A stretch of DNA of 64,000 nt from positions 792,730-856,729 of the forward strand of contig OZ255710.1 in the NCBI GenBank assembly GCA_965277105.1. Reading direction: 5' to 3'. This DNA is from Spirochaetota bacterium. Its GTDB lineage: Bacteria > Spirochaetota > UBA12135 > COTS27 > CAXSBA01. The translations under genes were made by a program, and so were the position numbers. Under the pieces are notes generated by a model. The model did not search any database. It had not been told where the DNA came from and was given only the letters and a program-made list of their open reading frames with translations. Below are positions 1 through 64,000 of the stretch, piece by piece (within the stretch, counting starts at the first letter, position 1; every line of letters begins with the position of its first letter).

Positions 1-425
1 AATACTTTTCTTTTAAAATTAGCTTTAATGACTAAACCAAGATTTAGTCATTGAAAAAAATTCATTAGAAAAAGATTACCTATAACCACTCCTTTAAAAG
101 ATTATATTTTATTAACATAACAATATTGTACAATAAATAAAAAACCTTGTCAAATTATTTTAACGAGAAACTACCTATTTTTACTTGATAAAAACCAAAT
201 GATTTATAAAATGCTGCTATTTTTGCTTTTATATTTTTAACGAAAATCATAAAAAAACTCAAAAAGCTCCTTTTTTAGGAAAAAAAAAATTTAAAATAAT
301 TTTAAAGATACGAAAAAAGCATTTTATGGTTGTGGATAATTTGATAAAAACAATAAAAAAGTTAGATTATAGTTTTTTTTGATAAAAATGTCCTACTATC
401 TCGTAGATAAAAACGGTTCTTGAAC

Positions 426-1542
426 CTATTTAAGGGGAATGATTAGTGTCTCGTTGTATTTTTTTAGTTTCTTCCCTAAGTAAAGCAAAAAGAAACCATA
501 ATAACTCATCCCATAACTTAAAAGGTTAAGCCTATTTAAGGTGCTATCGGCTAAAAAAGTAGTACCAATAACAGGAATGCTAAGAGCAATTATCACTTTT
601 TTTAAATAATTATCCGTAAAGTTACTTTTTATAGTCAAAGCCGTTAAACTATAAACTAAAACTAACAGCACAACTATCTTATCCATATGGGGGATAGCGC
701 TAGTTGCTTTTATTTTATTACTAACGATAAGAGGAGAAAAGTTTTCTAAATCATAAAACAAAAAAGGGAAAGTAATTAGCGAAAAACCCAAACCAATTGA
801 GAAGAGATAAAGTAGAGCTTTTTTTAAAGAAACTTTTTTGCTTAAAACAAAAAAAAGCACACCAACAAATACTAAAAAATTAATTTTCCAAGCAAGGGTA
901 ACACCTAAACAAAAGCACAGGAGTAAATTCCACGTCATTTTTTTAGGCAAGTTGGCGTTTTTAATAATAGTTACAGAAAGCACGCTAAGCAAAATACTAA
1001 CATTTAAAAAATCTCCCCCACTAATGTACTCATAAAAAATAGTAGGGGAAGCTAAAGAAAAAGCGATTAAAAGCAGGGCTATTTTCCTGCTTTGAAAATA
1101 TTTGATTAAAAAAAAATAGAAAAATAACAACCAAAAAATATTCTGATAAGCCGAGTTGCCTAAGAAAAAATAAAAAACAAAAGAAATAAAAAAAGCCCCC
1201 GGGAAACTACTAATGGGATTATCTAAATAAGTCTTAGCATAATACGGGTATTCCCCTTGTAAGATTTGCTCTATCCCTTTATTATTAGCATCATCGCGAT
1301 CGCTACCATGCTGAGAATTAGCGGGATTAAATAATTCACCTAAGCGATTTTCTAAAGGGTAAAAAAACTAAAAAAGCTCCCACCAAAACCAACGGAAAAA
1401 AATACTTGAACCAAAAAATATTTTTTTGATAAAAAGCATCAAATTGACTAATTATTTTCTTATTGACAAAGCAAACAATAAGGGTAATTAAAAATAAAAA
1501 GTAAACCCCAGCTCCCCAATAACCAAAAGCCTTAACCGGCAA
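426..1542 (-). pseudogene. Polytopic integral membrane protein with interrupted frame (family not recognised; GT-C-like glycosyltransferase is only a guess)
   Basis: ORFs 1336..1542 and 426..1130 are both strongly hydrophobic. The 426..1130 frame stays open without a start codon up to ~1366 (FFYPLENRLGELFNPANSQHGSDRDD...). The two frames overlap exactly in an A7 run (1361..1367), and removing one A gives one ~370-aa protein. Confidence 0.45.
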
Positions 1543-1627
1543 ATAAAGGGAAATAAAGGGAAATAAAAAAAGCGAAAAGGAAAAGTAAAACGGCTAACTC
1601 ATTCCTTTTTTTTATTCCCTGCACTTC

Positions 1628-2515
1628 TCACTTCTTTAAACTTTTTTTAAACGCGTGTAGGGTATTTTCCATAAGCATGGCGATGGTCATCGGCCCTACT
1701 CCACCAGGAACTGGCGTGATATGGGAAGCCTTTTCTTTGGTTCCGGCAAAATCCACATCTCCTACTAAAATGGCTTTCTTGCTTTGTGGGTTTTCTCCTA
1801 TTTTATTTACTCCCACGTCGATAATCACTGCCCCTTCTTTAACGTCTTCTTTTTGAATAAAATGGGCTTTCCCCATACAAGCAATTACCACGTCAGCTAC
1901 CCTAGTGTACTCCTGATAATTCTCACTTTTAGAATGCAAAACTGTTACCGTGGCATTAAGGAGTTTTTTTTCCAAAGCCATCGTGGCTACTGGTTTGCCT
2001 ACCAAGTTCGATCTTCCCAAGACCACTACATTTTTGCCTTGATAATTTACTGGAAGAGTTTTTAATAAGTAGATAATCCCTTTTGGGGTACAAGGGTAAA
2101 GTCCGTCGTTTTGGTAATTAGAAAACATCTCCCCTACATTATAGGGATGGAACCCATCCACGTCTTTTGCTGGGCTGATTTTTGCTATGATGTTTTCTAA
2201 ATTGATTTGGCGAGGGAGAGGAAGCTGGACGAGTATGCCATGGAATAAGGGGTTGTTATTATGCTCTTCAATTAGTTTAATTAACTCAGCTTCAGAAATG
2301 CCTTCGGGTAAATTAACCTGTTTTTCTAGGAAGCCAATTTCTTTAGCTTTTTTTATCTTCAAAGAAACATAGGATAAAGAGGCTGGATTATTCCCCACTA
2401 AAAAAGTCACTAACCCGGGAACTTGACCATGCTTTTCTTTAAGCGCTAAAACTTCGGCTTTTAAGTCATTTAAAACTGCTTGGCTAATCGCTCGCCCATC
2501 GATAATGTTGGCCAT
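1628..2515 (-). CDS. folD: Bifunctional 5,10-methylenetetrahydrofolate dehydrogenase / methenyl-THF cyclohydrolase
   Basis: 295 aa. N-terminus IIDGRAISQ...LKAEV, then PGLVTFLVGNNPASLSYVSLKIK, VQLPLP, GFHPYNVG, VVLGRSNLVGKP and TPVPGGVGPMTIAML are the classic FolD motifs. Confidence 0.95.
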   Translation of the reverse strand: MANIIDGRAISQAVLNDLKAEVLALKEKHGQVPGLVTFLVGNNPASLSYVSLKIKKAKEIGFLEKQVNLPEGISEAELIKLIEEHNNNPLFHGILVQLPLPRQINLENIIAKISPAKDVDGFHPYNVGEMFSNYQNDGLYPCTPKGIIYLLKTLPVNYQGKNVVVLGRSNLVGKPVATMALEKKLLNATVTVLHSKSENYQEYTRVADVVIACMGKAHFIQKEDVKEGAVIIDVGVNKIGENPQSKKAILVGDVDFAGTKEKASHITPVPGGVGPMTIAMLMENTLHAFKKSLKK

Positions 2516-2520
2516 TTTTT

Positions 2521-3753
2521 TTAATTAGTAGGAGGGAAAAAATTGTCTTTTTCTTTATTAAGGAGAATTTGAGCATCGTTAATATAACTAGTAGCAAAAC
2601 CCGCCTCACAATAAACCAAATAAAAAAACCATTTCCTAAAAAAACTTTCATCAAACCCTAGTTTAAAAACTTTAGCCTTATTCTGACTAAGATTTTTTTG
2701 CCAAGCATTAAGTGTCTTCGCATAGCTCTGCCCAATATTTTCAAAATGATCTAGAGTTATAGTAGTGTTTTCTTTCAGCTTGGTTAAAATATTTTGGATA
2801 GAGATCAAATGCGAGCCTGGGAAAATATGCTTTTGAATCCAGTTTACTTTTTTCACATAACTCTCATAATGATGATCGGGATAAGTAATGGCTTGAAGAA
2901 GGATAGCGCCCCCTTTTTTAAGTAGCTCATTACACTTGCTAACAAAGGTTTTGGTCTGCTTATGACCAATGGCTTCAATCATTTCAATAGAAACTATTTT
3001 GTCGAATTTACCTTTTTTTAGGCGGTAATCTTTAAGCTCAATCGTAATGTATTTTTCCATTTTTTCTTTTTTAATAAGCTGTTTAACATAGTCAAATTGC
3101 TCCTGGGAAATGGTGAGTGTGGTTACTTTGCTTTTATATTTTTTGGCCGCGTAAAAGGCAAATCCTCCCCAACCACTCCCTATTTCCAACAACTCAGTTT
3201 GGCTATTGAGTTGAAGCTTTTGGCAGATAGTTTCGTATTTATTTTGCTGAGACTTCGCTAAAGTGTCTTTTTTAGTTTTATAAATCCCACTAGAATAAGC
3301 CATAGTTTTATCCAGCATCAACTTAAAAAAATCATTATTCAAGTCATAGTGAAAAGATATATTTTCCTTAGCTTTTTTATAGTCGTTTTTACGGTTTTTA
3401 TTTTCTCTTACATTACTAAGAAATTTTAACCCGCCTATTAAAGAGCCTTGAATAATACTCCCCGCCATATCCGGAAGATAAGAAGAGTTTTGTAAAAACC
3501 AAAGCAAGACGTTATAAAGCGATTCGCTTTGCCAGTCGTTGTCGACGTAAGATTCTCCTAGGCCAATATCGCTATATAAAATTACCCGCTTATAAAAATC
3601 AGGGTTGTTAACTTCAATAACGCTTTTTTCTTTTTTAGGGTTACCGAAAACGTGCTCTTGTCCCTTTTCTTTAATGACCAAATAACCATTGGGACATTTA
3701 TCAATGTATTTTAAAAAAATATTTTTATAGAAATTATTACTCATTTTATTCAA
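2521..3753 (-). CDS. cfa: Cyclopropane-fatty-acyl-phospholipid synthase family SAM-dependent methyltransferase
   Basis: 410 aa. Shows HYDLNNDFF, MAYSSGIY, the SAM motif LLEIGSGWGGFAFYAAKKY, SIEMIEAIGH and a C-terminal YLVYCEAGF, the typical CFA synthase pattern. Confidence 0.88.
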   Translation of the reverse strand: MNKMSNNFYKNIFLKYIDKCPNGYLVIKEKGQEHVFGNPKKEKSVIEVNNPDFYKRVILYSDIGLGESYVDNDWQSESLYNVLLWFLQNSSYLPDMAGSIIQGSLIGGLKFLSNVRENKNRKNDYKKAKENISFHYDLNNDFFKLMLDKTMAYSSGIYKTKKDTLAKSQQNKYETICQKLQLNSQTELLEIGSGWGGFAFYAAKKYKSKVTTLTISQEQFDYVKQLIKKEKMEKYITIELKDYRLKKGKFDKIVSIEMIEAIGHKQTKTFVSKCNELLKKGGAILLQAITYPDHHYESYVKKVNWIQKHIFPGSHLISIQNILTKLKENTTITLDHFENIGQSYAKTLNAWQKNLSQNKAKVFKLGFDESFFRKWFFYLVYCEAGFATSYINDAQILLNKEKDNFFPPTN

Positions 3754-4040
3754 CTATATCTTAAACTATACTTTTTTTATTTTGATTTTGTTATATTTTG
3801 ATATTAAAGGTTTTTTAATAAAATAAATGATAACATGTTTTCTAAAAAAAATTATTGTCTTAAACTAATTAAAACTAGTAATTAACGCCTATTTAAAAAA
3901 CGTAAAGAAAAAAATTAAAAACGAAAAACCACTAAAACATTTTCTAAAAAAAATAATAATATTTAAAAAGTAAAATTTTATGATGGTATTTTTGGGGTTT
4001 TATTATTATAATAGGGTAAAAAAAAAGGAACTTCAAAAAT

Positions 4041-5528
4041 ATGAAAAATAGCGTTTTTATCAATGATTTTATTACATTTAAAACTAAAATTCTCATTCAC
4101 ATCACTTCTTTTATTACTATATTTTTCTTGATTATTTATGGGAAATTAGTTTGCCCATTTTTACAAGGCTTAGCTTTTATTGATTTTTTTAAGTTATTGG
4201 CGGTTTTATATTTTATTCAAATCATTATCCGCAATCTCATTTTTAATCATTTATCGGTTATTAAAGAAAACCAAACTCCCACTAGGGTAGCCTACAAGCA
4301 TTCAGTACTTACTTGGCTTATTATGGGAGTTTTGGCCGCAACGCTCTTTAAAATTATTTATAACGTCCATATCCCCTGGCACAGTCAGCTCAAAGTATTA
4401 AGTGGGTACTGGTTTTTGGGAGCAGGGATTAATGGGCAAATTGAATACATTATTTTTGAAAAAAGTTTCAAGCAGCACAATAAAATAGATTACAAGTCTT
4501 TTCTTGATTCCATCGTAAGTAGAATTAGCGAAAGTATTTTCATCTTCACCTTAGTGCCTAGCGTAACCCTTTTAATCATGGTCATTCGCTACATTTTTCA
4601 AGATAAAATCATCCCACTACCAGTAGCTGGAGAAGTGATTTTTATTGGCCTTTTTTTGATAACTGTAGCGTTAATAACGAGTTACCTTTACAGTAGGCAA
4701 TTATCTAATGATTTAAAAAAAATCTTAGGGGCAGTTGATAACTTAGAGAAAGGAATTTTTGATACCATTGACAATAAAAGAACCGATGAAATAGGGAAAA
4801 TCTCTTCGGAGATCAATCAAATGATCATGGGGTTAAAAAGAAAAGAATTAATCCAAAAAGCATTCGGTCACTTTGTCTCTCCACAAATCGCCGAGAACTA
4901 CCTACAGTCTTTTGGGATAAACGAAAACGCTGACCTTAGGGGAAAAGGAGAGATAAAACAATTAACTATTTTAATGAGTGACTTAAGAGACTTTACCCGC
5001 TTTTCAGAGAAAAAAAGCCCAACCGAGGTTACGAGTATTTTAAACGATTACTTTAGTAAAATGGTAGAGGCCACCGAAAAGCATGGAGGGATAGTGAATA
5101 AATTTATTGGAGATGGACTAATGGCTATCTTTGGGCTAGTTTCTAAAGACAATGAAACTTCGGCTACTAGTGCCCTTAAAGCAGCTAACGAAATGGAAGG
5201 CATGTTAGCTAAAATTAATCAAGATCTAAACCTATCTTTAAAATTTGGGGTTGGGCTCCACTATGGAAAAGTTTTATCTGGTTACATTGGCAGTAAAAAC
5301 CGTTTAGAATTCACCGTCATTGGCTCAGTGGTTAATCAAGCTAGTAGGATAGAGCAAGAAACTAAAGACAAAAACGCCCCTAATATTTTGTATTCAGCAG
5401 AAGTCGCTAAAGAGCTGACTAAAGATAATATTGATTCAAAATCGATTAAAGAAGTGCAGCTAAAGGGCATAGAAAAAAAGGTGTCGCTTTATTCTTTATC
5501 ATCTGAAAAAGCCCTTGGTAAATCGTAG
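4041..5528 (+). CDS. Membrane-bound class III adenylate/guanylate cyclase with HAMP linker
   Basis: The N-terminal ~220 aa carry multiple TM helices, followed by a HAMP-like segment (LKKILGAVDNLEKGIFD...EIGKISSEINQMIMGL). The cyclase core shows LTILMSDLRDFTRFSE, KFIGDGLMAIFG and VVNQASRIEQ. Confidence 0.85.
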   Translation: MKNSVFINDFITFKTKILIHITSFITIFFLIIYGKLVCPFLQGLAFIDFFKLLAVLYFIQIIIRNLIFNHLSVIKENQTPTRVAYKHSVLTWLIMGVLAATLFKIIYNVHIPWHSQLKVLSGYWFLGAGINGQIEYIIFEKSFKQHNKIDYKSFLDSIVSRISESIFIFTLVPSVTLLIMVIRYIFQDKIIPLPVAGEVIFIGLFLITVALITSYLYSRQLSNDLKKILGAVDNLEKGIFDTIDNKRTDEIGKISSEINQMIMGLKRKELIQKAFGHFVSPQIAENYLQSFGINENADLRGKGEIKQLTILMSDLRDFTRFSEKKSPTEVTSILNDYFSKMVEATEKHGGIVNKFIGDGLMAIFGLVSKDNETSATSALKAANEMEGMLAKINQDLNLSLKFGVGLHYGKVLSGYIGSKNRLEFTVIGSVVNQASRIEQETKDKNAPNILYSAEVAKELTKDNIDSKSIKEVQLKGIEKKVSLYSLSSEKALGKS

Positions 5529-5630
5529 ATAAAACTAATTGATGAAATAACTGTTTTCTTTTTTTTCTTTAACGAAAGATTATATGGTAAAATATAATCT
5601 CAAGAAATCCTAAAATTTTTTGCCCATTTT

Positions 5631-5703
5631 GCCCACATAGCTCAGTTGGTAGAGCACTTGCATGGTAAGCAAGAGGTCAGCAGTTCAATCCTGCTTGTGG
5701 GCT
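5631..5703 (+). tRNA. tRNA-Thr (anticodon GGT)
   Basis: Manual cloverleaf: acceptor gcccaca/tgtgggc, D arm gctc/gagc, anticodon stem cttgc/gcaag with loop atGGTaa, T arm agcag-ttcaatc-ctgct, discriminator t. Confidence 0.9.
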
Positions 5704-5885
5704 TATCGACCAAATCCAACCAACTTGAAATTACTAATAAAATTCCCATAAAAACTGATATAATTATAGCATGCTTATGATTAGTTGTCTAGATTAAAGC
5801 AACTGAAATGAAAATTAAAATTAATAAATTTATCGTATAGTATATTTATTATTTATTTAATATTTTATATTAAAGGAAAAAAATT

Positions 5886-7118
5886 ATGAAAAAAAAATTA
5901 TTAATGATTATAACGATTATAAAGGTCGCCTTGCTAGCCTCGGCGCTCTTTTTGGTCAGCTGTAATGAAAGAAGTGACACAGCAACACCTAGCGGAGATG
6001 ATACCCCTATCACTGACGCAAGTTGTACTTTTGTTTTTACTCCTGGAGAAGACCCAGAAGATGGTGAGGAAAATCCTTTTGATGAGAAAACAGGCGGGAT
6101 TTGTTCGGTCAAAGGCGATGTGGCTACTTTTACAACAACCTTAGCCTTTGAAGGGGAAAATGTCGAGTATACGATTTCTATTAACCAAGCTAATGGAACA
6201 TTTAAAGCTAGTATTGATGAAACTGATGAAATTACTGGTAAAGTTACAGTTAGTAATGATGGGAAAAAATGGGAGTGGGTGTTCCTTAATTCAATTGCTA
6301 CCTTGGAGATTACAGGTGATATTAGCGGAGGTGATACTAGCGGAGGTGATACTGCAACAGCTGAGGGCAAGGTTCTTTTTAAAGAAGGAAATAATGAATT
6401 TGGCGATATCTACGCTGGCGTTACTAATATGACGTGCACCCTTGAAGTGGAAGAAGCCGGTAAATCCCCGATAACCTATAACGGGATTTGCGGTAAAAAC
6501 AATGTGGAGGGATTTATTGCTTTTTACGATAAAGAAGATAACCCGAGCGTATCTGCTCGTTTGATTGTTCCCCATAACCAATACCCTGCCGAAGAAATCG
6601 AATATAGTGAGGCAGAAGCTATAAAAGAGAAAAACCCTACTGCTACTACTAAAGTTAGCCGAGAGAATAACGTCTGGGAAGGGAAAATAACTGATGGGGG
6701 AACTGATCTTTTGAAACTCACCATCACCACCGAAGACATAGTAGTGGCCGCTCCAGCAGATAGTAAGCCCTGTCAACTTGTAAATAAAATAATCGGTTAT
6801 GTTAAAATAAACAACTACACCTTAGACGGAAACTGCGTGCTGGCCCGTGATGCTAATGACGCCGTTACCAAACTAGACTTCACCAGCTCGCTAGCCAACC
6901 CTCCGGTCACCAGCTCTCTCCCAATCGGAGAAAAACAGATCCTTGTCTCCAGAGACAAGATCCCCCTAGTTAAGGATGTCTACCGTATTGGGGGTTATCT
7001 TTATAATGGTATTGGTAATACATTTGCAACTATTGATTTTAATAATGATAATGATAATACATTTACCACAAAAGCAAATTATACTACCATCTACGAATTT
7101 GATATTGTGCTCAAATAA
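5886..7118 (+). CDS. Paralogous surface lipoprotein, 3 Cys-pair modules (A-type 5' end)
   Basis: Signal peptide plus lipobox MKKKLLMIITIIKVALLASALFLVS|C. RBS aaagga lies upstream. Three modules each begin C-x-(F/L) with a second Cys ~17-24 aa later (SCTFVF...GICS; MTCTLEVEE...GICG; KPCQLV...GNCV). The core is shared with six neighbouring genes. Confidence 0.8.
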   Translation: MKKKLLMIITIIKVALLASALFLVSCNERSDTATPSGDDTPITDASCTFVFTPGEDPEDGEENPFDEKTGGICSVKGDVATFTTTLAFEGENVEYTISINQANGTFKASIDETDEITGKVTVSNDGKKWEWVFLNSIATLEITGDISGGDTSGGDTATAEGKVLFKEGNNEFGDIYAGVTNMTCTLEVEEAGKSPITYNGICGKNNVEGFIAFYDKEDNPSVSARLIVPHNQYPAEEIEYSEAEAIKEKNPTATTKVSRENNVWEGKITDGGTDLLKLTITTEDIVVAAPADSKPCQLVNKIIGYVKINNYTLDGNCVLARDANDAVTKLDFTSSLANPPVTSSLPIGEKQILVSRDKIPLVKDVYRIGGYLYNGIGNTFATIDFNNDNDNTFTTKANYTTIYEFDIVLK

Positions 7119-7356
7119 CTAGTTCCTTAAAAAGCGCCCCACGACTAAGCTAAGCTTCTAAACCATTCGTGGGGCGGGGACTTTTCTTCTCCGCCGGGGG
7201 TTGTTCTCCGCCGGGGGTTGCTAAACTTCTTCTATTTCTTCTATTTCCTCTAATAATTTTTTTAAAATTAAAACAACTGAAATGAAAATTAAAAAATTAG
7301 ATTGAATAAATTTATTGTATAATACATTATTATTTAATTTAATTCTAATTTAATTT
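7119..7356 (+). repeat. Conserved inter-paralog cassette (terminator hairpin, GC-rich 17-mer, phased TTCTAT repeats, promoter, RBS)
   Basis: The same ~240-bp block recurs at 8314..8589, 9517..9757, 10975..11160 and (broken) 11440..11677. It contains tctccgccgggggttgt twice in tandem (7188..7221), ttctat at 7230 and 7239, caactgaaatgaaaattaaaa, and TATAAT at 7318..7323. Confidence 0.8.
7135..7176 (+). terminator. Stem-loop after lipoprotein gene (10-bp GC-rich stem, 22-nt loop)
   Basis: cgccccacga (7135..7144) pairs with tcgtggggcg (7167..7176) and is followed by gggacttttcttct. The loop is large and the U-tract weak, so terminator function is inferred. Confidence 0.5.
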
Positions 7357-7371
7357 ATGAGGAGAAAAATT

Positions 7372-8313
7372 ATGACAAAAAAATTATTAATGATTATAAA
7401 AATCACCATGCTAATTTCGGTACTCTTTTTCGCCAGCTGTAACAGTAGCAGCAGTAGCAGCGATACAGCAACACCTAGTGGAGGTGATACTGCAGGTGAT
7501 ACTGCAATTGGAGAGGTCATCGGCACAACTGAGGGCAAGGTTCTTTTAATGAATAGTGGAAACTCTGAAATTGCCGGTGTCCACAATGGCGTTACTAATA
7601 TGACGTGCACCCTTGAAGTGGAAGAAGCCGGTAAATCCCCGATAACCTATAACGGGGCTTGCGATAAAGACACTTGGGAAGCAGTTATTTCTTTTCGCGA
7701 TAAAGAAGATGACCCGAGTATATCTGCTCGTTTGGTTGTTCCCCATACCTATTACTTTACCGAAGAAATCGAATATAGTAAGGCAGAAGATGTAGTCCGA
7801 GACAACCCTACTGCCACTACTAAAGTTAGCCGAGAGAATAACGTCTGGGAAGGGAAAATAACTGATGGGGGAACTGACCTTTTAAAACTCACCATCACCA
7901 CCAAAGACAAAGTAGTGCCCGCTCCAACAGGTAGCAAGCCCTGTCAACTTGTAAATAAAATGATCGTTTTTGAAAAAATAGACAACTACACCTTAGACGG
8001 ATACTGCGTGCTGACCTATGATACTGCTGGCACCACCGTTACCAAACTAGACTTCACCAGCTCACTAGCCAACCCTGCCGTCATCATCTCGCTCCCAATC
8101 GGAGAAACCGACCAGGTCAAAGCAGAAAGTGTACTAGACAATCGCTCCCTTTTTAAGGATGCCTATCTTATTGGGGGTTATCTTTATAATGGTATTACTC
8201 TTGAAACGACTATTGATTTTAATGATAATAAGAATAATACATTTACCGCAAAAATGAATTATGATAATGGTAATGGTGTGGCATCCGAATTTGATATTGT
8301 GCTCACCGAATAA
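7372..8313 (+). CDS. Paralogous surface lipoprotein, 2 Cys-pair modules (B-type 5' end)
   Basis: The ORF opens at 7357, but aggag at ~7362 followed by ATG 7372 gives MTKKLLMIIKITMLISVLFFAS|C. The Ser/Thr/Gly linker precedes the conserved core MTCTLEVEEAGKSPITYNG.C ... NNVWEGKITDGGTDLLKLTI ... KPCQLVNK...LDG.CVL...TKLDFTSSLANP. Confidence 0.8.
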   Translation: MTKKLLMIIKITMLISVLFFASCNSSSSSSDTATPSGGDTAGDTAIGEVIGTTEGKVLLMNSGNSEIAGVHNGVTNMTCTLEVEEAGKSPITYNGACDKDTWEAVISFRDKEDDPSISARLVVPHTYYFTEEIEYSKAEDVVRDNPTATTKVSRENNVWEGKITDGGTDLLKLTITTKDKVVPAPTGSKPCQLVNKMIVFEKIDNYTLDGYCVLTYDTAGTTVTKLDFTSSLANPAVIISLPIGETDQVKAESVLDNRSLFKDAYLIGGYLYNGITLETTIDFNDNKNNTFTAKMNYDNGNGVASEFDIVLTE

Positions 8314-8589
8314 CTAATAACTAGTTCCTTAAAAAGCGCCCCACGACTACTCTCAACTAAGCTGAACTTCTAGGCTTTCTTAGCTACTCGTAGGTGGCTT
8401 GTGGGGTGGTCGTGGGGCGGAGACTTTTTCTCTCCCCCTCCGCCGGGGGTTGTTAAACTTCTTCTATTTTTTCTATTTTTTCTATAAATTTTCTAGATTA
8501 AAGCAACTGAAATGAAAATTAAAATTAATAAATTTATCGTATAGTATATTTATTATTTATTTAATATTTTATATTAAAGGAAAAAAATT
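8314..8589 (+). repeat. Inter-paralog cassette copy (long-loop hairpin 8337..8419, TTCTAT x3 at 8462/8471/8480)
   Basis: cgccccacgac (8337..8347) pairs with gtcgtggggcg (8409..8419). Then come ccgccgggggttgtt, three ttctat hexamers 9 bp apart, and the A-type promoter/leader, which is identical to 5788..5885. Confidence 0.75.
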
Positions 8590-9516
8590 ATGAAAAAAAA
8601 ATTATTAATGATTATAACGATTATAAAGGTCGCCTTGCTAGCCTCGGCGCTCTTTTTGGTCAGCTGTAATGAAAGAAGTGACACAGCAACACCTAGCGGA
8701 GGTGATACTGCAATTGGAGAGGTCATCGGTACAGCTGAGGGCAAGATTTTTTTTAAAGGAAGTGGAAAACCTGAGATTGGCAATGTCTACGCTGGCGTTA
8801 GTAATATGACGTGCACCCTTGAAGTGGAAGAAGCCGGTAAATCCCCTACAACCTATAACGGGATTTGCGGTAAAAGCGACGTGGAAGTAGCTATTTCTTT
8901 TCGCGATAAAGAAGATGACCCGAGTATATCTGCTAGTTTGGTTGTTCCCAATATCTATTACCTTACCGAAGAAATCGAATATAGTAAGGAAGAAACTATA
9001 AAAGGGGAAAACCCTCATGCCACTACTACGGTTATCCGGAAGAATAACGTCTGGGAAGGAAAAATAACTGATGGGGGAACTGACCTTTTAAAACTCACCA
9101 TCAAAACCAAAGACAAAGTAGTGCCCGCTCCAACAGGCAGTAAGCCCTGTCAACTTGTAAAGAAACAAGTCTACTCCGATTATTTAAACGACTACACCTT
9201 AAACGGGAACTGCGTGCTGGCCTATGATACTGCTGGCACCACCGTTACCAATATAAACTTCACCAGCTCGCTAGCCAACCCTCCCGTCACCGCCTCGCTC
9301 CCAATCGAAGAAATCGAGATCACCGAAGACAATCTATCTATTCTGGATGATTATTTCTACCGTATTGGGGGTTATCTTCATGCTAATATTGATTATGTAG
9401 CTAGCCAATCAGGCTCTATTAATGTTTTTAAAAAACCTGCAAATGATAACGAATTTACCGCATTGTTTTATCTGCCAAACACGGTATTGGAATTTGATAT
9501 TGTGCTCACCGAATAA
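8590..9516 (+). CDS. Paralogous surface lipoprotein, 2 Cys-pair modules (A-type 5' end)
   Basis: The first ~37 codons are identical to gene 5886 (MKKKLLMIITIIKVALLASALFLVSCNERSDTATPSG). The core resembles 7372..8313, and the C-terminal third is shared with 13071..13976 (LPIEEIEITEDNLSILDDYFYRIGGYLHANIDY). Confidence 0.8.
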   Translation: MKKKLLMIITIIKVALLASALFLVSCNERSDTATPSGGDTAIGEVIGTAEGKIFFKGSGKPEIGNVYAGVSNMTCTLEVEEAGKSPTTYNGICGKSDVEVAISFRDKEDDPSISASLVVPNIYYLTEEIEYSKEETIKGENPHATTTVIRKNNVWEGKITDGGTDLLKLTIKTKDKVVPAPTGSKPCQLVKKQVYSDYLNDYTLNGNCVLAYDTAGTTVTNINFTSSLANPPVTASLPIEEIEITEDNLSILDDYFYRIGGYLHANIDYVASQSGSINVFKKPANDNEFTALFYLPNTVLEFDIVLTE

Positions 9517-9757
9517 CTAGTTCCTTAAAAAGCGCCCCACGACTAAGCTAAGCTTCTAAACCATTCGTGGGGCGGGGACTTTTCTTCTCCGCCGGGGGTT
9601 GTTCTCCGCCGGGGGTTGCTAAACTTCTTCTATTTCTTCTATTTTTCTAATAATTTTTTTCTTCTAAGTTAAAACAACTGAAATAAAAATTAAAAAATCA
9701 AATTGAATAAATTCATTGTATAATACATTATTATTTAATTTAATTCTAATTTAATTT
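9517..9757 (+). repeat. Inter-paralog cassette copy (hairpin 9533..9574, tandem GC-rich 17-mers)
   Basis: Near-identical to 7119..7356. cgccccacga (9533..9542) pairs with tcgtggggcg (9565..9574). Confidence 0.75.
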
Positions 9758-10974
9758 ATGAGGAGAAAAATTATGACAAAAAAATTATTAATGATTATAA
9801 AAATCACCATGCTAATTTCGGTACTCTTTTTCGCCAGCTGTAACAGTAGCAGCGACCCAGCAACGCCTAGCGGAAAAGAAAATACCGGAAATGATACCAC
9901 TATCACTGACGCAAGTTGTACTTTTGTTTTTACTCCTGGGGAAGACATAGGAAATCAAATACCTACTTTATGACAAAACCGACGGGACTTGTTCGGTCGA
10001 AGACGGTGTGGCTACTTGGAAACGAAGCGCTTTAGCGGGAAATAGCGATATATACGGTTTCTTTTAACCAAGCTAATGGAACATTTAAATATATATATGA
10101 TGCTGATGGAGTTAATCAATTAAATCTGGACTTTCCTGGTACAGTTACAGTTAGTGATGATGGGAAAAGATGGGAGTGGAAGTCGTCTGATTCAACTGGT
10201 ATCATTGAGATTACAGGTGATAGCGGAGGTGATATTAGCGGAGGTGATACTGCAATTGGAGAAGTCATCGGCACAGCTGAGGGCAAGGTTCTTTCTAAAG
10301 ATCTTGGATTTGGTAGAAATACCTACGATGGCGTTACTAGTATGACGTGCACCCTTGAAGTGGAAGAAGCCGGTAAATCCCCGATAACCTATAACGGGAT
10401 TTGCGATAAAAACAATGTGGAGGGATTTATTGCTTTTTACGATAAAGAAGATAACCCGAGCGTATCTGCTCGTTTGACTGTTCCCCATAACCAATACCCT
10501 GCCGAAGAAATCGAATATAGTGAGGCAGAAGCTATAAAAGAGAAAAACCCTACTGCTACTACTAAAGTTAGCCGAGAGAATAACGTCTGGGAAGGGAAAA
10601 TAACTGATGGGGGAACTGATCTTTTGAAACTCACCATCACCACCGAAGACATAGTAGTGGCCGCTCCAGCAGATAGTAAGCCCTGTCAATTTGTAAATAA
10701 AATAATCGGTTATGTTAAAATAAACAACTACACCTTAGACGGAAACTGCGTGCTGGCCCGTGATGCTAATGACGCCGTTACCAAACTAGACTTCACCAGC
10801 TCGCTGGCCAACCCTGCCGTCATCATCTCGCTCCCAATCGGAAAAAGCGACGAGATCAGCTCAGACAATCCAGACAATCGCTCCCAGTTTAAGGATACCT
10901 ATTGGGGATTATTGGGGATTATCTTTATGCTAATGGTGTGGCATCCGAATTTGATATTGTGCTCAAATAACTAG
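9758..10974 (+). pseudogene. Chimeric lipoprotein paralog with at least 3 frame disruptions
   Basis: The B-type signal peptide is followed by a gene-5886-like first module. The frame changes near 9950-9970 and again near 10055-10065, and the homologous protein is readable in three successive frames. A 10-bp tandem duplication attggggatt x2 (10901..10920) plus an internal deletion wrecks the C-terminus. Confidence 0.75.
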
Positions 10975-11160
10975 TTCCTTAAAAAGCGCCCCACGACTAC
11001 TCTCAACTAAGCTAAGCTTCTAAATCATTGGGGCGGGGACTTTTTCTCTCCGCCCTCCGCCGGGGGTTGTTAAACTTCTTCTATTTCTTCTATTTTTTCT
11101 ATAAATTTTCTAGATTAAAACAACTGAAATAAAAATTAAAAAATCAAATTGAATAAATTA
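10975..11160 (+). repeat. Inter-paralog cassette copy (truncated at its promoter end)
   Basis: Same hairpin, ccgccgggggttgtt, ttctat and caactgaaat elements. It breaks off after ttgaataaatta, where the fragment patch begins. Confidence 0.7.
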
Positions 11161-12092
11161 TTGATTTTAATGATAATAAGAATAATACATTTACCGCTGT
11201 AACAGTAGCAATACAGCAACACCTACCAATACTAACGGAACAGGAGATAACGGAGGTGTACTACTACCCCTAATGCAAATTGGTTCAAGATGAAAATAAG
11301 CATCTTAGAGAATAATGCGAATTTGATATTGTGCTCAGCGGCAAATGTCGAGTATAAGTTTAAATAACTAGTTCCTTAAAAAGCGCGTCCACGACTGCTA
11401 CCTTGGAGATTAAGCTAAGGCTTCAATTAAAGGGCAAGGTTCTTTCTAAAGATCTTGGATTTGGTTCGTGGGGCGGGGACTTTTTCTCTCCGAAGTGGAA
11501 GAAGCCGGTAAATCTCCGCCGGGGGTTGTTAAACTTCTTCTATTTCTTCTATTTTTTCTATAAATTTTCTAAGATTAAAGCAACTGAAATGAAAATTAAA
11601 AGAGAAAAATTAATAAATTTATCGTATAATATATTTGTTATTTGAAATTTAATATTTTATATTAAAGGAAAAAAATTATGAAAAAAAAATTATTAATGAT
11701 TATAACGATTATCACCAAAGGCCAACCCTGCCGCCTTGCTAGTTTAAGGATACCTCGGCGCTAACGACTATTTTTGATAATAAGAATAATACATTTACCG
11801 CAAAAATAGTAGCTAAACAGTATTGTGCTCAACAACAGGGCCTAGCGAAGAAGCTAAGCTTCTATGGGGCGGGGACTTTTTCAAGGCGTGTTAAATTTCT
11901 TTTTTCTATAAAGCAAAATGAAAATTAAAATGAACATAATATATTGATACTAAAGTCTACAAGGAAAAAAATTATGAAAAAAAAATTAGTAGTATGACGT
12001 GCACTGCTAGCCGAGGTGGTTGCAAGAAAACGGTATGGACAAGGCGTGATTTCTTTTGAAGACTAATGACATTGATACTAAATATGTAGTTA
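11161..12092 (+). other. Patchwork of 10-40-bp fragments of the lipoprotein genes and cassettes (non-coding)
   Basis: Recognisable pieces include ttgattttaatgataataagaataatacatttaccgc (=8213..), aaatgtcgagtata (=6160..), gctaccttggagatta (=6297..), agggcaaggttctttctaaagatcttggatttggt (=10283..), gaagtggaagaagccggtaaatc, two A-type ATG starts (11678, 11974), and terminator/promoter pieces. No long ORF is present. Confidence 0.7.
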
Positions 12093-12826
12093 GTAGTATG
12101 ACGTGCACTCTCGAATGTGGAAAACGGTAAAGATTACTAATTTGTAGTAAAAACAAGATGGAAACAAAGATTACTTTTGAAGATAAACCAGTTGACCCGA
12201 ACGTGTCTGCTGATTTGATTATTGTCAGTTCTAAAGGCATCGAAAAATATAGTAAGGCAGAAGATGTAGTCCGAGACAACCCTACTGCCACTACTAAAGT
12301 TAGCCGAGAGAATAACGTCTGGGAAGGGAAAATAACTGATGGGGGAACTGATCTTTTAAAACTCATCATCAAAACCCAAGACAAAGAAGTGACCGCTCCA
12401 GCAGGTAGTAAGCCGTGTAAATTTCTAAAAAAAGAAATCAATAATTATAGTTTTGACAACTACACCGCAGAGGGAAACTGCGTGCTAACCTATGATACTG
12501 ATGGCACCACCGTTACCGACATAGACTTCACCAGCTCGCTAGCCAACCCTCCCGTCACCGCTTCTTTCCCAGTAGGAAGTGGAGATACTCCCATCACCGA
12601 AGACAATCAATCCCTTTTTAAGGATGTCTACCGTATTGGGAGTTATCTTTATGAAACTATTGATTTTATAATTGGAACAGCAGATCCAATTATTAGTATT
12701 GTTAAAAATCCTAATAATAATATATTTAATTTAGAATTTAAATACGCTGGCGGTGAAGTATTTCACTTTGATATTGAACTCACCGACGACGGAACTGGAG
12801 ATAGCGAAACTAGAAGTGACGGATAA
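12093..12826 (+). pseudogene. 5'-degraded lipoprotein paralog (no signal peptide; intact 3' two-thirds)
   Basis: agtagtatgacgtgcactctcgaatgtgg is a decayed MTCTLEVEE motif that runs into stops. ORF 12158..12826 then encodes the conserved NNVWEGKITDGGTDLLKL, KPCKF...EGNCVL and FTSSLANPPVTAS core, with a unique C-terminus. Confidence 0.65.
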
Positions 12827-12906
12827 CTAGCACAGTTGTCGCTGAATTCGCTTTAGCCGGCTCCAACTAGTTTTTTGAATGATTTTCAACTAACTAGTAA
12901 ACTCTG

Positions 12907-12950
12907 ACCCTCAAAGGATTTTCTTTCCTGTCTACTCCTTTGAGGGTTTT
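12907..12950 (+). terminator. Rho-independent terminator
   Basis: accctcaaagga (12907..12918) pairs perfectly with tcctttgagggt (12936..12947) and is followed by ttt. Confidence 0.7.
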
Positions 12951-13070
12951 CTAAATTTCTTCTATAAATTTTCTAGATTAATAAAACACTCTGAAATGAA
13001 AATTAAAAATTAAATTGAATAAATTCATTGTATAGTTATTATTTAATTTTAATTTATGAGGAAAAAAGCT

Positions 13071-13976
13071 ATGATAAAAAAATTATTAATGATTATAAAA
13101 ATCACCATGCTAATTTCGGCACTCTTTTTCTCCAGTTGCAGAAGCAGCGACACAGCAACGCCTAGCGGAGGTGATACTGCAACAGCTGAGGGCAAAGTTT
13201 TTTTTAAAGAAAGTGAAAAATCTGAACTTGGCAATGTCTACACTGGCGTTAGTAATATGACGTGCACCCTTGAAGTCGAAGAAGCCGGGGAATCCCCGTT
13301 AACCTATAGCGGGATTTGCGGTAAAAACGATCTGGATACAACTATTTCTTTTCACGATAAAGCAGTTGACCCGAGCATATCTGCTCGTTTGGTTACTATC
13401 AGGAACGCTTTCACTACCACATTCATCGAATACAGTAAGGTAGAAGCTATAAAAGCGGAAAACCCTGGTGCCATTACTAAGCTTAGCCGGAGTAATAACG
13501 TCTGGGAAGGGAAAATAACCACAGCTGATGGGAAAATTGATCTTTTAAAACTCACCATCAAAACCCAAGACAAAGTAGTGCCCGCTCCAGCAGGTAGTAA
13601 GCCCTGTCAACTTGTAGGGAGAAAATCCTTCAACGGTTCCTTAGTCAACTACACCTTAGACGGAAACTGCGTGCTGGTCCGTGATGCTAATGACGCCGTT
13701 ACCAATATAAGATTCAACAGCTCGCTAGCCAACCCTCCCGTCACCGCCTCGCTCCCAATCGAAGAAATCGAGATCACCGAAGACAATCTATCTATTCTGG
13801 ATGATTATTTCTACCGTATTGGGGGTTATCTTCATGCTAATATTGATTATATAGCTATCCAATCAGGCTCTATTAATGTTTTTCAAAAAGCTGCAAATGA
13901 TAACGAATTTACCGCATTGTTTTATCTGTTGTCAAGCACGATATTCGAATTTGATATTGTAATCAACGATAACTGA
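13071..13976 (+). CDS. Paralogous surface lipoprotein, 2 Cys-pair modules (B-type variant 5' end)
   Basis: The ORF opens at 13056. aggaaaaaagct followed by ATG 13071 gives MIKKLLMIIKITMLISALFFSS|C. The core is conserved and the C-terminal third is near-identical to 8590..9516. Confidence 0.8.
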   Translation: MIKKLLMIIKITMLISALFFSSCRSSDTATPSGGDTATAEGKVFFKESEKSELGNVYTGVSNMTCTLEVEEAGESPLTYSGICGKNDLDTTISFHDKAVDPSISARLVTIRNAFTTTFIEYSKVEAIKAENPGAITKLSRSNNVWEGKITTADGKIDLLKLTIKTQDKVVPAPAGSKPCQLVGRKSFNGSLVNYTLDGNCVLVRDANDAVTNIRFNSSLANPPVTASLPIEEIEITEDNLSILDDYFYRIGGYLHANIDYIAIQSGSINVFQKAANDNEFTALFYLLSSTIFEFDIVINDN

Positions 13977-14203
13977 AAGCACCCAATAAATATTGTCCTT
14001 AGTCAACTTCTGCATAAAAAATGCTGAATGAGCACTAATCATTCAGCATTAATTACCCGGCTTTCAACTAGTCACATTACTTCGAGGAAGCTTGCTCTCG
14101 GGAAAATTGAAAAATCTTAGCTAAATTTATAATTATTTCACTAAACTAAAAAATCCCAATCGCATTACGTGGTGTAATTTTATCACCCAAAAAAATACAA
14201 TCT

Positions 14204-15880
14204 ATGACAAAAAAATTATTAATTATCCTAAAAATCACCATGCTAATTTCTCTGCTCTTTTTCGCCAGCTGTAATGAAAGTAGCACTAGCAGCGAAAGCA
14301 TAAAAAAAGAAACTCATTACCCTTGTCAGCTAAAAGAACGCCCCAACAACATAACCTATGACGGAACGTGCACGAAAAACTCTGATGAGATGGAAATTAC
14401 TTTTATTAAACAAGCCGACGAAAACTCCCCAAAAGTAGAAGCTTCGATTAATCTTTATGGAGACTCCGCGTTTCAAGTTGGTGCTACTGACAAAAAAGCA
14501 GCAATTAAAAACGCCGAGCCTTCAATCAGTATGGAGCAAAACTCTCGAGAGCAGACTACTGGAACTGCTAGTCTATGGGTTGTGAAGTTTTTTAAATCAG
14601 ATAACACATGGTCCGATTACTCTTTCGAAATCACTGACTCATCAGAAGCTCAGGACTCCAGCAAATTATCAGGAGCGCCCTGTGCTGTTGATGTTACGCT
14701 GCAGGAATCTTTTAATAGTATTTCATTAAAAGGAAAATGCGTAGCAACCTATGACGACAGTGCTGACAGTGCTATTACCCAACTGCTTTTCACTAGTCTT
14801 CAAACTAATCCCGTTATCGAGGCCTCCATTGCAAAAACTGGATTTTTTTCTGGGAACGCCACCTACAAAGTTGCTGGAGTCCCTCAAATAGACTACAGCA
14901 GTAGCTCTTCTTTTAGCAGAGTTGATACAAATCCTAGTGTAATACAATTTAGTTTAAGTAACGCTGATTTTATCATTACAATTAAAACCAGTGAAACTCC
15001 CCCCGCAATTAATGATGATGAACATTCCCATGATGATGAACATTCCCATGATGATGAACATTCCCATGATGATGAACATTCCCATGATGATGAACATTCC
15101 GCCGAAGAGCTTCCAGTCACTAAGTTTAGCGGTATCGCTTGCGAGCTACTGGATAATTTAGAAGAAAATTCCAGCCAAACCTACAAAGGGACTTGCTCGA
15201 AAAACGCCACCGATACGGCAATTGTTTTTACTACTGACGCCGGGATTAGTCCGGTTAGAACCGCTTCGATTAGCATAGTTGATCCGAATAATCGACTTAA
15301 CCGGGGAGCCTTTACCTACACCGTTGATGGGGTTACTCAAAAAAAACAAGAGGAACACACCGATCACTCTCATGACGAAGATGGGCATTACCACCCTCCT
15401 CCTTTTGAGTTTAGCAAACGGAAAAATAACCTATGGGAAGCGGGAATAACCACCGAAAGAAACCCGGACCCGGTTACTTCACTTCAAATCACCACCACAG
15501 ATAGTCCAGCGAATAGCACCCCACCAGCTAATGAGCCTTGTCGATTTGAGTTGTCAAAAATAAATCGTATTTTTATCCAATTAAACTATGAATTAGATGG
15601 AAGCTGCTTCCCAACCTACGCTGCTGATGGCAGCACCATTACCAAGCTAGACTTCACCAGTTCGCAGAAGAACCCCACCGTCAAGGTCTCGGCCAATACG
15701 CTCGATGATACTTTTAATTATGAAGTTGGAGGGGAAGATGTAGCAGGCATTAACGACAATACTTCAATCACTACTAAGTTTAATGGCAACCAAAAAGAAA
15801 TTGCAGTAAGCCTTCGAGATAGCGCAGTTGAATATAGCACAGGAATAATATTATCATTTAGTCTCCAACTCACCGACTAA
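14204..15880 (+). CDS. Large paralogous lipoprotein, 4 Cys-pair modules, with His/Asp/Glu-rich repeat
   Basis: Signal peptide MTKKLLIILKITMLISLLFFAS|C. Four modules are visible (YPCQL...GTC; APCAV...GKC; IACEL...GTC; EPCRF...GSC). The family motifs NLWEAGITTE and TKLDFTSSQKNP are present. It carries (DDEHSH)x5 and a second HTDHSHDEDGHYH patch. Confidence 0.8.
   Translation: MTKKLLIILKITMLISLLFFASCNESSTSSESIKKETHYPCQLKERPNNITYDGTCTKNSDEMEITFIKQADENSPKVEASINLYGDSAFQVGATDKKAAIKNAEPSISMEQNSREQTTGTASLWVVKFFKSDNTWSDYSFEITDSSEAQDSSKLSGAPCAVDVTLQESFNSISLKGKCVATYDDSADSAITQLLFTSLQTNPVIEASIAKTGFFSGNATYKVAGVPQIDYSSSSSFSRVDTNPSVIQFSLSNADFIITIKTSETPPAINDDEHSHDDEHSHDDEHSHDDEHSHDDEHSAEELPVTKFSGIACELLDNLEENSSQTYKGTCSKNATDTAIVFTTDAGISPVRTASISIVDPNNRLNRGAFTYTVDGVTQKKQEEHTDHSHDEDGHYHPPPFEFSKRKNNLWEAGITTERNPDPVTSLQITTTDSPANSTPPANEPCRFELSKINRIFIQLNYELDGSCFPTYAADGSTITKLDFTSSQKNPTVKVSANTLDDTFNYEVGGEDVAGINDNTSITTKFNGNQKEIAVSLRDSAVEYSTGIILSFSLQLTD
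15014..15103 (+). repeat. Perfect 18-bp in-frame tandem repeat (gatgatgaacattcccat, ~4.8 copies) encoding DDEHSH
   Basis: Read directly: units start at 15014, 15032, 15050 and 15068, with a partial fifth at 15086. Confidence 0.95.
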
Positions 15881-16063
15881 ACCAGTGAGCTTTTTCTCAC
15901 TAACTCTCTAAATCTCGGGGGGCCACAAAGCAGGACTTTTCCCCCCTCCCGGGTTTGCTTCTAAACTACTTTTCTAAAAACCAAAAAATCCAATAGACAA
16001 GTATTTTTTTTTGATAATTTTTTTAAGTTTATTTTTTCGTTGATTTTGCCTACATAAGTAATG

Positions 16064-16106
16064 GGTCTGCTAACTAATCTATCCCCAGTTAGCAGGCCTT
16101 TTTTTT
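16064..16106 (+). terminator. Strong orphan rho-independent terminator
   Basis: ggtctgctaact and agttagcaggcc form a 12-bp stem with one G.U pair and an 11-nt loop, followed by T8 (16099..16106). It lies 185 nt beyond the stop of gene 14204, which has its own hairpins. Confidence 0.7.
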
Positions 16107-16418
16107 ATCAAATAGCCGTTGGAGTTTTTGCCTCCAGCTCTTCATTTAGTGAATTCAATTATCAGCTACTCGAGGGGAAAAAAATCCTTATAATTTTATT
16201 TGCTTATTAAAGCTAATGAAGCTCAGCTACATTGCTTTGGAAATTATTTAGCGGTTAATGGGAATTAGTTTTTGGTGTTTGTCGTAAATATAAAGAAATG
16301 GATGCCGACGGTGGATATACCCCATGGGAAAAATACACCCTGGCATAGTTATGAGCCAAGATTATTTGATCAGGAAGAAAGAATTATTCTATCTAAAAAA
16401 AGCATAAAAATCTTATAA

Positions 16419-17273
16419 TTGTCAGCTTCACCTTCTCCCCAAAAAAAGCCTATACAATTAAACAAATCTTTTAAATTTAAAGATAAAAAACATGAAAGCA
16501 AAGATAATTACATCTGCGGTTATCTCATTTTATTCGATATTATTGATTCTACTAAAAGGAAAGAAAAATACAAAAAAGACGATGAATGGTTAGAACATCT
16601 AAATTTATTTTATTCAGAATTTTACCAATTCTCAAATCAACTAATTAAAAAAATTACAGAAGAAGTTAAAAAAATTACTTTTCTTGATGATAAAGCAGTT
16701 ATTAAAACCATTGGCGATATGGGTTTTTTGTTTTTGCCTTTTGAAAAACAAAAAACTCCTAATTATGACGAAGAAAAAAAGGAAGGGATCCCGAATATTT
16801 CAAAACTTATTCTAGAGAAAACAATGAATTTCTGTAATTACAAGTCAGGAATTCCTGAATTAAAACTCAAAACTATTATTACTTATTTATATCAAGTTTT
16901 TTTAATCAATTTAAATAAGGGAGAAAACAAATTTGATATCGTCGGTAAAGGGATAGATTTTTCTTTTCGACTAGAAGGTTTTGCCAATTCTTCTTGCATT
17001 ATTTTAAATAAATATCTTGTTGAATCTATAAAAAAGCTTGGAGAATGTGCTACTAATAAAACTAATGAAGATCTGAGTATTAATTTTTCTAATACACTAT
17101 ATGACATCGTCAAAGTTAGAAAAACAATTAGAGGCTGGGATGATGAAAAAGAAGAGTTTTATTTTCTTACCAATCCAGAAATGACTAAAGATACGTATGA
17201 AAAACGCGAGGACTTTTTAGATGAAAATTCTATTTACGCAGAGTTGTTTTTAAAACACGAAAAAAGACCCTAA
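16419..17273 (+). CDS. Stand-alone class III nucleotidyl cyclase-like protein (no sensor or effector domain)
   Basis: YLILFDIIDSTK matches the first metal-Asp motif (FxDIxGFT). IKTIGDMGFLF matches the second (IKTIGD). FDIVGKGIDFSFRLEGFA aligns with G..VN.AaRLE, with Asn replaced by Asp. The C-terminal VRKTIRGWDDEKEEFYFL resembles the terminal beta-hairpin. The only in-frame start is TTG at 16419, directly after a TATAAT. Confidence 0.6.
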   Translation: MSASPSPQKKPIQLNKSFKFKDKKHESKDNYICGYLILFDIIDSTKRKEKYKKDDEWLEHLNLFYSEFYQFSNQLIKKITEEVKKITFLDDKAVIKTIGDMGFLFLPFEKQKTPNYDEEKKEGIPNISKLILEKTMNFCNYKSGIPELKLKTIITYLYQVFLINLNKGENKFDIVGKGIDFSFRLEGFANSSCIILNKYLVESIKKLGECATNKTNEDLSINFSNTLYDIVKVRKTIRGWDDEKEEFYFLTNPEMTKDTYEKREDFLDENSIYAELFLKHEKRP

Positions 17274-17671
17274 CCCCCACTCCCCAACCTCACCCCTAAA
17301 TAAATCCCCCCAGCCAACGCCGCCACTCCCACCACTGGTATCCCAATCACCGCCACGTAATACCAAAATTCCCCCCGGTTTTTAAGGTAATTATTTTCCG
17401 CCTCGAAGTCGTCGATTAAAAGATTTTTCTCATTTACGGACAAGGCGATAATCTCCTGTTTTTCCGCCTCCAACTCATCCACCCGGCGAATTAAAAGCGG
17501 ATATAACTCTATTATCCGAATCATCCGCAAAACTTCGCTAGGCGAATTTAAATCAATCTTTTTATGATAAAACGGCTCGGGGTATTTTTGTAAGTCGTTA
17601 CCAAGTAATAACGTTGTTGCTAATAGTGACAATGTAATTACTCTCACTAATAATGATAGCTTCATTTTCAA
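17270..17671 (-). CDS. Bitopic membrane protein (N-terminal signal/anchor, coiled coil, C-terminal TM), last gene of the lysis block
   Basis: MKMKLSLLVRVITLSLLATTLLLG at the N-terminus and FWYYVAVIGIPVVGVAALAGGIYLGV at the C-terminus. No Cys is present. It overlaps the upstream gene by 74 nt in another frame. Confidence 0.4.
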   Translation of the reverse strand: MKMKLSLLVRVITLSLLATTLLLGNDLQKYPEPFYHKKIDLNSPSEVLRMIRIIELYPLLIRRVDELEAEKQEIIALSVNEKNLLIDDFEAENNYLKNRGEFWYYVAVIGIPVVGVAALAGGIYLGVRLGSGG

Positions 17672-17846
17672 ATTCTTTTTTAGTTTCTAATTGCTTATTT
17701 ATAATGATTTTTTCTTGCTCGAATATTTCTTTTTTCCGTTCGGCCAATTCGCTCGTTTTATCTCGACTAAAAAAAAGGTAGGTGCCACTTATCCCCAAAA
17801 TAGCACCCACCAAAAAGGCTATAATGATAATCTTATAGCCCCGCAC
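17598..17846 (-). CDS. N-terminally anchored coiled-coil protein (i-spanin-like architecture)
   Basis: 82 aa. TM helix IIIIAFLVGAILGISGTYLFF is followed by a charged helical segment. Its position is distal in the lysis cassette. Confidence 0.35.
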   Translation of the reverse strand: MRGYKIIIIAFLVGAILGISGTYLFFSRDKTSELAERKKEIFEQEKIIINKQLETKKEFENEAIIISESNYIVTISNNVITW

Positions 17847-18168
17847 GTTTTTCTCTCCTTAGAAAAAAATCATCGAGGGTTTTTAAAAAACTACCGTCGG
17901 CGACTGTCCTCGTCGTTACTCTTAAAAGCCAAATCCCACTCAAAGCAATTAAATTATATTTCTCTATATCTTTAATAAATCCAGTTACTCGATTATGCCG
18001 CCCCCCAGTCCAAACCCCGCCTTCGAACTCAATCGCTAACTTGTATTTTTCGACATAATAATCTATTCTAAATTTTCTATTATCTAAGAATTTATACTCT
18101 TTCGTGTAATCAATTTTTTTTTGTTTAAAATAGTTTTCTATAAGTAGTTTTGCTAAATCGGAGTTCAT
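17833..18168 (-). CDS. Small Vsr/DUF559-like PD-(D/E)xK-fold endonuclease-like protein
   Basis: FRIDYYVEKYKLAIEFEGGVWTGGRHNRVTGFIKDIEKYNLIALSGIWLLRV follows the D...(I/V)E.(D/E)G...H...D.(R/K)...L...G..(L)R pattern of DUF559/Vsr-type nucleases. Confidence 0.45.
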   Translation of the reverse strand: MNSDLAKLLIENYFKQKKIDYTKEYKFLDNRKFRIDYYVEKYKLAIEFEGGVWTGGRHNRVTGFIKDIEKYNLIALSGIWLLRVTTRTVADGSFLKTLDDFFLRREKRAGL

Positions 18169-18181
18169 TTTTTTACCGTTA

Positions 18182-18532
18182 TCAATTAATGTCTTTCGCT
18201 TCTAATTTTTTCACTCGCACTCCCTTTTTCTTAAAAAAAGAACTAAGGACTTTAATTAAATCGTCATCACTAATATTAAGGCTTATTCTTAAAACCGTTA
18301 TCCCTTCTTCAGCAAAAAGATTATCTTTTCTATAATTGCTTTTTTTATTTACCTCAATTTTCCCATTGATATTTTTCCCTATCATAATCTCAATAGCCGT
18401 TTTGTATTGATGAAGGTAAAAATCAGTTTTATACTTTACGCTACTAGTAAACAAATAATCAAAAACATAAGGTATGCTATTTTTGCTGAAATACTTTCTT
18501 ATTTTATTTTTTAATTTTCTAACTTTTATCAT
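18182..18532 (-). CDS. Second small DUF559-like protein (possibly degenerate active site)
   Basis: KTDFYLHQYKTAIEIMIG...YRKDNLFAEEGITVLRI has the same spacing as the neighbour. It lacks the (D/E)G after the IE, and its tail is basic. Confidence 0.35.
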   Translation of the reverse strand: MIKVRKLKNKIRKYFSKNSIPYVFDYLFTSSVKYKTDFYLHQYKTAIEIMIGKNINGKIEVNKKSNYRKDNLFAEEGITVLRISLNISDDDLIKVLSSFFKKKGVRVKKLEAKDIN

Positions 18533-18771
18533 TTTTTTTTATTTATAATGTTTTTTAAAAATCCCGTCTTCTCCACCGTGTCGGCTCCGATCCACGCCCC
18601 AATTAAAAGGCACAACGGGCTAATGATTATCTCATAAAACTCATTTAACGCCTTTGACTTATCGAACAAATCCAGCCCCACTAAAACAAAGTTATAAACC
18701 ATCCCGCCGACTAAAATACTCGTAACCATCAAAGCAACGCTAAACCTTTTCCAGCTTTTTTTATTTTCCAT
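18529..18771 (-). CDS. Holin-like two-TM protein
   Basis: 80 aa with two hydrophobic helices (FSVALMVTSILVGGMVYNFVLVGL; IIISPLCLLIGAWIG) and a basic C-terminus. It lies immediately downstream of the endolysin and its stop overlaps the next gene. Confidence 0.45.
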   Translation of the reverse strand: MENKKSWKRFSVALMVTSILVGGMVYNFVLVGLDLFDKSKALNEFYEIIISPLCLLIGAWIGADTVEKTGFLKNIINKKK

Positions 18772-18789
18772 TTTTTAAACTCCTTATTT

Positions 18790-19269
18790 TTAGACGTTCC
18801 AATTTTTGTATTTTGTCATTCCGTTTTCTCGATACGCCCTTAAAATCTCTTTTCGATTATTTCCCGAAGTAAAACTTACATGAACCCAGGCAGGATTTTT
18901 ATCATTTCCAAATTCCCAGATTAGTTGGTCGAAATCCAGCTCGTCTTTTATCGTGTTGAAAATATCCGCGTTGGTTAAAACCGATTTTTTATTATCCATA
19001 TCAATGTCGATAGCTTCGCCTTTACAGTGCTGACTTTTAGTGCTCCCGCCAATGGCCGCGTTAAGGACCGGACTACGATACCCGCTGCTAATGAAAATCG
19101 GCACTTCGCACAGTTTTCGTAACGGCTGAAAAAGATATTTTGCTAAATATGATAAATTAGCCAGTGCTTCCTTTGTAGGATAATTATCAATCCCTAATCG
19201 TAAGGCAGTAGTTGATTTTATAGCTTCCCCCAGGCTTAAATTTTCCGAGAGTTTCATCGCTTTCATCAT
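18790..19269 (-). CDS. Peptidase M15A-type cell-wall hydrolase (endolysin)
   Basis: SGYRSPVLNAAIGGSTKSQHCKGEAIDI ... NPAWVHVSF matches the H-x6-D...H zinc triad and surrounding motif of M15 (VanY / L-Ala-D-Glu peptidase-like) phage lysins. Confidence 0.8.
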   Translation of the reverse strand: MMKAMKLSENLSLGEAIKSTTALRLGIDNYPTKEALANLSYLAKYLFQPLRKLCEVPIFISSGYRSPVLNAAIGGSTKSQHCKGEAIDIDMDNKKSVLTNADIFNTIKDELDFDQLIWEFGNDKNPAWVHVSFTSGNNRKEILRAYRENGMTKYKNWNV

Positions 19270-19442
19270 CTAAACCACGCTCCTAAAAACTGAAGCACGC
19301 TCCCTTTTGCTATTAACTTTTCTCCTAAGGCCAAAAGCAAAATAGCAATTAAAATATTTATCTTGTGATTAATCTTTCTATTCAGCCTATGGTATTTTTT
19401 CATGGCGCTCATTTCACGGTTGGTTTTCAGATGAAAATTCAT
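19266..19442 (-). CDS. Small single-TM protein, paralog of 19482..19733 (not in supplied ORF track, 58 aa)
   Basis: Hand translation: MNFHLKTNREMSAMKKYHRLNRKINHKINILIAILLLALGEKLIAKGSVLQFLGAWFR. Its TGA overlaps the endolysin ATG (ATGA). The C-terminal 45 aa align with MVNKYDRLNNKLNILIVVLVLSLGENLGVLKFLGALFKL. Confidence 0.5.
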   Translation of the reverse strand: MNFHLKTNREMSAMKKYHRLNRKINHKINILIAILLLALGEKLIAKGSVLQFLGAWFR

Positions 19443-19481
19443 AGTAGATTTTTTTTTTCAACTTTAAAGGCCTGGTTATTT

Positions 19482-19733
19482 TCATAATTTAAACAACGCC
19501 CCTAAAAACTTCAACACCCCCAAGTTTTCCCCTAAAGACAAAACTAAAACCACGATTAAAATGTTGAGCTTGTTGTTGAGCCTATCGTACTTGTTAACCA
19601 TGGCTAATATCTTTCGCTCGTTTTCTTTTATCCTATCCATCGCCCCAGTGGAGCCGTTGCCGTAAAGGTCGTGCTTGATTGTCTGCACGTCTTCTTTGAT
19701 TTTGGCATTGGTTCGTTTGGTTGGATTAGTCAT
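19482..19733 (-). CDS. Small single-TM protein (holin/antiholin-like candidate)
   Basis: 83 aa. A hydrophilic N-terminal half is followed by the TM helix LNILIVVLVLSL. It lies between the tail fibre and the endolysin, and its paralog is immediately downstream. Confidence 0.45.
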   Translation of the reverse strand: MTNPTKRTNAKIKEDVQTIKHDLYGNGSTGAMDRIKENERKILAMVNKYDRLNNKLNILIVVLVLSLGENLGVLKFLGALFKL

Positions 19734-19736
19734 TTT

Positions 19737-20934
19737 TTAGCGGTATTTTATGAAAGCGCAGAGCTGGACGCTTTTCGGGCGGGTTTCGCTGGAGCCTTCG
19801 CTACTAGTATTTCTTGTTTCACCACTATTAAAATCAGTGTCGTCAAAATTCACAAAAAGTTGTTGTGCATATGGCCCTCTATTTTGTCTAAAAACTTTAA
19901 CTTCATGATTATGCTCTTCAAACGTATCTTTCTGATAATAAAGAATATTGAAATAACCCCTATTCGGATCCACTCCTTGCCCTTCGTCTAAGGCCCTAAA
20001 AAAAAGCCCTTGAAAGTTCGGCAGGCGGAATTTCTTTTGTCCGTTTACGGATTGAATTCTAAAATATCTATTATAGATGTAACCTGAATTATAACTACCA
20101 TTAAAAATACTATCTGTAATATCTTGACTGTGTCTATAAATCGCAGTACTGATAGCACCTCCCCCTGTCCCTAGCCCTGTTTCTACTATAATTTTATTAT
20201 CCGCATTATGTTGCGACAATATCCAATCATACAAATCTAAATAAGCAGAATTATCAACAGCGTCATAAACAGTTCGTCCGTCTAGTTTTAAATAATTAGG
20301 TGGTCGTAAAGTAGTTGGGAAATAGGCTATTTGCCCGATGTCCTCCTTGTTCCTCGTTTCTAAATCATTTATCCTTTGCTCTAAACGATTAATCAATTCG
20401 CTATTGTTGTCATCGACTACTTTTATCTGCTCTTCAACTCCCTGTATCGTGGTGTCGTTGATAGTTTTTATATTATTTTTAATGCTCTCTACTTGGTTAT
20501 TTATTCCTGGGATTTTCGTGGTGTTGATGGTGCTTATCTGGCTATTTATCCAATGGATTTTATTTTCATTAATGTCTTTTATGGCATCTTGGTTGCTGGT
20601 TATTTTTTGGTTAATTCCCGGGATTTTATTGTCAACTACTTTTATTTTATTTTCAATCTCCGGCACCTTGGTGTCGTTGAGATTTTTTAGGTTGTTTTTA
20701 ATCTCCGGGATTTTTTCATCAAAAATTTCATCCCTTTCGCTCTTAAAGTATTTGCTCCACTTTTGGACTTTCTCCATCATCCCGTTAAACTCCTTGGCGC
20801 TTAAGGCCTGCCCTTCTCTAAAGCCTTCTTTGCGGATAGCTTCACTGAGGTCGGTTTTTTTGTCGTCGGGGAGGTTGTCCGCCGAAAATGTCGACGGTGT
20901 CGCTCGGGGGTTTAATTTCGTTGTCGTTGGTCAT
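19737..20934 (-). pseudogene. Tail fibre paralog 2 (collar-domain C-terminus) with N-terminal frameshift
   Basis: The ORF-track product starts at internal MMEKVQKW (20780). Upstream, ATG 20934 encodes MTNDNEIKPPSDTVDIFG, then one extra C (cc at 20879..20880, against gttgtcgccgaaaat in fibre 1) shifts the frame. The shifted frame reads DNLPDDKKTDLSEAIRKEGFREGQALSAKEFNG, homologous to fibre 1. The C-terminus is GQIAYFPT...SSETRPKSVQLCAFIKYR. Confidence 0.65.
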
Positions 20935-21014
20935 TCATTATCTCCTTTTTTTTTACAATATTTTTCTTAATTTTTTTCCTTAATTTTTTTTTTATTTTTA
21001 TAATTCATCTCATT

Positions 21015-21971
21015 TTAGCGGTATCTGATGAAAGCACAAAGCTGGATGTTTTTCGGGCGGGTTTCGCTGGAGCCGTTATATTGGGAATAATGTCTATCGT
21101 TACTATCAGTAGGAAATCCTTGCTTTAAATTTGTCGCGATTAATGACTGATAATGAGTATCAGAAGCTATTGAATCTCCATCTATAGGCAACTCATGCCT
21201 ATGACTTTTAAACGTATCGCCTCGATACCATAAAATCTTTTCATTAGCTCCATCTGGGTTTACTCCTTGCCCTTCTTCGAGAACCCTAAGAAAAACTCCT
21301 TGAAAATTAGGCACCTTGAACTTTTTTTCACCATTTGCTATTTGAACTCTAAAATGTTTATTGTCTGTTGAGTTAGATGAAAAAGTGGAATGAGTAATAT
21401 CTGTCGCAAAATGTTTAAGAGCATTTGAAATACTTTGTCTGCCTGTCGATATTAATATCTTATTATTCGCGCTATGCTCGCTCATTATCCAGTTGAATAA
21501 ATCCAAATACTCGGGGTTAGCCACCGCATCATACACCGTCTGCCCGTCGAGTTTGAGATAATTAGCCGGCGTTTTAACTGTCGGGAAATAAGCAATCTGG
21601 CCGATGTCGCGTTTAATCTTTTGCTCTAAATCACGCATTCGCTCTTCTAAACTATTTTTGTTTTCATCGATTATTTCCTTGTAATCGTCGATGAGCGTCC
21701 TATTTTCATTGATTAACCTTTTGTTCTCATCGGTTACATTTTTGTGGTTGTCGATAAGTGCTTTATTGCTTTTTGCTGTATTTTCTATTCGCTGCTTTTC
21801 ACTTTCTAGCCACTTAACCCACTTTTGGGTTTTCTCCATCAGCCCGTTAAAGTCTTTGGCGGTTAAGGCCTGCCCTTCTCTAAAGCCTTCTTTGCGGATA
21901 GCTTCACTGAGGTCGGTTTTTTTGTCGCTAGGGAGGTTGTCGCCGAAAATGTCGTCGGGGGTTTTTGTCAT
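21015..21971 (-). CDS. Tail fibre protein with phage tail-collar-type C-terminal domain
   Basis: N-terminal attachment region, coiled coil, then IGQIAYFPTVKTPANYLKLDGQTVYDAVANPEYLDLFNWI and the terminal SSETRPKNIQLCAFIRYR, typical of collar-domain fibres. Confidence 0.7.
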   Translation of the reverse strand: MTKTPDDIFGDNLPSDKKTDLSEAIRKEGFREGQALTAKDFNGLMEKTQKWVKWLESEKQRIENTAKSNKALIDNHKNVTDENKRLINENRTLIDDYKEIIDENKNSLEERMRDLEQKIKRDIGQIAYFPTVKTPANYLKLDGQTVYDAVANPEYLDLFNWIMSEHSANNKILISTGRQSISNALKHFATDITHSTFSSNSTDNKHFRVQIANGEKKFKVPNFQGVFLRVLEEGQGVNPDGANEKILWYRGDTFKSHRHELPIDGDSIASDTHYQSLIATNLKQGFPTDSNDRHYSQYNGSSETRPKNIQLCAFIRYR

Positions 21972-21986
21972 TAGTTTATCCTTTGA

Positions 21987-22682
21987 TTAAAAATCTTTTT
22001 CATGCAGAGTGAAGCCTAGTTTTAAACCAAAACCAGGATTTCGACCAAATAAAAAAGTTTTTTCTAAACCATAGTCGATCCTCATCTTGTTTTTCCCTAA
22101 ATTAAAACTATAAAGTAACTCGTAATGTTCTTGTAAATAACTTATCTCATTTCTAGTTGCGGGTTCTCCATTTTTTTCAATCTCTGCTGTAGTTTCTAAA
22201 TCAAAAAAAACAAATAGCACCATATCGGAAAAAATAAAAAAATTAAACTTTTCGTTTAACTCAAGCACTTTACTAAGTTCAACAAAAGCATTATAGGTGA
22301 AGTCGTCATAAATTGATGAGATCTTGGCTAATAAAATTAACCGGTAAGAATTATCCTTACTTCGCTTTTTTTCGTCACTGTCGCTTGCTAGTAACATATG
22401 CGACGATATGCGAGGTATTTCTAAAAGCTCCCCAAAATAATCCAACCACTTCCCCTTAGCGGTGGTGATGTTATTGTAAAACTGTAAATTTTCAACTTCC
22501 CCGTTTGACTCGTTAGAGAAACTATCCAGTTGATTATGCGCATCCCTTCTTCCTTCACGAAGCTCATCTTTTATTACCTCACTCGACAAGTGCCGGGCTA
22601 TTTTCTCAAATACAGAAAGCCATATTTTCCCTTGGCCTTCTAGACCAACCAACTGATTAATATTCGTTAATTTTTTACTCAT
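21987..22682 (-). CDS. Baseplate/tail protein (P2 gpI / Mu gp48-like position)
   Basis: 231 aa, directly after and overlapping the baseplate J-like gene. The call rests on position and size only. Confidence 0.4.
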   Translation of the reverse strand: MSKKLTNINQLVGLEGQGKIWLSVFEKIARHLSSEVIKDELREGRRDAHNQLDSFSNESNGEVENLQFYNNITTAKGKWLDYFGELLEIPRISSHMLLASDSDEKKRSKDNSYRLILLAKISSIYDDFTYNAFVELSKVLELNEKFNFFIFSDMVLFVFFDLETTAEIEKNGEPATRNEISYLQEHYELLYSFNLGKNKMRIDYGLEKTFLFGRNPGFGLKLGFTLHEKDF

Positions 22683-23997
22683 TTGATTCTTCTTCTTCTG
22701 CTGCTGCTGCTTGTTCTGCTTCTGTTTCTGCTTCTGCTTGTTCTTTTTGCTTAACTTTAATTAATTTTTCATTATAATAAAGCTCAATATTGTCCATATC
22801 AATGATGGCGATTTTATTAAAAAGCAACTGCACGGAAAAGTCGTCACCCCAATCGGTAATATCAGATGCTTTCTTAATGAAAATATTAAACAAGCTAAAG
22901 CCTTTTAAAAAAGTTAGTCGTTCTTGGAGGTATTTGGAAATCTCGAAGTTACTAATAAGTTCCCCGGTTCTTTTATCGAGTAAAAAGCGGTTTATCTCGG
23001 TGTAAATATTTTCGAGGAGATTTTTCTTATTCCTCTCGCTAATTTCTCTCGCGTCAATCTTAAACTTTAACGGCTCATTAGTTGGTTTGACCACGTAAAA
23101 AGATATGGGATTACCGTTAAATTTACCACCAATTTCAATGGCATTATCCGGCTTGTACCACTTGATATTAGGAGATGTGTTGTGCAAAATGGCCTCCCAA
23201 ATTTCCTTCTTCACTCCCTCTTCTATAGAAGATTTCTCTTCCACGTTGTCATCGATAATCACCGCCGTTTGATTAAACGGAACGCCAGTGGTGCTTTCTT
23301 CATTAATGCTTTCATCGCTATAGTTGAAAAATACTTTAGCGTACTTGATATTAGCAATTTTATTCAGCTCTTGCTCGAGTCTCGTTACGCTTAAAACCGA
23401 CGGGTAAGTTTTTTTAACCCGCTCCCTTAGCTCTTCATCGCTTTCTGCGTCTCTACCAAACAAAGCCGACAAAGGGTTAGTCACACTTGCTATTGCGCCA
23501 CTAGGGTCTTTATCGATTTCCGTCAAAGTGTTGGCAAAAACATTTTTATTCGCTCCTGGTTTTTCGCTTCGAAAACTCACCTTCTTCACTCCTGAATTAT
23601 CAGTAATGACAAAATCTTCATCGCTAATAAAAAAGTTTTCTCCGTCACTTACTCTCACAGGATTGTTCGTCGTAAAATCATAAGCGGCATTTTTATCTTT
23701 AAAGGTTAGTTCCATCGTCACCTTACTAGGTTTAGCTTTTAACCGGTCAATTGACTTTAACAACGCTAGGTTGTTTAACGAATTATCCCTTGCTTCATTG
23801 ACGTTAAACGAGGCCCGGACTTTATTCATTTGCAGATAAATATTATAAGTCCAATCGGCAATGAAGTTAGCGATAATGTGGTCATTGGAGTAAGGGATTA
23901 TATCTATCTTATTGTCGCGAGCTAGCTCAATTATTTCTTCTAATAATTCTTCTTTGGTGGGCAGTTCAAACCCTTTTTCCGTAAATCTATTTTTCAT
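22675..23997 (-). CDS. Baseplate J-like wedge protein
   Basis: 440 aa. The N-terminus FTEKGFELPTKEELLEEII resembles J-family starts. It follows a gp25/W-like gene with an overlapping stop/start. The acidic tail EQAEAETEAEQAAAAEEEE is unusual. Confidence 0.55.
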   Translation of the reverse strand: MKNRFTEKGFELPTKEELLEEIIELARDNKIDIIPYSNDHIIANFIADWTYNIYLQMNKVRASFNVNEARDNSLNNLALLKSIDRLKAKPSKVTMELTFKDKNAAYDFTTNNPVRVSDGENFFISDEDFVITDNSGVKKVSFRSEKPGANKNVFANTLTEIDKDPSGAIASVTNPLSALFGRDAESDEELRERVKKTYPSVLSVTRLEQELNKIANIKYAKVFFNYSDESINEESTTGVPFNQTAVIIDDNVEEKSSIEEGVKKEIWEAILHNTSPNIKWYKPDNAIEIGGKFNGNPISFYVVKPTNEPLKFKIDAREISERNKKNLLENIYTEINRFLLDKRTGELISNFEISKYLQERLTFLKGFSLFNIFIKKASDITDWGDDFSVQLLFNKIAIIDMDNIELYYNEKLIKVKQKEQAEAETEAEQAAAAEEEESNE

Positions 23998-24289
23998 TAG
24001 TTATCGTCTCCACTTTTAGGGGAATGCTGTTGATTTTTAAGTCAATGATTAATTTATTTTCTTGGTTCTTAATATCAATAATTTCCGCTTCCACGATCTC
24101 CTCATCGTTTAGTAAAAAATCCTTAATATCCTTTTCAATATAAAACTCGTTAAGCGGGTTATGAAAATATTTGAACCAATCAAAACCTAAATTATCATTA
24201 CTTAAACAATCCCCTTTTTTAATTTTTAAGCGGTTAATCACCCGCTCTTGTAGTTGTTCTTTTTCATTTAATAAATAACTGTTAAACAT
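23987..24289 (-). CDS. gpW/gp25-like baseplate wedge protein
   Basis: 100 aa. The size, its position before the J-like gene, and the pattern RLKIKKGDCLSNDNLGFDW...IKDFLLNDEEI fit the GPW_gp25 pattern. Confidence 0.5.
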   Translation of the reverse strand: MFNSYLLNEKEQLQERVINRLKIKKGDCLSNDNLGFDWFKYFHNPLNEFYIEKDIKDFLLNDEEIVEAEIIDIKNQENKLIIDLKINSIPLKVETITNEK

Positions 24290-24355
24290 TTTTTTTTGCT
24301 ACTTTTTTTTTATTGTTCGATTTTTTATTGTTCGATTATTAATCATTTGATTTTT

Positions 24356-24661
24356 TTAACCGGTAATTTTTATATCGATAGTCCCCTGAACAGGTCCACT
24401 AGGAGCGGTTAACACGTAGATAGCGGTTATATCCATTTTCTTTACTTCGGCAATAATCGCATCGGCCATTTTTTGGATATACACATCATTAGTAATGGGA
24501 TCATCCGCAGGTTCTTTTTTTTCTTCTTCTTCTTCCCGCTTTTCTCCTTTTTCTTCGACGTCTTTCTTGGCTTTTTCTTCTGATTTTCCTCGGTCTTCCT
24601 CAGCAGCCTTTTTAAAAGCAGTTTTAATGGCTCCAGCTAAGGTACTAGCATTCATTGGCAT
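24356..24661 (-). CDS. Hypothetical acidic tail/baseplate protein
   Basis: 101 aa with a Glu/Lys-rich centre and a conserved-looking C-terminal beta segment (TAPSGPVQGTIDIKITG). No function is recognisable. Confidence 0.3.
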   Translation of the reverse strand: MPMNASTLAGAIKTAFKKAAEEDRGKSEEKAKKDVEEKGEKREEEEEKKEPADDPITNDVYIQKMADAIIAEVKKMDITAIYVLTAPSGPVQGTIDIKITG

Positions 24662-24684
24662 AATTTTTTTCTCCTTTATTATTT

Positions 24685-25200
24685 TTATTTTTTATCTAAA
24701 AGTTGTTGTAATTTTTGTTTTAATCCTATGACGTTAGTAATATTATGGGGCATGATATTTTGCGGGCCCATTTGGGTTAAAACTTGATTGTCTTTCATCG
24801 CATCTAAAATCCCTTCCAATATAGCAAGCAAACTTTGCCCACCAGCGCTTATGGCGATTTTTCCATTTTCTTTTAGATGAATACTGACATCTTCTTTCAT
24901 GAGCTTAATCCCTTTTTCATAAGCCATATCAATTTTCCCCATAATGAAACTGTTATGATAATTCTCTTTAAAGAAAAACTCCTGGTCAGTTAGGCTGTCT
25001 TCTAAGGGATAACCGGCTAGGGCCACCACCACGATGTCATCTTTTTCGTAGTTGAAAACGATAGAATTATCCGCTCCTGCGGCCATCAAAGCCCTTACTC
25101 CTTTGACGATGCCCAACTTGCCCTCGCTATCTTTCAAGAGCGGCTGCACGTCATAGGTGCCGTCTTCGTTATTTGCGGTAATTTGCCCTTTATAAAACAT
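24685..25200 (-). CDS. Baseplate spike/assembly protein V-like (OB-fold)
   Basis: The likely start is MFYKGQITANNEDGTYDVQPLL (ATG 25200), not 25239. The G.V...D....V.V......G......V and DDIVVVALAG pattern resembles gpV/gp45 N-domains. Confidence 0.45.
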   Translation of the reverse strand: MFYKGQITANNEDGTYDVQPLLKDSEGKLGIVKGVRALMAAGADNSIVFNYEKDDIVVVALAGYPLEDSLTDQEFFFKENYHNSFIMGKIDMAYEKGIKLMKEDVSIHLKENGKIAISAGGQSLLAILEGILDAMKDNQVLTQMGPQNIMPHNITNVIGLKQKLQQLLDKK

Positions 25201-25912
25201 ACAACAACTGGTAGCTAATTTGCCCCTTATAAAATACACTAACGATTTTATGGATAATCCCCGAGTACGGCCCCTCTAACTTTTGCATTAACGAAAAGTC
25301 TTTGATGCCTTGACTGGCAATCATCCGATAATTATTACTCATTTTTTTCATTTCTTCTCCTCGATCAAAAAAAGCCAATTGCTCTCCTTTTTCTTCCACT
25401 CCCTCATAGGATAGGAACTCGTAAATGCTACTGACTTTGTTCGTGGTCGTGTGGGTATTCGTAACCTCGACCCGATTTTTATTCCAAACCCAGATCATCT
25501 TCAATGGCCAAAAAACCTCATTTAATAGTTTTTTAATTTGAATTTTGCACGGGATGTGATAATTCACCCGCGCTTTATCTTCTCCATAACTCACCACTTC
25601 GACCTCGCTAAATACCTGAGAAAAATTACTATCCTTTTTAATAAAAAAGTTTTTCACGTTATCATATAGCGGATAATCCAAATAACCCCAGATATAAAAC
25701 TTTTTATTTTCAATATAAAAACGGTTGATTTTAAAAGTGAATTTATTAATAGTAACGATGCTACGTTCCTTAAAAATCTGGTAACTATTTTTGGGATTTA
25801 AAATCTCCACTTTGGCGATATTCCTCCCCAGACTTTCAATTATCTCAAAATTAAAATCCGCCTCACTCAGGTCGTGGGTGCGATTATTATTATTAATCGT
25901 AAAGAGCATCAC
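25190..25912 (-). CDS. Hypothetical baseplate hub-region protein
   Basis: 240 aa. Coding is supported by operon context and start/stop overlaps. No motif is recognised. Confidence 0.3.
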   Translation of the reverse strand: MMLFTINNNNRTHDLSEADFNFEIIESLGRNIAKVEILNPKNSYQIFKERSIVTINKFTFKINRFYIENKKFYIWGYLDYPLYDNVKNFFIKKDSNFSQVFSEVEVVSYGEDKARVNYHIPCKIQIKKLLNEVFWPLKMIWVWNKNRVEVTNTHTTTNKVSSIYEFLSYEGVEEKGEQLAFFDRGEEMKKMSNNYRMIASQGIKDFSLMQKLEGPYSGIIHKIVSVFYKGQISYQLLYVL

Positions 25913-26142
25913 TAGTTTCGCCTATCTCCAAACTCCAGCATCCCATCACTGGTAACGCCCTTTAAATAAAGCAAACCAAAAAATACCGATACCCCCTTGC
26001 GGACAAAATCCCCTTGAACAAAAACGCCGTTGCGGTAGAGGAGGAAGTAGTAGTCGTTATGGATTTCTCTAATCTCCAAGTCGTAGTATTCATTCCCGTT
26101 TTTTACTGGGTAACGGGTTCCCGGTTTAAGTTTTACTGTCAT
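25912..26142 (-). CDS. Hypothetical small tail protein
   Basis: 76 aa. Its stop abuts the next start (25912). Position matches gpU/X-type small proteins, but no motif is recognised. Confidence 0.3.
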   Translation of the reverse strand: MTVKLKPGTRYPVKNGNEYYDLEIREIHNDYYFLLYRNGVFVQGDFVRKGVSVFFGLLYLKGVTSDGMLEFGDRRN

Positions 26143-26169
26143 GCCTGATGTTTTCCTTAGTTCAATAAT

Positions 26170-26733
26170 TTAGCCAATTAGATTACTTTGTTTAATGAAG
26201 TTATCTAAAGCTAGTAAATTAACCTTAGACTTTTTCCCTTTGGCGTTAGTTTTTCTCTCTACTTCGTTAAAGCTCACATTAACGAGGAGGTTATTGATCC
26301 CATCCACGCCCCTTACTTTGCGCTCACCCAAACTAGTGATAATGAGATTCTCATTTTTTTCTTCATAACCAAATAAAGTCAACTTAGTTTTCTCGCTTTT
26401 CCATTTGTCTAAGCGCTCTTTTCTGCTAAGGGCCGTCAGTGGCGAGTCGTACAAGTTTTTATTAATAAGCGAATCGTAATAGTTTTTCAACGATAAAGTT
26501 TCACTAATCAGCCAACCACTTAAGTTGATTTTTTTACGCTTATCAATAATGAGGTTATTCTCGTTGTCCTCTTTCACCTCGCCAATGTTCGACACGTCAT
26601 TAGCCGAAAGCGAGTTGTAACTTTCAATGACGTTAAAAAACACACTCTCATAGCGGCCCCCTAACTTTTCTTCATTGACTAAGAAAACTAAAAAATTCTT
26701 GGACTTTAAATTCCTTCTAATGTTGGTGATCAT
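26170..26733 (-). CDS. Hypothetical tail protein downstream of tape-measure candidate
   Basis: 187 aa. Its ATG directly follows the TAA of the upstream reading frame (taaatg at 26731..26736). Confidence 0.3.
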   Translation of the reverse strand: MITNIRRNLKSKNFLVFLVNEEKLGGRYESVFFNVIESYNSLSANDVSNIGEVKEDNENNLIIDKRKKINLSGWLISETLSLKNYYDSLINKNLYDSPLTALSRKERLDKWKSEKTKLTLFGYEEKNENLIITSLGERKVRGVDGINNLLVNVSFNEVERKTNAKGKKSKVNLLALDNFIKQSNLIG

Positions 26734-27599
26734 TTACTTAGCCCCCTCACCAACTCCGCCATTGACTTCATTTTCGTTGCGGTTAAACGCCCCTTTCAGC
26801 CAACCAGCGAGGCCTCCTTCTCTATTCATTAGGTTAAGAATATCGCTAAGCTCAATCTTAGGAAATTTCTCTAAAAGCTCGTTTTTAAAGTTCGCTATTT
26901 CTTTCACGATAGCATCTTCAACGGTTTTGACAATAGGACTTAAAATCCCCTTCCCTTCAAAGCCGGAGCCACAATCTCTTGTTCTCCCTTGGTTATATTT
27001 TGAACGTTTTTCATAAATCCTCCGACCGAATCCTTACCGCCTTGGAAGAAGCTTACAAGATTATCAATAAAGCCTTTCGACCCTTTAGTTGCTAAACTAG
27101 GCAGAAAACTTTTTAATGATGGTAACTTAAGGTTTAATAAATCCTTAATCCCATTACCCAATTCTCCTTTAGCGTTCGTGAATATTTCTTTTAAGAAAGA
27201 AAACGGTTGAGAGTTTTTGCTAAAATAATTTTTTATCCCACTTAAAATACCATTGCCTTCACCAAAAAGTTTTTTAGGTAAATCAGTAAAACTCTTAAAC
27301 TTCTCTTTAAACGCCTCCATTAGCTTCTGCCAATCTTCGCCTACTCTTTCTTTCACTTCTTCTTTTTTTTCGTTGAAGTCATTTAAGAAGTTCTGGCTTT
27401 TTTCTTGGATTTCTTGCCAGATATTTTTCCCTAATTTTTCTTTACTTAAATCTTTTAGAAAAGCTAAGTTCCCTTTTAAATTTTCTTGGTTTATTGCAGA
27501 AAGTTGTTGATTGATTTCTTTTAACCAACCACTCTGCTCACCCGGCAACTTTAAGTTCATCGAAAAATCTTTTATTGCTAAATCTGCCATTGTTGTCAT
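26734..27599 (-). CDS. Tape-measure candidate, split into a 219-aa ORF plus a start-less ~90-codon ORF in the -1 frame
   Basis: Gly/Lys/Phe-rich low-complexity sequence in the position after the chaperone pair. ORF 26940..27599 stops at GRGF*. A second frame, open from ~27010 to TAA 26734..26736, reads ...GFEGKGILSPIVKTVEDAIVKEIANFKNELL...GAK and has no ATG giving 60 aa or more. Confidence 0.4.
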
Positions 27600-27823
27600 G
27601 ATAAATCCTCTAATTTTTGAGCCATCTTTCCCAACTCTTTAGGGGATCGCGAAAGCATAAAAGCCATGGAAGTTTGCAGCATCCGCTCTTGCTCTTTTTT
27701 TTTATAGGCCTTATAAAAATCCAAAAGCTCGGTTACGGTGATTTTATTAAAATCTTCCAATTTCACGACCCCACTAACGAGAAGTTCTTGCTTAATCTTT
27801 TTTATTGTTTGATAATGTTGCAA
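27596..27823 (-). CDS. Tail assembly chaperone, downstream/overlapping frame
   Basis: 75 aa with a TTG start, overlapping the upstream ORF by 32 nt in the +1 frame. It sits between tube and tape measure, the canonical G/GT (E/E') position. Confidence 0.45.
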   Translation of the reverse strand: MQHYQTIKKIKQELLVSGVVKLEDFNKITVTELLDFYKAYKKKEQERMLQTSMAFMLSRSPKELGKMAQKLEDLS

Positions 27824-28067
27824 TTTTCTCTTTTATCTCTTTATGGGTTCCAGTGATAATGTGCTTTTTAAGTTTTGCATTTTCTACTGCTACCTTATTC
27901 GTCGTAATAAAAATCCATAAAAAAGTTAATAAGAGCTCAATGTTTTCTTTACCAAAAACTTGGTTGCGATCTAACGCTTTGGTATCCCCCTCATCGTCTT
28001 CTTGCCAAACAAACCTAGTGGTTAAATCAACCACCGCATAGTGCATCAGCTTGCTGTAGTCTTGCAC
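27792..28067 (-). CDS. Tail assembly chaperone, upstream frame
   Basis: 91 aa, between tube and tape measure. It ends ...SNNKKD* across an A6 run (T6 on the plus strand, 27798..27803). Confidence 0.45.
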   Translation of the reverse strand: MQDYSKLMHYAVVDLTTRFVWQEDDEGDTKALDRNQVFGKENIELLLTFLWIFITTNKVAVENAKLKKHIITGTHKEIKEKIATLSNNKKD

Positions 28068-28240
28068 TTCTCCTCTACTATCTAAAATACCATACGCCGG
28101 CGAAATTATCTTTTCATACCTTTCGCAATCTAACTCTTTAACCCTTAAAATACAGCTGGCATTGCTCCCATTTTTCTTATAAAAAACCTACATGCTGGTC
28201 TTGTATCATTATGTAATCCTTTATTACTTGCTAACTTTGC

Positions 28241-28639
28241 CTAAGTTCCCGTTATCGTGTCGGCCTTAATAGTTACCGCCACTTGGGCACTCTCTCCTCC
28301 CGTTCTATCTAAACGCACTACTCGAGCTCCCGAACAAACCGTAGGAACTTTAATTCCTCCTCGTTTGAAACTAAGGACAAAAGTAGTGTCAGTTTCTTTT
28401 AACCCAAATAAAATATCAAAAGCTTTCGTGCCATCGAAAATGTTAAAATTCACTGTCCCGCTTTTATCGGCCATCGTCACATGCTGGGCTCCCCCGCCTG
28501 CTCCAATAACGATATTACTACCGTCAGAGGTCATAGTGATTGCCACATCTTGGTCGCCAAAATCTTTTCGATCGATTAAAAACCCATTGATGATTAAACT
28601 ATCTAAATGTTTTTTATAAATTGAAATTGAATTAGCCAT
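28241..28639 (-). CDS. Tail tube protein (candidate)
   Basis: 132 aa, beta-rich, immediately after the sheath-sized gene. The call is from size and order. Confidence 0.5.
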   Translation of the reverse strand: MANSISIYKKHLDSLIINGFLIDRKDFGDQDVAITMTSDGSNIVIGAGGGAQHVTMADKSGTVNFNIFDGTKAFDILFGLKETDTTFVLSFKRGGIKVPTVCSGARVVRLDRTGGESAQVAVTIKADTITGT

Positions 28640-28650
28640 GGTTTACTCCT

Positions 28651-29613
28651 TTAATTTTCTATGATTATGTTAGCCGTTATTTTTTCTACGCTACCAGCTA
28701 AAGCAAAATTGACATGAACTCTTACTAACCTATTGTTTTTATCGTCATCGGTTTGACTATCGAAATCGGGAATATTGATCTCGTAATCGTATTTTTCTCC
28801 GTTGATGTTACGAACAATTCCTTCTTGCCCTAAGGACTGGAAGGCGTCGATAAGGACACTTTCTATTTTAAAAAAGCCTGTGGCATCATAACTAACCCTT
28901 TTATCATTTAACAGCAAAGCCTTCAGCTTGTTTTTTAAATTCTGTCTGATATAATCTTTAGCATAAAGCTTATCGATATGCTCTCCTTGAGAGTTAATCC
29001 CGGTCCCACTGTAATAGTTGCTGCCGTCCACGTAAAAAACATTAATCTTGTCATTTTTTAACTCATTTAAGTTGTTAAAAATACTTGGCTTATAATTGAT
29101 TAGTCGATTAGCCCAAGTAGATTGGGGAAAATTTGCTAAACAATTACTCACCCATACCCCGATGACCTCGACTTTATTCCTCACATATACCAACCGGTTG
29201 TTTTCATAGTGGTCTTGTGTTTTCCCTTCTGTTTGCTGGAACACTAACCCAGTATCTCCTAAAACATTTTCCACAACCTGCTTAGCATCTAAACTTTCGT
29301 CTAAAAGGACAGTAGCATAAATCGCGTTATCCCCTAAAGCTTTTTTAAGCTCCTGGTCGTAGTCTGCTTTATACTTAGCGTAATACACTTCTTCTAGTTT
29401 AACGTCTTCGCTAAAGATAGCGTTTAAAGTGTTTTTAGCTTTCTCGCTTAAAGCGTCTAACTTATCGGTTCCCTTATCGTTAATCGTATAAGTTTTTGTT
29501 TCGAAGCTACCATCGGTTGCTGTTTCTTTGTCTAATAGTAATAAATTTCTCGCACTAGCACTAGGTTGATACTCATTATTAATATTGATATTAATCATTG
29601 TTAAAGAACTCAT
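28651..29613 (-). CDS. Contractile tail sheath protein (candidate)
   Basis: The ORF opens at 29658, but aaaggagaaacaATG places the start at 29613 (MSSLTMINI..., 320 aa). It is the largest structural gene directly upstream of the tube-sized gene. The call is from order and size, and I do not see a diagnostic motif. Confidence 0.55.
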   Translation of the reverse strand: MSSLTMINININNEYQPSASARNLLLLDKETATDGSFETKTYTINDKGTDKLDALSEKAKNTLNAIFSEDVKLEEVYYAKYKADYDQELKKALGDNAIYATVLLDESLDAKQVVENVLGDTGLVFQQTEGKTQDHYENNRLVYVRNKVEVIGVWVSNCLANFPQSTWANRLINYKPSIFNNLNELKNDKINVFYVDGSNYYSGTGINSQGEHIDKLYAKDYIRQNLKNKLKALLLNDKRVSYDATGFFKIESVLIDAFQSLGQEGIVRNINGEKYDYEINIPDFDSQTDDDKNNRLVRVHVNFALAGSVEKITANIIIEN

Positions 29614-29635
29614 TGTTTCTCCTTTAATTTTTTTT

Positions 29636-30079
29636 TCATTTTTTTTCTTTGATAACAAGCTCGTTGTTATAATTGATGTTTTCTATTTTTTCTTTACTAA
29701 ATTGATTTTTTCTAAAATATTTTATTCCTAAGGTCAAAGTTCTAAAAGGGAGGAAGTCGTCCTTATACCCCATAGTGCCTAGGTCTTTTACTTCGACCAC
29801 GCAATCAGAGTAATTAGTCTCATCGAAATAATTTTTTATTTTAAAAACTAATTCATCTAATTCTTCATGGGCACTAATATCTTTGTCTCGGCCAATAACT
29901 TCCAAGCTCACCCTTTCATAGATGCGATATTCGGCGGTGCTATACCAATCATCCATTCCCACTAATCGCCAAATAAGATTAATGGCTTCACCTTTGATGA
30001 CCTCTCCGGTAACGTGATAGGCAATGTCATCGTTAACTAAGTAATCTTTTAAACGTTGATTAATTGCAATTAATTTCAT
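29636..30079 (-). CDS. Hypothetical neck/tail-completion protein
   Basis: 147 aa, immediately upstream of the sheath. Position only. Confidence 0.3.
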   Translation of the reverse strand: MKLIAINQRLKDYLVNDDIAYHVTGEVIKGEAINLIWRLVGMDDWYSTAEYRIYERVSLEVIGRDKDISAHEELDELVFKIKNYFDETNYSDCVVEVKDLGTMGYKDDFLPFRTLTLGIKYFRKNQFSKEKIENINYNNELVIKEKK

Positions 30080-30203
30080 TTTTTTTTTTAACTTTATTTT
30101 TTAATTTTTAAGTACTTACTTTCATTTGATTAAAATCGATGAGCTAGCGCTCTCGCCATCTTCGATATTCGCTCAAACTTTTCTTTTTGTAATTTTTCTA
30201 TTT

Positions 30204-30428
30204 TCATTTCTCTTGCCTTTTTTGCTTTTTTTTAGCAGTGGTTTTTTTGTTGGTGGTAATTTTTCTCTCAGCAACTTTTTTCGCTAATGGCTTTGTTGGC
30301 TTAACGATTAATCCACTAATTTTTTTCCCGGCAATTTTTAAGTATTGCCCAATTTTTTTGAAAGCAGAAATAATTCAATAAAAAAACTGCCTTATAGAAA
30401 CTTTTTTAAAAAACTTCATTGACTTCAT
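30204..30428 (-). pseudogene. Small Lys-rich ORF with in-frame TGA (17 + 56 codons), translationally coupled to the portal-like gene
   Basis: ATG 30428..30426 overlaps the portal-like TGA (ATGA). The product reads MKSMKFFKKVSIRQFFY-TGA(30375..30377)-IISAFKKIGQYLKIAGKK...KKQKRQEK. Its stop overlaps another 25-codon ORF start (ATGA). Confidence 0.3.
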
Positions 30429-31577
30429 CTTAACGTTACTCCTTTTAAATTATTTTTGGCTTGCTCTAAACTTATGACTTCTTTCTCCAAAAGCTCCAAC
30501 ACCATACTATTGTGGAGTTTGATTTTTTCCACGTCTTCTTTGGTTTCGTGGTTGAAGCTATTGAAAATTATCTGGTAGTCCGTTTTTCGCTTGCCTAAAA
30601 AAATCTTGATAAACTTTTCAATAATAGGTTTTATCTGGTACTCGCGAAAGGTATTCATATCACGCATAAAGTTCTCGACGTCTATTTTTTTGCCGGCTCC
30701 TAGGTTGTGCCCTCTGTTCTCTTCCCCAAAGATAATGCTTTTCGGAACCCCCGTGATGGCCGAGTGAATGTCTTTGATGCCGTCGATGAAGTGGTGAAAG
30801 TTAGTATGGACGTTGAAGTTGTGAATCTTATCAGCTTCTGGGGTAATGACGATATTCCCGGCTTTGATTTTATCGAGCATTACAGCCACCGCCTGCCTAA
30901 TCTTACCGGCTAAGTTCTGGTTAATGTTCTTGTCGTTGTAATGTTTGGATTGGTAAACTAGCGCCCCTTCGAGCTCTAAAAGCTTATCAGCTCGATGGAG
31001 GAGTTTTTCCACAATTTCCGAGTAAGGATAAATCTTCTCGGCGAAAGAAAACTGGCTATTGGGGTAAAGGTTGATCAGGCCATAACGACTAGGAGAGATT
31101 TCCTTGGGACCTCTTGCGATTTCTACTTTTACTTTTTTGATATTGTAGCGCTTATTGAAAATGTCTTTGGGGTTAAGTTTTTCTTGAATGAGATAATCCC
31201 CACTAAAAACATTGATATCCTGAAGTTGACCAATAGTGCCTTTCCTAAAAAACCCACCTACGAAAAAAACCACCGCTCCTCTTTTCGATACCAGCGAAAG
31301 TTGAATGGCTTCAAGTAAGTTTTTTTTCTAATTGAAAATGCTTGGCATACGCCTCAAAATCTTTGTCCAACTCCGCGGCAGCAAAACGTACGACAAAACC
31401 TCGAGCATAAAGGGAAGTGGTTATCGTATTGATCACCCGTAAGACTAAAGCATTGCCCACATCTTCTAAACTTCTAATCGTAGGATAAAAAACCTTTTGA
31501 TTATTCACATCGTCAAAGTAATCTAAATCAAAAGCGTTAGTTTTTTTGCCGTTTAATAAGTTAGCGATTATTCCCAT
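30425..31577 (-). pseudogene. Portal-like protein split at a homopolymer
   Basis: ORFs 31311..31577 and 30425..31273 belong together. The downstream frame is open back into the A8 run (T8 on the plus strand, 31320..31327), and removing one A gives one ~383-aa protein. LINLYPNSQFSFAEKIYP and HSAITGVPKSIIFG resemble the HK97-type portal motifs (LL..PNP....F; fGVP..ll). The family call is tentative. Confidence 0.45.
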
Positions 31578-31616
31578 TTTTTTCCTTTTTTATTTTTAAT
31601 CCTTTTCTAAATATTT

Positions 31617-32123
31617 TTAAACCTTAACGATGCCTTGATTGGCCATTTGACTAACTCGAGTGCTTTTTTCATCAGCCTTTAGCTCGGTTAAAAAACGAGA
31701 AAATTCTTTATTTACTTTTTTCACAAATAGTTGCTTTACTCTTTTTTTATACTCTAATTCTTTAAGCTTGATCTCCTAACCGAGTTTATTATTTTTTAAT
31801 TCTGCATCAATTGCCATAGTTACCATACATCATTTTGTTTTTTAGAGAAGCGAAGTTATCAACTAAAAGTTTGATTTTTTCTAAGCACTTGGTGAGCAAT
31901 TTGGATGAATAGCAGGATAGTAAAAACCTCCCTTTAATCTCTTTAGTGGCTTCCGCTCGCCCATGCCGGCAATAATTTTGAGTTTTTCGTCAAGCAAGAT
32001 AGGGGATTTAAAACCAAAATGTTCAATAGATTTTTTTATCTGCTTTATTTGGCGAGATGAGTGCATCCGAGTATTTTGCTTATAGTTTTGGATTTTTTCG
32101 AGTTTTATTTTAATTATTTTCAT
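31617..32123 (-). pseudogene. Decayed ParB-like (nuclease/methylase N-terminal domain) gene and adjoining remnant ORF
   Basis: KIKLEKIQNYKQNTRMHSSRQIKQIKKSIEHFGFKSPILLDEKLKIIAG is a ParB-N-like motif. The expected GHGR continues only in another frame (HGRAEATKEIKG...). The following 67-codon ORF (31617..31817) carries an in-frame TAG at 31776..31778. Confidence 0.5.
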
Positions 32124-32316
32124 AAAAAAAATTAATTTTCAATAGGTTTTTCACTAAAAAAATTCGTCCAAATATCGTCCAAAAAAACCGAATTAATATT
32201 ATTTATATTTTCCACCTATGTTTATTTTGCTCAGGATTTATAAGTTTTGTTGGTTTTTGTTGCCGAATATAGCCAGATTAAGCTATATTGGGGAAGTAGA
32301 AGTCTGCTTGTGGGAA

Positions 32317-33381
32317 CTACAAAGTTATACTTTTAGTAGATTGCTTATCAAAAAAATATAATTCTTTTTCGTCGAAAGTAATATTAATTTTTTGGCTAAC
32401 TTTTAGATTTTCTAATTCCTTAACTTTAAGAATAAAAGTTCCTAATGAAGAAACATCTAAATAAATAAAACTCTCTGATCCTAGATACTCAATAACTTTA
32501 ATTGTTCCTTGAAGATGCTTAGTTTTAGCGGTAGCTATTTTTAAATGCTCTGGCCGAATGCCTAGCAAAAGATCTTTTCCTTCCTGCAAGTATTTTTTTA
32601 TTTTTTTTAAGACTATGGAATTTTTAGGGAAATCGATAACCTTATCATCCCAAGGGAAAATATTCATTTTAGGACTACCGATAAACTCCGCCACAAATAA
32701 ATTTTCTGGTTTCTCGTAAACTTCTTTTGGAGTTCCTATCTGCACAATTTCTCCTGCTTGAAGAATTACTATTTTATCGGCCAAAGTCATTGCCTCAATT
32801 TGGTCATGAGTAACGTAAATCATAGTGGTTTTTAAAGCTTGATGAAGACTGGCTATCTCATAACGCATTTCTCCTCTAAGGGCTGCATCTAAATTAGAAA
32901 GTGGTTCATCGAAAAGGAAGCCCCGGGGATTTCTCACAATAGACCTACCGATAGCCACCCTTTGACGTTGTCCTCCAGAAAGCTCTTTAGGATAACGGGT
33001 TAGCAAATTATCCAGCTTTAAAATATTAGCTGCTTTATTTACCCTAGCATTAATTTCAAGAGTAGGGAGTTTAGCTGTCTTTAAAGCAAAGCTTAGATTC
33101 TTCTTTACGTTCATATGGGGATAGAGAGCGTAGGATTGAAAAACCATCGACAACTTTCTCACATAGGCTGGATAAGACGTTACTTCCTGGTTGTCAATAA
33201 AAATACTCCCCGAGCTAACATCTTCCAAACCAGCAATAATTCTTAAAAGAGTAGATTTTCCGCAACCCGAAGGGCCGACGAAAACAAAAAAACTGCCATC
33301 GTTAATTTCTAAATTAATATTTTTTAAGACCTGAGTTTGATTAAAAAATTTCTCAACTTTTTCTAATTTTATTTTTGCCAT
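32317..33381 (-). CDS. Sugar ABC transporter ATP-binding protein (MalK/UgpC/MsmX type)
   Basis: Walker A GPSGCGKST, signature LSGGQRQRVAIGR, Walker B FLFDEPLSNLD, and a C-terminal TOBE-like regulatory domain. Confidence 0.9.
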   Translation of the reverse strand: MAKIKLEKVEKFFNQTQVLKNINLEINDGSFFVFVGPSGCGKSTLLRIIAGLEDVSSGSIFIDNQEVTSYPAYVRKLSMVFQSYALYPHMNVKKNLSFALKTAKLPTLEINARVNKAANILKLDNLLTRYPKELSGGQRQRVAIGRSIVRNPRGFLFDEPLSNLDAALRGEMRYEIASLHQALKTTMIYVTHDQIEAMTLADKIVILQAGEIVQIGTPKEVYEKPENLFVAEFIGSPKMNIFPWDDKVIDFPKNSIVLKKIKKYLQEGKDLLLGIRPEHLKIATAKTKHLQGTIKVIEYLGSESFIYLDVSSLGTFILKVKELENLKVSQKINITFDEKELYFFDKQSTKSITL

Positions 33382-33385
33382 TTTT

Positions 33386-34642
33386 TCACACTATATTTTT
33401 TAAATTCCAAATCAAATAAATGGCAGAAGTCCAAGAAAAATCATTTCCCCCCAAACCCTTGCCATTTAGCGGATTAAAATATTCATAAAAACCAAATTTT
33501 TCGACTAGTTCTTTTGATTGTTTTTGTAACGCTTCAGCTTCTTCTAAATAACCATTTTCTTTAAGCCCTAGGGCAATTAAAAAGTTCATAACCAACCAAG
33601 ATGGCCCTCGCCAATATCTTTCCGGTTCAAACTTATTGTGTTGAGGGGAAAAACTAGGAAACCCGTAACGAACGTCTTGCATAACATTTTGATAATGCCT
33701 TAGCATAATTTTTTTTTTAGTCTTTATCCCTGCATAAAAACATAAGAAAGCAGAACTATCAATCCCATCGGAAAATTGATTAGTTTTTACATTTTTGGTG
33801 GTAAAGCAAGCGATTTTTTTATTCCATAAATTCTCTATATTCTCTTCGGTTAGTTTTATCCAGTTAGTTATGATAGTTACAGCTTTTTCATCTTGATATT
33901 TTTTAGCTAAAAACAAAAGATCGCGATTAGCTCTAAGCAAAATAAAAGTAACTCCTGGATCTAAAACTTTGAAAGGGCCTTTTTCAATAGCAGAAGACTT
34001 CCAATTATTTTTCTTACCGTAACCTAAAATAGTGAGATAGCGGTCATAATCAATTGGTTGGGGGCGTTGTTTTTTATTAACTATTTTGGTATCTTTTCTC
34101 GAATATTTTTTTAAGTCTTTAGCTACCACCACTTCATCTAAACCTACATCAAAAGCGGGGCTATTGTCCCTCCCCGACTCCCACGGATGAGCAAGAAAAA
34201 TCATTTTACTCTCTTGGTCAAGCCGATTAGTAAACCACCACTTGTGCCACTTAAGGGTTTTTTTATAAAGCTTGTAGCCTAATTTATTATTATCATCTTG
34301 CCGAATTAAAAGCCTTAAAAAAGTAGCTAAAATAGGAGGTTGAGAATAGCAAGAAGTAGGAATGGTTGTAGGAGAAGCCCAAAATTTAGGGCCAGGAAAA
34401 TAATCGGGAATGTTTTTTCTAAAAATAATATGCGGAATCATTCCATTTTTCCATTGCCCTTCGACAAGGCTTTCTAACTCTTGCCAAGCCTTAGGCAAAT
34501 CAAAGTAAGCATACCCTAAAGCACAAAAAACTGAATCCCAATTCCACTGATAAGGGTAGAGTTTTTTGCTAGGGATGGTGTACTTTCCTTGGTAGTTACC
34601 CAATAATATTTCTTGGGCTTTTTGATTTAAATCTTTTTTCAT
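33386..34642 (-). CDS. GH63-like (alpha/alpha)6 glycoside hydrolase (glucosyl-/mannosylglycerate hydrolase-like)
   Basis: YPYQWNWDSVFCALGY, AHPWESGRDNSPAFD, YWRGPSWLVMNFL and FYEYFNPLNGKGLGGNDFSWTSAI match motifs I associate with MGH/GgH-type GH63 enzymes. Substrate is not determinable. Confidence 0.6.
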   Translation of the reverse strand: MKKDLNQKAQEILLGNYQGKYTIPSKKLYPYQWNWDSVFCALGYAYFDLPKAWQELESLVEGQWKNGMIPHIIFRKNIPDYFPGPKFWASPTTIPTSCYSQPPILATFLRLLIRQDDNNKLGYKLYKKTLKWHKWWFTNRLDQESKMIFLAHPWESGRDNSPAFDVGLDEVVVAKDLKKYSRKDTKIVNKKQRPQPIDYDRYLTILGYGKKNNWKSSAIEKGPFKVLDPGVTFILLRANRDLLFLAKKYQDEKAVTIITNWIKLTEENIENLWNKKIACFTTKNVKTNQFSDGIDSSAFLCFYAGIKTKKKIMLRHYQNVMQDVRYGFPSFSPQHNKFEPERYWRGPSWLVMNFLIALGLKENGYLEEAEALQKQSKELVEKFGFYEYFNPLNGKGLGGNDFSWTSAIYLIWNLKNIV

Positions 34643-34659
34643 ATTACTTTTTGTTTTTT

Positions 34660-35889
34660 TTATCCTTTAACGCTACCAGCAGTAAGTCCCGAAACTAAAA
34701 ATCTTTCTAAAATTAAAAAAATAACCAAAACCGGGATGGTTGCTAAAACTGCTCCAGCCATTAAAAACTGGCGAGGTACTTCAGAAGAATTAAGAGAAAC
34801 TAAGCCTCTAGATAAAGTAAAAATTTCTGTGCTATCAAGGAACATAAAGGCAAAAAGAAACTCATTCCAAGCAATCATAAAAACATAAAGAGCAACCGAA
34901 ACTAAAGCAGGAAGCGAAAGCGGGATTGTGATTTTTATAATAACCCCCAAACGAGTAAGCCCGTCAATAATCCCCGCTTCTTCTAACTCGTATGGGATAC
35001 TTCTAAAATAGCCTTGAAGCATATAAAGGGCTACTGGTATTGTGGTAGCCGGATAAACGATTAACAATCCCCAAAAGCTATCTCGTAAACTTAATTGGGT
35101 GAAAACAGCGTACAAAGGAATAACTAAAATAATAGCAGGAACCATATAAATAATCAACAAAATATGAAAGAAAAATTCCCTGCCAGGAAATTTTAACCGC
35201 GCGATAGCATAAGCTCCAGGGATAGAAAAAAAAAGCGAGATAATCACCGTTATAGAAGAAACCAAAAAAGAGTTTAACAAAAAAGAACCAAAATTAAATT
35301 GATCCAAAAGCTCTAAATAACTCCTAAGTAAGGGCATGATGCCTTTAGAAAAATCGAGAGAAAAATCGAGAGGGTTTAATAAAAGTAACTGCTGACTTTT
35401 TAAACTCGTGATAACCATAATAAAAAAAGGGAGAGCAACAATAGTAATAAAAAAAATAAACCCTACGCCTTTTAAAGCTCGAATCATTATTACTTCTAAG
35501 TAGTACCTCGATAAATTACTAAAATCTACTTTAGCCAATATAGCATTAAGCGAGAAAGCTAAAGCAAAACCATAAACCACCAAGATAGTTATCTGCATAA
35601 AAGGATGAAAAGTAAGGCTAAAAGCAAATGGGTGAAATTTACTAAAAAGTAGTAAAAGCGATATAATCAAAAAACCACTTAGTAAAAAAGTTTTTCTACC
35701 TCGTTTTTTTTGCGGGATTTTTAAAATAAAAAAAATTGCTCCTAAGGCACTGATAATTGCTGGCAACAACGAAGGGATGATGAACTCATCAAGAATTATC
35801 ATTTGAATAATCGAAAGCAAAATAAGCCATACTGGTCCCCAGATAAAACTTAAAAGTAAAATGAATAAAAAATTTCTTATTTTTTCCAT
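34660..35889 (-). CDS. ABC sugar permease (MalG-like) with ~130-aa extra N-terminal multi-TM extension
   Basis: EAA loop ELEEAGIIDGLTRLGVIIKITIPLSLPAL. At 409 aa it is well above the usual ~280. Confidence 0.8.
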   Translation of the reverse strand: MEKIRNFLFILLLSFIWGPVWLILLSIIQMIILDEFIIPSLLPAIISALGAIFFILKIPQKKRGRKTFLLSGFLIISLLLLFSKFHPFAFSLTFHPFMQITILVVYGFALAFSLNAILAKVDFSNLSRYYLEVIMIRALKGVGFIFFITIVALPFFIMVITSLKSQQLLLLNPLDFSLDFSKGIMPLLRSYLELLDQFNFGSFLLNSFLVSSITVIISLFFSIPGAYAIARLKFPGREFFFHILLIIYMVPAIILVIPLYAVFTQLSLRDSFWGLLIVYPATTIPVALYMLQGYFRSIPYELEEAGIIDGLTRLGVIIKITIPLSLPALVSVALYVFMIAWNEFLFAFMFLDSTEIFTLSRGLVSLNSSEVPRQFLMAGAVLATIPVLVIFLILERFLVSGLTAGSVKG

Positions 35890-35918
35890 TGTTGCAAATG
35901 CGTCAATTAGCTCACTTT

Positions 35919-37196
35919 TTAATCTCTTTCTTTGGGAGAAAACTTAAAGAAAAAAATAGAAAAAGTTAGCAAAAGGACAAAGATAACTACCGCAACCGCA
36001 GCCCCAGCTCCTAAATTAGCAATAGCAAAACCTTGCTCATAAACGTCCACTGTTAGCGTTCTTGTGCCGGCATTCCCTCCCGTTAATAAAAAAATATCGT
36101 CAAATTTATTAAAAGTCCAAATGAAACGCAGTAAAAAAAGAACAGCAAAAATAGCTAATAATTGAGGCAAAAGGATGTACCAAAATGACTGTAATGGACT
36201 AGCCCCATCTACTTCGGCGGCCTCGTACATTTGCTTTTCAATCGACTGCATACGCGCTAAAATAAAGAGAAAAGATAACGGGAAATAACGCCATGATTCA
36301 AATAAAATAACCGTAGTTAAAGCTAAGGGGAATTTCACTTCAAACCCCGCGAGATTTAACATAAAGTTTTTTTGCCCGAAAAAGTTAATAGCTTCTTTCA
36401 TTACCCCTAACTTTAAAAGCAGAGTATTAAACATCCCCGAAAAAGGATCAAAAATAATCACCCAAGTAAAAGCTACAGCAATCACCGGCGCCACATAAGG
36501 AAAGAGTAATAACCCCCGGACAAAACCCTTGCCCCAAAAATTACCATAAAGAAGTAACGCACTAAGCAAGCCTAACAAAAGGGCTCCTGCAGTACCAAAA
36601 ATAGTATAAATAAAAGTAGTTTTTAAAATCGTAAAAAATTCTTCATTATCGAGCATTCTATAATAATTTTCCAAAGTAAAAGAAAAGTTCGTTAAAATAT
36701 TGTCGCTCTTACCCCGAATAACTGGTGGGCTTTTTTTAAAACTAGCCCTATCCCATTCTCCGACAACCTCGGCCTCAATTTTTAACCGAATAAGCTTACT
36801 AGAAACCAAAACTGGTAAAGAGCAAAGCATATTATAAGGATTGTCGTTTTTAATTTCTTGACACCGCTCATCATAAGCAGTTACCTTTAAACTAGCAGGA
36901 ATCCTGTCTTTGATAGTTACTTCTATTATTTCTTTTTCTGGGGAGGAATTCCTTACTCGATATTCTAAGGTGAGGAGATTAGCATTATCCGCGTCTTTTT
37001 TGATACTTTTTTTTACAATAGGAGTAGGAGGGCGTAAGTCTTTTAGGTAAACCGGTTTAAAACTTATCCAAATATTAGCAATTAAAGGAAGAAAAACAAT
37101 AAACAGGACTATAAGAAAAGTAGGAAGTAGTAATAAAAAAGCTAAGCGAATTTCTTGACGTTGGATTGGGCCAATCCGCTTAACTTTTTTTAGCAT
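35919..37196 (-). CDS. ABC sugar permease (MalF-like) with ~140-aa periplasmic insertion after TM1
   Basis: EAA loop YEAAEVDGASPLQSFWYILLPQL. A hydrophilic insert (KPVYLKDLRPP...RGKSDNILTNFSF) lies between the first two TM helices. Confidence 0.8.
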   Translation of the reverse strand: MLKKVKRIGPIQRQEIRLAFLLLLPTFLIVLFIVFLPLIANIWISFKPVYLKDLRPPTPIVKKSIKKDADNANLLTLEYRVRNSSPEKEIIEVTIKDRIPASLKVTAYDERCQEIKNDNPYNMLCSLPVLVSSKLIRLKIEAEVVGEWDRASFKKSPPVIRGKSDNILTNFSFTLENYYRMLDNEEFFTILKTTFIYTIFGTAGALLLGLLSALLLYGNFWGKGFVRGLLLFPYVAPVIAVAFTWVIIFDPFSGMFNTLLLKLGVMKEAINFFGQKNFMLNLAGFEVKFPLALTTVILFESWRYFPLSFLFILARMQSIEKQMYEAAEVDGASPLQSFWYILLPQLLAIFAVLFLLRFIWTFNKFDDIFLLTGGNAGTRTLTVDVYEQGFAIANLGAGAAVAVVIFVLLLTFSIFFFKFSPKERD

Positions 37197-37205
37197 GATT
37201 TAAAT

Positions 37206-38567
37206 TTATTTTATTTTCGCCAATTCTTGATTAAGTCGATCTACAGTTGCTGAGGCACTTCGCTCACCATCAATAAATTCCCGGACTAATCTATTAATAA
37301 TTTGGCTATTAATAATATTAGAAGCAAGAGCCAACTGCCCTTCTTTTACTCCCCAGCGATTAGCAGTTTCTAGACCACTTACAATTTTATTAATCGTTTC
37401 ACTAGAGTACAAGTTAGCTAAAGTTTCTTTTCTATCTACCCCTACCGGTAAGTCTGACCAAATTTCAACGAACTTAGTAGAATCATTTTTATCCCCTCGC
37501 CTAACTGGAAATTTCCCTTCTGGAGCAATCGATAAAGTATCCGCATAACCATCGTTCATTGAATATTCGATAAACTCCTGAGCAACTTCTGTGTCAGCAT
37601 CAGCTGTAATTCCAAAATAACGAATATCAGCCCAAGCAGCTCCTTTTTTATTAGAAGGACCAGCAAAAGTTGTTACCACATCAGTTTTCTCAGCCAACTC
37701 GGTGGAAGTAGGATCGCTATTTATCGTAGGAGGAGCAGAATCTCTTAGTCCGGCTAATTCATCAAGAATGAAAGGAGACCAAATAATCATAGCTGCTTTA
37801 CCAGCAAAATAAAGTTCTCGTGATTGCTTCCAGTACAATTCACCGGGAGGAGATGCCTTGGCTAAAGTTTTATAAAAATTAAGCACCTGAGTTGTTTTTT
37901 TTTTATTTAACTTTTTAAATCCTTTTTTATTAACTGGGGACACCCCATTAGCAAGAAATACATGCTCTAAAACTTGTGACATAAAGTTTTCATCAACTTT
38001 AGTAGCTGCTACAAAGCCATACATATTCGGTGGGTTGTGTAGTTTTTTAATAGCTTTTTCTATGTTGGCGTAGCTATTTGGTGGTTGCAGGCCATTCTTT
38101 TGAAAAAGGTCTTTTCGGTAAACGATCATCTGAGTCCAACCATCTACTGGCACAGCAGCAATTTTTCCATCCTTAACTGTCGCCATTTTTAAAGCACCTT
38201 CAGCAAAGGTTTTTTTGCCTAATGCCTTGACCACTTCGTTATTAGCATCAACGTCTAAAATTCCTGCCTCGGCCCATGGCAAAACATATTGCAGAGTATG
38301 ATAAATAACGTCCGGCAAATCCCCTGCAGCAAAAGCAGCAGTAGTTCGAATGCCCAAGTCTTTTTCAGTAACCGGGATTACTTGAACAGTATGGCCAGTT
38401 TTTCTTTCAAATTCTTCAGCTAACTTTTCTTGTTTTGCTAAACGATCGGCTTGTTCTTCTGTCGTCCAAAATTTTATCGTCTCGGCTCCTAAATTATTTA
38501 AAAAGAAAATAAACAATAGAGAAGAAACAATAAAAATAAATTTAATGTTTTTTTGAGTTTTACTCAT
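37206..38567 (-). CDS. Extracellular solute-binding protein (family 1, sugar)
   Basis: 453 aa with an N-terminal signal peptide. It is the first gene of a minus-strand operon with two permeases, a hydrolase and an ATPase. Confidence 0.8.
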   Translation of the reverse strand: MSKTQKNIKFIFIVSSLLFIFFLNNLGAETIKFWTTEEQADRLAKQEKLAEEFERKTGHTVQVIPVTEKDLGIRTTAAFAAGDLPDVIYHTLQYVLPWAEAGILDVDANNEVVKALGKKTFAEGALKMATVKDGKIAAVPVDGWTQMIVYRKDLFQKNGLQPPNSYANIEKAIKKLHNPPNMYGFVAATKVDENFMSQVLEHVFLANGVSPVNKKGFKKLNKKKTTQVLNFYKTLAKASPPGELYWKQSRELYFAGKAAMIIWSPFILDELAGLRDSAPPTINSDPTSTELAEKTDVVTTFAGPSNKKGAAWADIRYFGITADADTEVAQEFIEYSMNDGYADTLSIAPEGKFPVRRGDKNDSTKFVEIWSDLPVGVDRKETLANLYSSETINKIVSGLETANRWGVKEGQLALASNIINSQIINRLVREFIDGERSASATVDRLNQELAKIK

Positions 38568-38884
38568 TATCCAACTCCTAGTATAATAAATTTTTGTGAA
38601 AAATACTCTTTAAAAGAAAAAAGTACTAAAAATATATTATATACTAAAAAAGTTTTTTAAAAAAAAAACTCAAATACAAAATTTATTTTGCTACTATATT
38701 CTGCTGTTAGCTTTATGGTTTGAATTTTAAAAATGCTTATCTAATTATCTAATATAAGATGAAAAAAAACTACAAGAAAATAATTAACGAGCTTTATTTT
38801 TTAAATGCTATTAAGCATAATAAAAAACAAATTCTATTAATTGCTTTTATTAGATTAATTAATAAAGGAGTTATAGTTATAAAT

Positions 38885-39208
38885 TTAACTTGTTTTTCTT
38901 TCCTTTAAAAGGAACCTAATCAGCAAACTAATAACTATTAAATCCAAAAGAGAAATCATTAAGAAAATTTCCAAGGAAGTAGCAAAATAATTAGCTGAAC
39001 TTACTATCATTCCTAATGTAGTAAAAATAAGAGTGATATAAAAAAAAGGCTTTTTTTCTAAAAGGATTAAAACTCCTAAAATAAAATAAATTATTGATGC
39101 ACTAACCATTTCGAGCAAATTTACGCCTTCTTTAAAAAATCCCCCGTATAAATGGATTAAAATATTTAGAAAAATTATTATAGCGATAACGATTAAACTT
39201 TTTCTCAC
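38885..39208 (-). CDS. Small hydrophobic membrane protein
   Basis: 107 aa with 3-4 predicted TM helices. No motif is recognised. Confidence 0.4.
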   Translation of the reverse strand: MRKSLIVIAIIIFLNILIHLYGGFFKEGVNLLEMVSASIIYFILGVLILLEKKPFFYITLIFTTLGMIVSSANYFATSLEIFLMISLLDLIVISLLIRFLLKERKTS

Positions 39209-39310
39209 TTTATTTTCTTTAATGAGTTTTTAATAAAAATTACTAAATTAACTAATAATAATTAATTTAGTAATTTTTACTTTATTTTTTAAAAAAAATT
39301 TATAAAAAAC

Positions 39311-40285
39311 CTAGGCAGAATTTTGACCGCTTACTCCTGCGTTAATGTCAATAATTTCACCAGAAATATATTTAGCATCTTCACTACATAAGAAACTTAC
39401 AGCATGGGCTACTTCTTCTGGCTCATAAAGTCCGACAGGAATAACATGTACTCCGTTTTTTGCCACACTATGAAAAGTTTCCATAGTAGGATTCTTAGGG
39501 AAAAGACCTTTTAAAACATACGGATTATTAAGTAATTTTGTATCCACTAAAGAAGGGCAAACAGCATTACAAGTAATATTGCTTTTCCCAACAGATAAGG
39601 CAGTACTTTTAGTAAATCCTATCATCCCCCATTTGGAAGTTGAGTAGATAGGAAACTCCTTATTGCCTGCTCGTCCAGTAACGGAAGCCATCAACACTAT
39701 CCTTCCAGACTTTTGTTTTTTCATCTGAGGGATAACCGCTTGAACGGTTTTGATTGCTCCAGCTAAATTGATATCTAAAACAAGTTGCACTTCTTCTTCA
39801 GAAAATTTTTCGATAGCCCCTAGTTGGGTGATCCCAGCATTAGCCACTGCAATATCTAGCGAACCAAACTCTTTTATAGCCCTAGCAACTGTATTTTTTT
39901 GTTTTTTGTCATCCCTTACATCGCCTTTTACCGCTAAACATTTAACGCCTAATGCTTCTACTTCTTTCTTGGTATTTGCTAAATCTTGCTCGGTTGCTAA
40001 CTTGTAAGGCAACCCTTTAATTTGACTAGCAATATCATATAAAACCACATTGGCTCCTTTAGCGGCGAAATCTAAGGCACAGGCTTTCCCTATTCCTCTT
40101 GCTCCACCAGTTACCAAGGCAACTTTCCCTTTAAGTTGCTGGTGTTGATTTTTGCCTTGAGCCCCTTTTTTAGTGGCGCCTAAGGCAACGCTAGGAGCTA
40201 GGGCTGATGCTGCCAGTCCAGCTCCGGCAATTGATAAAAAATCTCTTCTGCTTTTATTTACTTTTTTCATTTTACTTTCCTTCAT
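39311..40285 (-). CDS. Short-chain dehydrogenase/reductase with twin-arginine (Tat) signal peptide
   Basis: N-terminal SRRDFLSIAGAGLAASALAPSVALG, then TGGARGIG (cofactor), NAG, and the catalytic S...YSTSK triad. Confidence 0.8.
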   Translation of the reverse strand: MKESKMKKVNKSRRDFLSIAGAGLAASALAPSVALGATKKGAQGKNQHQQLKGKVALVTGGARGIGKACALDFAAKGANVVLYDIASQIKGLPYKLATEQDLANTKKEVEALGVKCLAVKGDVRDDKKQKNTVARAIKEFGSLDIAVANAGITQLGAIEKFSEEEVQLVLDINLAGAIKTVQAVIPQMKKQKSGRIVLMASVTGRAGNKEFPIYSTSKWGMIGFTKSTALSVGKSNITCNAVCPSLVDTKLLNNPYVLKGLFPKNPTMETFHSVAKNGVHVIPVGLYEPEEVAHAVSFLCSEDAKYISGEIIDINAGVSGQNSA

Positions 40286-40606
40286 TTATTATTTAGTTTT
40301 TTTCGCTTAAATTATACTATAAAAAATAGCATTAGTAAAGTATTCAAAGTATTTTTACTGCGTATTTTTGAAATATCTTCTGTAATCTTACAAATGCTAG
40401 AAAAAAATTAAATTTTCTTTTTGTCTTTAGCTATTTTAATTATTTTTATTGTTAAACATCGACTTTTATTTGGAAACTAAAGAAATAGAAAAAAACACTT
40501 TCTCCAGTTTTTGGGTAATTACTCTACGCTGTTTTTTTTTAGCTTTTGTTTATATACCTATAAAAACACCCCGAGCCAATAAAACTCGGGGGTTACTTTA
40601 GTCGTT

Positions 40607-41533
40607 TTAGCCTATATACTCGTTAAAGAATTTATCGATCGCCTCAACTGCTGGAGTGACATATTCGTCTTTCCAATACAGGTCAAAATGCCCAGCTTCA
40701 TCAAAAACTAACCTTTCTTTTTTTCCTAAATATTGTTCATAAAAATTGATAGCTCCACCAGCACTCACAGCTTTGCCACCATAAATGGTATAAAGAGAAA
40801 CTGGTTCCAATGAAGGAATATAATGAAATACGGAAAAATTTAATAGGTCAATCGTCGAAGTCACACTTTGCTCATTTCGCCAGTTAGGCGCACTACCCGG
40901 CTGACCTGGAAAATAATAATCCCGCATACCCACAGCAATTGGGCTTGCTTTTTTTATCTCTTCTTCCGTTTCAGGTACTGGTTTAGTAAATACATCTTGA
41001 CCAGTTGTAAAAAAACTTTGTGATGACATAGAAATCCCCGGCAACATCATGCTACGTATATTTTCTGCGCTACCATATGCTTTTATAAAAGTATCCGGCT
41101 CGACAAGGTAGGGACTTATTGTGGCTAGAGCTTTTACTCTTGAATCAAAAGCAGTTTCCATACCCGCTATTGCAGCTCCCATACAAATACCTAAATTAAA
41201 AATATGATTATCATCTACTTCATCTAGAGTAGTCGCATAGTTGATAGCATTTCTAAGGTCTTCAGCAATTCGATATGGGCTAAGGTATGATTTTCGCCCT
41301 TCGCTCTCTCCCCATCCTCTTGGGTCAAAAGCAATAGCAACAAAACCTTTTTCGCTTAATTTGTGAGCATAAAGACCAGCTGTTTGTTCTTTCACTCCAG
41401 TTGCTGGAGGCGTTACAATAACCACTGGCCGTTTTTCGCCGGAAGCAGAGTTTTCTGGAAGGTATAAGTCGGCTTTTACCTTGTCACCATAACTATCAAA
41501 ACTAATACTATTTTTTCCTATTTTGTGTGTCAT
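40607..41533 (-). CDS. Alpha/beta-fold hydrolase
   Basis: 308 aa. The pattern PVVIVTPPATG...AFDPRGWGESEG...LGICMGAA is typical of dienelactone-hydrolase/S15-like alpha/beta hydrolases. Confidence 0.6.
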   Translation of the reverse strand: MTHKIGKNSISFDSYGDKVKADLYLPENSASGEKRPVVIVTPPATGVKEQTAGLYAHKLSEKGFVAIAFDPRGWGESEGRKSYLSPYRIAEDLRNAINYATTLDEVDDNHIFNLGICMGAAIAGMETAFDSRVKALATISPYLVEPDTFIKAYGSAENIRSMMLPGISMSSQSFFTTGQDVFTKPVPETEEEIKKASPIAVGMRDYYFPGQPGSAPNWRNEQSVTSTIDLLNFSVFHYIPSLEPVSLYTIYGGKAVSAGGAINFYEQYLGKKERLVFDEAGHFDLYWKDEYVTPAVEAIDKFFNEYIG

Positions 41534-41744
41534 TTTTTATCCTTAACTTTTTAAATTTTTTAAATATAGTTATCATTTATTACATTTTAATGATTCTAGT
41601 ATAAAAATAAAAATCAGATACTTATCTTAAATAAAATTTTTCATTTTTTAAAAAGGAGTAAATCCAAGACGGACTTTTATTTAAAACCTGTTGTCGATTA
41701 TAAATAAGGATAATTCTTTTACCGTCACACTTATTTATAAGCGA

Positions 41745-43037
41745 TTAATTCTCAATAAAATCAATTATTTTTTTTTGGGCTTCTTCTCCTATAATCATCA
41801 TACTATGCCCACCAATATTTTCATTTTTTTCTTGGACATAATAATGAGTTGCTCCTTTATCTTTTAAAAAATCAACTTCTTCTTTCGAATAGTCACCTAA
41901 CTGTTCGTCTTCGCTAGAAGAATAAGATAATAGATTGGTTAAATCAACATTTTCTAAAAGTTCTAAATAATTATTTTGGCCAAGTGAAGCTAAGATTAAA
42001 TTATCAGTTAGGCTGGTATAAAAACTAATTCCTATCTTACTTTTCTGGAATTTTGAATCTATATAATACTCCGGACTCTCTGGGAATTTTTCTTCAAGTT
42101 TTGGTTTAGGGAGAAAATCTGTATAGCGGGCTTCTTGATTTTTAAAAAAATACTTAATAAATTCATATTCAAACTTAAACCTTCCACCTAAATGAACTAC
42201 CTTAGAAAAAGGATTCCCATAGGCAGCTAAGTAATCTAAAACTTGAAAAGAACCCATGGAATGCCCCATTAAAACAAATTTTTTATTAGGATATTTTTTT
42301 CTTAACCCCAAATAAACTTCATGAAGCATCTTAGTGTTTTCTTCTGTCTCTAACCTCATCTCATTCAAGCTAGCATTATAACTATTTAGTAGAAACTTTT
42401 TTAAAATATTAACTTGATAGGTATAGGCAACTAGGTAATCTTTATAGAGGAAATTCATATATTTTTCTAGATGAGCACTAGGGCCTCCTTGGGAAAAAAT
42501 AACGATAGTATTTGAATCTTCATTCCCTTCAAGCTCAACCAACTCTTCATAAGACGAATATTCATACGGAGAATATCCAGGGTAGCGAACATGCTGGGAA
42601 CAAAAGTCATTTGAAATAGAGCAAGCTATTAGAGGGATTTTATAATCAGCTTTACTAATGCAAGCCTTAGTCTTATCATCAAAAATACTACCAAGTTTCC
42701 CAGAGTCTTCGCATTGAGCATCTAAACTATCGATATACTCATTGCAACTTTTATCATAAATTAAATCAAGATTATCATTCCGGCATTCTAAAAAAAAATT
42801 TTCTCGATCAATTTCACTAATTTTTTCGAGGTTTTTGATGACTTGCTCTTTTACTTTATTGAAACTATTAATCTCTTCTTTCAGGGATGAAACCGTATTT
42901 AAAAAGTAGCCTCCCATAAAAATGATAACTAAACTTAAACTAAGTATTATTATATTTTTTATATTATTCATATTTTTTTTCACTTTTTTTGAATCCTTAA
43001 AATTTTTTTGGCTAAAAAAAAAGTATATCCTATACAC
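41745..43037 (-). CDS. Membrane-anchored alpha/beta hydrolase / lipase-like protein
   Basis: N-terminal TM helix (IIILSLSLVIIFMGGYF) and the nucleophile elbow VLMGHSMGSF (GxSxG). Confidence 0.55.
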   Translation of the reverse strand: MYRIYFFFSQKNFKDSKKVKKNMNNIKNIIILSLSLVIIFMGGYFLNTVSSLKEEINSFNKVKEQVIKNLEKISEIDRENFFLECRNDNLDLIYDKSCNEYIDSLDAQCEDSGKLGSIFDDKTKACISKADYKIPLIACSISNDFCSQHVRYPGYSPYEYSSYEELVELEGNEDSNTIVIFSQGGPSAHLEKYMNFLYKDYLVAYTYQVNILKKFLLNSYNASLNEMRLETEENTKMLHEVYLGLRKKYPNKKFVLMGHSMGSFQVLDYLAAYGNPFSKVVHLGGRFKFEYEFIKYFFKNQEARYTDFLPKPKLEEKFPESPEYYIDSKFQKSKIGISFYTSLTDNLILASLGQNNYLELLENVDLTNLLSYSSSEDEQLGDYSKEEVDFLKDKGATHYYVQEKNENIGGHSMMIIGEEAQKKIIDFIEN

Positions 43038-43367
43038 GCAACAACAAGTTAAAAATAAGTTAAATTGGCTATAACAAAAAAGCTCACTAATTTTTTTATT
43101 AAATTAATAAATTAAAAGCATTAAAATTAAAAAAGTAGTTTAAAAAAAAAATATTATTAATATTATTAAAATCACTTACTAAGTATAATAATGGATTTCT
43201 ATATCACTTTAAGTGGTAATTGCTCAAACGTTATTTTAATAGCAGGAGAAAACATTTCCAACTAGACAGTGAAAGTATCTTTTAAAAGTAAAAAATCATC
43301 TCGAGTTATTTAATTTTTTAGTTTATAATAAGATTATAAATTTAATTCAAAACTATCTTAAGCTCTT

Positions 43368-44984
43368 ATGAACCGCAAAAAAAATATTCAAAAAATGCAG
43401 AACGATTTCTTCGATGTTTTAGTTGTAGGAGGAGGAATTAGTGGTTCAGCAATTGCTGCTTGCCTATCAGCTCAGCCTTTGAAAATTGCTTTAGCCGAAA
43501 AAAATGATTTTGGTAGTGGAACTAGTCAAGAGTCTTCCAATTTAATTTGGGGAGGGATTAAATATTTAGAAAATTTCGAATTAGGCTTAGTAAGAAAATT
43601 GTGTAAATCGCGGAATAAGCTGTTAAAATATTTTTCTAATCAAGTAAAAGAAATCCGGTTCCTTTTCCTCCATGAAAAAAAAAGCAAGCATCCTTTTTGG
43701 AAAGTGTATTTAGGAGCTTGGTTTTATTGGCTATGGGGTAACTTTTTTACTTCTCCGCCTAAAAGATACTCATTACAAAAAAAGTTTTCTATTCCCATCA
43801 ATCACCAAAAAATCACTAACTTATTAGAATATTCCGATGCATATTTACCAGAAAACGATTCTCGTTTTGTTTTTAATTTTATTAAACAAGCGGATAAAAA
43901 AGGGGCTAGTGTGGCTAATTATTTAGAATTAAAGAAAACCCGCTATCATTTAACCGCTCCCAATTCTTCAGGCCCTTTCTGGGAAGTAACCCTTTTTGAT
44001 AAAGTGAGCAAAAAAAAAGTTACACTAAAAACTAGATTTATCGTTAACGCTGGAGGAATTAAAGTAGATGAAATTAATCAAACTAATAAAATCACTACTA
44101 ATTATCAGCATCTTTTCAGTAAAGGAGTGCATGTCATTGTCAAAAAACTCTTCCTAGAAGAAAAAGTTATAGCTTTTTTTTCTTCAGATAATAGGTTATT
44201 CTTTGCTATTCCTATGGGAGACAAAACTTGCTTAGGAACTACCGACAATCGCTTAGAAAAACCTCTAGCAAAAGTCACTACCGAAGACAAGCAATTTATC
44301 CTTGATAATATCAATTCGCTTTTTAAACTAAAAACTCCTTTAACCTTAAAAGACGTTATTGCTACTCGTTGTGGGATCAGGCCGCTAGTCATTAAAGCCC
44401 AAAAAAAATCAGCCACTTCTTCCACGCAAGATTGGTTTTCTTTATCTAGGAAACATTTAGTAGAAGAGCACGAAAAGAACTACTTTTCCATTTTTGGTGG
44501 GAAGCTAACTGACGTTATCAACATAGCCGAAGAAGTGTCCTGGAAGATTATCAAAAAAAACAAATTAAACACATTGAACCCGTGGGTAGAAACCAGTAGT
44601 AAAACTAACAAAAAAGATTTTATAGAAACCAGTAAAACTACTTTTGAAAAAAACAAAAAAACTAAAAACTCTAATAGCAATGCTAATAGCGAGATTACTT
44701 TTGGGTTAGAAAAACTTTGGCAGCGCTATGGCGAAGACGCGCGCGCGGTAATAAAAGAAATGGTAAAAACCCCCACACTCCTCGCTGATGCATCTCCCGA
44801 TGAGCACGATAAAAGCAATTACTCTTTAGGAGAAATTAACTACCTAATAAAAAACGAAATGGTTTGCCACCCAGAAGATATTTTGCGTAGAAGAACCATG
44901 CTAAGTTTAACTTTAAAAAAAAAAAACTTAAACGTTATTAGCGCTTATCTAAAAAAAAAATTAACCTCTAAACCTAAATCTTAA
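43368..44984 (+). CDS. glpD: FAD-dependent glycerol-3-phosphate dehydrogenase/oxidase
   Basis: DVLVVGGGISGSAIAACL is the dinucleotide fold, followed by GTSQESSNLIWGGIKYLE. It lies adjacent to glpK. Confidence 0.8.
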   Translation: MNRKKNIQKMQNDFFDVLVVGGGISGSAIAACLSAQPLKIALAEKNDFGSGTSQESSNLIWGGIKYLENFELGLVRKLCKSRNKLLKYFSNQVKEIRFLFLHEKKSKHPFWKVYLGAWFYWLWGNFFTSPPKRYSLQKKFSIPINHQKITNLLEYSDAYLPENDSRFVFNFIKQADKKGASVANYLELKKTRYHLTAPNSSGPFWEVTLFDKVSKKKVTLKTRFIVNAGGIKVDEINQTNKITTNYQHLFSKGVHVIVKKLFLEEKVIAFFSSDNRLFFAIPMGDKTCLGTTDNRLEKPLAKVTTEDKQFILDNINSLFKLKTPLTLKDVIATRCGIRPLVIKAQKKSATSSTQDWFSLSRKHLVEEHEKNYFSIFGGKLTDVINIAEEVSWKIIKKNKLNTLNPWVETSSKTNKKDFIETSKTTFEKNKKTKNSNSNANSEITFGLEKLWQRYGEDARAVIKEMVKTPTLLADASPDEHDKSNYSLGEINYLIKNEMVCHPEDILRRRTMLSLTLKKKNLNVISAYLKKKLTSKPKS

Positions 44985-45006
44985 CGACGAATAATAAAAG
45001 TCAAAA

Positions 45007-46506
45007 ATGAAAGAAAAAAAAATAATTTTAACCATTGACCAAGGAACCACCAGTACCCGAGCTTTATTGTACTCTTTTAACGAAAATAAAATTATTGGGA
45101 TAGCCCAGAAGGAATTTAAACAATACTTCCCTAAACCCGGATGGGTAGAACATGATTTAGATGAAATCTGGGAAACCGTTTTAACTACCTGTAAAGAGGT
45201 AGTAGCGAAAACGGGAATAACTTTTAAAGACATTACTGCCATGGGGATTACTAACCAAAGGGAGACTATTGGTTTTTGGAATAAAAAATCCGGAAAACCA
45301 GTTGCTCCGGCAATAGTTTGGCAGGATAGACGAACTAGCGATTATTGTAATGACTTAAAAAAACAAGGTTTAGAAAAAAAAATCCAAGAAAAAACTGGAC
45401 TTCCCATAGACCCTTATTTTAGCGCTAGTAAAATCAATTGGGCACTAAGCAACAACCCTGTTATACAAAAAATGGCTAACGAGGGAGATTTATGCATAGG
45501 AACCATTGATACTTTTCTGGTATGGAAATTTAGCGAAGGGGCAGCTTTTTTCACCGACATAACCAATGCCTGTCGTACTAGTTTGTATAACATCAACACC
45601 CTAGAATGGGATGATGAATTATTAGAAATATTTTCTGTCCCTAAATCAAGCCTAGCGAAAGTTAAGGCCTGCGATGCTTTTTTTGGAGAAACTAAGGTTT
45701 TTGACGCACCTATCCCTATTCACGGAATAGCGGGAGACCAACAGGCTTCCTTACTTGGCCATGCGGGGATAAAAAAAGATATGATGAAAATTACCTATGG
45801 CACTGGAGCATTCCTTTTAGTCAATACCGGTGAGGAGAAAGTTCATTCCAACAACCAACTACTGACCACGGTAGCTTTTCAATTAGAAAAAGAGAAAAAA
45901 CTCAACTACGCTTTAGAAGGGTCGATTTTCGTTGCTGGCTCAGCTTTGAAATGGCTAAAAGAAAAGGTGGGATTAATTAATAATTACAACGAAAGCACTA
46001 TTTTTGCTGATAATCTTCCTAGCAACCAAGGAGTGTATCTTGTGCCGAGTTTTACCGGATTAGGAACCCCTTATTGGAATCCTAAGGCTAGAGGAGCTAT
46101 ATTAGGCATGAGCTTAGATACCGATAAAAAAATCATTACTCGGGCTGTTTTAGAATCACTTGCTTATCAAACCTATGATCTCGTCAAAACCTTAAATGAA
46201 GATAGTATTTTCCCCCAAGCACTCAAAGTCGATGGAGGAGTAAGCGTGAATAATTGGCTTTTAAATTTTATGGCTGATTTACTAGGCTTCACCATTATTC
46301 GCCCCAAAGTCCTAGAAACCACGGCTTTGGGCGCCACATATTTAGCAGCCCTAGGTAGTGGCATTTTAAGTAGTTTAAATGACTTAGAAAACTACGTTAC
46401 CATTGAAAGGGCATTTGAAAACGAAAACCAGCTTAACCGAGAAGAACTTATAGCCGGTTGGAATAAAGCCATTAAATGCGTGCAGGAATTTTCTACAGAG
46501 GTTTAA
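45007..46506 (+). CDS. glpK: Glycerol kinase
   Basis: ILTIDQGTTSTRALL, GITNQRETIGFWNK, PAIVWQDRRT, DPYFSASKINW and GDQQASLLGH are canonical GlpK motifs. Confidence 0.95.
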   Translation: MKEKKIILTIDQGTTSTRALLYSFNENKIIGIAQKEFKQYFPKPGWVEHDLDEIWETVLTTCKEVVAKTGITFKDITAMGITNQRETIGFWNKKSGKPVAPAIVWQDRRTSDYCNDLKKQGLEKKIQEKTGLPIDPYFSASKINWALSNNPVIQKMANEGDLCIGTIDTFLVWKFSEGAAFFTDITNACRTSLYNINTLEWDDELLEIFSVPKSSLAKVKACDAFFGETKVFDAPIPIHGIAGDQQASLLGHAGIKKDMMKITYGTGAFLLVNTGEEKVHSNNQLLTTVAFQLEKEKKLNYALEGSIFVAGSALKWLKEKVGLINNYNESTIFADNLPSNQGVYLVPSFTGLGTPYWNPKARGAILGMSLDTDKKIITRAVLESLAYQTYDLVKTLNEDSIFPQALKVDGGVSVNNWLLNFMADLLGFTIIRPKVLETTALGATYLAALGSGILSSLNDLENYVTIERAFENENQLNREELIAGWNKAIKCVQEFSTEV

Positions 46507-46552
46507 AAAAAAAACAGGTGATAAAAATTTAAATAATAAATTTACTCTAACA

Positions 46553-46930
46553 TTATTTTGCGCAACTAGGATTTTTGTAGTCATCTAACTCAAGCCAAAT
46601 AAACCTACCCATAAAATTACTTCTCTCTTCAGCGGCTTCAAACAAATCGTCAAAAGCAATATCTTCGGGATTTATAGCCTCATCATTTAAAGGAACCTTA
46701 AGCTCTTTAGCAAGTTGAACCACTACTTCCTGTTTACTTGGAGTATTTTTTTTCTCTTGGCAAATAATGTAATTCACCAACTGCCTTTTTAAAACATCAG
46801 CATCCCCAGTTAGTTGGTTATACACCGCCCTAGGCAAATCTATCGGCCCATACAAGAATATCCCAATAAAAAAAGCAAAACCTAGTCCAACGGGAAATAT
46901 GTTGTTAGTTACATATTTTCTTTTACTCAT
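46553..46930 (-). CDS. Hypothetical membrane-anchored protein
   Basis: 125 aa with one N-terminal TM helix. No motif is recognised. Confidence 0.35.
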   Translation of the reverse strand: MSKRKYVTNNIFPVGLGFAFFIGIFLYGPIDLPRAVYNQLTGDADVLKRQLVNYIICQEKKNTPSKQEVVVQLAKELKVPLNDEAINPEDIAFDDLFEAAEERSNFMGRFIWLELDDYKNPSCAK

Positions 46931-47025
46931 TTTTATAGTTTAAGCGATTTAAAATTTAGAGTTTATAATTTATTTTCTTGAAAAAATTGAGTGAAAAATT
47001 TAACTTAAAAAGTTAATTACTAACT

Positions 47026-48132
47026 TTATTTCTTTTTGACTAGCTTTACTCTTTCTCCGTTTTCTGTAGAGAAAAAATATAAGTGCTGATCACTAAAAGC
47101 AGCTTTTATACTTTTATTAACTGAGTAATGATGAGTTCCTTTTTGGTCAATGAGGAATTTTTCTGACAAATCAAACTGGATTTTATTAGCTTTACTGAGC
47201 TCTGCGTTAATATGAGTAGAGTTACCCAACTGCTCAACCGAAAGGACTTTTAAGTTAAGCGATAAAGCTTCCTTGCCATTTGCCATCAAATGCTCGGGAC
47301 GAATTCCCATTGTGATATTTTTTTGTGAGTAACTACTATCGATAAATATTTTCTTGCTATTAATATTAACCCATTTATTTTTTTTGTCGCTTTCTACCGT
47401 TAAAGTTAGGAAATTCATTTTAGGCGAACCAATAAAACCAGCAACAAAAATATTTTGCGGGTTATTATAAAGCTCCAAAGGCGTCCCCACCCCTTCAATT
47501 ACTCCCTTATTTAAAACGACAATTTTATCAGCCAAAGTCATTGCCTCTACTTGGTCATGAGTAACGTAGACAATAGTACTTTTTAATTTTTGATGAAGGC
47601 TAGAAATTTCAAAACGCATTTGATGACGAAGCTCGGCGTCTAAATTAGAAAGTGGCTCATCAAAGAGAAAAACCTTAGGGTCACGAACAATAGCTCTCCC
47701 GATAGCCACCCGCTGACGTTGCCCCCCAGAAAGCATTTTGGGCTTTTTATTGAGATAATTCTCTAGTCGCAAGAACCGAGCAGCTTCTAAAACTTTTTCT
47801 TCTCGTATGGATTTTTTCACCTTGTGCATTTTTAAAGGGAATTCAATATTATTTCTAACACTCATATGCGGATACAAGGCATACGACTGAAAAACCATGG
47901 CCACTTCTCTCTCAGAAGAGTCAATATCATTCATTGATTTGCCACTAATAAAAACATCCCCAGTGGTCGCCTGCTCTAAGCCAGCTATTACTCTAAGTAG
48001 AGTTGACTTTCCACATCCCGAGGGTCCGACGAAAACAAAAAATTCCCCTTCGTTTATCTCTAAGGAGATGTTTTTTAAAATTCGCTCTTTACCAAAAAAT
48101 TTTTCTACTGATTTTAGTTCAATTTGTTTCAT
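47026..48132 (-). CDS. Sugar ABC transporter ATP-binding protein (MalK/MsmX type)
   Basis: GPSGCGKST, LSGGQRQRVAIGR, FLFDEPLSNLD. It is divergent from the SBP/permease operon. Confidence 0.9.
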   Translation of the reverse strand: MKQIELKSVEKFFGKERILKNISLEINEGEFFVFVGPSGCGKSTLLRVIAGLEQATTGDVFISGKSMNDIDSSEREVAMVFQSYALYPHMSVRNNIEFPLKMHKVKKSIREEKVLEAARFLRLENYLNKKPKMLSGGQRQRVAIGRAIVRDPKVFLFDEPLSNLDAELRHQMRFEISSLHQKLKSTIVYVTHDQVEAMTLADKIVVLNKGVIEGVGTPLELYNNPQNIFVAGFIGSPKMNFLTLTVESDKKNKWVNINSKKIFIDSSYSQKNITMGIRPEHLMANGKEALSLNLKVLSVEQLGNSTHINAELSKANKIQFDLSEKFLIDQKGTHHYSVNKSIKAAFSDQHLYFFSTENGERVKLVKKK

Positions 48133-48291
48133 TTTTTTAAAATTTTCTTTAACAATTATGATAGTTCGTATATTATATTCTATAAAGAATATAAAAACTA
48201 AAAAAAAAATTATTTTTTTAGTTTTTTTTTTTTTTAATAGTATACTTTTTCCATTAATTTAAAAACAAATAATTTATGGAGGAAAATTAAT

Positions 48292-49533
48292 ATGCATTTT
48301 TTTATAAAAAAGCTAATTATCATTAATTCTTTACTACTTAGTTTCGCCCTGTTTTCAGGAACTATAGTTATCAACACCGATACTTCAGATCCAGCCCCTA
48401 AAGCTGCTTTTGAACAATTAATCGAAGACTTCAAAAAAGAGCATCCTGATGTAGAAGTAAAATGGAATGTTTTTGACCATGAAGGGTACAAAACATCTAT
48501 AAGAAACTTTCTTTCAGTTAAAGGGAAAGCTCCTGATATTGCCGCTTGGTACGCGGGGAACCGAATGGCTCCTTATGTTAACTCTAATTTATTTGAAGAT
48601 GTTACTGACCTATGGGCTAATAACAATTTAAATACTACGTTAAAGTCATCTGCTGCTGCCTTAACTCTAGATGGTAAAAAGTGGGGTGTTCCTTATACTT
48701 ACTATCAATGGGGCGTTTATTATCGTAAAGATATCTTTAAAAAATATGGTATAGCAGTACCTAAAACTTGGAAAGAGTTATTAGCTGCTAGTAAAAAGTT
48801 AAAAAGTAACGGAGTCACTCCTTTTACAATAGGAACAAAATACCTATGGACAACTGCTGGATGGTTTGACTATTTAAATCTTAGGCAAAATGGTTATGAT
48901 TTTCATATCAAGTTAGCTTCAGAAGGTAGTGTTGCTTACACGGATAGAAAAGTAAAAAAAGTATTTTCTTTATGGGATGAGTTGGTAAAACCAGGTTATT
49001 TCATCGAAAATCATGCTTCTTATAGCTGGCAAGAAGCCTTACAGTTTATGATACAAGGTAAAGCAGCTATGTATTTAATAGGAAACTTTGCCGTTCCCCT
49101 TTTAAAAGAAGCTGGTCTAACCGAAAACGAATTAGGATATTTTCAATTCCCAATTATCAATCCTAGAGTTGCTATTGCTGAAGACGGGCCTATGGATACA
49201 CTTCACATCCCAGCCAATGCTAGTAACAAAGAAGATGCTAAGAAATTTTTAATCTTCCTAGCAAGAGCTGATGTTCAAACAAAAATGAATGATATCTTAG
49301 GTCAACTTCCTACTAATGTTGATGCTAAAGTTAAAGATGACACTTTTTTAAAACAAGGTTTCAAAGTTTTATCAGAAGCATCCGCAGTAGCTCAGTTTTA
49401 TGACCGAGATGCTCCAGCAGAAATGGCTCAAGCTGGTATGAAAGGGTTCCAAGAATATATGATTAAACCTGAGAGAAAAAACGCTATTTTAAAAAGACTA
49501 GATAAAATTAGAAAAAGAGTTTACAAAAAATAA
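48292..49533 (+). CDS. Extracellular solute-binding protein (family 1, sugar)
   Basis: 413 aa with a signal peptide. It is followed by two permeases and GH36. Confidence 0.8.
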   Translation: MHFFIKKLIIINSLLLSFALFSGTIVINTDTSDPAPKAAFEQLIEDFKKEHPDVEVKWNVFDHEGYKTSIRNFLSVKGKAPDIAAWYAGNRMAPYVNSNLFEDVTDLWANNNLNTTLKSSAAALTLDGKKWGVPYTYYQWGVYYRKDIFKKYGIAVPKTWKELLAASKKLKSNGVTPFTIGTKYLWTTAGWFDYLNLRQNGYDFHIKLASEGSVAYTDRKVKKVFSLWDELVKPGYFIENHASYSWQEALQFMIQGKAAMYLIGNFAVPLLKEAGLTENELGYFQFPIINPRVAIAEDGPMDTLHIPANASNKEDAKKFLIFLARADVQTKMNDILGQLPTNVDAKVKDDTFLKQGFKVLSEASAVAQFYDRDAPAEMAQAGMKGFQEYMIKPERKNAILKRLDKIRKRVYKK

Positions 49534-49599
49534 AATATAAATTAAAGTATTATTAGGTAAAGTAATCAATCTTACTTTACCTAATAATTAATTTTTATT

Positions 49600-50493
49600 G
49601 TGAAAAAAAGTTGGTTTAAAAAAAATCAAAGAAAATTAGCTCCTATTTTATTCTTAGCGCCAGGAGTTGCTATTTTCATCGTTTATGTGATTTTTCCTAT
49701 CTTTGATAGTATGCTAATTAGTCTCTACGAATGGGATGGTTTAGCTGAACGAACTTACATAGGCCTCAACAACTACCGAGAGTTATTAGACGACGAAAAC
49801 TTTTATATTTCTTTAAAAAACAACATCATTTGGATAGTAATGTACATGCTTTCAATCCCTTTGGGATTATTTTTAGCACTTTTTTTAAATCAAAAAATTT
49901 TTGGCATGAGACTTATAAAGTCTTTGTTTTTCGTTCCCTTTGTTATGAGTCAAATAGTAGTTGGGCTTATTTTTACCTGGTTTTACGACCCTAGCTTCGG
50001 TCTGCTAGTTAAAATTTTAAGCTTTTTTTCAATAAACGAAGTAGCCATCCTTTCTAACGAAAACACAGTAACCTACGGGATAATATTTGCTGGATTGTGG
50101 CCTCAGGTTGCCTACTGCATGATTCTCTACATTACTGGACTTAACAATATCAATAGCGAACAAGTAGAAGCCGGAAGATTAGATGGAGCAAAAGGACTAA
50201 GAATGCTTTGGAACGTCATTCTCCCTCAGCTAAGGCCAGCTACTTTTATTGCTGTAGTCGTAACGATTATAGGGTCCCTACGTAGTTTCGATTTAATCTC
50301 TATTATGACTCAAGGAGGACCATATGGTTCGTCTAATGTTCTCGCTTACTATATGTACGAGCAAGCACTTAGTGAATATGGTTATCGTATGGGCTATGGG
50401 GCTAGCATCGCGGTGGTACTATTTTTTATTATGATGATTTACATTACTACTTTTTTAGTAAGATTATTTATGGAAGAAAAAAAACAGTTTTAA
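49600..50493 (+). CDS. ABC sugar permease
   Basis: Six TM helices and EAA loop EAGRLDGAKGLRMLWNVILPQLRPA. Confidence 0.85.
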   Translation: MKKSWFKKNQRKLAPILFLAPGVAIFIVYVIFPIFDSMLISLYEWDGLAERTYIGLNNYRELLDDENFYISLKNNIIWIVMYMLSIPLGLFLALFLNQKIFGMRLIKSLFFVPFVMSQIVVGLIFTWFYDPSFGLLVKILSFFSINEVAILSNENTVTYGIIFAGLWPQVAYCMILYITGLNNINSEQVEAGRLDGAKGLRMLWNVILPQLRPATFIAVVVTIIGSLRSFDLISIMTQGGPYGSSNVLAYYMYEQALSEYGYRMGYGASIAVVLFFIMMIYITTFLVRLFMEEKKQF

Positions 50494-50505
50494 TTTTAAA
50501 TATTT

Positions 50506-51357
50506 ATGTTCCCCAAACCTATAAAAAATTATCCCCCTTCCCTTAGAAAGCTTTATAAAATTGTTCTCCCTATCAGTTTAGTTGTTTGGTTGCTCCCACT
50601 TATTTCTATTGCCTTAACTTCTTTTAGGGGGATAGGCGATATTACTGCTGGTAATTATTGGGGAATCCCTTCGGAAGTAAAAATAGTAGAAAACTACGTA
50701 GCTATCTTTACCGAATCAGAAATAGGAAGTTTTATTTTAAACAGTTTTAAAATCACCATCCCTACGGTTATTGGAACGCTTATTTTTAGCACAATGACTG
50801 GATTTGCCTTAGCTATTTATCGCTTCAAATGGAACTTATTAATCTTCTTTATGTTCATTGCTGGGAATTTTGTCCCTTTCCAAATCCTAATGATTCCAGT
50901 ACGTGATTTAAGTATCCAAATGGGACTATATGACACCATTAAAGGACTAGTTTTCTTTCATGTGGCTTTTCAAACGGGGTTTTGCACCTTTTTCTTACGT
51001 AACTTCATCAAGGCCCTTCCTTTTGAGCTCGTGGAATCTTCTAGAATGGATGGAGCTGGTGAGTTTAGGATTTTTTTTTCAATTGTTCTCCCCCTGATTA
51101 GGCCTGCTATTGCTGCGCTTGCGGTATTAGTTTTTACCTTTATTTGGAATGATTATTTTTGGGCCACTGTTTTAGTCCAGGGCAACGAAGCCATGCCAAT
51201 TACTGGTGGGTTGAAATCACTTAACGGGCAGTGGATATCAGCTTGGCATCTAGTTTCGGCTGGTTCTATCGTAGCGGCGGTTCCTCCTGTTTTGATTTTT
51301 TTCCTAATGCAGAAGCATTTTATTGCTGGGCTTACCTTTGGGGCAACTAAAGGATAA
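50506..51357 (+). CDS. ABC sugar permease
   Basis: EAA loop ESSRMDGAGEFRIFFSIVLPLIRPA. Confidence 0.85.
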   Translation: MFPKPIKNYPPSLRKLYKIVLPISLVVWLLPLISIALTSFRGIGDITAGNYWGIPSEVKIVENYVAIFTESEIGSFILNSFKITIPTVIGTLIFSTMTGFALAIYRFKWNLLIFFMFIAGNFVPFQILMIPVRDLSIQMGLYDTIKGLVFFHVAFQTGFCTFFLRNFIKALPFELVESSRMDGAGEFRIFFSIVLPLIRPAIAALAVLVFTFIWNDYFWATVLVQGNEAMPITGGLKSLNGQWISAWHLVSAGSIVAAVPPVLIFFLMQKHFIAGLTFGATKG

Positions 51358-51423
51358 AAACTAACACCACTTCTTTCTCATAATAAACTTCGTGATTACT
51401 ATTATAGAATTAAGCGATAGTTA

Positions 51424-53565
51424 ATGCTTAAAGAGTTCAACTTCAAAAAAATCGATAGCGATGAACAGTCAATTGTCTTTCTTTTTAAAAACCAAGAAAT
51501 TCCTTCTTTAATTTACTGGGGAGATAAGCTTAGTAGTTTAGTAGAAATCAAAGATTTAGCCTATGAAGAAAACCCCATTTTATTTGGAGCTCCAGATAAA
51601 ACCACTTTTCTTAACCTTTTCCCACAAAGTAAAAATGGCTGGATTAATCAGCCCCCTTTAATTGCTTATAACGATGCTTACAACAGCCAAGCCAGTAATT
51701 TTCAAACTAAAAAAGTTACAATAAAAAAAAATCGACTTTATCAAGAAATAACTTTTTTTCTACAAGATCAGCAAGTACATCTATCATTAAATTTTAAACT
51801 CTTTAAGCAGACTAACATCTTAACCGCTAATTCTACACTATCTCATAAATTTAATCAACCATTAAAAATTGCTTTTTTCTCTAACCCAGTAATCCCTTGC
51901 CCCGAGAGGCATCAAAAGGTAAAGTACTGGAGTGGGAAATGGTGTGGGGAATTTTCTCCCCAAGAAGTGCCTTGGCCTATAGGAAAACTCAGCTTAACCA
52001 ATCGAACGGGGAGGACTAGCCATGAGTTTTTTCCAGGAATGATTTCTGCTCTTGCTACCACTGATGAAGAGCAAGGGGAATGCTTGGGGGCAACTTTAGC
52101 TTGGAGTGGGAATTGGTTTATCGAAGCAGAAAAAACCAGTTTTGATGAAAAAGTAATTTTTTCTGGGGTGCATTACCTTCCTAACGAAAAACAAATTAAC
52201 TCAACAGAAACCATAACGAACCCTGAGCTTTTCTTGGTAAAAAGTAACTCAGGATACAATTCTCTTTCTCACTCTTTCCATAGTCAAGTTAGAACTTTCT
52301 TTCTAAAAAAGCAAAAATCCCCACCTATTCGCAAAGTAAATTTTAATAGCTGGGAAGCAATTTATTTCAATCACGATTTTGAAAAAATAACTAAATTAGT
52401 TGAATTATCAAGAAAAATTGGAGTGGAAAGATTTGTGCTAGATGACGGGTGGTTTAAAGGGAGAAATGACGACAATTCCAGCCTAGGAGATTGGGAAATT
52501 GACAGAAAAAAATACCCTAATGGCTTTAAAGAACTAGTGGAAGTAATTGAAAAAAACAAGTTAGACTTTGGCTTATGGGTAGAACCCGAAATGATTAATC
52601 CTAAGTCGCAACTTTTTGAGCGCCATCCTGATTGGATTTTAGGCGATAAAAACCAACTTGCTTTTCGCAATCAACTGGTTTTAAATTTTTCTTTAAAGGA
52701 AGTGCAGGATTATATTTTTCAATGCTTAGATAGTTTATTACAAACCTACCCTATTCGTTATTTAAAATGGGATATGAATCGTTATTACTTGGACCCTTTT
52801 TATAAAGGTAAAATAGTAGCCGAAAAACAAGTTAAAGCATTGTATAATTTTTTTGTAAGGTTAAGGAAAAAACATCCTAAGGTAGAGATTGAAAGTTGTG
52901 CTTCTGGGGGAGCGAGAATAGATTATGGCGTATTAAAATATACCAATCGTTTTTGGTTGTCCGACCACAATGGTTTTCATGATAGAGCAAATATGCATTA
53001 TCAAGCATCCTATTTTTTCCCTCCCGAAGTATTTGGAGCCCATGCTCATCCTGCTCCCTCGCACACTAGTGGGAGAGTTTTGACCAACGAATTTATGATT
53101 CATTTAGCTAGCTTTACTGGGCATTTAGGATTAGAATTAGACCTAACAGTTTTAAGCGAAGCCGAACTTACGGTTATCAAAAAAGGAATTGCTCTTTATA
53201 AAAAATTTCGAGCTTTCCTTCACAGTGCTAAATTTTACCGCTTGAAAATAAACTCCAAAGAGCACTTGGCAACCCTTTATCTAAAAGAAGATACTTTTAT
53301 TTTAGTTATTGCTCAATTAAGATCATTGTCCTCGAAAATGGCTCCCAACATTACTATCCCCTACTTGACTAACGAATTGCTTTATTCCATTAAACTGATT
53401 TCTTCTCCTAAAAATTACGCCTCCGCGGTAAGGGAGCAAAAAAATAATTTTTTAAAAGGAATAACTTTAAGTGGCCGAGTTTTACAAGAGATTGGCTTTA
53501 GAATGCCTTCTGGTTGGCCTAACCAAGTTTGGGTATATTCGGGGACTAAGAAAAAAAAGGGATAA
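51424..53565 (+). CDS. Alpha-galactosidase, GH36
   Basis: FVLDDGWF, YLKWDMNR and ESCASGGARIDYG are GH36 catalytic-region signatures. 713 aa. Confidence 0.85.
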   Translation: MLKEFNFKKIDSDEQSIVFLFKNQEIPSLIYWGDKLSSLVEIKDLAYEENPILFGAPDKTTFLNLFPQSKNGWINQPPLIAYNDAYNSQASNFQTKKVTIKKNRLYQEITFFLQDQQVHLSLNFKLFKQTNILTANSTLSHKFNQPLKIAFFSNPVIPCPERHQKVKYWSGKWCGEFSPQEVPWPIGKLSLTNRTGRTSHEFFPGMISALATTDEEQGECLGATLAWSGNWFIEAEKTSFDEKVIFSGVHYLPNEKQINSTETITNPELFLVKSNSGYNSLSHSFHSQVRTFFLKKQKSPPIRKVNFNSWEAIYFNHDFEKITKLVELSRKIGVERFVLDDGWFKGRNDDNSSLGDWEIDRKKYPNGFKELVEVIEKNKLDFGLWVEPEMINPKSQLFERHPDWILGDKNQLAFRNQLVLNFSLKEVQDYIFQCLDSLLQTYPIRYLKWDMNRYYLDPFYKGKIVAEKQVKALYNFFVRLRKKHPKVEIESCASGGARIDYGVLKYTNRFWLSDHNGFHDRANMHYQASYFFPPEVFGAHAHPAPSHTSGRVLTNEFMIHLASFTGHLGLELDLTVLSEAELTVIKKGIALYKKFRAFLHSAKFYRLKINSKEHLATLYLKEDTFILVIAQLRSLSSKMAPNITIPYLTNELLYSIKLISSPKNYASAVREQKNNFLKGITLSGRVLQEIGFRMPSGWPNQVWVYSGTKKKKG

Positions 53566-53570
53566 TCATT

Positions 53571-54338
53571 ATGAAATCGCTAAATACATTATCGCAATTT
53601 CACGATTTAAAAAATAAAAATATTGTTATAACTGGCGGAGCAAGTGGCATCGGTGCTGGGTTAGTTGAGGGCTTTTACGAGCAAGGGGCTCGAGTTATTT
53701 TCCTCGATCGTGATGAGAAAAGTGCTAACGCATTATTAAAAAAAATAAATTCAAAAAATGTTTCTTTTAAAAAAACGGACTTGTCGAAAGTAGAACAAAT
53801 TAAAAAATCTTTCGCTTTTATTTTGAAAAAATTTCAATCTATTGACGTTTTAATTAATAATGCCGCTAATGATAAAAGACATTCTTTTTTAAAAGCTAGT
53901 GTGAAAGAATGGGATTGGAGTTTAGCCATTAATTTAAGGTCTTACTTTTTCAGCATGCAGTCAGTTCTCAACCAGATGATAAAAAAAAAAACGGGAAATA
54001 TTATCAACTTTTCTTCTAATAGTTTTTTACTAGGACTAAGTGATTATCCCGGGTACACTGCTTCTAAGGCGGCTATCGTTAGCTTAACCAAAAGCCTAGC
54101 TCGAGAAGTAGGGAAACATAACATTAGAGTGAACTCCATTTTGCCGGGCTGGGTTATGACTGAAAAGCAAAAAAAAACTTGGGCTACCCCTGCGGCAATT
54201 GCAGAATGCCTAAAAGAACAAAGCTTAAAAGAATTAATAAAAGTAGAAGATATCATTGGTCCCACATTGTTTTTAGCCTCAGATAGTAGTAAGATGATTA
54301 CCGGGGAAACACTCATTGTCGATGGAGGAAGAGTCTGA
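53571..54338 (+). CDS. SDR-family oxidoreductase (candidate sugar 1-dehydrogenase of the galactose oxidative route)
   Basis: TGGASGIG, NNAA and the S...YTASK catalytic motif. Substrate is inferred only from the neighbours. Confidence 0.7.
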   Translation: MKSLNTLSQFHDLKNKNIVITGGASGIGAGLVEGFYEQGARVIFLDRDEKSANALLKKINSKNVSFKKTDLSKVEQIKKSFAFILKKFQSIDVLINNAANDKRHSFLKASVKEWDWSLAINLRSYFFSMQSVLNQMIKKKTGNIINFSSNSFLLGLSDYPGYTASKAAIVSLTKSLAREVGKHNIRVNSILPGWVMTEKQKKTWATPAAIAECLKEQSLKELIKVEDIIGPTLFLASDSSKMITGETLIVDGGRV

Positions 54339-55267
54339 AAAAAAAAGAAATCAGATTCTGGTTAATTATTGATTGGGGAAGTTCCAACCTTAGGGGGTAT
54401 CTGATAAAAAATAATAAAAAAGTAGAAGAAACTAGCTTCCCTAACCAAGGAATAAAATGGGTTAAGACCAATGATTTCGAAAAAGTTTTCCTCAAAAATT
54501 TCAAAAATTGGATTGAGCAATACAGCATAAAAGAAGTGATTATGTTTGGCATGATAGGAAGCAAAAATGGCTGGCAAGAAACTTCTTACCTTCCTTTACC
54601 AACTAAAATTGCCACTATTTACCAAAAAAGCCTTAGTTTTTTAGTCGAAAAAATAATCATAAAAATCATTCCCGGCTTAGCTTCTTATTCCCCCGCTAAC
54701 CCCAATGTCATGCGCGGCGAAGAAACCCCCTTACTAGGATTATTAAACAAAGAGCCGCTTTTTAAAGGGTGGGTTTGCATTCCCGGAACCCATAGCAAGT
54801 GGATAAAAGTGCGTGACGGCAAGGTTATTAATTTTTATACTTTTTTAACCGGAGATTTATTTTCTGCTATCAGCCAAGCAACCATTTTAAAATTTAATTT
54901 ACCTGAAAATCATTCCATTAACTTTTCTAAAAAAAAAGAAAAAGAAGAACTCCAGCAAGGAATAACCGAGGGGCTAAACTCCAACTACTCTTTTTTTAAA
55001 AATCTCTTTCATCTAAGAAGCAAGTCTCTCCTGCAAAATCAAGACTCCGTCTTGGCTTACTGTTTTTTAAGCGGGCTACTCGTGGGAGAAGAAATCAAGA
55101 GCATAAAAAAAATGGTGAAAAAAGAAAAAGTTTTATTGCTAGCTGAAGGAAGTTTGCAAAAAATCTACCAGCAGGCTTTAAAAGCAGGGAAAATCAAATT
55201 TAAAAATGACGATATAAAAAAATTAATGTTACAAGGATTAATAAAGTTTAAAAATGAAACAAATTGA
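54322..55267 (+). CDS. dgoK: 2-dehydro-3-deoxygalactonokinase, N-terminus separated from its ATG by a frameshift in an A9 run
   Basis: The frame is open from ~54296 and encodes WLIIDWGSSNLRGYL (the DgoK N-terminal IDWGT.NLR motif), with no ATG/GTG/TTG before 54536. ATG 54322 lies in the +1 frame, and deleting one A from the A9 run (54338..54346) gives MEEESEKKEIRFWLIIDWGSSNLRGY.... Downstream motif: MRGEETPLLG...IPGTHSKW. Confidence 0.7.
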
Positions 55268-55871
55268 AACAGGACTCATTGCTATTCTCAGGCATCTTCC
55301 GGTAGAACAAGCAGAAGAAATAGGGAGTGCTTTGTATGAATTAGGATTTAGAATTTTAGAAGTTCCCTTAAACTCGAACAACGCTTTAAAATCTATAGAA
55401 CTACTAAAAAAAAAACTCCCCTCTGACTGTTTACTAGGAGCAGGAACAGTTTTAGAAAAAAGCGAAGTAAAAAAGGTTTATGAAAGTGGTGGAGAAATCA
55501 TCATTAGTCCTAACTTTAACCCTGCAGTTATCGAAGAAGCGTTTAAGTTGAATTTAATTCCCCTCCCCGGTTGCTTCACCCCCACCGAAATATTTTCGGC
55601 TATTAGCCTTAAAGTAAAAAACCTTAAATTATTCCCTATGGGAGTTATAGGAATCAAAGGCTACCAAGATTTAAAGGCAGTTGTCCCTAGCTTCATTAAC
55701 CTCATACCAGTGGGAGGCATCAACGAAGACAATTTAGCCAGTTATCTAAAAATGGATTGCCGATTTGTCGGAATAGGCTCTAGCCTTTATAAACCCAATA
55801 AACCCCTTGAAGAAATCATTAAAAATGGAAAAGTATTGATGAGTATTTTTAATCAATATGATAAAAGCTGA
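55254..55871 (+). CDS. dgoA: 2-dehydro-3-deoxy-6-phosphogalactonate (KDPGal) aldolase
   Basis: LIAILRHLPVEQAEEIGSALYELGFRILEVPLNS, GAGTVL and the PGCFTPTE pattern belong to the KDPG/KDPGal aldolase family. It is adjacent to dgoK. Confidence 0.8.
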   Translation: MKQIETGLIAILRHLPVEQAEEIGSALYELGFRILEVPLNSNNALKSIELLKKKLPSDCLLGAGTVLEKSEVKKVYESGGEIIISPNFNPAVIEEAFKLNLIPLPGCFTPTEIFSAISLKVKNLKLFPMGVIGIKGYQDLKAVVPSFINLIPVGGINEDNLASYLKMDCRFVGIGSSLYKPNKPLEEIIKNGKVLMSIFNQYDKS

Positions 55872-56736
55872 AGCAGTAAAAGTATTTTCTACCATTAATT
55901 GCGAATTGGGCGAAGGCCCTATTTGGCATCATCAAAGGGGAAGCTGGTTTTGGTTTGATATTACCCAAAATAAATTACTAGAAAAAAAAAGCCTTGAAGA
56001 GAAAACAATAATAAGAGAATTTGATAAAAATATCAGCGTTGCCGGAATTATCGATAAAGATAACCTTTTAGTTGCCAGTGAAATAGGATTACACATTTTA
56101 AACTTAACCCAAGAAAAATGGACTTTAATCGAAGAGATTGAAAAAGACAACCCTGCAACTCGCTCTAATGATGGACGAGTGCACCCTAGTGGGGCTTTTT
56201 GGTTATCGACTATGGGGAAAAAAACCGAAAATAAGCAAGGGAAAATTTATCACTACTTTAAAGGCAAACTAACCCTGCTTTTTTCCGAGCTTACTATCCC
56301 TAACGCTATTTGTTTTAATGCTACGGGAGATAGAGGCTATTTTACCGATACCCCCACCCAAAAAATAATGGGAGTAGCATTAGACCCACAGAATGGAATG
56401 CCCTTAAATAAAGGGAAAGTTTTTACCGAAATTCAGAAAAACCCCGATGGGGCAATTATTGATAATCAAGGGAATCTACTTTGCGCTCACTGGGGAACTC
56501 AAAAAGTAATTGCCTACTCCAAGCTAGGTCAAGAAATAACTCAGTTTAAATTGCCAGCGAAGCAAATCAGCTGCCCGGCTTTAGGTGGAAAAGGACTTAA
56601 CCAATTACTAGTAACCAGTGCTAAGCAAGAATTAACCGCAAAAGAGTTAGGAAAAGACCCTTTAGCTGGCAACACTTTTATTATGAAAACTTCCCTAAAA
56701 GGCTTAAAAGAAAATTTAGTAAGGTATAAAAAATGA
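55858..56736 (+). CDS. SMP-30/gluconolactonase/LRE-family lactonase
   Basis: LGEGPIWH...WFWFDI, RSNDGRVHPSG, PNAICF and PDGAIIDNQGNL are beta-propeller lactonase motifs. Confidence 0.8.
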   Translation: MIKAEAVKVFSTINCELGEGPIWHHQRGSWFWFDITQNKLLEKKSLEEKTIIREFDKNISVAGIIDKDNLLVASEIGLHILNLTQEKWTLIEEIEKDNPATRSNDGRVHPSGAFWLSTMGKKTENKQGKIYHYFKGKLTLLFSELTIPNAICFNATGDRGYFTDTPTQKIMGVALDPQNGMPLNKGKVFTEIQKNPDGAIIDNQGNLLCAHWGTQKVIAYSKLGQEITQFKLPAKQISCPALGGKGLNQLLVTSAKQELTAKELGKDPLAGNTFIMKTSLKGLKENLVRYKK

Positions 56737-58712
56737 AAAAAAAAAATTTCTCATTAACCCCTTCACTGGGCGTTTGTTACTACCCCGAACACTGGGATAA
56801 TGCCCATTGGTCCGAAGACATTGCCATCATGAAAAAAATAGGAATAAAATGGGTGCGAATAGGAGAATTTGCTTGGAGTAGGATTGAGCCCACTAGGAAT
56901 AAGTTTAATGTGAAATGGCTAGAAGAAATTTTAGACCTTTTTTATAAGAACAAAATAATGGTGATTTTCGGAACTCCTACGGCTACTCCCCCCAAGTGGT
57001 TAATAGATGAAATTCCTAGTATTCTCGCTAGAGATGAAATGGGAAATGTCCGACAATTCGGTTCTAGGAGGCACTACTGTTTTTCTAGTGAAAAATATTT
57101 AAAAGAATGCAGAAGGATTATAACTTTTTTATTAAAAAAATTTCACCAGCACCCAGCCATTAAAATGTGGCAAACCGATAACGAATATAGCTGCCACGAT
57201 ACCACCTTAAGCTATAGTGATAATGCTAAAATGGCTTTTCGAAAATGGCTGCAGAAAAAATACAATAAAATATCATTATTAAACGAAGCATGGGGCAATG
57301 TGTTTTGGAGTATGGAATACAATAGTTTTAATGAGATAGACCTTCCTCACCTAACTCCAACGGAAGCGAATCCTAGTCATCTGCAGGATTTTCATCGTTT
57401 TAGCTCGGATCAACTTGTTCGTTTTAACCGCGAGCAAACCAATCTTATAAAAAAATTTAACCCTACCCTAGAAATTACTCATAACTTTATGGGATTTACC
57501 CTTGATTTTGACCACTATAAAGTAGCCGAAGATCTAACCATTAGTAGTTGGGATGCTTATCCTCTAGGTTATTTACAAAACCTATTTGAAGACACTGAGC
57601 ATAAAAAAAAGTACTTACGAGTAGGCGACCCTGACTTCCAAGCTTTTCATCACGATTTATATAGAAGTTTAAATGGCCGATTTGGTGTTATGGAGCAACA
57701 GCCTGGGGCTGTAAACTGGGCTAAATTTAATCCCAACCCAAGCGAAGCTACTTTAAGGATGTGGGTTTGGGAAGCTTTTGCTCATGGGGCTTCATTCGTT
57801 AATTTCTTTCGATTTAGACAAAGCCATTTTGCTCAAGAACAAATGCATGAAGGGGTATTGCTCCCCAATAGAAAGCCCAATAAAGCTTATAGGGTAATTA
57901 AAAAAGTTAGCGAGGAAATTGCTAACATTCAACTTAAAGAGCAGAAACCCCTAAAAGAAGTGGGGATTATTTTAGATTACGAGAGTTACTGGAGTTGGCA
58001 AATTCAACCTCAAGGCAAAGGACTAAACTATTTTAGGCTAATTTTTTCTTGGTATCACACCCTTAGAAAAAAAGGACTTAACGTTCATTTTCTTTCCCCC
58101 ACTGCTAGCGATTTAAAAGAATATAAACTCATTATTGCATCTGGGCTTACTTTTTTAAATCAAACTTTTGTAGAAAATTTAGCTAAAAGCCCCGCTACTA
58201 TTTTGCTAGGGCCGAGAGTTGGAAGTAAAACGTCTGACTTTCAAATCCCCGAGAATTTACCTCCAGAGCATTTGCAGACCATTTTAAACTTCCAAGTTCA
58301 AGGAGTAGAAACCACCCCTCCAGAAATTACCATCCCCCTTAAAGAAAATCCCAACTTTCACTTCACCAGTTGGCGGGAGTATATTGAAATTATTGACCCT
58401 AAGATAAAAGTCAAACTAACTACTAATGACAACAACCCTGCTCTAATAGAAAAAGGGAATCTCTCCTATGTAACTGGAATTCCTAATAAAGATTTAATGG
58501 AAAAAATTATTGATAACCAACTAAAAAAAGCAAAGCTTTCTTCGCTTACGCTACCCGATTCCATTCGATTAGTTAAAACTAATGATTATCTATTTTTCAC
58601 CAATTATGGGGGACAAGCGAGATCTTTAAAAAAGTTAATTCATAATAAAAAAATCGTGCTAGGTGAAGAAAAAATCTCTCCCTCTAGTATAGCCATTGTA
58701 AAAAATAGTTAA
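56733..58712 (+). CDS. Beta-galactosidase, GH42
   Basis: GVCYYPEHW, IGEFAWSRIEP, WQTDNEY and the trimerisation/C-terminal domains. 659 aa. Confidence 0.85.
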   Translation: MKKKNFSLTPSLGVCYYPEHWDNAHWSEDIAIMKKIGIKWVRIGEFAWSRIEPTRNKFNVKWLEEILDLFYKNKIMVIFGTPTATPPKWLIDEIPSILARDEMGNVRQFGSRRHYCFSSEKYLKECRRIITFLLKKFHQHPAIKMWQTDNEYSCHDTTLSYSDNAKMAFRKWLQKKYNKISLLNEAWGNVFWSMEYNSFNEIDLPHLTPTEANPSHLQDFHRFSSDQLVRFNREQTNLIKKFNPTLEITHNFMGFTLDFDHYKVAEDLTISSWDAYPLGYLQNLFEDTEHKKKYLRVGDPDFQAFHHDLYRSLNGRFGVMEQQPGAVNWAKFNPNPSEATLRMWVWEAFAHGASFVNFFRFRQSHFAQEQMHEGVLLPNRKPNKAYRVIKKVSEEIANIQLKEQKPLKEVGIILDYESYWSWQIQPQGKGLNYFRLIFSWYHTLRKKGLNVHFLSPTASDLKEYKLIIASGLTFLNQTFVENLAKSPATILLGPRVGSKTSDFQIPENLPPEHLQTILNFQVQGVETTPPEITIPLKENPNFHFTSWREYIEIIDPKIKVKLTTNDNNPALIEKGNLSYVTGIPNKDLMEKIIDNQLKKAKLSSLTLPDSIRLVKTNDYLFFTNYGGQARSLKKLIHNKKIVLGEEKISPSSIAIVKNS

Positions 58713-58878
58713 AAAAGCCACCTTTTAAAATAGTTTAAAGTGGCTACTGCTTATAAAAAAATACAAAAAAATTCCTCTTAGATTTATCAAAGGCAACTTT
58801 CTATTAAATTCAATTTTTTTATAATTTTTTGTAAAAAAAAAAAAAATATTGTATAATGTTTTATACATTTAAATTTTA

Positions 58879-59547
58879 ATGATTAAGCTAATAAACTATT
58901 CTGTCGGACAAAAAATAATAGTAAGCCTAAGCGGTTTATTTTTAGTTACTTTCGTTATTGTTCATTTACTTGGTAACTTTTTGCTATTCTGGGGGCAAGA
59001 CGCTTTCAACACTTACGCCTATCTCCTTACTCGCAACAAAGCTATTTTGTATATCCTAGAAGCTGGTATTATCGCTGGTTTTCTCGCTCACATTATTCTA
59101 ACTATCAAACTCACTTGGAAAAATAGAAAATCGCGAGGGGAAGTTGCTTATTTTAAAAAGAAAAAAATGGGGAAAAGTACTATTTTTTCGGCTAATATGG
59201 GAATTGCTGGTGGATATATATTACTCTTTCTCATCATCCACATCAAAAGCTTCAAATACGGAGAGACGCCCATGGTAGGCATAAATTCCTTTCCTGACGC
59301 TCTAGTACGAGATTTATACACCTTAGTAGTGGAAAGTTTTAAAGATCCGCTTTATTCATCTTTTTATTGTTTAGGAATGCTTTTTTTAGGTGGGCATCTC
59401 TCGCATGGTTTCCAAAGTGCCTTCAAATCATTAGGACTTTACCAGACAAGCTGGGAGAAACCTTTAAAAAGAATATCTGTTACTCTAGGAATTTTAATTG
59501 GGGGCGGATTTATGAGTATTCCTCTTTATTTTTATTTTATAGGTTAA
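58879..59547 (+). CDS. sdhC: Succinate dehydrogenase/fumarate reductase cytochrome b subunit (b558, type B)
   Basis: 222 aa with five TM helices. SVGQKIIVSLSGLFLVTFVIVHLLGN carries the conserved His. It is followed by the flavoprotein and Fe-S subunits. Confidence 0.8.
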   Translation: MIKLINYSVGQKIIVSLSGLFLVTFVIVHLLGNFLLFWGQDAFNTYAYLLTRNKAILYILEAGIIAGFLAHIILTIKLTWKNRKSRGEVAYFKKKKMGKSTIFSANMGIAGGYILLFLIIHIKSFKYGETPMVGINSFPDALVRDLYTLVVESFKDPLYSSFYCLGMLFLGGHLSHGFQSAFKSLGLYQTSWEKPLKRISVTLGILIGGGFMSIPLYFYFIG

Positions 59548-59550
59548 AAA

Positions 59551-61464
59551 ATGAAATTAGACGCCAAAATTCCTAGTGGTCCTTTAGAAAGTAAATGGAG
59601 CAAGCATAAATCTGATTTAAAATTAGTTAATCCAGCTAATAAACGAAAGTTTGAAGTAATTGTAGTAGGAACCGGTTTAGCTGGTTCTTCAGCTGCTGCC
59701 ACTTTATCGGAATTAGGTTATAAAGTTAAAGTTTTCTGCATCCAAGATAGCCCCCGTCGAGCTCATTCTATTGCCGCTCAAGGAGGAATTAATGCTGCTA
59801 AAAATTACCAAAACGATGGAGACAGCGTTTATCGATTATTTTACGACACCATAAAAGGTGGAGACTACCGATCTAGAGAAGCAAATGTTTATCGCCTAGC
59901 CGAATTATCGGTTAATATTATCGACCAATGCACAGCCCAAGGGGTTCCTTTCGCTAGAGAATACGGAGGACTTTTAGACAACCGCTCTTTTGGTGGAGCT
60001 CAAGTATCCAGGACCTTTTATGCCCGTGGGCAAACTGGGCAACAATTACTATTAGGAGCTTACTCTTCTTTAATGAAAGAAGCAAGTCGCGACAACGTTA
60101 CCATTTACAGCCGTCATGAAATGCTAGATTTGGTATTAGTCAACGGCAAAGCCCGTGGTATTGTCACTAGGAATTTAACCAATGGGGAAATCAAATCCCA
60201 CTCAGCCCATGCGGTACTCCTGTGTACTGGTGGTTATGGTAATGTTTTTTATCTTTCCACTAATGCTATGGCTAGTAATGTTTCAGCTACTTACCGAGCT
60301 TTTAAAAAAGGGGCGCTTTTTGGCAACCCTTGCTACACTCAAATTCACCCCACCTGTATCCCAGTTTCAGGAGATTATCAATCTAAGCTAACCCTTATGA
60401 GTGAATCCCTTAGGAATGATGGAAGAGTATGGGTGCCTAGACAGGCTAGAGATCGGAGACTTCCCGAAGAAATTGCTGAAGAAGAACGAGATTATTATTT
60501 AGAGAGAAAATACCCTAGTTTTGGGAACTTAGTCCCTCGCGATGTGGCTTCTCGAAATGCAAAAGAAATGTGTGATGCGGGTAAAGGCGTAGGAGAAACC
60601 CAGTTAGCCGTTTATCTTGATTTTGCTGATTCGATAAAAAGACTAGGAGAAAAAACTATTAGTGAAAAGTACGGTAATCTTTTCGAGATTTATGAGAAAA
60701 TTACTGGCGATAACCCCTATAAAACCCCTATGCGAATTTATCCCGCTATCCACTATACTATGGGTGGTTTATGGGTAGATTACAACTTAATGAGTAATGT
60801 CGAAGGGCTTTTTGTCCTTGGTGAGGCCAACTTTTCAGACCATGGGGCTAATCGGCTAGGAGCTTCTGCGCTAATGCAAGGGCTAGCTGATGGTTATTTT
60901 GTCATCCCCTACACTTTAGGAAATTATTTAGCTTCCACCCAACTAGAACCAGTAAGCGCAACGCAAGATGAATTTAAAGAAAGTGAAAAGCACTTAAAAA
61001 GCGATATCCAAAACCTACTAAATAAAAAAGGGAAATTCCCGGTGGATCATTTTCATCGGAGACTAGGGAGAATTGTTTGGGATTACTGTGGTATGAGTAG
61101 GAACGCAGAAGGCTTAAAAAAAGCCACTAGTATGATTGAGAAATTAGAAAAAGAATTTCAAGAAGATGTATCCGTAGTGGGGGAAAACGATGGACTCAAC
61201 AGCTCTTTAGAAAAAGCGGGAAGAGTAAAAGACTTTATTGCTTTTGCTAAAATAATGATGAAAGACGCCTTGACGAGAGAAGAATCCTGTGGGGGACACT
61301 TTCGAGAAGAGCACCAAACCCCGGAGAACGAAGCCAAAAGGGATGATGAAAATTTTTCTCATGTTAGTAACTGGAAATACCAAGGAGAAGGCAAAGAAGC
61401 TACTCTAGTCAAAGAAGAGTTAGTCTTCGAAAACGTTAAACCATCTACTAGGAGTTATAAATAA
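59551..61464 (+). CDS. sdhA: Succinate dehydrogenase/fumarate reductase flavoprotein subunit
   Basis: [28 protein letters not shown] (FAD-linking His), HYTMGG and SCGGHFREE. Confidence 0.92.
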
Positions 61465-62217
61465 ATGAAAAAAACCATTAACTTAACTTTAAAGATTTGG
61501 AGGCAAAAAAATCAAAATACTCCTGGAAAAATCGAAACTTATCCTCTTAAAGACTTAAATGTCAACATATCTTTTCTAGAAATGCTTGACATCTTAAACG
61601 ACCAACTAGAAGCCAAAGGAGAAGAGCCGGTAGCTTTTGAGCATGATTGTCGAGAAGGAATTTGTGGTTCTTGCGGGATTATGATTAATGGGAAAGCTCA
61701 CGGAGGGTATAAGCAAACCACCACCTGCCAACTCCACCTTCGTAAGTTTAGTGATGGAGAAGAAATTTATTTAGAGCCCTGGCGTTCTCGAAGTTTTCCA
61801 GTAATTAAAGACTTAGTAGTCAACCGTAATGCTTTTGATAAAATTATCAAATCCGGTGGTTATGTTTCAGTTAGGGTTGGTTCTGCTCCTGAAGCCAACA
61901 GCACCCCTATTCCTAAAAAAGATGCCGACTTAGCTTTTGGAGCTGCTACTTGTATTGGTTGTGGGGCTTGCGTGGCTACTTGCAAAAACTCTTCTGCTAG
62001 TCTTTTTATGGCCGCTAAAGTTTCTCATCTTTCTCTACTCCCTCAAGGCAAGGTAGAAAGAAAATCAAGGGTGCTGAACATGGTAAAAACCATGGATGAT
62101 CTTGGTTTTGGGGCCTGCACCAATGAAGCGGAATGCGAAGTGGCTTGTCCTAAGGGGATTTCTTTTTCTTATATTGCTAATATGAATAAAGAATTACTAA
62201 AAGCCAATCTTAAATAA
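61465..62217 (+). CDS. sdhB: Succinate dehydrogenase/fumarate reductase iron-sulfur subunit
   Basis: [10 protein letters not shown] (2Fe-2S), [11 protein letters not shown] and [12 protein letters not shown] clusters. Confidence 0.92.
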
Positions 62218-62238
62218 ATATTTTTTAAAAAAATCAAG

Positions 62239-63366
62239 ATGGGAAAAGCTGAAATTAAAAAAGGGCTATATGGCGTTGTCGTTGATGAAACTAGCATTTC
62301 TAAAGTAATGCCCGAGACCAACTCCCTTACCTATCGTGGGTATCCAGTACAAGACCTGTCGGAAAAATCTAATTTCATAGAAGTTGCTTACTTACTCCTT
62401 AAAGGAGAACTTCCAAATCAAGAGCAATTAAGAGAATTTACTAACCAAGAAAAATCTCTGAGAAGAGTTAGCGATAATCTATTAAAGGTCATTAATTTAA
62501 TCCCTAAAGATTCTCACCCTATGGATATGGTTCGAACGGCCATTAGCTATTTAGCCTTAGAGCAAAAAAACTTAGAAGACCGAAGTGAGGCAAATTATTT
62601 TTCTCATACGGTTAATATCTTAGCTAAAACTCCTACCATTATTGCTTACCTTATAAGGCAAAGGAAAAATCTAGCATTAATCCACCCTGACGAAAATTTG
62701 GATTTTGTCGAGAATTTTTTCCATATGTGTTTTGGAGAAATTCCTAGTAGCAATATCGTTAAAGCCTTTGATGTCTCTATGATACTGTACGCCGAGCATA
62801 GTTTTAATGCTTCAACTTTCACCACTAGGGTAATTAGCAGTAGTTTAGCCGATTTTTATGGGGCTATTTGTGGAGGAATTGCTAGTCTCAAAGGGCCTCT
62901 CCATGGAGGAGCTAACGAAGCAGTGATGAAAATGCTTTTAGAAATAGGTAGCGCTGAAAAAGCAGAAGAGTGGGTAAAAAATGCCTTTGCCGAAAAAAGG
63001 GTTATTATGGGATTTGGCCATCGAGTTTACAAAAATGGTGATTCTAGGGTGCCTACCATGAAAAAGTACTATGTTCAAATTGCTGAAGAATTAGGTAAAT
63101 TAGAATTTTTAAAAATCTCTAATAAAATAGAAGAGATGATTATAGCTCAAAAAAATATTTACCCCAATTTGGATTTTCCTGCTGGCCCTACCTACTACCT
63201 AATGGGATTTGATATTGACTTTTTTACTCCATTTTTTGTCATGAGTAGGATTACTGGGTGGGCAGCTCATATTATCGAGCAGAGCCAAGCCAATCGACTC
63301 ATTCGTCCTTTATCTTTCTACAATGGAGAACCGCAAAGAAGCGTAAAAGCTCTAAATGAGCGTTAA
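62239..63366 (+). CDS. gltA: Citrate synthase (small, type I/II-like, 375 aa)
   Basis: LTYRGYPV, HPMDM, AEHSFNASTF, GPLHGGANE and GFGHRVYK..DPR-like motifs. Confidence 0.88.
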   Translation: MGKAEIKKGLYGVVVDETSISKVMPETNSLTYRGYPVQDLSEKSNFIEVAYLLLKGELPNQEQLREFTNQEKSLRRVSDNLLKVINLIPKDSHPMDMVRTAISYLALEQKNLEDRSEANYFSHTVNILAKTPTIIAYLIRQRKNLALIHPDENLDFVENFFHMCFGEIPSSNIVKAFDVSMILYAEHSFNASTFTTRVISSSLADFYGAICGGIASLKGPLHGGANEAVMKMLLEIGSAEKAEEWVKNAFAEKRVIMGFGHRVYKNGDSRVPTMKKYYVQIAEELGKLEFLKISNKIEEMIIAQKNIYPNLDFPAGPTYYLMGFDIDFFTPFFVMSRITGWAAHIIEQSQANRLIRPLSFYNGEPQRSVKALNER

Positions 63367-63421
63367 TCTTTTTTGTTAAAGATAAGTTATTCTTTTTAAA
63401 TAATTTTATTTTATAGACGAA

Positions 63422-64000
63422 TTAATCTTCCAATTTTTTATAGAAGGGATGAAACCTTTCCAAGGTTTCTATTAAATCTTTATTCACCAGATGAGTATAT
63501 TTCTCGGTTGTTCTAATGCTCTCATGCCCAAGTAATTCTTGCACCATTCTAATATTTAGTCCATTTCGTAGCAGATGAGTTGCATACATATGACGAAAAC
63601 TATGCGGGGATAAACCACTTTCGCTAAAATTTTTTTTAATTATTTTCCAAATTCCAATACGGGAAATTTTTTTTCCTTGAAGATTTAAAAATAAGTAGGA
63701 AGAATCCATTCCTACTTTTACAGTTAAAAGTGGTCTGATTTTTCTTACATAAATTTTTAATTTATCTAAAAAAGCATGGGTAATGGGCACTATCCGGCTC
63801 TTATTCCCCTTCCCCAGCAAAGTGACTACTCCTTCTTGCCAATTTATTTTATCTAAAGTTAAATGATTAAGCTCGCTGACTCTAGCCCCTAAAACATAAA
63901 GCCCCTCTAAAATGAGCTGGTCGCGATAAAACTTTTTCTTTTTAAGAAAATCGCCACCTTCATCAAACCATTTCAGGTTATTTTTCTTTTCAAAATTAGT
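63422..64000 (-). CDS. Tyrosine recombinase (XerC/XerD-like), 5' end beyond the window
   Basis: The frame is open to the window edge. YRDQLILEGLYVLGARVSELNHLTL, LGKGNKSRIVP, HSFRHMYATHLL and LGHESIRTTEKYTH give the R..H-R-Y catalytic set. Confidence 0.85.
   Translation of the reverse strand, partial: TNFEKKNNLKWFDEGGDFLKKKKFYRDQLILEGLYVLGARVSELNHLTLDKINWQEGVVTLLGKGNKSRIVPITHAFLDKLKIYVRKIRPLLTVKVGMDSSYLFLNLQGKKISRIGIWKIIKKNFSESGLSPHSFRHMYATHLLRNGLNIRMVQELLGHESIRTTEKYTHLVNKDLIETLERFHPFYKKLED

What the first reader, a model, noticed from the sequence alone, without database searches (positions are those of the whole stretch)
16419..17273. Orphan minimal class III cyclase-like gene wedged between lipoprotein array and phage lysis genes
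The 284-aa product has both metal-binding Asp motifs of class III nucleotidyl cyclases (LILFDIIDSTK; IKTIGDMGF). It also has the Arg-containing transition-state motif, but the Asn position reads Asp (GIDFSFRLEG instead of VN.AaRLE).

It has no TM, HAMP, GAF, CHASE or other sensor domain. This contrasts with the canonical cyclase at 4041..5528. Minimal stand-alone cyclases at prophage borders are what pyrimidine-cyclase (Pycsar-type) defence systems look like.

No cNMP-binding effector gene follows, however. The gene converges on, and overlaps by 4 nt, a small bitopic membrane protein of the phage block. The only in-frame start is TTG, placed directly after a TATAAT box, which raises the possibility of a leaderless transcript or a misplaced start. 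The 540 bp upstream is non-coding.

It may be a remnant, a phage moron, or a cyclase with a non-canonical partner or substrate.
Basis: partly seen in the sequence, partly recalled or inferred. Interest (0 to 1): 0.6.

Follow-up and report, generated by a model that had tools for sequence, protein, structure and literature searches.

The report
Orphan cyclase-fold toxin, decayed Panacea antitoxin
The gene is real and encodes a stripped-down adenylate-cyclase-like enzyme, but it is not a Pycsar defence cyclase: it is the toxin half of a Panacea-type toxin-antitoxin pair carried by a prophage, and its antitoxin gene has decayed in the "non-coding" DNA just upstream.

Summary
The 284-aa ORF at 16419..17273 and its three motifs are real. 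A high-confidence model (pLDDT 86.5) matches only class III adenylate/guanylate cyclases. The family profile reaches CyaB (3r5g, E 1e-6) and the window's own canonical cyclase (hhalign 87%). No Pfam, PADLOC or PHROG model reaches its threshold.

The protein belongs to a rare, metagenome-only family of 78 representatives. Both metal Asp, the adenine-type Lys/Asp pair and the Arg are (near-)invariant. Asp replaces the canonical Asn in all 42 aligned members.

The conserved partner is not a cNMP-binding effector. It is a Panacea (PF13274) antitoxin gene, adjacent and co-directional in 16 of 19 informative loci. In the window, the "non-coding" upstream DNA (16135..16418) is that PanA gene as a pseudogene. 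It is 5'-truncated, carries 2-, 1- and 5-nt deletions, and has a ~178-nt deletion that removes the domain core.

The host prophage is itself a ~14-kb tail and lysis remnant. The one precedent is the experimentally validated "nucleotide cyclase" PanT of Burkholderia prophage phi52237. It is not detectably related in sequence, although its PanA is 30% identical to this clade's PanA.

Verdict: an orphan PanT-type cyclase-fold toxin, a new variant of a known kind. Its chemistry is unknown, and its intact ORF suggests continued selection.

The parts
16419..17273 (+). Intact 284-aa ORF: stand-alone, diverged class III nucleotidyl-cyclase-fold protein, PanT-type toxin candidate. Key residues: D40 and D100 (metal), K96/D173 (adenine-type pair), D180 (canonical Asn position), R184 (transition-state Arg), R238-G239-W240 (position of the canonical K-G motif). 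GC 26.9% against 35-36% for the surroundings.
16135..16418 (+). Pseudogene of the cognate Panacea-domain antitoxin (PanA). Homologous blocks lie in three different frames: about 16137-16185, 16168-16239, 16240-16262, 16259-16300 and 16311-16409. The start is lost. There are 2-nt, 1-nt and 5-nt deletions and a ~178-nt internal deletion that removes the W-YGPV core. In-frame stops are present. The terminal stop TAA is at 16416-16418.
   Evidence: three-frame translations; tblastn with the intact PanA of L001/L002; DNA alignment with L001, L002, L023
16272..16418 (+). Residual 48-aa ORF, the C-terminal piece of PanA (…PHGKNTPWHSYEPRLFDQEERIILSKKSIKIL). It is in the same frame as the cyclase ORF and separated from its TTG only by the TAA stop.
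16054..16108 (+). Inverted repeat (core CTGCTAACT / AGTTAGCAG) followed by GCC-T8. It looks like a terminator and lies just upstream of the antitoxin remnant. It would insulate the cassette from the lipoprotein genes.
   Evidence: (I1) and direct reading. Not listed by the terminator scan, because the loop is longer than 8 nt.
17270..31273 (-). Context: remnant of a Mu/P2-like myovirus prophage. It contains small membrane proteins, two phrog_503 endonuclease-like genes, an M15 endolysin (18790-19269), a tail fibre (19737-20780), baseplate J (22675-23997), a sheath fragment and a portal fragment. No terminase, capsid or integrase was seen. Host genes (ABC transporter) resume at about 32317.

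Best explanation
Identity. The ORF is the toxin gene (PanT) of a Panacea-type (PanAT) type II toxin-antitoxin module. The module was carried as a moron beside the lysis cassette of a myovirus prophage.

Protein. It is a stand-alone, strongly diverged class III nucleotidyl cyclase. It has both metal-binding Asp (D40, D100), the adenine-type Lys/Asp pair (K96, D173) and the transition-state Arg (R184). An Asp (D180), invariant across the family, stands where canonical cyclases have Asn.

Inferred mechanism. The protein dimerises as class III cyclases do. It uses two divalent metals to attack ATP and makes a cyclic or otherwise altered nucleotide that arrests growth. In intact modules the adjacent PanA protein binds it and keeps it silent until a trigger such as phage infection.

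State in this window. The module is orphaned. The deletion that removed the left half of the prophage also cut off the 5' end of panA, and panA then decayed. The toxin ORF is still intact and shows no excess of substitutions. It is therefore probably still under selection. I infer that it is tolerated because expression is poor: TTG start, no recognisable promoter or Shine-Dalgarno sequence, and a terminator-like hairpin upstream. Alternatively it is controlled in trans.

What is shown and what is inferred. Shown: the fold, the catalytic-residue pattern, the conserved pairing with Panacea genes, the antitoxin pseudogene and the prophage-remnant context. Inferred: toxicity, substrate, product, neutralisation by binding and expression state.
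For: Fold and sequence relation:
- The model built with 42 sequences has pLDDT 86.5 and pTM 0.85. Its top 50 PDB matches are all class III AC/GC domains (prob 1.0, E about 1e-7, TM on target 0.6-0.73).
- The family profile hits CyaB 3r5g at E 1.3e-6. It matches the window's own canonical cyclase domain at 87% probability, E 4e-6. In both, K-x-x-G-D aligns with KFxGD, and G-x-G-I-D-F-x-F-R-L-E aligns with G-x-x-V-N-x-A-x-R-x-E.
- D40, K96, D100, D180 and R184 are invariant and D173 is 40/42 in 42 members.

Partner gene:
- A PF13274 gene lies immediately upstream, with overlap, in L001, L002 and L023.
- It lies immediately downstream, from a 4-nt overlap to a 55-nt gap, in L004, 5, 6, 9, 10, 11, 12, 14, 15, 16, 17, 19 and 21.
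- Members sit on viral contigs next to a Mu-F head gene (L010, L011), in a prophage (L002), and in defence or restriction neighbourhoods (L001, L012).

Pseudogene.

Precedent:
- Kurata et al. 2022 (PMC8832971) validated nine PanA-neutralised TA pairs. One is a cyclase-like PanT from Burkholderia prophage phi52237 that is toxic, is neutralised by PanA and forms a complex with it.
- The PanA of the window's clade is 30% identical (E 4e-18) to that phi52237 PanA.

ORF integrity:
- The ORF has no more deviations at conserved columns than its clade mates (6 against 7-9).
- It has zero frame disruptions in 855 nt. The roughly 550-nt antitoxin gene has at least 4 frameshifting indels.
Against: - No experiment shows that any member of this family is toxic or is a cyclase.
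- The family has no detectable sequence relation to the one validated cyclase-like PanT (hhalign probability 0.3%). Toxicity is therefore argued only from the Panacea partnership.
- An intact toxin beside a long-dead antitoxin is awkward for a classical TA reading. It needs either silencing or another control.
- Three distant members (L007, L008, L018) lack Panacea. They sit beside STAS / HATPase-like / SpoIIE partner-switching genes. The fold is therefore also used in non-TA settings.
- The invariant Asn-to-Asp change means the reaction need not be cyclisation.
- The context of the paralogue P0002, on the same 1.69-Mb contig, could not be retrieved.
Confidence: 0.7

Rival explanations
1. Dead relic. 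The cyclase-like ORF is as non-functional as its antitoxin. It was silenced first, by loss of the operon promoter, ATG-to-TTG or an unnoticed missense change. It simply has not yet acquired a frameshift.
For: - The antitoxin is a pseudogene and the prophage is a remnant.
- The start is TTG where L002 has ATG.
- No promoter is predicted and there is no obvious Shine-Dalgarno sequence.
- Only one public run holds the sequence and there are no RNA data.
- In the usual order of TA decay, the toxin is inactivated first.
Against: - The ORF has zero frame-breaking events in 855 nt, against at least 4 in the neighbouring ~550-nt gene. At that rate about 6-8 events would be expected, giving a Poisson P(0) well below 0.05 (my estimate).
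- All invariant and nearly invariant family residues are retained.
- There is no excess of deviations relative to clade mates.
Confidence: 0.3
2. Pycsar-type (pyrimidine cyclase) anti-phage system with a missing or non-canonical effector.
For: It is a minimal stand-alone cyclase fold on a mobile element. The family occurs in defence-rich neighbourhoods (L001, L012).
Against: - No PADLOC model matches, PycC included, at E<=10.
- No cNMP-binding, TIR or TM effector is adjacent in the window or in any of about 20 homologous loci. The conserved neighbour is a Panacea gene.
- The base-contacting positions are the Lys/Asp of adenylate cyclases, invariant or nearly so. The equivalence to Rv1625c K296/D365 rests on my own knowledge of class III cyclases.
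Confidence: 0.04
3. An ordinary signalling adenylate cyclase. The Panacea-domain neighbour is a regulatory or sensor subunit rather than an antitoxin, so the orphan copy is just a constitutive small cyclase.
For: - The full adenylate-cyclase catalytic set is present apart from Asn-to-Asp.
- A distant subfamily sits beside partner-switching regulators (STAS, SpoIIE).
- One IMG record names a member 'class 3 adenylate cyclase'.
- Ernits et al. 2023 (PMC10440598) argue that Panacea may act as a sensor.
Against: - The distribution is very rare and patchy: 78 representatives among 1.84 billion, from metagenomes and MAGs only.
- Members are carried on phages and prophages.
- The gene pairs are tightly overlapped in TA style.
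- GC is low compared with the host.
- Kurata et al. validated nine PanA-neutralised TA pairs; no non-antitoxin role was found in the passages read.
Confidence: 0.08

Closest known systems
PanT(Bur. phage)-PanA of Burkholderia prophage phi52237 (YP_293707.1 / YP_863932.1; Kurata et al. 2022, PMC8832971)
   Same: - A two-gene module on a P2/Mu-like prophage.
- A ~300-aa stand-alone protein that profile methods relate to adenylate/guanylate cyclases, paired with a stand-alone Panacea antitoxin.
- PanA lies upstream of PanT, as in the window's clade.
- The two PanA proteins are 30% identical (E 4e-18).
   Different: - The toxins show no detectable sequence relation (BLAST and hhalign).
- The phi52237 family lacks the Arg and the K-x-x-G-D motif (its invariant motifs are F-x-D-x-L-G-F, S-D and G-P-A). 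It reaches PDB cyclases only at E about 1.
- The window's family keeps the whole adenylate-cyclase residue set except Asn-to-Asp.
- Most of the window's family uses a different PanA subtype placed downstream.
- In the window the PanA is a pseudogene.
Canonical class III adenylate/guanylate cyclase catalytic domains (PF00211; for example P. aeruginosa CyaB 3r5g, and the window's own MASE10-HAMP-cyclase at 4041..5528)
   Same: Same fold. Same order and register of the metal-Asp, K-x-x-G-D, D-x-x-G and x-x-R-x-E motifs.
   Different: - Below the Pfam gathering threshold.
- No sensor or membrane domain.
- Asn replaced by an invariant Asp.
- Family-specific invariant S44-T45, K48 and W57, and a ~50-residue C-terminal helical extension.
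- Mobile-element, TA-like genomic setting.
Pycsar (PycC cyclase plus cNMP-activated effector)
   Same: A small cyclase-fold enzyme associated with phages and defence regions.
   Different: No PADLOC match, no effector gene, purine-type specificity residues, and a Panacea antitoxin as the partner.

Membership tests
Class III nucleotidyl cyclase (catalytic domain) | Class III cyclase catalytic fold | tested here: met
   Foldseek against the PDB: all top 50 hits are class III AC/GC domains, prob 1.0, for both models. The second model has pLDDT 86.5.
Class III nucleotidyl cyclase (catalytic domain) | Two metal-binding Asp in the conserved motifs | tested here: met
   D40 and D100 are invariant in 42 members. 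D100 aligns with the GD Asp of CyaB and of the window's canonical cyclase.
Class III nucleotidyl cyclase (catalytic domain) | Transition-state Asn...Arg pair (VN.A.R) | tested here: not met
   The Arg (R184) is present and invariant. The Asn position is Asp (D180) in 42 of 42 members.
Class III nucleotidyl cyclase (catalytic domain) | Match to Pfam PF00211 above the gathering score | tested here: not met
   No hit for the window protein. Only 3 of 42 members give sub-threshold hits, best E 0.014.
Class III nucleotidyl cyclase (catalytic domain) | NTP-cyclising activity and dimeric active site | not testable with these tools
   Needs a purified-protein assay. No multimer prediction was available.
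PanAT (Panacea-type type II toxin-antitoxin) | Adjacent co-directional gene encoding a Panacea (PF13274) protein | tested here: inconclusive
   At family level the feature is met in 16 of 19 informative loci. In the window only a pseudogene remains, and no other Panacea gene lies in the 64 kb.
PanAT (Panacea-type type II toxin-antitoxin) | Toxicity of the partner protein, neutralisation by PanA and complex formation | not testable with these tools
   Shown only for other PanT families, including the phi52237 cyclase-like one (PMC8832971).
phi52237-type cyclase-like PanT family (cluster T47 of Kurata et al.) | Sequence homology to YP_293707.1 | tested here: not met
   BLASTP gives nothing significant. 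hhalign of the family profiles A2 and A4 gives probability 0.3%.
Pycsar | PycC-type cyclase recognised by defence-system models | tested here: not met
   PADLOC-DB: 0 families at E<=10.
Pycsar | Adjacent effector with a cyclic-nucleotide-binding domain | tested here: not met
   In the window the downstream gene is a convergent phage membrane protein with no family match. In homologous loci the neighbour is a Panacea gene.

The most novel reading that the evidence does not exclude
A second lineage of cyclase-fold toxins, unrelated in sequence to the first, has been recruited by Panacea antitoxins. It keeps a complete adenylate-cyclase active site with an invariant Asn-to-Asp switch. It therefore makes a nucleotide product other than ordinary 3',5'-cAMP, or uses ATP in a new way, as its growth-arrest or abortive-infection signal. 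In this genome the enzyme has outlived its antitoxin under purifying selection. That would make it a toxin domesticated into a host or prophage function that no longer needs PanA.
Probability: 0.2. Interest if true: 0.75.

Novelty: new variant of a known kind. Interest (0 to 1): 0.5.

Why it matters
What the one validated cyclase-like PanT toxin does is unresolved. Kurata et al. 2022 saw inhibition of transcription, then translation, RelA-dependent ppGpp accumulation and no ATP depletion, but found no product.

The family uncovered here is a much more canonical cyclase. All catalytic residues can be read off by alignment to solved structures, and one invariant substitution sits at the ribose-orienting position. 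That makes it a more tractable entry point for asking what nucleotide chemistry cyclase-fold TA toxins use.

It also gives a natural example of partner swapping. The same toxin family is paired with two Panacea subtypes that BLAST does not connect, in opposite gene orders. One of those subtypes is shared with the phi52237 system.

For annotation, it shows that an 'orphan minimal cyclase next to phage genes' should be checked for Panacea partners or their remnants before being called Pycsar.

Tried and rejected
- Single-sequence searches found nothing useful: Pfam, PADLOC, PHROGs, NCBIfam and PDB. The NCBIfam MesI hit (E 5e-5, 23 bits against a cut-off of 300) and the CPDase hit (E 0.04) are low-complexity noise.\n- tblastn against 50,697 phage genomes gave no real hit.\n- BFVD fold search returned giant-virus cyclase domains and one Caudovirales 'guanylate cyclase domain' protein. 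It did not return phi52237 gp8.\n- I tried to link the family to the phi52237 PanT by BLAST, profile-sequence and profile-profile comparison. All were negative.\n- I tried to reach the locus of the paralogue P0002. It is not on record and not in the window. No PanA of the upstream subtype is recorded on that contig. The leaderless-TTG idea is rejected, because leaderless translation normally needs AUG/GUG (general knowledge) and the TATAAT is the remnant's stop region.\n- Direct repeats flanking the cassette: none.\n- A search of viral contigs for the 'empty-site' junction found nothing.\n- RNA evidence: only one public run holds the sequence, kept as contigs.\n- The downstream membrane gene as partner is rejected, because it is not conserved next to the homologues.

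Full report
**1. Observation**

The ORF at 16419..17273 (+) exists, starts with TTG and encodes 284 aa. Its translation contains LILFDIIDSTK, IKTIGDMGF and GIDFSFRLEG. No other ATG, GTG or TTG lies in frame before the conserved core. The hexamer TATAAT (16414-16419) overlaps the first base of the TTG.

The ORF converges on, and overlaps by 4 nt, the 133-aa ORF 17270..17671 (-). The gene at 4041..5528 is a canonical MASE10-HAMP-Guanylate_cyc cyclase.

The window protein on its own matches nothing significant in Pfam, PADLOC, PHROGs, NCBIfam or PDB sequences.

**2. Is it a cyclase fold?**

Yes.
- Only three close homologues exist among 5.8 billion proteins, at 46-48% identity.
- A profile search of 1.84 billion cluster representatives found 78 family members, mostly 230-330 aa.
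- The 42-member alignment has these invariant columns: D40, S44, T45, K48, W57, K96, G99, D100, D180 and R184.
- Its profile hits P. aeruginosa CyaB (3r5g) at E 1.3e-6.
- By hhalign it matches the window's own canonical cyclase domain at 87% probability, E 4e-6.
- In both alignments K-x-x-G-D pairs with KF(I/V)GD, G-x-G-I-D-F-x-F-R-L-E pairs with G-x-x-V-N-x-A-S-R-(L/I)-E, and K-G-W pairs with the K-G motif.
- AlphaFold2 with four sequences gave pLDDT 69. With 42 sequences it gave pLDDT 86.5 and pTM 0.85.
- For both models the top 50 Foldseek hits in the PDB are all class III adenylate/guanylate cyclase domains, with probability 1.0, E about 1e-7 and TM on target 0.6-0.76.

From my own knowledge of class III cyclases (Rv1625c K296/D365/N372/R376; mammalian AC2 K938/D1018/N1025/R1029):
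- K96, four residues before the second metal Asp, and D173, seven residues before D180, occupy the adenine-specifying Lys/Asp positions.
- D180 occupies the ribose-orienting Asn position.
- R184 occupies the transition-state Arg position.

The Asn-to-Asp change is a family hallmark, present in 42 of 42 members, and not a lesion of this copy.

**3. What is it part of?**

The homologues answer this.
- In L001 and L002 the gene is preceded by, and overlaps, a 181-183-aa PF13274 (SocA/Panacea) gene.
- A fourth clade member, on short contigs L023-25, has the same arrangement.
- In the more distant members a Panacea gene lies immediately downstream on the same strand, from a 4-nt overlap to a 55-nt gap. 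These are L004, L005, L006, L009, L010, L011, L012, L014, L015, L016, L017 and L019, plus a fragment in L021.
- That makes 16 of 19 loci with enough flanking DNA.
- The exceptions are L007, L008 and L018. They form a short 231-aa subfamily beside STAS, HATPase-like and SpoIIE genes.

The settings are those of mobile or defence DNA:
- IMG/VR viral contigs, after a Mu-F head gene (L010, L011);
- a Mu/P2-like prophage (L002);
- a methylase / DUF2326 / M78-DUF4411 island (L001);
- next to an Mrr nuclease (L012).

**4. The 'non-coding' 540 bp**

Three-frame translation, tblastn with the intact PanA proteins and a DNA alignment agree. Positions 16135..16418 are the same PanA gene, dead.
- ALHLVNSIISY lies in one frame.
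- NPYNFICLLKLMKLSYIAL lies in a second frame (79% identical to L002).
- GNYLAV lies back in the first frame.
- A ~178-nt deletion then removes the W-YGPV-SIWHE core.
- W-LV-VC-KYK lies in a third frame.
- After a 5-nt deletion comes PHGKNTPWHSYEPRLFDQEERIILSKKSIKIL, ending in the stop at 16416-16418.
- The start codon and first codons are missing.

The following TTG aligns with the internal ATG (Met10) of the L002 toxin. That ATG is the likelier true start in L002.

A hairpin plus T8 lies at about 16067-16108, just upstream. No sigma-70-like promoter is predicted for the ORF, and promoter-like sites are at chance frequency.

**5. Context**

To the right, 17270 to about 31300 (-) is a prophage remnant. 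It holds an M15 endolysin, a tail fibre, baseplate J, a sheath fragment and a portal fragment. No terminase, capsid or integrase was seen. Host genes (ABC transporter and others) follow.

In L002 the same kind of prophage continues on the far side of the PanAT pair, with terminase GpA, SLT and other genes. The window's left phage arm has therefore been deleted. I infer that the deletion end-point lies at the 5' end of panA.

The ORF's GC content is 26.9%, against 35-36% around it.

**6. Comparison with what is known**

Kurata et al. 2022 (PMC8832971) named Panacea/PanA and validated nine PanA-neutralised TA pairs. One is a 'nucleotide cyclase' toxin from Burkholderia prophage phi52237, with HHpred 97% to AC/GC.
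- It is toxic in E. coli, is neutralised by PanA and forms a complex with it.
- It inhibits transcription more than translation.
- It induces RelA-dependent ppGpp without an ATP drop.
- No product has been identified.

I fetched that phage as L022: PanA at 8355-8828 lies upstream of PanT at 7408-8352. I then built its family alignment, A4, with 27 sequences.
- The two toxin families are not detectably related.
- A4 reaches PDB cyclases only at E about 1.
- A4 lacks the Arg and the K-x-x-G-D motif.
- The PanA of the window's clade is 30% identical (E 4e-18) to the phi52237 PanA.
- That PanA shows no BLAST similarity to the downstream-type PanA used by the rest of the window's toxin family.
- The downstream-type PanA is only marginally similar to the phi52237 PanA.

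So this is the same kind of system with a different toxin lineage, and with evidence of partner swapping. In Kurata's supplementary table 'cyclase' appears only for the phi52237-type cluster T47, although that file was truncated in storage. A literature search found no other paper on cyclase-like PanT. Ten family members that I looked up are unnamed or 'hypothetical' metagenome proteins, except one IMG label, 'class 3 adenylate cyclase'.

**7. State of the gene here**

The antitoxin carries at least four frame-breaking indels in about 550 nt. The 855-nt toxin ORF carries none. It keeps every invariant and nearly invariant residue. It deviates from the consensus no more than its intact-module relatives, with 6 deviations against 7-9 and 22 singleton changes against 14-20.

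At the antitoxin's indel density, about 6-8 events would be expected in the toxin. This is my own estimate, and it is crude because indels cluster. It argues for continued selection on the ORF.

How the host tolerates the gene is unknown. The options are:
- weak expression (TTG, no Shine-Dalgarno sequence, no promoter, upstream hairpin);
- control in trans;
- attenuation.

A paralogue, P0002 (47% identical), lies on the same 1.69-Mb contig. Its neighbourhood could not be retrieved.

**8. Sequencing-run evidence**

Only one public run contains the locus. Its contigs reproduce 16105-17299 without differences, which supports the pseudogene lesions as real sequence.

A 4.3-kb contig at lower depth (14 against 37) joins 16134 directly to 17274. 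It therefore lacks exactly the panA remnant plus the toxin ORF. Only 30 + 37 nt of it match the window, so it comes from a related but different molecule. Depth over the prophage is about 57, against about 36 over the left flank. Both points remain unexplained.

**9. Verdict**

The Pycsar interpretation is not supported. The 'remnant / moron / non-canonical partner' alternatives are close to the mark.

The best explanation, at confidence 0.7, is an orphaned PanT-type toxin of class III cyclase fold from a decayed PanAT module on a prophage remnant.

Fold, residues, gene pairing and pseudogene are shown. Toxicity, ATP as substrate, the product and PanA neutralisation are inferred.

It is a new variant of a known kind and moderately interesting (0.5). 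It offers a cleaner model for the unsolved chemistry of cyclase-fold TA toxins.

Noticed in passing
window 16134 / 17274 (run X1): A 4339-nt contig from the same sequencing run (depth 14 against 36-37) joins 16134 directly to 17274. It skips exactly the antitoxin remnant plus the cyclase-like ORF (1139 nt). Only 30 + 37 nt of it fit the window, so it is a related but different molecule. No direct repeats flank the cassette.
   Followed up: partly
window 17340-22000 against 15071-17299 (run X1): Assembler depth is about 57 over the prophage remnant and about 36 over the left flank and the cassette. Many variant contigs and joints occur in 12000-22000. This suggests extra copies or related prophages and strains in the sample.
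   Followed up: no
L007 6007-6702, L008 5998-6693, L018 359-1054: A short (231-aa) Panacea-less branch of the same cyclase-like family occurs in Treponemataceae / Spirochaetota MAGs and an activated-sludge contig. It keeps D...K..GD...D..G.GIDF.FRLE. It sits beside STAS, HATPase-like (weak) and SpoIIE/PP2C genes, that is, a partner-switching module rather than a TA pair.
   Followed up: partly
L002 9493-10041, L012 5031-5537, L022 8355-8828: One toxin family is served by two Panacea subtypes that BLAST does not connect. The upstream-type PanA is 30% identical to the PanA of Burkholderia prophage phi52237, whose toxin belongs to a different cyclase-like family. This is an apparent case of partner swapping.
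   Followed up: partly
window 17833-18168 and 18182-18532 (-): Two tandem paralogous small genes match phrog_503, with weaker hits to HNH / homing-endonuclease PHROGs. They are inserted in the lysis cassette between the spanin-like membrane genes and the holin-like gene and M15 endolysin. They are absent at the equivalent place in L002.
   Followed up: no
window 14204-15880 (+), about 14990-15080: A 558-aa lipoprotein-like protein carries five tandem DDEHSH repeats and a further His-rich stretch (HTDHSHDEDGHYH). It is one of an array of paralogous lipoprotein-signal genes (13056-13976 and others) with no Pfam match.
   Followed up: no
window 6744-6821, 7915-7992, 10657-10734, 12389-12406, 13578-13625 (- strand frames): A repeated ~78-nt segment (reverse-frame translation …YFIYKLTGL(A/T)TCWSGH) recurs five times across the lipoprotein-gene array. 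It turned up as spurious tblastn hits and is probably a conserved block of the paralogues.
   Followed up: no
L001 11868-20906: The intact PanA-PanT pair of L001 lies in a defence-island-like stretch with two N6_N4 methyltransferases, DUF488, DUF2326, a 730-aa unknown protein, Peptidase_M78 and DUF4411.
   Followed up: no
window 16272-16421: The 48-aa C-terminal antitoxin remnant ORF is in the same frame as the cyclase ORF. It ends in a TAA that is directly followed by the TTG start. This geometry would allow termination-reinitiation coupling, or a fused product on stop read-through.
   Followed up: no
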